The notes under the pieces are model-generated. The model was not told the origin of the DNA, did no database searches, and worked only from the letters and a program-made list of their open reading frames with translations. Position numbers and translations under genes: made by a program. Shown one piece after another: positions 1 through 35,124 of a DNA stretch of 35,124 nt. Numbering within the stretch: position 1 is the first letter of the stretch; every line of letters starts with the position of its first letter. The stretch lies in sequence record SRR31147125_1435; one strand, written 5' to 3'.

Positions 1-12
1 CAGTGGCAAGTT

Positions 13-96
13 TTACCGGAATATGCATTTGAGTGCATCCATTTGTAGATCGGATTTTTGATCTTCAGTGGAGATTCTAGTGTAGCCGATGTTCAT
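13..96 (-). pseudogene. Truncated serine recombinase (resolvase/invertase) N-terminal fragment
   Basis: Reverse strand reads MNIGYTRISTEDQKSDLQMDALKCIFR*, matching the serine-recombinase catalytic motif GYxRxSTxxQxxxxQ. A purine-rich RBS (AAAGGGAAA) lies upstream. Stops after 27 codons; not in the ORF track. Confidence 0.8.
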
Positions 97-233
97 GGTG
101 TTTCCCTTTGTTAATATTTGGATGACATGAGTTTTGAGAAAAACAGAAAAGGTGGAATGATTCTGCAATATTCTTATACCAATGAGGCAAAAATATTGAT
201 AGTATAATAATTAAAAATTAGTGATTTAAAAAA

Positions 234-1301
234 CCTGGATTCAAGTTCCAAATGCAACAACAGAATTATTAAATAAATTTTGAGGCGTTTCAAAGTCCAG
301 TAATTTTCTAGGTCGATCATTCAATCTGTCTTGAACGAAAGCTACATATTTATCACATACATTTAGGAGATTTGATTTTTTAGGAAAATATTGACGAATT
401 AAACCATTTGTATTTTCATTTAGGCCTTGCTCCCACGAACAATACGGATGAGCGAAATAAAACTGAGCATTTAGCGCTTCAGCAATTTTCTCATGTTCTG
501 AAAATTCTTTGCCGTTATCGCTGGTCAGGGTATGTACGAGATTTTTATATGGCTCCAACATGTCTATCAATGCCCTGGTGACTAATGATGCTTCTTTTTG
601 TGGGACGTATCTTATAAGGCAAAGCTTTGCTATTCTTTCAACAGCAGTAACAAGAGCGCCTTTATGTTTTTTGCCGATCACGGTGTCGATTTCCCAATCT
701 CCAACTCGTTCTTTGTTATCAACAATAGAGGGGCGTTTATCTATACTGACTCGATTGGGAATGTAGCCACGACAATCCTTGTTTTTAATGCGCTTTCGAC
801 GCTTTTTATGTCCTAAACGCAGATGTTTGTAAGGATCGCTGCCGGTCTTTTGTTCCTGAATAATGAACTGGTAATGGATTCGTGGCTAACAAATGGTTTA
901 TTATTCTTCTTGAGCCACCCGATAATTTGTTCGGGACTCCAGTCTTGTTTTAGATATTTCTTAACGTCCTTTTTGATCTCATGGTAAATCGGACGTGTTT
1001 GACAGCATTTTTCCTTCTTTCAAGAGCTTGTTGATTAGCCTGTTTTGGACGATACCCTTTGAGCCCTGTATTGCGTTTAATTTCACGGCTCACGCTTGAT
1101 TTGTTATCACCAATAAATTTGGCTATTGCAGTTTGGTTACATCCAGCTTTAAGATATGCATATATTTCAATTCGTTGTTCGTAAGATAATTGTTTGTAGT
1201 TCATCCAGTGCGCCAGTTTCGATTCTAACTTCCCTAGTACTAGAACTAAGGAAGTTAATAATTATTAGAATAAACTGTTGCACTTATTACTTGAACTCAA
1301 G
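234..1301 (-). mobile_element. IS30-family insertion sequence (~1068 bp)
   Basis: Imperfect terminal inverted repeats: 234-260 CCTGGATTCAAGTTCCAAATGCAACAA versus the reverse complement of 1275-1301 CTTGAGTTCAAGTAATAAGTGCAACAG (19/27 identical). They enclose an IS30-type transposase whose stop codon lies in one IR. No clear target duplication. Confidence 0.88.
241..1204 (-). pseudogene. IS30-family transposase with two 1-nt frameshifts (~983 and ~873); 321 aa if repaired
   Basis: N-terminal HTH (YKQLSYEQR...KSSVSREIKRN). The middle segment WSPEQI...SHESI/YQFI is in other frames. DDE motifs GDWEIDT, TSDNGKEF and NENTNGLIRQYFPK, plus LNDRPRKLL. No internal stops once two bases are restored. Confidence 0.88.
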
Positions 1302-1483
1302 TAATTAAGATTAAAAACGTTAAAATTCAATTTTTAAAAGCATACTTAATTATGTAAAGGTAAGCTCAATATTATTTCAAGCGATTATTTTCGGTAAAAA
1401 TGTTTTTCACAGTTTGACTTTTAGAAAAAGTTCTTCTTTACTCGATAAATTTTGTATCCAAGCATAAAAAAATTAAAAAGTAT

Positions 1484-1512
1484 TTGCATTTTATATTTTA
1501 AAAATGTATAAT
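1484..1512 (+). promoter_or_regulatory. Putative sigma70 promoter for the GH10-led operon
   Basis: TTGCAT (1484-1489), 17-nt spacer, TATAAT (1507-1512). The region is very AT-rich, so a chance match is possible. Confidence 0.55.
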
Positions 1513-1523
1513 TGTCATACAAT
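1511..1523. promoter_or_regulatory. Putative FadR/GntR operator, copy 1
   Basis: ATTGTCATACAAT, one mismatch from the perfect ATTGTC-A-GACAAT palindrome at 8907 and 9802. Overlaps the end of the -10 box. Confidence 0.65.
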
Positions 1524-1664
1524 ATAATGATATAATAATATGAATAAATAGTAAGCTTTGTTTTTTTATAATATATGGGATAAAATATTCCTCTGATGAT
1601 AATAGTAACCTTTATGGGATAAACTAAAATCAACATTGATAAAAACAGATAGTTGGGAGGAAAA

Positions 1665-3071
1665 ATGTCTGATCGTTTTCTGAAATTTAGGAATCTAGTT
1701 TTCCAAGCAATTGCATTATTGTTGTTATGGCATTTTTTTGCCAATCCTGTCTTTTCTCAAAACGTTTTTGCAGACTATGAAAAACTCTGGAATGATCCGA
1801 AATTAGAAAAATTAATTGACAACAATATTGAAACTTTCCGTAAAGGTGATGCTATTATTCAGGTTTTAACGGAGAATGGTAAACCGCTAACAGGAGCCAA
1901 AATTGAAATTAAACAAAAAGATCATGAGTTTCTCTTTGGATGTAATCTTTTTTATTTAAAAGGATTTGAGACAGAAGAAGAAAATGAAAAATATGAATCT
2001 TTGTTTTTAAAATTATTCAATTTTGGTAGTGCACCGTTTTATTGGTCTGATCTGGAACCAGAGCCTGGTAAAATTCGGTTTGCTAAAGATTCCGAAAAAA
2101 TCCATCGTCGTCCCGCACCAGATGTTTTACTGGAATTTGCCCGAAAGCATCATATCCAACTAAAGGGGCATCCATTGATCTGGTTTGCATTTTATCCTGA
2201 ATGGCTTCCCAAAGATGAGGGTAAAGTGGAAGAGGCTATGGTAAAGCATATTTCCGAAATTGGGCAGCGTTATTCCAAAGAAATCAAGATTTGGGATGTT
2301 GTCAATGAATCGCTCTGTCGTCCGGGTAATGGAGAAGGCAAATGGGCGAATAGTCTGCCAAGAGATTATGTGGCTAAATCTTTTCAAATGGCTGATAAAG
2401 CATTTGCACCGGATAATACCTTGATGATAAATGAAGTGCCAAGTGTTTCACACAGGTATCATCGTGAAGAGAGTCCTTATTATTTACAAATTTCAAATCT
2501 TATTTTACGAAATATTCGCCTTGATGGCATTGGTTTCCAGTTTCATATTATGTCTAAAGAGGGTTTTCAATCTGTAATTGAAGGTCATTCTTATAATCCG
2601 AAACTTTTATCCAATGTGTACAATTTGTATAGTGAATTTAACCTTCCACTTTATATTACCGAAACTACCATTCCAACTTTTGAGGAATTTGGTGGTCAAA
2701 AGATGCAGGCAAAAGTAGTGCGTAATTTTTACCGATTTTGGTTCAGTGTACCTAAAATGGCCGGAATTACCTGGTGGAATCTTGGTGACGGTACAGCTAT
2801 TCGCTGGAATGATGGCCGTGATGAAAATCGCGCTTTTGGTGGGCTTCTTGACGACAACCTGAATCCAAAAGAATCTTATCATGTACTGGATCAATTGATT
2901 AATCATGATTGGAATACAAATATTTATGGAAATATTTCAATTGATGGCACATTTTCCTTTAGAGGATTCTATGGGAAATATCTGGTAAAAGTGATTGACG
3001 GAAGAAAAGTAAAGGAATTTGAAATAAATCTAACGAAAAACGGGCCGATTCATTTTGAACTAAAATTCTAA
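1665..3071 (+). CDS. Secreted GH10-like glycoside hydrolase (endo-1,4-beta-xylanase family)
   Basis: RBS GGGAGG before ATG 1665; signal peptide ending VFS-Q. Motifs KGHPLIW, WDVVNE (acid/base), LMINE, DGIGFQFH, PLYITE (nucleophile), GITWW, and C-terminal FRGFYGKY. Confidence 0.85.
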   Translation: MSDRFLKFRNLVFQAIALLLLWHFFANPVFSQNVFADYEKLWNDPKLEKLIDNNIETFRKGDAIIQVLTENGKPLTGAKIEIKQKDHEFLFGCNLFYLKGFETEEENEKYESLFLKLFNFGSAPFYWSDLEPEPGKIRFAKDSEKIHRRPAPDVLLEFARKHHIQLKGHPLIWFAFYPEWLPKDEGKVEEAMVKHISEIGQRYSKEIKIWDVVNESLCRPGNGEGKWANSLPRDYVAKSFQMADKAFAPDNTLMINEVPSVSHRYHREESPYYLQISNLILRNIRLDGIGFQFHIMSKEGFQSVIEGHSYNPKLLSNVYNLYSEFNLPLYITETTIPTFEEFGGQKMQAKVVRNFYRFWFSVPKMAGITWWNLGDGTAIRWNDGRDENRAFGGLLDDNLNPKESYHVLDQLINHDWNTNIYGNISIDGTFSFRGFYGKYLVKVIDGRKVKEFEINLTKNGPIHFELKF

Positions 3072-3285
3072 GTTTTTGATAAAAATGTGACTTTCGTGCT
3101 CAAATTTGAGCATAATTATCGATTCCGTTTTTTGTTTTGTGAGATATTGGCTAACTGGTTGTTTATGAATTAGCTTGTCTGGAATTCGACTATTAAAAGT
3201 GTCTCCCGTATCAAGGATCCGGATCATGCTGAAAAATATTGATACCTTTTCGAATATATAATGAAATAACTAAAAAGGATGGAGA

Positions 3286-4107
3286 GTGACAACAAAAGTA
3301 GAGATTCTCGCAGAAGGATTAAATTTTCCGGAGGGTCCGGCTTTTGCTCCTAATGGTTTCCTGTGGTGTGTTGAATTAAAAGGTGGGAATGTGGTGCGAT
3401 GGCAGCCTGACGAATTAGAGATCATTCCAACCGGAGGAGCTCCAAATGGTTTGGCTTTTGATTCAAATGGTACCGTCTGGTTTTGTGATTCGGCTCAGAA
3501 TTCCATTCGGACCTTTGGTCCTATCTCAGGACAATTTAATACGATCGTTGATAGCATAGACGAAAAGCCTTTATTTCAGCCAAATGATCTTGCTGTTGAT
3601 CCCAGGGGGAACCTGGCATTCACCAATCCCGGTGATTCCCGTTCCATTCCCAGTGGTTATGTCTGTTGTTTAGATATAGAAATGAATGTAAAAAAAATAG
3701 CCACAAATATGTATTTCCCCAATGGTTTGGCTTTTGTTAACAATGGGAAAAATCTGGTAATCGCTGAAACCTACAGGCAGCGATTGTGGATTGGAAAATG
3801 GGACGCAGATACAACAGAATGGATCGATCCAAAACCCTTTGCGGATGTCGGAGGACAAATTGGGCCGGATGGCATGGCGCTTGGGCAAGACGGACTTTTA
3901 TATGTAGCTGTTTACAGTAGTGGTCAGATTAAAGTCGTCAATATGAAAGGTGAGATTGTCAGAGTTTATGATCTTCCGGGTCAAAATCCGACGAATGTTG
4001 CTTTTGATCCATCCGGAGAATTGGGTTTAATCGTCACGGAAGCGGAAAAAGGGCTTTTATTAAGCCTGCCTGAAATTGGACCGGGAGAACCTTTATTTAT
4101 GGCATAG
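3286..4107 (+). CDS. SMP-30/gluconolactonase/LRE family protein
   Basis: GTG start with GGAG RBS. Beta-propeller motifs FPEGP, PNGL, PNDL, FPNGLAF, GPDGM, PTNVAF. No signal peptide. Confidence 0.9.
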   Translation: MTTKVEILAEGLNFPEGPAFAPNGFLWCVELKGGNVVRWQPDELEIIPTGGAPNGLAFDSNGTVWFCDSAQNSIRTFGPISGQFNTIVDSIDEKPLFQPNDLAVDPRGNLAFTNPGDSRSIPSGYVCCLDIEMNVKKIATNMYFPNGLAFVNNGKNLVIAETYRQRLWIGKWDADTTEWIDPKPFADVGGQIGPDGMALGQDGLLYVAVYSSGQIKVVNMKGEIVRVYDLPGQNPTNVAFDPSGELGLIVTEAEKGLLLSLPEIGPGEPLFMA

Positions 4108-4173
4108 TAATAATGAGCTAAAAAAAGTTGTAAAGAATGACAAGATAGAACGTCAACGTACCTTGATAATAAT

Positions 4174-4743
4174 TTGACTCAAAATCAAATAAAAATTGTA
4201 TCAGAACATATTGAGCATCAGTTAACCAGGGAGCAGATGTTTGAAATAATATCGCTGTTATATAGCGTGTGGCCCAAGTCCAATATATCATTAGACAAGT
4301 TGGTTGAAGAGAATTTTGTTTCTGCCCAAAATAATCCGGATGATTTTACCAGGCGTTACGTCGTTTGGGAAAATAAAAAAGCGGTTGCCCATGCCAAAAT
4401 ATTTCCCAGAACGATACTTACCGGATTAACAAAAATTGAAATTGCCGCGTTGACAGCCGTATGCGTGTCGGAGAGTAGGAGAGGTGCTGGTTTTGGCAAG
4501 CTGATTATAGAGTCCGTATTTCATTACATAAAGGATTGTTTGAACGGAGTTACATTGTTTCAGACGAACGTACCGGATTTTTATAAAAAACTAAGTGCCA
4601 TAGAGGTGAAAAATCGTTTCGTTAATCGGTTGAATATAACTGATCCACACTCGAATCCATGGTGGGAAGATCATATCATGATTTATCCAGGAGATTTTCC
4701 ATTTCCATCAACTGAAATCGATCTGAATGGTCCTGGTTACTAA
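4174..4743 (+). CDS. GNAT family N-acetyltransferase (start uncertain; alternative ATG at 4237)
   Basis: Acetyl-CoA binding motif A (AVCVSESRRGAGFGKLII) and motif B (VPDFYKKL). Confidence 0.78.
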   Translation: MTQNQIKIVSEHIEHQLTREQMFEIISLLYSVWPKSNISLDKLVEENFVSAQNNPDDFTRRYVVWENKKAVAHAKIFPRTILTGLTKIEIAALTAVCVSESRRGAGFGKLIIESVFHYIKDCLNGVTLFQTNVPDFYKKLSAIEVKNRFVNRLNITDPHSNPWWEDHIMIYPGDFPFPSTEIDLNGPGY

Positions 4744-4930
4744 AACAACTTGCTTATGAAAATTACTGACATGTAAATATATCAACATGATATTTTTACT
4801 ACGATGGGCTTGATTAGCTCACTTATATTCCGGATTGTCTATTCGGTTTGAGCCCGATTTTAAGAATTCAGTCCTGCATATACGGTTAAAGTTTGAGTAA
4901 TTCATTCTGCGATTATTACTGGAGATAAAT

Positions 4931-6870
4931 GTGAGAGGGATGATAATCCGAACAATTAAATTAGCAGGTCTGGCTTCCTCATATGCTGTTTATTTTTCAC
5001 TCAACCTGTTCAGCCTCGGATAAATATCGCGCAGGGACCTTTTAAAATCAAGATTTTGAAGGATGTAATGGTAGGGATACGTGACAGTGTAATGCTGGCG
5101 ACAGATGTCTATTTGCCCTATCAAAATAACTACAAAACTGATGATCGATTCCCCGCCATACTGGTCAGAACATCATATAGCAAAAACCGGGAAAACGGTA
5201 CAGCCATTTATCGTGCTTTCGCTTCTTTTGGCTATGTTGTTGTTGCCCAGGACACGCGGGGTCGATACAATTCTGAAGGTGTCTGGCACATGCTCACAGA
5301 TGATGGGCGTGATGGCTATGATACAGCAGAATGGATCGTCAGCCAACCATGGTCTAATGGCAAAATAGGTATGTGGGGTATGTCATACGATGGCGGAACC
5401 CAGCATGCCGCGGCTTTGGAAAAGGCACCCGGACTGGTGACAGTTATCCCCGTGGATGCCATGTCCAATATGGGAACAGCAAGCATCCGAAATGCAGGTG
5501 CCTTTGAACTGCGATTTTGGAACTGGATATATTGTGTGCTTCCCGGGAGTCGTCAGGCACGCAACCCGGGAATACGCAGGATGTTCAACGATATGATAAA
5601 AAACAAATCCTGCTATTTGGGGAATTTACCTCTACGACGTGGTACCACACCGCTCAAAGTTGCCAGTGAATATGAAGAGTGGCTTGTCGAAGCCATGTGC
5701 CACGGCGCCAACGATTCGTTCTGGGAGCAAAATGATATTATTCATTATTCGGATCAGTACAAAGATATCCCAGTCTATCTGGTCGGCGGTTGGTATGACT
5801 CGTGGGGGAGCAATACGACGGCCAATTTTAAGGAACTCAGCAAGTCGATCAAGGGTCCCGTTTATCTCATTATGGGGCCCTGGACTCACGACGGATCACA
5901 TGCAGAATATTACTTTCCGCCCGGTCGTGACGGATATACTCATGGACAGGTCTGTTTTGGTCATCAGGCAATGGTTCACTCAAACACGATGCAGTGGCTT
6001 TTGGCATGGTTCGATCACTGGTTAAAAGGATTGGATAACGACGTCGGTAAAGCGGATCCATTCACAACAAAAGTTCGAATCTTTGTAATGGGAACAGGAG
6101 ATGGTCACAAGACCGAAAGCGGTTTTTTATATCATGGCGGCTATTGGCGGAATGAGCACGAATGGCCTCTGGCGCGAACACGTTATACACCTTATTTTCT
6201 CCATGGGCATGGAAGACTCGATACACAGTCTCCGTCGGAGAAAATGCTGTCAACCTCTTTTACGTTTGATCCACGGAATCCTGTTCCCACCATTGGTGGA
6301 AATATCTCTTCCGGTTCAGGTCTCATGTTACAAGGAGCCTGGGATCAGCGTGGCGGTGAGCATATATGGAATTGGACAGATCCCATTCCACTTTCAGTTC
6401 GCAATGATGTTGTGGTTTTTCAAACGGATCCACTCCCTGAAGATTTGGAAGTGACAGGTGAAATAACGGTGAATATCTGGGCGTCCTCATCTGCGCTGGA
6501 TACTGATTTTACTGCCAAACTTATTGATGTTTATCCGCCGAATGAAGATTATCCGGATGGTTTTGATCTGAACATTGGAGATGGAATCATCCGTGCCCGG
6601 TTCAGGGACTCTTTTCTGGAGGAAAAGCTGATGCAACCGGGTAATATCTATCCGTTTACGATAAAATTGTATCCAACGTCGAATATCTTCAAGAAGGGGC
6701 ATCGTATCCGGGTGGATATATCGAGCAGCAATTATCCACGTTTTGATGTGAATCCAAATACAGGTGAACCCTTGAACAATCACAGACGCATGGAGATTGC
6801 TATTAATAAAATTTTTTATGATAAAGAACATCCATCCCATATCATTCTGCCGGTAATTCCAAAGATGTGA
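4931..6870 (+). CDS. CocE/NonD family serine hydrolase (esterase/acylase); probable signal peptide separated by a 1-nt frameshift at ~4975; intact ORF portion 5056-6870
   Basis: Motifs RDSVMLATDVYLP, RTSY, QDTRGRYNSEG, nucleophile GMSYDG, GGWYD, GPWTH and RIRVDISSSNYPRF. GGAG RBS plus GTG 4931 gives MRGMIIRTIKLAGLA, which joins FLICCLFFTQP... if one T is added. Confidence 0.88.
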
Positions 6871-6924
6871 TTATTATGTTTATTAATCTCGGTTTTCTAT
6901 TTGAATAATGGGATGGTAAATGAA

Positions 6925-6950
6925 ACACTGGTGTATTCCAGTGTAATTTT
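6925..6950 (+). terminator. Weak stem-loop after the CocE/NonD gene
   Basis: ACACTGG-6 nt-CCAGTGT followed by AATTTT. Confidence 0.3.
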
Positions 6951-7009
6951 GAAACGTGCTAAACAATTTATGCTCATTCGAGTGTGTATTAAAATGGAGG
7001 TTTAAACAA

Positions 7010-7719
7010 ATGCCTGATAGCAAAAGTTATAAATTAGCCCCCCTTGAATTAGATTATGATGTGCTTGATATTGCTGAACGGTACAAAAAATTATACACGG
7101 GTTTGGTCTATGATGCTTGTGAATATTTTGGATTAAAAGGCAGAGCTCTGGAAAGTGGTATTTATCCTCTGGTGCATACGATGAAGTTAGGTGGACCGGC
7201 TTTTACCATTCACGGAATCTCTACTCCCAGTCGGGATGATTTTGTCCATGATATTCGGCTTGGTATGCTAAAAAGTATGACCCTGGATGTATTCAAATAC
7301 GTGATACTCAGAATAATAAAAACTGTGGACAATTTGGTGAGATTTCCGCGACTGCCGCCCAGGCAGCAGGTTGTGCAGGTGCTGTTATTGATGGGAGTAC
7401 CAGAGACAGTACTTTTCTTATTGAAATGGGATTCCCGACATTTTGTCGTTTCCGAAATCCTGTTGAAGCATTTGGCCGTTGGATGGCAGTAGATTACCAA
7501 ATCCCTATCTATGTAAATGGCATAGATGGCAAAATGGTTGTAAATCCTGGCGATTTTTTGGTTGGGGATAATGACGGGATTGTCGTTGTTCCAAAAGAGT
7601 TCACCCTTAAGGTTCTCGAACATGCGGAAACATGGGCCAAATCGGAAAGTAAAAGTCGTAAAGCAATGAGTGACGGTATTGATCCATTTGATGTTTACGA
7701 GACTTATGGACGTTTCTAA
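7010..7719 (+). CDS. RraA/HMG-CHA aldolase-like protein, frameshifted at CCC 7281-7283 (236 aa if one C is restored)
   Basis: GGAGG RBS, ATG 7010. LYTGLVYDA...GPAFT continues in the other frame as GQFGEISATAAQAAGCAGAVIDGSTRD...VNPGDFLVGDNDGIVVVP, all RraA-family hallmarks. Joins track ORFs 6956-7492 and 7426-7719. Confidence 0.85.
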
Positions 7720-7955
7720 TTTTATTGTCTATGGGTGCAGATAGTTGAGGACACATTGAATAATAAAGTAATAATTTCCCTAAATATTGGTTATTTTTAT
7801 TATATTTATTCTTGGAAAAAAATTATGATATTGTTTTTATATTTGAATTAAATCTACCCAACTTTTGAGTTTTGATTCGGAAAAAAATAATAAAATTTCG
7901 ATATACGACCTTTCGGGTGAGTTTGTTTTGTATATCCGGAAGTTTAGGAGAAAAA

Positions 7956-8706
7956 GTGACTGAATTAAAAAATAAATGGGCCTTAATAACAGGGGCCAGT
8001 CGTGGTATTGGTGCTGCCATAGCTACTGATTTGGCAAAAGCAGGGGTAAACATCGTTTTAAACTACAATCGCAGTAAGGAAAAAGCGATATTAGTACAGA
8101 AAAAAGTGGAAAAAATGGGAGTAAAATCCTTACTGATTCAGGCTGACGTTGGAAAATATGATGCTATAAAAGCAATGGACAACACCATCAAAGATGAAAT
8201 AGGAACAATTGATATATTGGTAAATAACGCGGGTGTTGAAACCCGCCAATCCCCGTTAAGCTTCGATGAAAAGACGTATGAGTGGATATTGAATACAAAT
8301 TTAAAAAGCGCTTTCTTTTGCGCGCAATTGGCCATTCCAGGTATGAAAGAAAAAGGATGGGGGCGAATTATCAATATATCATCAGTACATGAAAAGAGCC
8401 CAACCGGTTTTTGCGCTGTGTATGGTATGACCAAGGGGGATGCACATGATGATGAAAGAACTGGCTTTGGAATATAGTCAGTTTGGTATTACAATCAATA
8501 ATATCGCACCTGGTGCGATTCGTACGGATATCAACAGAGAAGCCTTATCAGATCCGGAGTACGAGGCTAAAGTCGTTTCAAAGATTCCTGCCAGGTTCAT
8601 CGGCGAGCCAAAAGACATCTCCGGGGCTGTTGTATTTCTTGCCTCCGAGGCGGCTAGATACATTACAGGTACATCTTTATTTATAGATGGGGGACTTGCG
8701 TTGTGA
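7956..8706 (+). CDS. SDR family NAD(P)-dependent oxidoreductase (FabG/glucose-dehydrogenase-like), frameshifted at the G-run 8435-8439
   Basis: AGGAG RBS and GTG 7956. Motifs TGASRGIG, NNAG, NISS and catalytic YGMTK. The C-terminal NNIAPGAIRT...YITGTSLFIDGG is in the 8440-8706 frame. Confidence 0.88.
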
Positions 8707-8881
8707 TTGTATAGAATCAGGTAAAACTCATGAAAAACAAGTCATGGATGTTCAAGATTGATTCAGGATATTATAGTTCTTGTATAAAAGAAGAAATATT
8801 TAAATAACTTTGGAATGAAACGGCTGTAGGAGTGATTAAAAAGGATTTTTTCATAAAGACTTTAAGAAAACCTAAAAAAAC

Positions 8882-8909
8882 TTGACATTTATTATAGAAG
8901 TATTAAATT
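8882..8909 (+). promoter_or_regulatory. Putative sigma70 promoter of the regulator gene
   Basis: Perfect TTGACA (8882-8887), 16-nt spacer, TAAATT (8904-8909), overlapped by the operator palindrome. Confidence 0.55.
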
Positions 8910-8919
8910 GTCAGACAAT
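8907..8919. promoter_or_regulatory. Putative FadR/GntR operator, copy 2 (autoregulatory)
   Basis: Perfect palindrome ATTGTC-A-GACAAT about 30 nt upstream of the GntR gene; fits the FadR-subfamily TxGTxxxACxA pattern. Confidence 0.75.
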
Positions 8920-8948
8920 AAAATAATATTATAAAAAATGTCGGAATT

Positions 8949-9716
8949 ATGAAATTACAAGAAATAAAAAAAGAAAATTTATCCAAAACAATCATCAGAG
9001 CTCTCGGTGAATACATTCTTAATAACAAGCTTAAATCGGGTGATCGTTTACCAACTGAACAAAAAATAGCCGAAGATTTGAATGTTAGCAGAAGTGCGGT
9101 TAGAGAAGCATTAAAAGTGCTGGAATTTATTGGCCTTGTAAAAAGTAAGCAAAGAACAGGAACCGTTTTGACAAGTAATGGCGTCGAGCCTTTTATGCTA
9201 CCTTATATTTTTGGTATCATTCTGGAAGACACTGAATTAAATCATATTATTCAATTAAGATTGACATTTGAGCAAGGAGCAGCACGTCAAGCTGTATTAA
9301 TGGCCTCGGATGAAGAGCTAGAGATTCTCATGAAAATGGCGAAAGAGCTGGATATGCTAAAAGCTAAAGTTGACTTTGAAGCTAATCCGTCAGAACAGCA
9401 GGAACTTGCTTTTAAAGAAAATAAATTTCATCAAAAACTTTTAGAACTCTCCCACAATCCAATTTATAACCAATTTCGCCATCTGTGGTGCACGTTTTTT
9501 TCCAGAGTGCGCGATTCTGGAGACCTCTCACGCGCATCCAGGACCGGGAAAAATAGATCAGAAGAGCAAATTACTCACCAAAAAATTGTTCAAGCCCTTA
9601 TGGACCGGGATGAGGAAAAAGTTGTAGAACTAATCAAAAATCATCTTTCCTATTGGCTGCAAAATACGGATTCCCTCTCAAAAGAAATGCTGATTCGTTT
9701 AATGAATAAATCCTAA
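8949..9716 (+). CDS. FadR/GntR family transcriptional regulator
   Basis: Winged HTH GDRLPTEQKIAEDLNVSRSAVREALKVLE and FCD domain (RLTFE, FHQKL...SHNP, HQKIVQAL). Confidence 0.93.
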   Translation: MKLQEIKKENLSKTIIRALGEYILNNKLKSGDRLPTEQKIAEDLNVSRSAVREALKVLEFIGLVKSKQRTGTVLTSNGVEPFMLPYIFGIILEDTELNHIIQLRLTFEQGAARQAVLMASDEELEILMKMAKELDMLKAKVDFEANPSEQQELAFKENKFHQKLLELSHNPIYNQFRHLWCTFFSRVRDSGDLSRASRTGKNRSEEQITHQKIVQALMDRDEEKVVELIKNHLSYWLQNTDSLSKEMLIRLMNKS

Positions 9717-9801
9717 TCCACACACTATTTTATTTTTTCAGGAAAATTAAGGTTGCCTTAAACTGAAAGAGAGGAAAGAAAAAAGGTTTTTATTAAATAG
9801 A

Positions 9802-9814
9802 ATTGTCAGACAAT
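9802..9814. promoter_or_regulatory. Putative FadR/GntR operator, copy 3 (upstream of the TBDR module)
   Basis: ATTGTCAGACAAT, part of a 23-bp exact direct repeat of 8906-8928 (here 9801-9823). Preceded by -10-like TAGAAT (9798-9803); no clear -35. Confidence 0.72.
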
Positions 9815-10250
9815 AAAATAATAGAATAATAAAATAATAAAATCGCCACTGACAGTTGAACTTCTTACTAAAATATTACTGCAATAGGTTAAATTAAAAT
9901 ATTATAATATAAACCATATCCTCCTACTTATCTTGCTTTGTTCATGGTACACGCTACAGATTTTTTGTCTAATGAGGTTGAACCATTTAAAGTTGTTGAG
10001 AGCTCTGTTTTTAAAATAGAACTAACAATGAAAAAAAAGCAAAGATGTTAGCTACCACGATAACAGTCGTTCCCACTTTTTCACACTGAGAAATATTGAT
10101 ATTTTTAAGATTTATTTTAAGACCTGAGCTTTAATACTATTCATATTTTCTGCAAATTAGTGATAAACAAATTAGCTTCATGATATTAATTCGCTTCATT
10201 ACATGATGTGGTTTTATGCTACTTTATGCACTAATAGTTGTATTACCTCC

Positions 10251-10305
10251 TCTATCCAAAGTCCCTCTTCTCTTTCATCAGAAAGGAGGAGGGGCTGGGG
10301 ATAGA
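10251..10305. repeat. GC-rich imperfect inverted repeat (REP-like hairpin) in the TBDR leader
   Basis: TCTATCCAAAGTCCCTCTTCTCTTTC-ATCA-GAAAGGAGGAGGGGCTGGGGATAGA, a ~25-bp stem with mismatches and GU pairs in otherwise AT-rich DNA. Confidence 0.6.
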
Positions 10306-10443
10306 ATAAATTGTTAAAAGTTCTAATCATTAATAAAAATTGCTTCTGGTTTATTTTGTCAAATTCTAACTAGTTGATAAATAGCTAAATAAGTCAGGAG
10401 AGCTGTAGAATTAAGAAGTATTAATTAACAGAGGAGGTGCGTT

Positions 10444-13400
10444 ATGAAGAGTCGTTCTTTGCTTGTTCCCCTTATTATTATTTTTATTGCTTCTTTTTCA
10501 TTTGGGGCAACAACAGGAAAGATCGCAGGAGTTGTAAAAGATGCCAGTACAGGTGAGCTTTTACCCGGTGCGAATGTTACTATTACGGATACACAGTTGG
10601 GTGGAGCTACAGATATTGATGGTAATTATTTTATCATTAATATTCCTCCCGGAGTGTATAAAGTTACAACAACAATGATGGGTTATAAAAAACTCACAGT
10701 GGAAGATGTCAGAGTGAGAATTGATCAGACCACTCCCCTGGATGTAGAACTGGATCAGGAAGTCATTTCTGGTGAAGAAGTAACAGTGGTGGCAAAAAAG
10801 CCTGTTGTGGACAAGTATGTAACATCTACCAAAAGCGTCATTAACTCGAATGAAATTCAGAATAGCTATGTGACCAATGTAGAACAAGTGTTGGATATGC
10901 AGCAGGGAGTTAATTACAATGGTGGTATTCGCGGTGGCTTTGGAAACGAGGTTGCTTATTATGTTGATGGTTTGGAGATTCGCGATACAGGTAGTAATTC
11001 CAATTACTCTGTTATACCAACATCGGCCATTGAGGAAATGCAGGTTATGACAGGTGGATATAACGCGGAATATGGTCAGGCCATGGGTGGTATTGTCAAT
11101 ATTGTTACAAAAACAGCAACAGATCAGATCCATGGTTCTGCCGAGTTTCGTTATCGTCCTTCAGGAATTTATCATTGGGGCGATCATATTTACGGTGATA
11201 ATCTTTACGAGTATTCCATCATGAGTAATCCTGACTACTGGGAAGGTATTAATCCCGGGCCTGCTTTTAATGATTTGAGCAATGATGAAAAAGCTCGTAT
11301 ATGGGTTGATGAAACCATGAATGCACCCTGGGTTCAGTCCATGAAGGATTATGATAAAAGATCGGATTATGAAGTGGAAGCAACCCTGTATGGGCCGATC
11401 AGGGACAAATTATCATTTATGGTAAGTGGACTATATAAACGAGGAGCGTCTATTTTACCATCGTTGTTCAAGTATAATCCGGAATGGCATGGAGAGGCCA
11501 ATTTACAGTATGAACTGACATCCAATACCAAGATTTCATTTAAAGGAATGTATGGCGGTTTTAACAATTCCGGTTTTCAAAAAACCAACTATGCTTCTAC
11601 CGAGGATGTCGGGGCGGCAACCACACAACCCAGTACGTATGTTTCCAGTGCATTCTCAAAGAATAAATACTATCTTTTAGGTTCCTGGGGACTCGGCACA
11701 ATGACACCTCCTGAATATGTGCGTATGAAGTCAGGATCATTAAAGGGGACGCATACTTTTTCACCCAGTAGTTTTCTGGAAGTAAAGTATGACTATTTTG
11801 AGTTTGAACGGGATGGCACCTGGAGAAAAGATGATCTGACAGAGCAATATGGGCTGGATCCTCTCGCGATTATTAATGGTGGAACCTATACCGATGAAAA
11901 TGGTGTCTTGCATCGGGCTCCGGATAATTATCCGGAATATATGCAGTTTAATCCCGGTGGAATGCCATGGTATGACAACTGGACTTTTCAATCCTATCCA
12001 CAAATTGTAGACTATGCAAAGACTCGACGACACACCTTGTCGACTGATTTTACCAGTCAGATTAGCAGTGTTCAACAAATCAAAGTTGGAGGAAAGTTCA
12101 ACTATTTTTATACAGACCGCAAGGTTGCCCAGGGACCGCATTATGTTACTTTTACCAATACATGGCAACCCACAGACGCAAATCCGTGGGAGGTCTCCGG
12201 GTATATTCAGGATCGGATTGAAACAGGTGGAATGATTATCAATCTGGGTTTGCGTTTGGATATGTATAATGCCAACATGGTGGTTTCGGATGATATTTAT
12301 GATCCGGCTGGCATAGATTCGGAAACACCCGGAAACGAGTTTCAAAATGTCATCTCTCGTGGAGATCCCTGGAATTGGGAACGGATGCAGGAAGGTGATC
12401 CCTATTCAACAACCACACCGACACAGGTTGCGATTTCTCCAAGAGTGGGTGTTTCTCATCCCATTACAGATAATACGGTTTTGCATTTTATGTATGGTCA
12501 TTTTTGCCAGCGACCGGCATGGACCAAGATCACACCCAATGCAATATATGTCATAGGAAATAATCATTATAGTTATGGTTTTCCTTATGATAATTACCCC
12601 TTTGGTGAAAATTATCTGGATGGATCGGGGACTTATCCAAATAATCGTGGTTACTATTGGAACGGAAGCGGTGCGGGAAATCCCTGGCTGGAATATGAAA
12701 AATTTATTCAATATGAAGTGGGATTTGAACAAAATATCCTGGATAAATTACGCCTTGATGTGACCATGTATTATAAAGATGGTAAAAACCTGACATCTGG
12801 CGGCATCCGGACAGAAGAATCTGCTATTGATAATTACGGTACATACACGACCTCGAGAGTTCGCCTGATAGCTGACCGCGATCTTGGTCCGGCACAGGGG
12901 GCAGGAAAAACAGGTAGCTTTGTTGTACCACAAAACAATGTCTGGCAGGATGTGCGTGGACTCGAGTTTACCCTGCAATCGCAACTTCAAAAGTATTTCA
13001 ATGCCCGTCTTGATTACAATCTTTCCTTCTCACAGACAGGACTCTATGGTGTTAGTAATGCCTATCGACCGGGTGAGGATGGAACGCAATATGCGTATAA
13101 TACCCGCTTTGGTGCTAATAACAAAGATTATGGAAATAGTTCCAACAATAATGAAAATTGGAATCCGAATAACAGTGTTAAATTGACATGTACACTCTTT
13201 ACTCCACATGAGTTTGGACCTGTCCTGGGAAAATTTCATCCATTGGGAAACTTTAATGTGAACTTTCATTATACCTGGGCACAGGGAAGGCGTTATACCT
13301 ACCATTCGCAGGAAGAAGGCGATTTTTCAACGGAACCCAATAACCGACGCTGGGAAGGCTATCACAATAGCAATTTAGCTATCTCCAGAAGGCTACAGTT

Positions 13401-13626
13401 AACAAAAGGAATTAATGCCATTTTTTCAATAAATGTCACTAATTTATTCAACCAAAAACAATTGAGATTACCTTCAAATCTGACCAATTGGCATGAGCAA
13501 GGTATTCACAGTCCGGTAACCATTGGAAGTGGTGATTATCAGGAAATCAGAGAAGATGAATGGAGAATGTACAATTTTAGTCAATTGCCTAGAATGATTT
13601 ACTACAATTTGGGAATAGAGTTTTAA
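10444..13626 (+). CDS. TonB-dependent receptor with N-terminal carboxypeptidase-regulatory-like domain
   Basis: GGAGGT RBS; signal peptide. N-domain TGKIAGVVKDASTGELLPGANV...NIPPGVY. Plug motifs IRGG...YYVDG and AIEEMQVMTGGYNAEYGQAMGGIVNIVTK. Barrel motifs NLGLRLD, SPRVGVSHPIT and NLFN; terminal Phe. Confidence 0.93.
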   Translation: MKSRSLLVPLIIIFIASFSFGATTGKIAGVVKDASTGELLPGANVTITDTQLGGATDIDGNYFIINIPPGVYKVTTTMMGYKKLTVEDVRVRIDQTTPLDVELDQEVISGEEVTVVAKKPVVDKYVTSTKSVINSNEIQNSYVTNVEQVLDMQQGVNYNGGIRGGFGNEVAYYVDGLEIRDTGSNSNYSVIPTSAIEEMQVMTGGYNAEYGQAMGGIVNIVTKTATDQIHGSAEFRYRPSGIYHWGDHIYGDNLYEYSIMSNPDYWEGINPGPAFNDLSNDEKARIWVDETMNAPWVQSMKDYDKRSDYEVEATLYGPIRDKLSFMVSGLYKRGASILPSLFKYNPEWHGEANLQYELTSNTKISFKGMYGGFNNSGFQKTNYASTEDVGAATTQPSTYVSSAFSKNKYYLLGSWGLGTMTPPEYVRMKSGSLKGTHTFSPSSFLEVKYDYFEFERDGTWRKDDLTEQYGLDPLAIINGGTYTDENGVLHRAPDNYPEYMQFNPGGMPWYDNWTFQSYPQIVDYAKTRRHTLSTDFTSQISSVQQIKVGGKFNYFYTDRKVAQGPHYVTFTNTWQPTDANPWEVSGYIQDRIETGGMIINLGLRLDMYNANMVVSDDIYDPAGIDSETPGNEFQNVISRGDPWNWERMQEGDPYSTTTPTQVAISPRVGVSHPITDNTVLHFMYGHFCQRPAWTKITPNAIYVIGNNHYSYGFPYDNYPFGENYLDGSGTYPNNRGYYWNGSGAGNPWLEYEKFIQYEVGFEQNILDKLRLDVTMYYKDGKNLTSGGIRTEESAIDNYGTYTTSRVRLIADRDLGPAQGAGKTGSFVVPQNNVWQDVRGLEFTLQSQLQKYFNARLDYNLSFSQTGLYGVSNAYRPGEDGTQYAYNTRFGANNKDYGNSSNNNENWNPNNSVKLTCTLFTPHEFGPVLGKFHPLGNFNVNFHYTWAQGRRYTYHSQEEGDFSTEPNNRRWEGYHNSNLAISRRLQLTKGINAIFSINVTNLFNQKQLRLPSNLTNWHEQGIHSPVTIGSGDYQEIREDEWRMYNFSQLPRMIYYNLGIEF

Positions 13627-13686
13627 ATTCTGAACCTTGTAAATCAGACAACCTTCAGAATGACATTAAAGAAAGGAATTAATGCA

Positions 13687-15828
13687 ATGAACAATAAAGG
13701 ATATTTCCCACAAAAGGTACGCTATCTGTTATTCATGCCTTTTATGTTGATCCTGTTGTCCGTAGGTTTGGTACTTGCGGATGTTTCACCAAAAACGTAC
13801 GGTCTTTCTCGTGGAAAGTTGTGGTGGTCTGCAGTTTCGGGCGGGCTTATGACGGATCGATCACCATCTTTTGGTGTTGCAGGTGATGCATATCCGGGTA
13901 AATTTGGCGGTAGCTCCAGTTTTACCGGAGTAGGTGGAACCGCATTCAGCGTCGTCGGTGTTGTTGATAATCAGCCCTTTTCATGGGGACACATTGATAT
14001 GAACTATGAAACGGCGATTGATGTCCAGGATCAGGGAATGAGAACGAATTACAATTTTGAGATATATGGCACTAATGTCGCGGAAGAAGAAATCTGGTGT
14101 ATTGGTACATTGACTGGAGATTCTCCACCAATACCCGTTAAAATCACATTAAAAGTCCGAAGCCGTGCGTGGGGTTTGCCCAAATATGATGATTTTATTA
14201 TCACCGAAATCACCTTGATCAATGCGGATACGAGACCGATTTATAATTTCTATGCAATTGATGGAAAACGGACCATGACCCCGGTTGGATCTACCAGTAA
14301 GCTCGATGATGAATACATCTGGGACTCCAATAGAGAGGTTTTTGTTTTTTATGATGCTGAAACGATTTCCGAGGCGACCGGCCAGGCCATTAATTATACG
14401 ATTGCTCCCGGAGATGTAACTGGAGATGTTGGTGATCCCGGAAATATTAGTACGGCGGGTAGTATTAACTATCAATTGTATGCGTCGGCAGTATGTGCTA
14501 TTGGATATCCCAGAGTAACACCACTGGTTGATGTTCAAACAGCCATTATGGGTAATGGTGGTAACATATTTGGGGAAGGTAATTTACCTGTGAGCCAAAC
14601 TGAGACTATAGAGGCATATCCGGGTAATACTGGCCAATTACAGGCCTGGAGTAATTGCGGCTGGCTTAATCAACCCAATGCTGCAGACCCGATGGCTCCG
14701 ATTCCTCAGTTGTTTAAATATCCAAATCCTAATATGAGCTGGAGAGAGGCAAAAAATGCCAATGAACCTAATGCAGGTAATTTATACGAAAGAGGCACAC
14801 CCCAAATGATTTTTGGTATTGGTCCTTTGACACTTCAACCCGGCGATTCATTGTCGTTGACTCGAATTGTCTGTGCCGGAGATATGGATCCAAATATTTC
14901 TATGCGTGGTGGATTGGAAGCAACGAAAATGCTGGATCTCGATTATGCTTCTGCAGATGAGGGTGCCACCAATGAGCATGTTTCTATTAAAAATTTAAGG
15001 ACAAACTGGGATGCGGCTTTAGAATTAATAAATAATAATTACGCTGTTTTGGATAATGTACCACCACCGACCTGTGGTGCTCCGCCAAAAGTTACCTACA
15101 ATCAAGAGTATTATGAAAATACTGGCAATCCTCTGGAGGTAGAACAATTTTTGGGAGAGATGACAGGTGATTTAGTGGGTGCTGAATCCGCGATACAGCT
15201 GACCTGGGATGCAGTTCATGTGAATTATACGGATCCGATCACGGGTACAGATGATTTCAGTGGATACTATATTTATCAATCTGATATCAGTTTTAAGGGA
15301 CCATGGACGAAAATAGCAACGGTGAGCAAAGGTGAAGCTCAGAATGCCGTCTCCGGAGATCGAATTACTATGGCCTTTCCTGTAAAAGCGGGTGTTCCCT
15401 ATCGTTATGCTGTTACGTCGTTTGATACGGATGGAAATGAGAGTGCGTTGACCTGCTATAACTATGAGGCTTATACAACAAAAAGAAGTGCAAGCAACGA
15501 TTTCAGTCAAGTTCGAATCATGCCTAATCCATTCAAACAACGTAGTGGATTCCTGGACACAGGTGAATATAAAAGGCTGACATTTGTTAATATTCCCTCC
15601 AAATGTACTATTAAAATTTATAATCTGGCTGGTGAATTAATGAAATCCTTAAATCATGATGATGGTACCGGTGAAGAGGCCTGGGGATCAAACCTTGGGA
15701 CCGGAGATTATATGTTGACGGAGTATTTTAGCAATGTAATGCCGGGTCTTTATATTTATCATGTTGAATCCCATGTGTCTGGCCATGAGGGTGAAACCGC
15801 AGTTGGAAAGTTTGTAATTATTAAATAA
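13687..15828 (+). CDS. Secreted protein of unknown function with an FN3-like domain and a T9SS type-A-like C-terminal sorting domain
   Basis: AAAGGA RBS before ATG 13687; SPI signal ending VLA-D, no lipobox Cys. FN3-like IQLTWD...FSGYYIYQS...YRYAVTSFD. CTD-like MPNPF...IKIYNLAGELMKSL...PGLYIY...GKFVIIK. Confidence 0.75.
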   Translation: MNNKGYFPQKVRYLLFMPFMLILLSVGLVLADVSPKTYGLSRGKLWWSAVSGGLMTDRSPSFGVAGDAYPGKFGGSSSFTGVGGTAFSVVGVVDNQPFSWGHIDMNYETAIDVQDQGMRTNYNFEIYGTNVAEEEIWCIGTLTGDSPPIPVKITLKVRSRAWGLPKYDDFIITEITLINADTRPIYNFYAIDGKRTMTPVGSTSKLDDEYIWDSNREVFVFYDAETISEATGQAINYTIAPGDVTGDVGDPGNISTAGSINYQLYASAVCAIGYPRVTPLVDVQTAIMGNGGNIFGEGNLPVSQTETIEAYPGNTGQLQAWSNCGWLNQPNAADPMAPIPQLFKYPNPNMSWREAKNANEPNAGNLYERGTPQMIFGIGPLTLQPGDSLSLTRIVCAGDMDPNISMRGGLEATKMLDLDYASADEGATNEHVSIKNLRTNWDAALELINNNYAVLDNVPPPTCGAPPKVTYNQEYYENTGNPLEVEQFLGEMTGDLVGAESAIQLTWDAVHVNYTDPITGTDDFSGYYIYQSDISFKGPWTKIATVSKGEAQNAVSGDRITMAFPVKAGVPYRYAVTSFDTDGNESALTCYNYEAYTTKRSASNDFSQVRIMPNPFKQRSGFLDTGEYKRLTFVNIPSKCTIKIYNLAGELMKSLNHDDGTGEEAWGSNLGTGDYMLTEYFSNVMPGLYIYHVESHVSGHEGETAVGKFVIIK

Positions 15829-15867
15829 GTAACGATCTCATTTAGCCAATATGTTCGGAGGTGACAA

Positions 15868-16932
15868 ATGAATATAAAACTATACATGGTGTTCGTCATT
15901 CTGTGCCTTTTCCCAGCTTGCCTTGTTTTAGGTCAAGATGAGCTGCCTGTTGAAATTGGTGCTGGAGTGGAACCAATGGAATTTGAAAAAGTTGGCACAA
16001 CAGGCTGGCAGTTTCTGAAACTTTATACAAATGCCAGGAGTGCCGCCATGGCAGGTATTTCAACAGCAATTAGTCATGGTGATGCTACAACCGTTTTAGC
16101 AAATCCAGCCTCTATTGCCGACATCAATAACATGGATGCTTCTGTAACTAAAATGGAATGGATTGCAGATATTGCTTATAACTCAGCCAGCGTAGTGAAA
16201 AACATGGGCAAGTGGGGTGTATTTGGACTGAGCTTCATTACCTTAGACTATGGTACCATGTATCGAACAAGTATAAATGCCAATACAACAGCCAGTGGCG
16301 TTCCCGATGGAACCTATGATCTGAGTATGGATGAGGGAACCTTCAGTGGAGGCGATCTTGCTATTGGTCTGTCTTATGCAAGACAGGTAACAGACAGGCT
16401 TCAGGTTGGTGGTACAATTCGTTATATCAGTGAAACACTTGATGATGGCCAGGATATTGATTCCAATAATTGGAGCATAGATATTGGCACAGTATACTAT
16501 ACTGGTATAAAGTCATTACGACTTGCCATGCTTGGCAGGAATTTTGGTCCTGATGTTAATTTTACCGGTTATAACGAACAGGTCCAGGTTCCACCTGTAG
16601 ATGTGAAAATGCCGATGCAGTTTTTAATGGGTGTTGGCTATGATCTGATAGAAGCAAGTAATGAAAATCCGCACCTGTTAACCCTTGCAGCAGAATTTGT
16701 TCATCCAAATGATGGACCTGAAAAATTGAACTTTGGTACTGAATATACTTTTAATGGCATGTTCAGTTTGCGGGCTGGTTACAGGGCCAATTATGATGAA
16801 GAAGGTTTGACATTTGGTGCTGGTATTAATATTCATACCGGAGATTTTCGTGTCAAATTTAACTATGCATATGTGGATTTTGGTACTTTTGACTATGTAC
16901 ATCTTTATACTTTGAATGTTGGGTTGGATTAA
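15868..16932 (+). CDS. PorV/PorQ family (UPF0164/FadL-like) outer-membrane beta-barrel
   Basis: GGAGG RBS; signal peptide. Hatch motif KVGTTGWQFLKLYTNARSAAMAG...DATTVLANPASI. Amphipathic strands with DIGTVY, RNFGP, LRAGY and GLTFGAG. Confidence 0.85.
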   Translation: MNIKLYMVFVILCLFPACLVLGQDELPVEIGAGVEPMEFEKVGTTGWQFLKLYTNARSAAMAGISTAISHGDATTVLANPASIADINNMDASVTKMEWIADIAYNSASVVKNMGKWGVFGLSFITLDYGTMYRTSINANTTASGVPDGTYDLSMDEGTFSGGDLAIGLSYARQVTDRLQVGGTIRYISETLDDGQDIDSNNWSIDIGTVYYTGIKSLRLAMLGRNFGPDVNFTGYNEQVQVPPVDVKMPMQFLMGVGYDLIEASNENPHLLTLAAEFVHPNDGPEKLNFGTEYTFNGMFSLRAGYRANYDEEGLTFGAGINIHTGDFRVKFNYAYVDFGTFDYVHLYTLNVGLD

Positions 16933-16957
16933 CAGGAATACTTTTTACCTTTATTAA

Positions 16958-17003
16958 ACTAACAGGCCAATATTTAATAACGTTGGCCTGTTAGTAAATT
17001 TTT
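16958..17003 (+). terminator. Rho-independent terminator-like hairpin closing the TBDR module
   Basis: Perfect 13-bp stem ACTAACAGGCCAA (16958-16970) / TTGGCCTGTTAGT (16983-16995), followed by AAATTTTT. Confidence 0.75.
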
Positions 17004-17088
17004 GTAATTTATATCATATTGTGATATGTGTTGAAATAATAAAATATTAGAGGCAAAGTTTAATTAAAAGTTATTTTTGGAGGAAGGC

Positions 17089-18711
17089 ATGGGAAAAATC
17101 TTCAGGATCGTTTTATCATTAGCGCTTATTTTAGGAGCAGTACTCCCGGTTGCCGGTATGGAGGGTGAACCCAGTCCCATTATTCCTGTGCCAACGAAAA
17201 TGAATGTGCAGGAGGGTGTGTTTACTTTCGGGCCAGAGACAACGATATTTGTAGACGCTGATATACGCCATGTTGGAGAATACCTTTCCGAGTTGCTATC
17301 TACAGTCACAGGTTTTGAAATTGACATTTGGGAATTGACCAAATCTGACGAATACCAGAATGGCATTGTCCTGCACATCGATCCTACAAAAAAACACCTT
17401 GGAGCGGAAGGCTATGATTTGAAGGTGTTGAAGAACAGGGTATTAGTGGAAGCACTAACAGAAACGGGCGTATTTTACGGGATTCAAACACTGAGACAAC
17501 TTTTGCCAGTGGCTGTAGAGAGTGGGTACCAGACTATTGGTGTTGACTGGATCGTGCCGTGTGTTGAAATTGAAGACAAACCTCGCTACCAGTGGCGTGG
17601 CCTGATGTTGGATCCGGGGCACAACTTTCTTACAAAAGAGTTTACCAAGAAATACATTGATGTGATGGCTTATTATAAAATGAACAAGCTGCACCTGCAT
17701 TTGACCGATATGGGATGGGCCATCGAGATTAAAAAATATCCCGAACTGACAAATTTTGAAAAGTGGCCACCTCTTGCGCCACGTTGGCGACGTGCCTACG
17801 GGAAATGTACCCATGGTTTCTATAGCCAGGCTGACATCCAGGAGATTGTAGCCTATGCCACCGAGCGTCACATAACAATTATTCCCGAAATAGAGTTACC
17901 AGGCCATTCGAGTGCAGCATTGGCATGCTATCCGGAGTTGGGTTGCCCGAACTGGACAAGTAAAGTCGAAAAGCCGTACAGTTACTTTGACTATCAGAAC
18001 AATTATTGCGCCGGTAATGAAAAGTCATTTGAGTTTCTTGAGAATGTATTTTCGGAAGTCATTGAACTGTTTCCCTCAAAGATGATACATATCGGCGGTG
18101 ACGAACGCAAGAAGGGTCATTGGAGTCAGTGCCCGTTATGTCAGGCCCGGATGAAGGCCGAGGGATTAAAAAATGAGGATGAATTACAGAGTTACTTTGT
18201 CAAGCGTATGGAAAAATATTTGCTCAGTAAGGGGCGACGGGTTATTGGCTGGACTGAAATCGTTGAAGGTGGTCTGGCACCTGAAGCAACCGTGCAATCA
18301 TGGTTAAAACCGGATTTTGCCGTGATGGCTGCAAATGAGGGGCACGATGTCATCATGTCGACGAATACTCATTGCTATCTGAATCATCTCGATCTTGACA
18401 TACAAAAGTGCTATGCTTTTGAGCCAACACCAACCGAGTTGGCTCCTGATAAGACCAGGCATATCCTGGGAGTGGAGGCCTGTATTTGGGGATTTCCGCA
18501 GCATCGGCACGATGGTTTAATTTTTCCCCGTTTATGCGCATTGGCAGAGGTGGGATGGTCACCAGTAAAGACTCGAAACTGGAACAATTTTCGTCTCAGA
18601 CTCCAGAATCATAGTCTGCGCCTGGACCTCTTAGGCATTGAATACCACCGTGATCCGGCAGTTTGGGAGGGTAGTGACAAATCAGTCTGGGATCGAAAGC
18701 TACGACGTTAA
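17089..18711 (+). CDS. GH20 beta-N-acetylhexosaminidase-like protein with atypical substrate-binding residues
   Basis: GGAGG RBS; signal peptide; GH20b N-domain (GVFYGIQTLRQL). Motifs PRYQWRGLMLD, IPEIELPGH, catalytic HIGGDE and FPRLCALAEVGW. Confidence 0.92.
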   Translation: MGKIFRIVLSLALILGAVLPVAGMEGEPSPIIPVPTKMNVQEGVFTFGPETTIFVDADIRHVGEYLSELLSTVTGFEIDIWELTKSDEYQNGIVLHIDPTKKHLGAEGYDLKVLKNRVLVEALTETGVFYGIQTLRQLLPVAVESGYQTIGVDWIVPCVEIEDKPRYQWRGLMLDPGHNFLTKEFTKKYIDVMAYYKMNKLHLHLTDMGWAIEIKKYPELTNFEKWPPLAPRWRRAYGKCTHGFYSQADIQEIVAYATERHITIIPEIELPGHSSAALACYPELGCPNWTSKVEKPYSYFDYQNNYCAGNEKSFEFLENVFSEVIELFPSKMIHIGGDERKKGHWSQCPLCQARMKAEGLKNEDELQSYFVKRMEKYLLSKGRRVIGWTEIVEGGLAPEATVQSWLKPDFAVMAANEGHDVIMSTNTHCYLNHLDLDIQKCYAFEPTPTELAPDKTRHILGVEACIWGFPQHRHDGLIFPRLCALAEVGWSPVKTRNWNNFRLRLQNHSLRLDLLGIEYHRDPAVWEGSDKSVWDRKLRR

Positions 18712-18963
18712 AGAAAGCTCATGTGGCTTTTAAATATAAATGAAAGAAGTTTAAACTGGAAAAATTCCGGCATGATTGAAAAAGATGATCGATATTTATT
18801 AAATAAATAGTTGTATCTATGGGGCATTGGTAGTTTAATTGAGCAGTATTCATAAATCCACTTTTTAGATATTGTTCTTAATTAGATGTTAGTCTATCAA
18901 AAAGAGCTATATCTATTCCAGAATTATTTACTTCACAAACTACATCCTGGAAGGAGTCGTTCC

Positions 18964-21393
18964 ATGATTTTCTCAAGGCAGAAGTGTTTGATTGTTTCAT
19001 TTGGTCTTGTTTTATTTACTACGATATCATTGCTGGCAATGGAGCCCCCATCCAGCAATAAAAGTGTTCAAAAAACAAAACTTACCGTTGTTGTTCCTGA
19101 AAAATCAGAAAAAGCATATGGTATTGCCGGAGAAATTTTTTGCGAGTACTGGGAAAAAGTCACCGGAACACGTCCGAGTCTTGTTAAAGACGATGGCACT
19201 CGTCCTGCCGGTAATATCGTGGTTATCGGCTCGGATGCGGTCAGTCAAATACCTCATAATCTTATCAAGGACGGTTTTCTAGAGCGCTTTAACATACGAT
19301 ATGCTACAGATGATTATCATGTTGTGAGTGTGAAGGAAAATGATGCAAATGTACTGATATTGGCCGGTGGCAGCGGGCGAGCTACCATATACGCGATTTA
19401 CGATTTTTTCCGTCGATATGGTGGGGTGGAATACTTTTGGGACGGTGATGTATTTCATAAAAAAGGCTCAATTGAGATTGAACAAATAAATTTTCATGAT
19501 ACACCGCGATTTGAGTACCGGGGATTGCGTTATTTTGCGCATCGTGGTTTGCACCGTTTTCGGGCAGAGCAATGGAATCTGGAGGACTGGAAGCAAGAGA
19601 TTGATTGGATATTAAAGAAACGGTTCAATATTTTCATGCTGCGCACTGGGATTGACGATCTCTTTCAACGCACGTTTCCAGGTCAGGTACCCTATCCTCC
19701 GGAAGATGCCCTCGATCCCGATGGCGTTCACAAAAGTTACAAACAGCGTACCTCACCCTGGCCGTTAAAATATCGTGGCGATCTTCGTGAACAGGTTTTG
19801 GCTTACGCTTTTGACCGGGGTCTATTACATCCTGCTGATTGCGGCACTATTACTCACTGGTATTCACATACCCCTTCTTCATTCTATAAAAGTTATCCGG
19901 ATTTTCCGGTGGAAAACAAACAAACGGCGGGTTATTTCCAACCAACCGAGCTGGTGTGGGACATTGAGTATCAAAGAACCTGGGATACCTATTGGAATTT
20001 GACAAAAACCAGTATTAAGGAATATGGTGACGAGCAGGCACGAATGTTTCATACGATTGGATTGGCTGAGCGTATGTTTGGCAAAGACCGTCGGGCTAAT
20101 TTTCAGCTAAAATTATATGGACTTCGCAAGACCGAGCAAATGGTTCGAAAAGACTATCCTGATGCTCCTTTATTAATCGGTGGTTGGGATTTTCTGTGGT
20201 GGACGGATAATGAGATCAGAACTTATCTGAACGACCTTGACCCGGAAAAAACAATTATTATGGATTATACCGATGACATGGCCCACCGAAAAACCTACCG
20301 TAACTGGACATATAAGACATTTCCATGGATCTTTGGGCTATTACATTCCTTTGCTGGTAATACGGAAATTCGCGGGAATTATGACCTGTTGAGTGAGCGC
20401 TTGCAGGAGGCAAATGAAGACAGTTATTGCAAGGGATTGATTTACTGGCCGGAGCTTTCTCATAGCGATACATTCGTTTTAGAGTACCTGGCTCTGAACA
20501 GTTGGTCACCTCAAGTATTGGAACCTGGTTATGCCATCTGGCACTTTTGTAAAACACGATATCCGGGTGATATTGCCCTGACCATGAATGATCTCTGGAA
20601 TGATTTTTTGCCCATATCTCAAACAAGTTATTGGGGCAAGCGATGGAAAAAGAATTATGAAGGCAGAACTCCCGGATTTTCCCGACTTGACAGAACAGTA
20701 TTGACAGACCTGAATGAGGATAAATTAGCCTATTTTAGCAAACATTCACAGCTTTATAAAAAAGCCCTTCATCGCGGTCCTGGCGTACTGACAGGTTTGG
20801 CCCAGTTGTGTAAAAATAATTATGAAAATCTATTTTGGCGACGGGATGCTATAGATATCGCCCGAACAATTATTGACCGGGCAATTGCCACCAACAGTAT
20901 GGAACTGGCTGTAGCAATGGAAGCATGGCGACAGGGCACAGAGCAGGCTGAGCAGGTATACGCGCTTGAGAAGGGCAGTGTGGATTTGATGAAAGCTCTT
21001 GCTCAGATACTTGGTGAAAGTGACGAGTTCTCCCTTTATAACAGTATGGAAAAGTTAAAAGCAACACATCCGGTGAATCCGTTCACAGAAGACATCCTTA
21101 AATCCAATTCCGAGAATTCGTATTGCCGGCATCATGTCTATGAGATGGCAGCCTATCTATACCCGAAGGAACTGGAGGCTTTCAATGACTGGGTGAATGA
21201 ACGAATTGAACAGGGGGACCGCAGTGAATGGAAACGCCCCAAAAAGTTTAATGATATTCGTACAAACCTGGAAGATGAATATTACCAAAAGTCTTTAAAA
21301 GAAATGGCACCTTCTCAAAAGCGTTCAGCTAAATCTTTTGCAAAAACATTAAAGAATGTCGCTCAGGTTCTTGAACAGGTGAATGGATTATAA
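18964..21393 (+). CDS. Divergent GH89-like (alpha-N-acetylglucosaminidase fold) hydrolase, paralogue A
   Basis: AAGGAG RBS before ATG 18964; signal peptide. WNLEDWKQEIDW, WIFGLLHSFAGN and KGLIYWPE resemble GH89 WxWxRWExEIDW, WxWCMLHNFGGN and GxGxTxE. N-domain resembles the GH67/GH115/GH20b-type alpha/beta module. Confidence 0.65.
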   Translation: MIFSRQKCLIVSFGLVLFTTISLLAMEPPSSNKSVQKTKLTVVVPEKSEKAYGIAGEIFCEYWEKVTGTRPSLVKDDGTRPAGNIVVIGSDAVSQIPHNLIKDGFLERFNIRYATDDYHVVSVKENDANVLILAGGSGRATIYAIYDFFRRYGGVEYFWDGDVFHKKGSIEIEQINFHDTPRFEYRGLRYFAHRGLHRFRAEQWNLEDWKQEIDWILKKRFNIFMLRTGIDDLFQRTFPGQVPYPPEDALDPDGVHKSYKQRTSPWPLKYRGDLREQVLAYAFDRGLLHPADCGTITHWYSHTPSSFYKSYPDFPVENKQTAGYFQPTELVWDIEYQRTWDTYWNLTKTSIKEYGDEQARMFHTIGLAERMFGKDRRANFQLKLYGLRKTEQMVRKDYPDAPLLIGGWDFLWWTDNEIRTYLNDLDPEKTIIMDYTDDMAHRKTYRNWTYKTFPWIFGLLHSFAGNTEIRGNYDLLSERLQEANEDSYCKGLIYWPELSHSDTFVLEYLALNSWSPQVLEPGYAIWHFCKTRYPGDIALTMNDLWNDFLPISQTSYWGKRWKKNYEGRTPGFSRLDRTVLTDLNEDKLAYFSKHSQLYKKALHRGPGVLTGLAQLCKNNYENLFWRRDAIDIARTIIDRAIATNSMELAVAMEAWRQGTEQAEQVYALEKGSVDLMKALAQILGESDEFSLYNSMEKLKATHPVNPFTEDILKSNSENSYCRHHVYEMAAYLYPKELEAFNDWVNERIEQGDRSEWKRPKKFNDIRTNLEDEYYQKSLKEMAPSQKRSAKSFAKTLKNVAQVLEQVNGL

Positions 21394-21474
21394 TTTTTTT
21401 ATATTGATATCAAAGGTGTGCAAATCATTGAGACTGATAATTTCTGAACGTTTGATTTAAACTAAAATGATTTT

Positions 21475-22914
21475 ATGAAATACATTATTCAGTTAAAGTT
21501 TATTTTTCATTGTTTTTGTTGTGGAGTGCTTGGATTACTCCTGATGATCACCATATGTATGGCTGCAAATCCAGCAAAAACGGATTTGTCGAGCCCGCAA
21601 GCTCGTCCCGCACCGGAATGGTTAACAAAGGGTGTCATGTACCAGATCTCACTGCGATCGTTTACTAATGAAGGTACGTTAGCGGCCGCTACAAAGCGAT
21701 TGCCGTCTGTAGCTGATTTGGGTGTGTCTATCATTTATCTCTGCCCGGTCTTTTTACAGGATGATGATACTCGTCTGGAAACCTGGAGTCCGCGTCAAAA
21801 GGCCTCCGGTGCCAACAATCCCCTGAATCCATACCGTATAATGGACCACAATCGTATCGATCCGGAGTATGGCACAGAAGCGGATTTGCATGACTTTGTA
21901 AAGACCGCTCATGAACTGGGAATGTATGTGCTCCTGGATATGGTCTATTACCATTGTGGCCCCAACTCTGTCCTGTTAAAGAATCATGATTTTGTCCAGC
22001 GGAATGCAGACGGCAGCGTGATTCAGGGTGCATACAACTGGCCCCGACTCAATTTCAAAAACCGTGGTCTAAGAGATTATCTTTTAGCCAACATGGAACA
22101 CTGGGTGAAAGATTTTAATGTGGACGGCTTTCGGTGTGATATGGCGCACAGTGTGTCACTGGATTTCTGGGAAGAGGCAAGTGAGTATCTTGAACCGCGT
22201 CGCTCCGATCTTGTGTTCCTGGCAGAAGGGGAACGCCTGGGTGAGCAGGTCAAAGCATTTGATATTTGTTACGGTCGTACTTGGTATAATGCGGCAGCAA
22301 AAATTCTCATGAACAGTCAACCGGCTTTTTTATTGCGTCAAATGTGGCAAAAGAACCACGATGAAAGACCTCGCGGCGCACGCTTCATTCGTTATACCGA
22401 CAACCATGATTTCGCGAACGATATGCAGCGTCCAGAAACACGGTTTGGTGAACGTGGGGCCTGGGCCATGTCTGTCATTTGCTTTACCCTTGATGGCGTT
22501 CCGTTTCTGTACAATGGACAGGAGATTGGTGACACCTGTCCCCACAGTATCTTTACAAACTGGCCGATTCGCTGGGAGGCTGCCTGTCTGCCGAAGAAGC
22601 AAAAGACTCGTGAATTCTACAAACAACTCTGTCATCTTCGCCGTAGCCACCCTGTGCTATATAGCGGTGATGTCGTCTGGATCGATCACGATTTGCCAGA
22701 TGCTGTGATCGCATTTAAAAGACATCTTGATGACGATGAAATCCTCACAGTGGTTAATTTGTCCAATCGCAAAATCAAGGTTCATCTTGATTTGAACGAG
22801 GGTGCGGCGCTTACAGAAAACCTGTTACTTTCCAGTAATACAGAAATCGTAGTCGTACAGAAAAAAATGATCCTTGAAATGAATGGTTTTGGCTATCTTG
22901 TCGGTCAAAAGTGA
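21475..22914 (+). CDS. Secreted GH13 alpha-amylase-family hydrolase, paralogue A
   Basis: Conserved regions LDMVYYH, DGFRCDMA (nucleophile), FLAE (acid/base) and YTDNHD; GVPFLYNGQEIG; signal peptide. Confidence 0.9.
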   Translation: MKYIIQLKFIFHCFCCGVLGLLLMITICMAANPAKTDLSSPQARPAPEWLTKGVMYQISLRSFTNEGTLAAATKRLPSVADLGVSIIYLCPVFLQDDDTRLETWSPRQKASGANNPLNPYRIMDHNRIDPEYGTEADLHDFVKTAHELGMYVLLDMVYYHCGPNSVLLKNHDFVQRNADGSVIQGAYNWPRLNFKNRGLRDYLLANMEHWVKDFNVDGFRCDMAHSVSLDFWEEASEYLEPRRSDLVFLAEGERLGEQVKAFDICYGRTWYNAAAKILMNSQPAFLLRQMWQKNHDERPRGARFIRYTDNHDFANDMQRPETRFGERGAWAMSVICFTLDGVPFLYNGQEIGDTCPHSIFTNWPIRWEAACLPKKQKTREFYKQLCHLRRSHPVLYSGDVVWIDHDLPDAVIAFKRHLDDDEILTVVNLSNRKIKVHLDLNEGAALTENLLLSSNTEIVVVQKKMILEMNGFGYLVGQK

Positions 22915-23165
22915 TCGTTGTTGGGAATCAACAGGGAACAGACACACGGATTCAAGGTAGTGAAAATACGATTATTCTTTAATCCTAAATGCTCATAAAT
23001 TCAGCGTTGATTTTTGGACCAGAATTTTATTTGAAGCGAAACCAGCTTTCATTGTTGAGTATCGTTAGTTCTTCAAAGATTATCAAAAAATGTTATGTGA
23101 TTTATTTCAACTTTTTGCTTGAAGAATAAGATTAAAAAAATCATAAGCCAAAGGAAGAAAAGATA

Positions 23166-25805
23166 ATGCGGCGTAAAAACAGTTTTTCTTTGATAGCAGT
23201 TTTCTTTATTTTTGTATTAAATCTCCTGCTTGTTTTTTCATGTACAGAGCAAAAGCAAAAGTTGTTCAGCGAGTTTTTTGATGATGTGTCTTTGCAGGCA
23301 TGGAGTCCGACGACCTGGAAAGTGGCTGAAAATGAGAAACAGCAACTCGCATCAGATGGCAAACAACCATGGATTCTAAGTGGAGATCCGGAGTGGACCG
23401 ATGTTGCGATTGAGGCGGATATACATATACAGTCAGATATGAAACCGTGCGGCCTTTTGGGGCGCTACCAGGATAGCACACATTATTATCTGCTTTGTTT
23501 TGAAGAAGGGTATTTATTTTTAAAACATCACACAGCCAGGATCGGCGGATCCATTTATTCAATTCAGCCGGGTGAAAGCTATAAACTCAAATTGGTTCAG
23601 AGAGGCGGTCTGATCTCGGCCTGGGTTAATGATGAGTTTGTATTCAAAGTGCATGATTATAAAGATGGTATTCCAAGACTAGCCTCCGGCAAAATGGGTT
23701 TGTTTGCAGAGGGACGGGTTGTTTTTGACAATATAACGGTTACAAAAGAATCTCCCTATTCTCTGGAACCCATACCAGCACCGGCTTTCCAGACCACAAA
23801 ATTTCGAAAAGCCGTCTCATTAAACGGTCTGTGGCAATTCACACCGGATGGCAAATCTAAGACAACTTTAAGAGTGCCCGATGTCTGGGAGGGTGCGCCC
23901 GGGTATGATGGATTGAAATCGGCTGTTTATGAAACCACTTTTGATGTGCCTGACGATTATCTCCCGGTGATTCAGCTTGAATTTGAAGCTGTGAACGATT
24001 ACGCGCAGGTCTATATTAATGAAAATCTTGTTGGTGAACACAAGGGCAAGGATCTGCGGTTTGCCCTTGATATTTCCAATGCTGTCAAACCAGGTTCAAA
24101 GGATAATCATTTAAAAGTGCGCGTTTCCGAACTGGATGAATATCATCCCCACGGCTGGTGGAGACGAAAATTTGGCGAATCAAACCTGGGCATTCGCGGC
24201 CACGTATGGCTGACTTCTTATCCTGCTGTATATGTTGAGGATGTTTTTGTTAAAACTTCAACTCGCAAAAACGAAATCACGATTTTCACAACCCTTCGCA
24301 ATTCAGATGGAGGTAAGAAAAGCATTTCTCTTCAACATCTAATCCGTGGACAAGACGGCCGAATGGCCTTGTCGTTTGCCTTACCACAGATTTTTGTCAT
24401 TAATGCCAATTCTGATACGACCGTGAGTTGGACTCAAAAATGGGAGGATGCACATTTATGGTGGCCGGATGATCCTTATCTCTATACACTGCAGTCGCGA
24501 CTCTATGAGAACAAAAAATTGCTGGATGAGGATCAGGAATGTTTTGGTTTTCGTGAAGTCTGGACCGAGGGAACCCAATACAAGTTGAACGGAATCCGAT
24601 TGAATCTGCGTGGTGACAGTGTTGTTGACCATGGCATCCGTATCGCCAATGTCATTTATGCCAGTGTTATCGATCACCAGCAGGAAGGATTTTATGACTA
24701 TTTTATGACCCGTGAAGGTATGGAGAAGGCTGTCGAAGGCATGCTGGACATGAACTTTAATACAGTTCGAACCCATATGGGTCCCGCATTGCAGACGTTT
24801 TACGAGGTGTGCGATGAAAAGGGATTGATGATAACCTGTGAAACAGATTGTTATGGATCGGGAATGTATAATGATTATCCGGAGGATGAATGCCAAGAAG
24901 GTCCTGATGGGAAATCACTCATGGAAAATACCAATCAATGGATTAAAGAATTTGTCAAACAGTTCAAAAATCACCCTTCCATTGTGATGTGGTCAGCCAG
25001 CAACGAAGCTCAGGCCAGAGGCAGAAATGATTGCTGGGATCTGGATGCTCTGACACAGATGTTAAAGGCAGAAGATGACACACGGTTGGTTATACATCAC
25101 CGCGATCAGTTGTCAGAGGATGGCTATGTCTTTCATTATACCTATAGCCATAACACCCCGGATCTTCCGGATAACCTTTATACTAATAATCGAAACCAAA
25201 AGGCGGAAAATGCGCCCAGTGGCGAAGGGGAATTTTTCTGGGTCTATGACTGGCGTAAATACAATGGTGGTGCGGCTGAGGATTGGCGACAAAAAGTTAA
25301 GGGACAGGGTTATCTGACCCGTGGATATCGATATGACAATTATGCCTATATTCGACCCTATCGCATGAACTGGGGTTGGAAGTGGAAACACGCTGCAGGA
25401 TGGAATCTGCATGAACAATATGAGATCATTCAGAAAAGCATGGCGGCAGTGGCGGTTTATGATAAAGAGTATGATGATTTATATGATAACCTGTTGGAGC
25501 CACCGGATTTACCTACAGTCAAAGCGGGTTCTCTAGTCAATCGGACCCTGATTGTCTATAACGATGAGTTTCATGGAGAAGAGGTTCATATCAAATGGCA
25601 AGCTCGAATTGATAAAAAGATTATCGATTCCGGTACGTTTACAGAAAAAATTCCACTGGGAGAGTATCTCGAAAAATCCATTGATATCAAAATTCCGGTG
25701 GGGCAGATTGATAAAAAAATGGTGCTGGCATTGCAAAGCTTTAAGGACGGTGAGCTAAAGTATCAGGATGACACTGATTACATGTTTCTCATAACAGAGA
25801 ATTAA
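23166..25805 (+). CDS. GH2 family beta-glycosidase, probable lipoprotein with an extra N-terminal beta-sandwich domain
   Basis: Lipobox-like LLVFS-C. Motifs SLNGLWQF, LEFEAVN, LWWPDDPYLY, FGFREV, RTH, CDEKGL, NHPSIVMWSASNE (acid/base); likely nucleophile in GEGEF. Confidence 0.88.
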   Translation: MRRKNSFSLIAVFFIFVLNLLLVFSCTEQKQKLFSEFFDDVSLQAWSPTTWKVAENEKQQLASDGKQPWILSGDPEWTDVAIEADIHIQSDMKPCGLLGRYQDSTHYYLLCFEEGYLFLKHHTARIGGSIYSIQPGESYKLKLVQRGGLISAWVNDEFVFKVHDYKDGIPRLASGKMGLFAEGRVVFDNITVTKESPYSLEPIPAPAFQTTKFRKAVSLNGLWQFTPDGKSKTTLRVPDVWEGAPGYDGLKSAVYETTFDVPDDYLPVIQLEFEAVNDYAQVYINENLVGEHKGKDLRFALDISNAVKPGSKDNHLKVRVSELDEYHPHGWWRRKFGESNLGIRGHVWLTSYPAVYVEDVFVKTSTRKNEITIFTTLRNSDGGKKSISLQHLIRGQDGRMALSFALPQIFVINANSDTTVSWTQKWEDAHLWWPDDPYLYTLQSRLYENKKLLDEDQECFGFREVWTEGTQYKLNGIRLNLRGDSVVDHGIRIANVIYASVIDHQQEGFYDYFMTREGMEKAVEGMLDMNFNTVRTHMGPALQTFYEVCDEKGLMITCETDCYGSGMYNDYPEDECQEGPDGKSLMENTNQWIKEFVKQFKNHPSIVMWSASNEAQARGRNDCWDLDALTQMLKAEDDTRLVIHHRDQLSEDGYVFHYTYSHNTPDLPDNLYTNNRNQKAENAPSGEGEFFWVYDWRKYNGGAAEDWRQKVKGQGYLTRGYRYDNYAYIRPYRMNWGWKWKHAAGWNLHEQYEIIQKSMAAVAVYDKEYDDLYDNLLEPPDLPTVKAGSLVNRTLIVYNDEFHGEEVHIKWQARIDKKIIDSGTFTEKIPLGEYLEKSIDIKIPVGQIDKKMVLALQSFKDGELKYQDDTDYMFLITEN

Positions 25806-25911
25806 TTTATTGAATTTCGAAATCAAAAGTCTTGTCAATATCCGTATGGGCAAAAGTGTTATTTTTGAAATGAAACAAGTTGCGTGAATTAAATAATTAG
25901 GAGAAAGTCCC

Positions 25912-27354
25912 ATGAAAATTTCTAGTATGTTAAAATTGCTCGTGAACAATTTAATCTGCACTGTGCTTGTTTTGTTATTGGCGACCACTGTTAGTGTAGC
26001 TGCTGAACCATCGGAAACTGATTTGTCGAGTCTAAACGCACGGCCTTCTCCTAAATGGCTGACACAGGGTGTCATGTATCAAATTGCGCCGAGATCGTTT
26101 ACTGACGAGGGGACTTTGAAAGCGGCTGCGGAGAAATTGCCGCATGTGGCCGACCTGGGAGCGACCGTGGTTTATCTCCTGCCAATTTTTCTCCAGGATG
26201 ATGATACTCGTCTCGAAACCTGGAGCCCGCGTCAAAAAGCATCCGGTGCCAACAATCCGTTAAATCCATATCGAATTAAGGATTACAACCGTATTGATCC
26301 GGAATACGGCACAGAAGCTGATCTGCATAATTTTGTCAAAAAAGCGCATGAGCTTGGTATGTATGTATTGCTGGATATGGTCTATTATCACTGTGGAAAT
26401 ACTGCTGTTCTGTTAAAGAATCCTGATTTTGTCAAACGTAATGAGGATAACAGTGTCGTTAATGGTAGTTGGAACTGGCCTGAATTGAATTTTAAAAGCC
26501 GTGGATTGCGTGATTATTTATTGGACAACATGGAGCATTGGCTAAAGGATTTTAACGTCGATGGTTATCGTTGCGATGTCGCTGATAGAGTGCCTCTTGA
26601 TTTCTGGGAAGAAGCCCGTGCTCATCTTGAACCGCTCCGTTCCGATCTTGTGATCCTGGCAGAAGGGCATCGTCGACCGGCTGATCAAATTAAGGCTTTT
26701 GATATTAATTATGGATTCTCGTGGTATAGTGCTTTTTTTAATATTATGACGAACAGTCAGCCGGCAACCATATTACATGAGGATTGGAAAAAGAAACATG
26801 ATGAATTTCCTAAAGGTTCGTTGTTTATTCGCTATACAGACAATCACGATATTTCAAACGATGAAAAACGCCCGGAAGTAATTTTTGGTGAAAAAGGTGC
26901 CTGGGCTACATCAGTCATCAACTTTACTATTGACGGCGTTCCGTTCATCTATAATGGTCAGGAAATTGGCGATACTTGTCCACACAGTATTTTTACAAAC
27001 TGGCCAATTCGCTGGAAAGCTGCATGTATGCCCAAAAAGCAGAAAACGCTCAAGTTCTACAAAAAGCTTTGTCAACTTCGACGTAGCCACTCTGCTCTCT
27101 ATGACGGTGAAGTTGTTTGGATTAAACATGACCAGCCTGATGCTGTTGTGGCGTTTCTAAGACGTGACAGTAAAGAAGAAATACTTACAGTTGCCAATTT
27201 GTCAAACCGCTCGCTCAAGGTTCGTCTTGATGTAAAGGACAGCCCGATGTTCATCAGAAACATATTATTGTCCGATCAAATTAAAACTGATCCTGACTAT
27301 GAGCAACTTAACCTGGATTTGGGTGGATTTGGGTATTTGGTGTGCAAAAAGTGA
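25912..27354 (+). CDS. Secreted GH13 hydrolase, paralogue B
   Basis: AGGAG RBS; signal peptide; LDMVYYH, DGYRCDVA, ILAE, YTDNHD. Long stretches identical to paralogues A and C. Confidence 0.9.
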   Translation: MKISSMLKLLVNNLICTVLVLLLATTVSVAAEPSETDLSSLNARPSPKWLTQGVMYQIAPRSFTDEGTLKAAAEKLPHVADLGATVVYLLPIFLQDDDTRLETWSPRQKASGANNPLNPYRIKDYNRIDPEYGTEADLHNFVKKAHELGMYVLLDMVYYHCGNTAVLLKNPDFVKRNEDNSVVNGSWNWPELNFKSRGLRDYLLDNMEHWLKDFNVDGYRCDVADRVPLDFWEEARAHLEPLRSDLVILAEGHRRPADQIKAFDINYGFSWYSAFFNIMTNSQPATILHEDWKKKHDEFPKGSLFIRYTDNHDISNDEKRPEVIFGEKGAWATSVINFTIDGVPFIYNGQEIGDTCPHSIFTNWPIRWKAACMPKKQKTLKFYKKLCQLRRSHSALYDGEVVWIKHDQPDAVVAFLRRDSKEEILTVANLSNRSLKVRLDVKDSPMFIRNILLSDQIKTDPDYEQLNLDLGGFGYLVCKK

Positions 27355-27428
27355 TTATTGATGGATAATGAGACGGATAGATGCACTTGGTAAACTATTG
27401 AAATTGGGACGAAGCGAAAGAGGTTAGC

Positions 27429-28865
27429 ATGAAATATCAATATTACAAATCGGTAGCATGTTCTCTAGTATTTGGAGTAATTGGATTACTGTTGATGGTG
27501 AGTATGTGTTTAGCTGCAGGCACATCGGAAACTGATTTATCGACTCGCAAGGCTCGTATCTCCCCGGATTGGTTGACTCGGGGTGTTATATACCAAGTTG
27601 CTCCGAGATCGTTTACTGATGAGGGTACATTGTCAGCTGCTACAAAGCGATTACAACATGTGGCTGATCTGGGGGCGAATGTGGTCTATCTCTGCCCTGT
27701 TTTTCTGCAGGATGATGATACTCGCTTGGAAACCTGGAGTCCACGTCAGAAAGCCTCCGGTGCAAACAACCCGTTAAATCCTTATCGCATAAAGGACCAT
27801 AATCGCATTGATCCGGAATATGGCACCGAAGCGGATCTACATGAGTTTGTCAAGACTGTTCATGATTTGGGAATGTATGTGCTGCTGGATATGGTTTATT
27901 GTCACTGTGGTCCTAATTCGGTATTAACCAAAAATCCTGATTATCTCAAACGTGATGCAAAGGGCAACGTAGTCACCGGTCCCTGGAATTGGCCCGAGTT
28001 GAATTTTGAGAACCGAGGATTACGTAATTATTACATTGCTAATATGGAACACTGGGTAAAGGATTTTCATGTGGATGGATTTCGTTGCGATGTTTCAGAT
28101 CGTATTCCTCTCGATTTTTGGGAAGAGGCAAGAGATCACCTTGATACGATTCGTTCGGATCTGGTGATCCTGGCAGAGGGCCATAGGCAAGCAGACCAGG
28201 TTAAAGCGTTTGATATTAATTATAATAGTTATTGGTATAGTGCGGCGGCAAAAGTTATTATGAACAATCAACCGGCAACCTCAATACATGAGATTTGGAA
28301 AAAGCAAAAGAATGAACGACCAAATGGTGCGTTGTTTATTCGTTATACCGACAATCACGATATTTCAAATGAAATGCTTCGGCCAGATGTGATTTTTAGT
28401 GAACGTGGTGCCTGGGCTATGTCTGTTATTAATTTTACCATCGATGGCGTTCCCTTTATCTATAATGGACAAGAGATCGGCGATACCTGTCCGCATAGTA
28501 TTTTTACTAACTGGCCGATTCGTTGGAAGGCCGCTTGTTTACCCAAAAAACAAAAGACGCTTGAATTCTACAAACAGCTCTGTCAACTCCGGCGCAGCCA
28601 TCCTGCACTCTATTCCGGAGATGTTATCTGGGTTAATCATGATCAGCCCGATGCCGTGGTGGCGTTTAGACGAGTTGCCAAAGATGAAGAAATTGTTACC
28701 ATAGTCAATCTGTCGAACCGCCCTGTCAATGTTCATGTCGATTTGAAAGACAGTCCCTTGTTTATGAGAAACACACTATTATCCAATGAGGTCAAAACCG
28801 ATCCCGACTATGAACAACTCATTCTGGAACTGAGAGGATTTGGTTATCTGGTCTGTAAAAAGTAA
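27429..28865 (+). CDS. Secreted GH13 hydrolase, paralogue C
   Basis: GAGG RBS; signal peptide; LDMVYCH, DGFRCDVS, ILAE, YTDNHD. Confidence 0.9.
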   Translation: MKYQYYKSVACSLVFGVIGLLLMVSMCLAAGTSETDLSTRKARISPDWLTRGVIYQVAPRSFTDEGTLSAATKRLQHVADLGANVVYLCPVFLQDDDTRLETWSPRQKASGANNPLNPYRIKDHNRIDPEYGTEADLHEFVKTVHDLGMYVLLDMVYCHCGPNSVLTKNPDYLKRDAKGNVVTGPWNWPELNFENRGLRNYYIANMEHWVKDFHVDGFRCDVSDRIPLDFWEEARDHLDTIRSDLVILAEGHRQADQVKAFDINYNSYWYSAAAKVIMNNQPATSIHEIWKKQKNERPNGALFIRYTDNHDISNEMLRPDVIFSERGAWAMSVINFTIDGVPFIYNGQEIGDTCPHSIFTNWPIRWKAACLPKKQKTLEFYKQLCQLRRSHPALYSGDVIWVNHDQPDAVVAFRRVAKDEEIVTIVNLSNRPVNVHVDLKDSPLFMRNTLLSNEVKTDPDYEQLILELRGFGYLVCKK

Positions 28866-29079
28866 CTGCTGTTTGAGAATAAAAGAGACTAATGAACCTG
28901 GAAATCAATTGGTACAAGCATAGATATGAAAAGAGCTAAAGACGGGAAAAAACTTGTATTTGAAACGAATGGGTAGGCAATTTTGAAGGTAAAAAATGAT
29001 TCACGACCACCGTGCATGTATTTTATATGTAAAAGGAATCTTGTTTAAAATAATAAAATGTAACCAATGGAGATATGAA

Positions 29080-31494
29080 ATGTTTTCAACCCGGATGTGG
29101 TCATCGCATGTTTTGATTTTTGCACTGCTTTACGTGATATTAACCGGTTTTTCTTATAGCAAAGAGCTCCCGGCTGATAAAATTGAGAATATGCTGCCTA
29201 CGGTCGTTATTCCTCAGGGAGCAGAAAAAGCATATCATATTGCCGGAGAGACTTTTTGCGAATACTGGCAAAAAATCATAGGTCAAAAACCTGATCTGTT
29301 CGTTTATGACGGAACTCAACCCCAAGGTGACCTGGTGGTTATCGGTTCGGATGCAGTAAATCCACTTGCGCATGACGTGATTAAACAGGGTATTATCGAT
29401 GGATTTCATATCCGCTATGGCACGGATGACTATCATGTAACCTGCGTTGAACAAAACAAGCAGCGCTTGCTTTTGATTGCTGGCGGGCATGGCAGGGCTG
29501 TTTTGTATGCAGTATATGACTTTTTTAGACGTTGTGGCGGAGTTGAATATTTTTGGGATGGTGATGTTTTCCACAAACAGGGTCCAATTGATTTTGAGCA
29601 CGTCAATTTTCATGATTCACCACGATTTGAGTACCGTGGTTTGCGCTACTTTGCTCATCGTGGGTTGCATCGGTTTCGGGCAGAACAATGGAACCTGGAG
29701 GATTGGCAACGTGAGATAGATTGGATACTAAAAAAACGCTTTAATATATTTATGCTCAGAACCGGGATTGATGATTTGTTTCAACGAACTTTTCCAGATG
29801 AAGTACCCTACCCGCCGGAGGATGGACTGGACCCTGATGAAGTAGCCAGGAGCCATAGAGAGCGAACCTCTCCCTGGCCTTTAAAGTTTCGCGGGGATCT
29901 GCGGGAAAAAGTCCTGGAATATGCTTTTGACCGTGGTCTATTACATCCGGCAGACTGTGGAACCATAACACACTGGTATTCACACACACCTTCTTCTTTT
30001 TATGATAGTTTTCCTGATTTTCCAATATTGCAGCAATCCGGTAAACGAGACAAAACATACCCCAAAGTTTGGGATATTCAATACCAACGGACCTGGGATA
30101 CTTATTGGAAGTTGACGGAAACCAGTATAAAGGAATACGGCCGGGAGCAGGCCCGAATGTTTCATACTATTGGTTTAGCAGAACGCATGTTTGGAAATGA
30201 CCGTCGTGCTAATTTTCAATTAAAGCTTTACGGACTTCGAAAGACCGAACAAATGGTTCGAAAACACTATCCCGATGCACCCCTATTGATTGGCGGTTGG
30301 GATTTCTTGTGGTGGATAGACGAGGAAGTACAGTCCTACCTGAAGGAGCTGGATCCAGAGAAGACTATTGTCCTTGATTATACGGATGATGACTATCGCC
30401 GAAAAACATACAAGAACTGGACTTATGGAAGGTTCCCGTGGATGTTTGGACTGCTTCATGCTTTTGCCGGAAATACAGAAATACGTGGTGATTATGGCTT
30501 ATTGAATGAGCGGATTAGAGAAGCTGACAATGACAGCTATTGTAAAGGGCTCATTTACTGGCCGGAGATTTCACATAATGATACATTTATCCTCGAATAT
30601 ATAGCTACTAACAGTTGGTCCCCGCAGGCTTTAGAACTGGAATTTGCAACCAAAAAGTTTTGCCAGGCTCGTTATCCTGATGCTATATCTGATTCCATGT
30701 TTAAAATATGGAATGATTTTTTGAAAATATCTCAAACGAGTGCATGGGGCAAGAAATATGAAACTCGAACTCCTGGATTTAGACCACTGGATTATACAAT
30801 ATTGACAGATCTAACTGATGACAAAATCAAAAGTTTTGAGAATAAAGTAACAACATATCGCAATGTTTTAAACCACGGCCCAATTGTATTAAAAAAGCTG
30901 GCACTGATGTCCAGGAAAAATTATTCCAACAAATTTTGGAATAGGGATGCGATTGATATCACCAGAACCATCATAGACAGGGCGATTGCCACAAACAGTA
31001 TGGCGATGGCTGTGGAAATGGAAGCGTGGAGAAAGGGAACAGGTCACAGTGAACGTATACATACTTTCCAGAAAAATAGTGTAAATCTGATGAAAGTCCT
31101 GGCCCTCATTTTAGGTGAAAGCGATGACTATTCTCTTTATCATAGTGTGGGAAAGTTAAAACAAACTCACGCGGTTAATCCATATGCAGAGCAAATATTA
31201 AAGGCGAATTCGGAAAATCCCTATTGTCGGCACCATGTTTATGAAATGGTTGCACATCTGTATCCCAAAGAGTTGGAAGCTTATTTTTTATGGGTCAATA
31301 ATCGCATTGAACAGAAAAACAAGAGCGAATGGAAAAGGCCGGAAGAATTTGATGACATTCGGTTAAAAATTGAAGATGAGTATTATCAGTCTCCATTAAA
31401 AAAAATGGCGCCAAGCCAAAAACGTTCAGCGGATACTTTATCTTCCACGCTTATGGATGCAGCTCGGTTACTTGAAAAAGTTAATTCGATTTAA
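29080..31494 (+). CDS. Divergent GH89-like hydrolase, paralogue B
   Basis: GGAG RBS before ATG 29080; signal peptide. Collinear with 18964-21393, sharing identical blocks such as PRFEYRGLRYFAHRGLHRFRAEQWNLEDW and QARMFHTIGLAERMFG. Confidence 0.65.
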   Translation: MFSTRMWSSHVLIFALLYVILTGFSYSKELPADKIENMLPTVVIPQGAEKAYHIAGETFCEYWQKIIGQKPDLFVYDGTQPQGDLVVIGSDAVNPLAHDVIKQGIIDGFHIRYGTDDYHVTCVEQNKQRLLLIAGGHGRAVLYAVYDFFRRCGGVEYFWDGDVFHKQGPIDFEHVNFHDSPRFEYRGLRYFAHRGLHRFRAEQWNLEDWQREIDWILKKRFNIFMLRTGIDDLFQRTFPDEVPYPPEDGLDPDEVARSHRERTSPWPLKFRGDLREKVLEYAFDRGLLHPADCGTITHWYSHTPSSFYDSFPDFPILQQSGKRDKTYPKVWDIQYQRTWDTYWKLTETSIKEYGREQARMFHTIGLAERMFGNDRRANFQLKLYGLRKTEQMVRKHYPDAPLLIGGWDFLWWIDEEVQSYLKELDPEKTIVLDYTDDDYRRKTYKNWTYGRFPWMFGLLHAFAGNTEIRGDYGLLNERIREADNDSYCKGLIYWPEISHNDTFILEYIATNSWSPQALELEFATKKFCQARYPDAISDSMFKIWNDFLKISQTSAWGKKYETRTPGFRPLDYTILTDLTDDKIKSFENKVTTYRNVLNHGPIVLKKLALMSRKNYSNKFWNRDAIDITRTIIDRAIATNSMAMAVEMEAWRKGTGHSERIHTFQKNSVNLMKVLALILGESDDYSLYHSVGKLKQTHAVNPYAEQILKANSENPYCRHHVYEMVAHLYPKELEAYFLWVNNRIEQKNKSEWKRPEEFDDIRLKIEDEYYQSPLKKMAPSQKRSADTLSSTLMDAARLLEKVNSI

Positions 31495-31531
31495 AAAGTA
31501 TACACTATTTTAGTAGAAATGTAGGAAACTA

Positions 31532-32845
31532 TTGAAACATATCTTAAAAATTTTAGCAATTCTATTCTTCATGTATGGAAATCATTCTGCACTTTGGGCC
31601 CAGCATGCAGAAAGAACTCAACAGGTAGCCAATATGGAAGGCCTGGTGGCATTTTGGGATTTCTCAAAAATGAATCCTGATAGTTCCTGGGCTTCCTATT
31701 ATGATAGCAGAGTTGTAAACAAGTCTTTTCCTGTTTATCTCAAAAGAATAGGTGATAGCAAAAATTATACTTTACCCGAATGGCCCTATTCTGATAATAA
31801 CTCTAAATTAGTAATTGATACAACAGGTCCTTTTGGCCATGCTGTTGGATTCAATAGAGGATATATTTTTGGTCTGGTTCCCCGTACTCAATTTGAAAAT
31901 ACGGCCTTGAACATCAAAGATAAAAAAGCCTGTACAATGATCGCCTGGGTAAAATTCTATGGTCAGCGGCATATGGTAACCGGCATTTGGGATGAAGGTG
32001 GATGGCATAAATACTCTGGTCGCAGACAAATAGCATTATTCGCCGGGCTTTTTAATCAAATGGGCATAACTGCACATATCTCGGCAACAGGCGCAGCGAG
32101 CTATCCGCAGTCTGAGATCTCGGGAGCACAGTATGCCAGGGAAAGAGCGATCGATGGTCAAGACTTTAAAAACAATAAATGGGTTATGATGATTATGACA
32201 TATAATCCGGATCGTAGTCAAGTCGTCGCAATGCTTAACGCTGAAATGACTCCAAAGTATCTTACAGATGAGATAGTTCAGGATGTTTATCAATGTGGGA
32301 CAGAACGTTCAGCAAATCCGTATCTTTTCAGCCATTCCATATACTCGCCAAGGAATTTCGTGCTGAAATATAATGGCTACAACTTTGAGAAAAATCACGT
32401 TTATGAACATCGTTTGCATGTTGATCTAAATAATAAAAAATTGGTTTACTACCGTAAGGGAAACGAGGCTGAGCTTGCAAATGCAAAGTTTCGGATTACT
32501 TGTGATGTCACACGGGATGGAAAAAGTATTTTAAAAAAGTCAATGGTCTTTAACGTTGTGAATGGACAAATCTTAGAGATGCCTGATAATGTAAGCATTG
32601 AAATTAATGATATTTTTTCGACGAAACTGGAGGAAATACAAAATAGCAAATGGCAACAAACTGGAACAGTCCTTAAACGTCAGATTTCTGAGGGTGCTCC
32701 GTTTACATTTGGCCGGGCCCTGGGCCTGGGCACTGGTGAGTTATCTCATGGTTCACAAATATATTTGGATGGCGTCGCTGTTTTCAATCGCATATTGAGC
32801 CATAAAGAATTAAAAGCCATAAATTTTACTGATTCAATAAAGTGA
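31532..32845 (+). CDS. Secreted LamG/concanavalin-A-like jelly-roll protein
   Basis: TTG start, AGGA RBS, signal peptide ending LWA-Q. LamG-like motifs GLVAFWDF, TMIAWVK, WVMMIMTY, FTFGR and LDGVAVFNRILS. Confidence 0.65.
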   Translation: MKHILKILAILFFMYGNHSALWAQHAERTQQVANMEGLVAFWDFSKMNPDSSWASYYDSRVVNKSFPVYLKRIGDSKNYTLPEWPYSDNNSKLVIDTTGPFGHAVGFNRGYIFGLVPRTQFENTALNIKDKKACTMIAWVKFYGQRHMVTGIWDEGGWHKYSGRRQIALFAGLFNQMGITAHISATGAASYPQSEISGAQYARERAIDGQDFKNNKWVMMIMTYNPDRSQVVAMLNAEMTPKYLTDEIVQDVYQCGTERSANPYLFSHSIYSPRNFVLKYNGYNFEKNHVYEHRLHVDLNNKKLVYYRKGNEAELANAKFRITCDVTRDGKSILKKSMVFNVVNGQILEMPDNVSIEINDIFSTKLEEIQNSKWQQTGTVLKRQISEGAPFTFGRALGLGTGELSHGSQIYLDGVAVFNRILSHKELKAINFTDSIK

Positions 32846-32943
32846 CCAGCGCAAGAAATAAAACAGAATTATGGAGATGGTCAAGACGAAATGATAACAA
32901 TAAACCGCCGGATCTATCTTGTATATTTTTAGGAGAGCGAAAA

Positions 32944-33975
32944 ATGGATAGGACATTGTTTGACAGGAGAAGTGTATTAAAAGGCTTGGCGGCAACGAGT
33001 CTGGTCAGTTGTTTACAGCCGGGTTCACTTTTAGCAAAACAGGAAAAGAAGGAAAAGATTTGGGCTTGCTTGCTTCATTTAAGCTTTAACATGTGGGAAA
33101 GTTATATTTCTCCTCATAGGCCTTTTAGAGGTTATCGCCCGGATTTGGAATTGAGCGAGGCTCTGTGGAATGATTCATTAAACAAAATGGCTCAAGCCGG
33201 CATGAACATGGTTCTCATTGATGTTGGCGATGCTGTTAAATACGAGAGTCATCCGGAAATCGCCGTTAACAATGCCTGGTCGACAAAACGATTGCAGGAC
33301 GAATTGGATAAAATTCGCAAGATGGGACTGGAATCCATTCCAAAATTAAATTTTTCAGCAACACATGATACCTGGTTAGGACCCTATGCGCGAATGGTTT
33401 CCACTAAAAAATATTATGATGTCTGTAGTGATATTATTGCAGAGGTCGTTGACCTGTTTGATAATCCCCGCTTTTTTCATTTGGGAATGGATGAAGAGAC
33501 TGCCAGTCATCAACGACATCACAAATATGTTGTTCTCCGACAAAAAGATTTGTGGTGGGGTGATTTTTATTTTCTGTTGGGAGAAGTAGAAAAAAATGGT
33601 TCCAGAGCCTGGATCTGGTCTGATTATATGTGGGATCATAAGGATGAATTTCTTAAAAAGATGCCCAAATCTGTCGTGCAAAGTAACTGGTATTACCGCG
33701 AGAGTTTTGAAAAGAGTCAAAAATATGTGAAGGCTTATCTGGATTTGGAAGCCCATGGCTATGATCAGATTCCCACCGGAAGCTTTCATACTGATAATGA
33801 AAAAAGTATTCTTAATACCATAAAATTCTGTAACGAAAATATTGCTCCTGAAAGATTAATGGGATTTTTACAAACGTTATGGAAGCCTACGATCGAGGAA
33901 CACCGTGATCGTTATTTAAAAGGGATAGATTTAACAGGTGAAGGAAAAAAATGGTTTGACAAGAACCACAAATAG
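32944..33975 (+). CDS. Tat-exported GH20-like (HxGxDE) single-domain TIM-barrel hydrolase
   Basis: AGGAG RBS before ATG 32944. Twin-arginine signal DRRSVLKG. Motifs YESHPEI, IPKLNFSATHD, FHLGMDE, WIWSD and NWYY. Confidence 0.7.
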   Translation: MDRTLFDRRSVLKGLAATSLVSCLQPGSLLAKQEKKEKIWACLLHLSFNMWESYISPHRPFRGYRPDLELSEALWNDSLNKMAQAGMNMVLIDVGDAVKYESHPEIAVNNAWSTKRLQDELDKIRKMGLESIPKLNFSATHDTWLGPYARMVSTKKYYDVCSDIIAEVVDLFDNPRFFHLGMDEETASHQRHHKYVVLRQKDLWWGDFYFLLGEVEKNGSRAWIWSDYMWDHKDEFLKKMPKSVVQSNWYYRESFEKSQKYVKAYLDLEAHGYDQIPTGSFHTDNEKSILNTIKFCNENIAPERLMGFLQTLWKPTIEEHRDRYLKGIDLTGEGKKWFDKNHK

Positions 33976-34062
33976 TGAATGGAAAATATTTTACTTTTGT
34001 ATACATTTAGAACATGTGAATATGAGAATCGATAACGGAAAATTAATTGAAAGGATACTTTA

Positions 34063-35124
34063 ATGAAAAACCAATTTGATTTATTCAGATTAAGCTCGGA
34101 AAAAGGAATCTTGATTCTGATTCTGCTATGTTTTTTAATATCTCCACTTTTTGGACAGATTTCAACCAAATATAAAAATAACTGGAAAAATCCGGATGTG
34201 GTAAAAACCATAGAGAACAATATTGAGACTTTTCGTAAAGGCGATGCATGCATAACGCTCTTATCGGAGAAAGGTAAACCCGTATCTAATGCTACGGTTA
34301 AAGTACAACAGCTCGATCATGAATTTTTATTTGGCTGTAATTTATTTTTCCTAAAAGGGTTTGAGACTGAGAAGGAAAACAAAAAATACGAATCTGCATT
34401 TGTGAACCTTTTTAATTTTGCTACGGCTCCTTTTTATTGGTCTGATCTGGAACCGGAAGAAGGTAAACTTCGATTTTCCAAAGACTCTGAACCCATTTTC
34501 AGAAGACCTCCACCAGACCTGTTGATCGAATTCGCACGGAAAAATAAAATTCAGCTAAAGGGGCATCCGCTTGTTTGGCATGCCTATTATCCGGAATGGC
34601 TTCCTCAAGATGAAGGAAAGGTGAAAAAATACATCACCAAAAGAATGTCGGAAATTAGTGCCCGCTATGCGAAGGAACTGCCCATTTGGGATGTTGTAAA
34701 TGAATCGTTGGTGTATAATTGGAGTAAAAGTTTTCCGGATGATTATGTCGCATATTCTTTCAGGGAGGCCAATCGTTGGTTCAACAAAGACAATATTTTG
34801 ATGATAAATGAAGTGACGACGGTATCCCATAATTATCGGAGTATATTGAGTCCTTATTATCTGCAAATTGAAAATTTAAAGCTTCACGATATTCGTGTTG
34901 ATGGAATCGGATTTCAGTTTCATCTTTTTTCGCAAAATGCATTTAGAGAAGTTATGTCCGGTGATGCTTATACACCACAAAACCTTTTAAATGTATATGA
35001 TTTATATCAGGATTTTAATGTACCGCTTTATATCACAGAAATTACTATACCGTCGCTTCAGGATTACGAAGAGGAACAAGCGGAATTAACACGTAATTTC
35101 TATCGCTTATGGTTCAGTATTCCC
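34063..35124 (+). CDS. Second secreted GH10-like hydrolase, truncated by the window end
   Basis: AAGGA RBS, ATG 34063, open for 354 codons to the edge, so absent from the ORF track. NNIETFRKGDA, HEFLFGCNLF, APFYWSDLEP, WDVVNE, DGIGFQFH and PLYITE match 1665-3071. Confidence 0.88.
   Translation, partial: MKNQFDLFRLSSEKGILILILLCFLISPLFGQISTKYKNNWKNPDVVKTIENNIETFRKGDACITLLSEKGKPVSNATVKVQQLDHEFLFGCNLFFLKGFETEKENKKYESAFVNLFNFATAPFYWSDLEPEEGKLRFSKDSEPIFRRPPPDLLIEFARKNKIQLKGHPLVWHAYYPEWLPQDEGKVKKYITKRMSEISARYAKELPIWDVVNESLVYNWSKSFPDDYVAYSFREANRWFNKDNILMINEVTTVSHNYRSILSPYYLQIENLKLHDIRVDGIGFQFHLFSQNAFREVMSGDAYTPQNLLNVYDLYQDFNVPLYITEITIPSLQDYEEEQAELTRNFYRLWFSIP

Follow-up and report, generated by a model that had tools for sequence, protein, structure and literature searches.

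The window, a stretch of DNA of 35,124 nucleotides, carries a gene for a TonB-dependent receptor (TBDR) followed by genes for a secreted middle protein and a PorV/PorQ-family barrel (Table 1). No SusD-family gene was detected among 20 ORFs of the window (E<=1e-3), and the gene after the TBDR has no Pfam family. The initial annotation had proposed that the middle protein is a surface glycan-binding lid or receptor, held by a T9SS C-terminal domain (CTD) on its own barrel.

Table 1. Features of the three-gene unit and its upstream region
Feature	Position	Strand	Details
Candidate operator, near-palindromic 11-mer TTGTCAGACAA	8908-8918	.	exact match; 31 nt 5' of GntR/FCD gene
GntR/FCD-family transcription regulator	8949-9716	+	PF00392 59 bits; PF07729 53.6 bits
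TTGTCAGACAA, second exact copy	9803-9813	.	within 727-nt spacer 5' of TBDR gene
TBDR gene	10444-13626	+	1060 aa
Middle-protein gene	13660-15828	+	722 aa, secreted
Signal peptide, residues 1-40	13660-13779	+	SPI type, ends VLA/DV, no Cys lipobox (translation)
N-domain, residues 41-500	13780-15159	+	galactose-mutarotase-like beta-supersandwich in model; no catalytic domain attached
FN3-like beta-sandwich linker domain, residues ~501-617	15160-15510	+	model strands 511-600; top Foldseek matches fibronectin type III pairs
Putative T9SS-type sorting domain, residues ~618-722 (~105 aa)	15511-15825	+	closest to retained PorU/PorZ kind
PorV/PorQ-family barrel gene	15868-16932	+	354 aa
Intrinsic-terminator-like hairpin	16958-16995	+	3' end of three-gene unit; 14 pairs

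Organization of the three-gene unit

The genes were described initially as tightly spaced, with gaps of 60 and 39 nt. The 39-nt gap between the middle gene and the barrel gene was recovered, and the 60-nt gap after the TBDR gene holds only from an alternative ATG at 13687, which has AAAGGA 11 nt upstream; from the ATG at 13660 the gap is 33 nt. The strong terminator claimed after the third gene was confirmed as a hairpin with a dG of -22.1 kcal/mol and a z of -5.85, equalled by none of 200 shuffles and followed by AAAUUUUUG, which a pattern scan for terminators did not pick up. The GntR/FCD gene upstream is probably the regulator of the locus, and TTGTCAGACAA would fit T.GT...AC.A, the pattern associated with GntR operators of the FadR type. 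An operator had been placed before the unit; both copies of the motif are exact, but since the second lies 630 nt from the TBDR ATG, we go no further than regarding TTGTCAGACAA as a plausible operator for the unit. No Rfam family was found in the spacer before the TBDR gene.

The receptor is a TBDR that falls below the SusC model

The TBDR begins with a CarboxypepD_reg-like extension (PF13620, 63.9 bits), which is followed by a plug (PF07715, 42.4 bits; cut-off, 23.9); residues 131 to 238 gave weak matches to FepA and siderophore receptor models. Because no barrel Pfam model matched, we inferred the barrel from the length of 1060 aa and from 54 aligned orthologues. At the level of the general family models, the protein is classed as a TonB-dependent receptor with a plug. 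Assignment as SusC/RagA was rejected, as TIGR04056 scored 66.7 bits where its cut-off asks for 368, and matched at profile positions 2 to 395 of 981 only. A sequence search of the PDB returned a carboxypeptidase D domain as the only match.

The middle protein combines a beta-supersandwich, an FN3-like domain and a T9SS-type tail

The translation bears out the annotated SPI signal without a lipobox, and the lipobox is missing from 25 of 26 paralogous middle proteins. No Pfam family was found for the protein, searches of Pfam, NCBIfam and PDB sequences gave no match to an enzyme family, and a sequence profile of the family matched no solved structure. Assignment of the middle protein as SusD/RagB, SusD being a helical lipoprotein, was rejected because it had no Pfam or NCBIfam SusD match, its model is almost all beta and it has no lipobox. 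These results agree with the initial view that the protein is neither SusD nor a member of a known enzyme family.

The N-domain was modelled with a pLDDT of 82.8 and a pTM of 0.88. Comparison by VIA-align placed it closest to the N-domains of GH94, GH15 and GH116 enzymes (Z 17.5-16, 260 to 277 residues, rmsd 3.5-4.5), which by family architecture are presumably not the catalytic barrels of those enzymes. Foldseek was in agreement (probability 1.00, E 7e-7). Scores were lower for a GH174 endo-fucanase (9k1g; Z 12.9), aldose 1-epimerases (Z ~12) and polysaccharide lyases (Z ~11-12.6). Residues 41 to 500 thus resemble in fold the N-domains of GH94, GH15, GH116 and GH65 and the aldose 1-epimerases, but they are 5 to 13% identical to these in sequence, are followed by no (alpha/alpha)6 catalytic domain and contain large insertions, with residues ~300 to 332 modelled at low confidence. 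As modelled, the N-domain is a beta-supersandwich of the type seen in carbohydrate enzymes, with no catalytic domain, and sharing this fold with enzymes shows no function. Many acidic and aromatic N-domain residues are invariant in the family alignment (for example, W171, P174, Y176, D178, D232 and E377). As these are invariant across loci with differing enzymes, a structural, docking or catalytic role fits better than a substrate-specific binding site. The FN3-like domain noted at first is borne out by predicted strands and Foldseek; Pfam fn3 gave no match to it.

The tail of the window protein scored below the cut-offs of both curated type A CTD models, TIGR04183 (13.8 bits; cut-off, 23) and PF18962 (16 bits; cut-off, 27), so the HMM check of the annotated CTD against TIGR04183 was negative. 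Within the family, TIGR04183 matched only 3 of 52 members, the PorU model 14 and the PorZ model 6 (E<=0.01). When 28 members were scanned singly (E<=0.05), the PorU and PorZ matches fell on the last ~100 profile positions, with the tails collinear with positions 993 to 1094 of 1095 in PorU and 661 to 756 of 757 in PorZ, all with weak scores (12-22 bits). In the model, strands at 619 to 721 form a C-terminal beta-sandwich collinear with known T9SS tails. These data support a tail that acts like the T9SS CTDs retained by PorU and PorZ; the CTD-like character first assigned to it is kept, below the TIGR04183 and PF18962 cut-offs. The tail is confined to the middle protein: PF18962 gave no match among 20 ORFs of the window (E<=1e-3), and a custom tail HMM matched the middle protein alone among these 20, in line with the initial remark that none of the complete hydrolases here carries a CTD.

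The barrel is a separate PorV-family paralogue on which the tail is predicted to dock

The third gene had been called PorV-family, which holds for the general model: NF033709 (PorV_fam) scored 176.4 bits (cut-off, 90) over positions 1 to 324 of 326. The equivalog models for PorV proper (NF033710, 53.9 against 250 bits), PorQ proper (NF033711, 102.7 against 220 bits) and PorV2 (30.9 against 325 bits) were rejected. No PorP/SprF model was among its NCBIfam matches (E<=0.1), and the barrel family profile matched Flavobacterium johnsoniae PorV (6h3i_F, E 4.7e-5). Judged by these scores, the barrel is a paralogue separate from core PorV, PorQ and PorV2.

The CTD had been expected to dock on the barrel, and complex prediction concurred, with an ipSAE of 0.86 compared to 0.33 for the best of three controls; 51 of 78 solved complexes attained the docking mark, compared with 2 of 108 mismatched pairs. 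The runs shared at least 84% of contacts, partner pLDDT was at least 73, and the predicted barrel contacts lay on tail residues 619 to 722. The tail is therefore predicted to dock on the neighboring barrel, a prediction that is silent on which barrel paralogue binds it. PorV-cargo complexes have already been solved (PorV chain 6h3i_F appears alongside entries 8gl6 to 8gln), so the docking result may reflect likeness to them.

The trio is conserved as a unit and present in many copies

The initial annotation had pointed to similar triplets in non-Bacteroidota FCB genomes. We surveyed 60 related loci from Latescibacterota, Rhodothermales, KSB1, Calditrichota, Marinimicrobia and Ignavibacteriales and found the order TBDR, middle protein, barrel on the same strand in 58, the two exceptions (L005 and L055) being truncated by contig ends. 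Intergenic gaps were mostly below 100 nt. In a Latescibacterota genome (G001), 18 of the 22 PorV_fam paralogues above cut-off close a trio (17 intact and 1 with a split TBDR), and in G002, from Rhodothermales, 9 of 13 do so, giving 27 of 35 for the two together. None of these 27 barrels reached the PorV, PorQ or PorV2 equivalog cut-offs. Five of the eight non-trio barrels scored best as core PorV, PorQ or PorV2 types, and they include a core PorV adjoining PorU (L083, 300 bits) and a PorQ (L092, 231 bits). A barrel and tailed protein without a TBDR directly upstream was almost never seen in these two genomes. The conservation of the trio is far beyond chance, and the survey supports its being a unit kept across FCB genomes outside the Bacteroidota. 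A TBDR/tailed-protein/barrel trio was not found described in the literature searched.

Co-phylogeny was assessed with 26 trios; the Mantel r was 0.63 for TBDR and barrel, 0.52 for TBDR and tail and 0.67 for tail and barrel, values reached by none of 2,000 permutations and also expected from shared duplication history alone. In five trio-carrying genomes, SprA was above cut-off in four and PorU in three. SusD (PF07980) gave two matches in G002, one weak match in G001 and none in G003 to G005.

The window encodes GH20, two NAGLU-like, three GH13, GH2 and two GH10 enzymes. The flanks of 11 other trio loci contain sulfatases, GH127, GH29, GH3, CBM96 and sugar transporters, with LacI, GntR and ECF-FecR regulators, and one N-domain family is found beside very different enzyme sets. 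The CAZyme adjacency envisaged at the outset thus holds for the window and for other flanks but not throughout, as some orthologous trios (L014, L058 and L059) adjoin housekeeping genes.

Proposed role and alternative explanations

We lean toward the view that the three genes form one outer-membrane nutrient-capture unit, in which a tail-held surface partner passes substrate to the TBDR; by analogy, the trio probably stands in for the SusC/SusD sugar-uptake pair. This reading starts from what was observed or computed: a gene unit that is conserved and multicopy, the folds of the domains, the families to which the proteins were assigned and the docking model of tail and barrel. It supposes in addition that the partner is retained at the surface, binds glycan and contacts the receptor. 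The middle protein would cross the inner membrane by Sec, using its SPI signal, and be exported by the T9SS through its C-terminal domain. Its tail, uncleaved and without lipid linkage, may then stay bound to the private PorV/PorQ-type barrel, a surface hold without a lipid anchor modelled on PorU on PorV and PorZ on PorQ, whose CTDs remain bound to these barrels according to passages of one report (PMC10202324). The beta-supersandwich on its FN3 stalk would capture substrate, most likely an oligosaccharide or glycan, and hand it to the co-encoded TBDR, as SusD or SusE/F-type proteins do for SusC; the N-domain would in that case form a lid over the TBDR. Finally, those hydrolases of the locus that bear a signal peptide but no tail, presumably periplasmic, would complete degradation after import.

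As the docking of tail and barrel is the sole interface with model support, the barrel might instead be just a dedicated T9SS helper for one cargo, like PorP/SprF for type B cargo. In that case the middle protein would bind or process glycans, either at the surface or after release, and would be co-regulated with the TBDR but neither complexed with it nor its lid. Type B CTD cargo genes do adjoin their own barrel genes, as stated in parts of two reports (PMC10202324; PMC11205867), and the FN3 stalk suggests a protein kept away from the membrane. We nevertheless consider this explanation unlikely, if a serious one: barrels with a tailed protein but no upstream TBDR are almost absent from G001 and G002, where most paralogues sit in trios, and the fixed gene order together with a receptor that diverges in step argues for more than co-regulation.

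The fold of the N-domain also bears on whether the middle protein could itself be an enzyme at the cell surface, from a family not yet described. Such an endo-acting glycanase, lyase or epimerase, with the supersandwich as its scaffold, would be anchored by the barrel and trim polymers to importable size. In aldose 1-epimerases, the GH174 endo-fucanase and polysaccharide lyases this fold is catalytic or supports catalysis, many acidic residues are invariant in the family, and the window has otherwise no tail-bearing endo-enzyme. However, it is N-terminal domains from multidomain enzymes that gave the best structural matches (Z 16-17.5), the sequence searches linked the protein to no enzyme, and the N-domain family is common to loci with very different enzyme sets, which leaves an enzyme improbable in our judgment. 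We further considered whether the TonB-dependent protein acts outward, or assembles the tailed protein and barrel, making the trio a secretion device and not an importer. The TBDR shares a CarboxypepD_reg-kind N-terminal domain and a similar length with Oar, which we assume it resembles. A TonB-dependent transporter needed for protein secretion does have a precedent in Oar, required for PopC in Myxococcus according to part of one report (PMC6434023). Against such a device, carrier genomes encode SprA, the T9SS translocon, so a second channel would be unneeded, and the loci hold degradative enzymes, sugar transporters and sugar-type regulators. Moreover, to our knowledge, a folded protein of 700 residues cannot traverse a 22-strand barrel. 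An export role thus seems very hard to credit, and a nutrient-capture unit is the reading we retain.

Comparison with known systems

In the type B cargo SprB/SprF of F. johnsoniae, the cargo gene also lies beside its own barrel gene and the tail is probably uncleaved, as described in part of PMC10202324; that system differs from the trio in barrel family, tail type and role (gliding adhesins), and has no TonB receptor. Closer in tail type are PorU-PorV and PorZ-PorQ, in which T9SS-exported proteins keep their CTD and are held by a PorV/PorQ-family barrel (passages in PMC10202324), and it is with these that trio tails align best. They are single-copy core T9SS parts, whereas trio barrels are additional paralogues that reach neither the PorV nor the PorQ cut-off and are always encoded after a TBDR and partner. 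Non-SusC TonB-dependent transporters with alternative lids occur in Bacteroides, according to part of a preprint (Price, Deutschbauer, Arkin, bioRxiv 10.1101/2023.03.17.533168); those partners are lipoproteins, with neither a PorV-like barrel nor a T9SS tail. Like SusC/SusD (RagA/RagB) of Bacteroidota PULs, the trio appears to pair a TBDR, with a CarboxypepD_reg-type extension and plug, with a following gene for a non-catalytic surface partner. It likewise occurs in glycan-enzyme loci with a dedicated regulator and in many copies per genome that diverge as a unit. In contrast to the helical lipoprotein SusD, the trio partner is all-beta and carries both an SPI signal and a T9SS-type tail, its receptor scores below the SusC cut-off (66.7 of the required 368 bits), and the trio adds an obligatory third gene, the PorV-like barrel.

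Conservation of the trio and its copy number

A scan of genome contigs with the locus as a single sequence found no relatives. An alignment-based profile scan, with one genome per species, recovered 60 loci. By the taxon labels in the record titles, 21 of these came from Latescibacterota, 19 from Rhodothermales/Rhodothermaceae, 5 from 'uncultured Cytophagia', 3 from KSB1, 2 each from Calditrichota/Caldithrix and 'Bacteroidota bacterium', and 1 each from Neomarinimicrobiota, Ignavibacteriales and 'Actinomycetota' (possibly mis-binned); 5 were unlabelled. The initial annotation had mentioned similar triplets in non-Bacteroidota FCB genomes, and conservation was borne out by tblastn: the order TonB-dependent receptor, middle protein (the partner) and PorV/PorQ-family barrel, on a single strand, was present in 58 of the 60 loci, and the other two (L005 and L055) run into the edge of a contig. 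Intergenic gaps within these trios were short throughout. Two Latescibacterota genomes (L050 and L054) carry a second, far more diverged trio approximately 2.5 kb downstream of the first.

Five genomes that carry the trio (G001 to G005) gave 27, 16, 16, 53 and 16 matches to the PorV_fam model. We examined the neighborhoods of all above-cut-off PorV_fam paralogues in G001 (Latescibacterota; 22 paralogues) and G002 (Rhodothermales; 13 paralogues), using HMMs built from the 60 loci. The barrel was the third gene of a trio (receptor, tailed protein, barrel) in 18 of the 22 and 9 of the 13 cases, respectively. None of these 27 trio barrels reached the PorV, PorQ or PorV2 cut-off, and the non-trio barrels include a core PorV beside PorU (L083) and a core PorQ (L092). 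The trio middle proteins of the two genomes were 612 to 1280 aa long, and 25 of 26 had no lipobox. Among 26 trios, the pairwise distances of receptor, tail and barrel were correlated with one another (Mantel r of 0.63 for receptor-barrel, 0.52 for receptor-tail and 0.67 for tail-barrel; 0 of 2000 permutations as high); therefore, the trios appear to duplicate and diverge as units, a result that shared history alone would also give. At one G001 locus (L077), the trio receptor is split into ORFs of 714 and 336 aa, which may reflect a pseudogene or an assembly error. G004, a 7.3-Mb Caldithrix sp. genome that holds locus L059, combines its 53 PorV/PorQ-model matches with dozens of proteins that end in a match to the PorU tail.

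SusD matches in the five carrier genomes were limited to two in G002 and one weak match in G001, with none in the other three. SprA was detected in four of the five and full-length PorU in three.

The flanks of 11 orthologous trios were also scanned (103 of 121 ORFs from 14 loci; L007, L016 and L060 were left out, as was one long ORF). They encode sulfatases, GH127, GH29-like and GH3 enzymes, CBM96, 3-keto-disaccharide hydrolase and S15 peptidase, together with sugar transporters and LacI, GntR or ECF-sigma/FecR regulators; plain housekeeping genes also flank some of the trios. Immediately ahead of its trio receptor, L040 encodes an ECF sigma factor together with a FecR-type anti-sigma factor, the trans-envelope signaling layout known from Bacteroidota polysaccharide utilization loci.

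Fold of the middle protein

The middle protein has an SPI-type signal peptide with no lipobox, and it matched no Pfam or NCBIfam family besides a sub-threshold CTD match (Por_Secre_tail; Pfam on both halves, E ≤ 10). A word-indexed search returned 18 relatives, all named 'hypothetical protein' at most, and an exhaustive search returned 1685 matches at E ≤ 1e-3, 37 of them at E ≤ 1e-30. Most of the 1685 align to residues ~510 to 722 alone, behind unrelated N-termini; thus, the FN3-like domain and tail recur widely as a module, and what is specific to this family is the N-domain. As a lead only, the ESM Atlas returned unnamed 'hypothetical protein' clusters at 0.92 to 0.93, commonest in Zixibacteria, Fidelibacterota and Gemmatimonadota. 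Sequence searches of the PDB yielded nothing meaningful from the single sequence or from a 52-member profile.

A full-length model was mediocre (pLDDT 64) and too poor for the N-domain; two sandwiches were visible in it, one FN3-like and one terminal, and its Foldseek matches were mostly to FN3 pairs, with weak ones to the PorZ (5m11) and PorU (6za2) tails. When the N-domain (residues 41 to 500) was refolded alone with 52 sequences, the model reached pLDDT 82.8 and pTM 0.88. Compared with the whole PDB using VIA-align, this model best matched the beta-supersandwich found at the N-terminus of GH94 enzymes (phosphorylases and cyclic glucan synthase), GH15 enzymes (glucoamylase and dextran dextrinase) and GH116 (Z 17.5 to 16 over 260 to 277 residues, rmsd 3.5 to 4.5), followed by aldose 1-epimerases (Z ~12), and Foldseek concurred. 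We take this fold to be of the 'glycoside-hydrolase-type carbohydrate-binding' kind. An HMM of the supersandwich was weakly matched by 17 of the 27 trio middle proteins in G001 and G002. The initial annotation had envisaged a SusD-less uptake module whose middle protein is neither a SusD fold nor a known enzyme. Since no catalytic (alpha/alpha)6 domain follows the supersandwich, the modeled protein indeed appears to be neither a SusD fold nor a recognizable enzyme.

Just past the signal peptide, at residues 49 to 55, lies the motif (T/N/R)R(G/S/A)x(L/F/M)W, which is common to 35 of the 60 orthologues. In G001 and G002 it occurs in 7 of 29 tail-bearing proteins (L065, L067, L070, L071, L075, L076 and L088), all of them trio partners, and it is kept even where the remainder of the N-domain has diverged.

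The tail, the barrel and the receptor

The C-terminal region had been described as T9SS CTD-like. The tail from the window fell below the cut-offs of the models for such domains (TIGR04183, 13.8 versus 23 bits; PF18962, 16 versus 27 bits), but the family does align to the CTDs of PorU and PorZ. At E ≤ 0.01, the tails of 52 family members matched the PorU model in 14 cases, the PorZ model in 6 and TIGR04183 in 3, and the matches span the last ~100 profile positions end to end (PorU, 993 to 1094 of 1095; PorZ, 661 to 756 of 757). PMC10202324 describes PorU and PorZ as T9SS proteins that keep their tails, which remain bound to PorV and PorQ. We read the tail of the middle protein as a divergent T9SS sorting domain resembling those that are retained; by score it falls outside the type A models.

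The assignment of the barrel to the PorV family held, at 176.4 bits on the general PorV/PorQ model (cut-off 90); it was far under the PorV, PorQ and PorV2 equivalog cut-offs. A profile of 24 orthologous barrels matched Flavobacterium johnsoniae PorV (6h3i_F) at E 4.7e-5. The anticipated docking of the tail on the barrel was also obtained in a structure prediction. Predicted as a complex with no supplied alignments, barrel residues 23 to 354 and partner residues 505 to 722 gave an ipSAE of 0.86, versus 0.33 for the best of three controls, passing a mark that 51 of the 78 solved complexes attained, as did 2 of the 108 mismatched pairs. Contact agreement between runs was at least 84%, and partner pLDDT was at least 73. 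The predicted contacts involve tail residues 619 to 632, 652 to 661, 687 to 701 and 715 to 722 and barrel residues 41 to 52, 99 to 102 and 128 to 138, and they include alignment-invariant positions. This result may partly reflect likeness, because PorV-cargo complexes have already been solved; it may represent a family-level fit of tail and barrel, and it does not discriminate between barrel paralogues.

In the receptor, Pfam recognizes a plug preceded by an N-terminal domain of the CarboxypepD_reg type. It scored 66.7 bits against the SusC/RagA model, below the cut-off of 368, and among solved structures it had no sequence relative except for the N-terminal domain.

Organization of the window locus

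ORF calling placed the window genes in a single long plus-strand array. The trio gaps were originally given as 60 and 39 nt; the second is correct, and the first measures 33 nt, becoming 60 nt when translation starts at the ATG at 13687. The proposed terminator was confirmed as a 14-pair hairpin (dG -22.1, z -5.85) that closes the trio unit, with a short U run behind it.

Features of the window and of related trio loci
Feature	Sequence	Coordinates	Strand	Basis
GH10, SMP-30-like protein, GNAT, S15 peptidase, SDR, GntR/FCD regulator (upstream of trio)	window		+	Pfam
11-mer, copy 1	window	8908-8918
Spacer before receptor	window	9717-10443
11-mer, copy 2	window	9803-9813
TonB-dependent receptor	window	10444-13626	+
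Middle protein	window	13660-15828	+
Barrel	window	15868-16932	+
Terminator hairpin	window	16958-16995
GH20	window		+	Pfam
NAGLU-like 1	window	18886-21393	+	Pfam
GH13 1	window	21475-22914	+	Pfam
GH2	window	23166-25805	+	Pfam
GH13 2	window	25912-27354	+	Pfam
GH13 3	window	27429-28865	+	Pfam
NAGLU-like 2	window	28996-31494	+	Pfam
ORF without family 1	window	31532-32845	+	Pfam
ORF without family 2	window	32842-33975	+	Pfam
Second GH10	window		+	Pfam
ECF sigma factor and FecR-type genes	L040	4518-6304
Second trio	L050	15346-21591
Second trio	L054	15444-21687
Split receptor	L077	2234-6503

The near-palindromic 11-mer TTGTCAGACAA occurs in two exact copies flanking the GntR/FCD gene, one located 31 nt ahead of the gene start, the other within the spacer that precedes the receptor gene; these copies may be operators of the GntR/FCD regulator and are reasonable candidates. 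The spacer is unusually long (727 nt) and very AT-rich, with runs of AATAA-type repeats; it contained no ORF of at least 100 aa, no Rfam family and only weak AT-rich inverted repeats. An Rfam scan of the window detected no RNA family at gathering score, and positions 9650 to 10500 gave chance-level matches only. No riboswitch was found upstream of the receptor, and therefore a receptor under vitamin or metal riboswitch control is not indicated. A promoter scan found 28 candidates versus 25.3 expected from shuffles, which is not above the shuffles.

The hydrolases of the locus bear signal peptides, consistent with a substrate that would be imported first and then degraded in the periplasm. As had been claimed, none of them carries a CTD: among the window ORFs, only the middle protein bears the tail (Pfam and tail HMM). 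The mixture of GH13, GH89-like, GH20, GH2 and GH10 enzymes indicates no single known glycan. Duplication within the locus is suggested by the three GH13 paralogues, whose signal-peptide regions and C-termini are near-identical, and by the likeness of the two NAGLU-like paralogues. The N-terminus of the GH2 enzyme ends in LLLVFSC, a possible lipobox, and the locus may have no other lipoprotein hydrolase. Two ORFs that matched neither a Pfam nor an NCBIfam family share a 4-nt overlap; a signal peptide is present in the first of them.

Discussion

We lean, if not strongly, toward the trio being a substitute for SusD. The partner would be exported by the T9SS, its uncleaved tail would hold it on a private barrel, and the supersandwich domain, carried on an FN3 stalk, would pass substrate to the neighboring TonB receptor. 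The PorU/PorZ-like character of the tail, its predicted docking and the supersandwich fold are consistent with this proposal. Against it, the many N-domain residues that are invariant across differing loci, such as W171, Y176, D177/D178, D232 and E377, would fit a role in docking or catalysis better than one in substrate-specific binding. Catalysis would make the middle protein a new surface enzyme, which we consider quite unlikely; the fold is shared with glycoside hydrolases, and the catalytic domain that follows it in those enzymes is missing here. The partner might instead be cargo with a private shuttle, making no contact with the receptor. The docking result fits such a pair, but the fixed place of the receptor in the gene order speaks against it; we regard this explanation as rather improbable. 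An Oar-like export role for the receptor is very improbable: SprA, the T9SS translocon, is present in most of the carrier genomes.

The SusD-substitute reading can be extended to one stable three-protein outer-membrane machine in which the barrel takes the place of the lipid anchor and the supersandwich tethered to it is the moving lid. This would be a T9SS-dependent SusCD counterpart and the main glycan and nutrient importer of six groups (Latescibacterota, Rhodothermales, KSB1, Calditrichota, Marinimicrobia and Ignavibacteria). We put it forward tentatively; if true, it would explain the 16 to 53 PorV-family matches per carrier genome.

No description of the trio was found in the literature searched; subscription journals and supplements were outside its scope and may hold one. 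The available portions of the Caldithrix genome paper (PMC5317091) and of a T9SS review (PMC11205867) do not mention it. The nearest published ideas, in the portions available, are lipoprotein 'alternate lids' in Bacteroides (bioRxiv 10.1101/2023.03.17.533168) and the suggestion that tails are shielded from cleavage by cognate PorV-like barrels (PMC10202324). Within the Rhodothermus marinus xylan locus, Table 1 of PMC6987092 gives, for Rmar_1070-1072, a TonB-dependent receptor and then two hypothetical proteins, of which the one next to the receptor is predicted to be cell-attached via a Por sorting domain. These genes may represent the trio in a cultured organism, unremarked in the portion of that paper available. 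Rmar_1070-1072 was named in no other paper found in the literature searched.

SusC/SusD is the textbook model of glycan import in Bacteroidota and defines how utilization loci are detected in genomes. The sister phyla of Bacteroidota, which abound in sediments, soils and the ocean, are polymer degraders; their uptake loci are invisible to SusCD-based annotation because SusD is largely missing there. If the trio is a SusCD equivalent, it would provide a marker for nutrient-uptake loci in these phyla, give the expanded PorV family a second function and link type IX secretion to TonB-dependent import. The proposal is directly testable, and the trio is present in Rhodothermales. Like SusCD, the trio stays constant while the enzymes that surround it vary.
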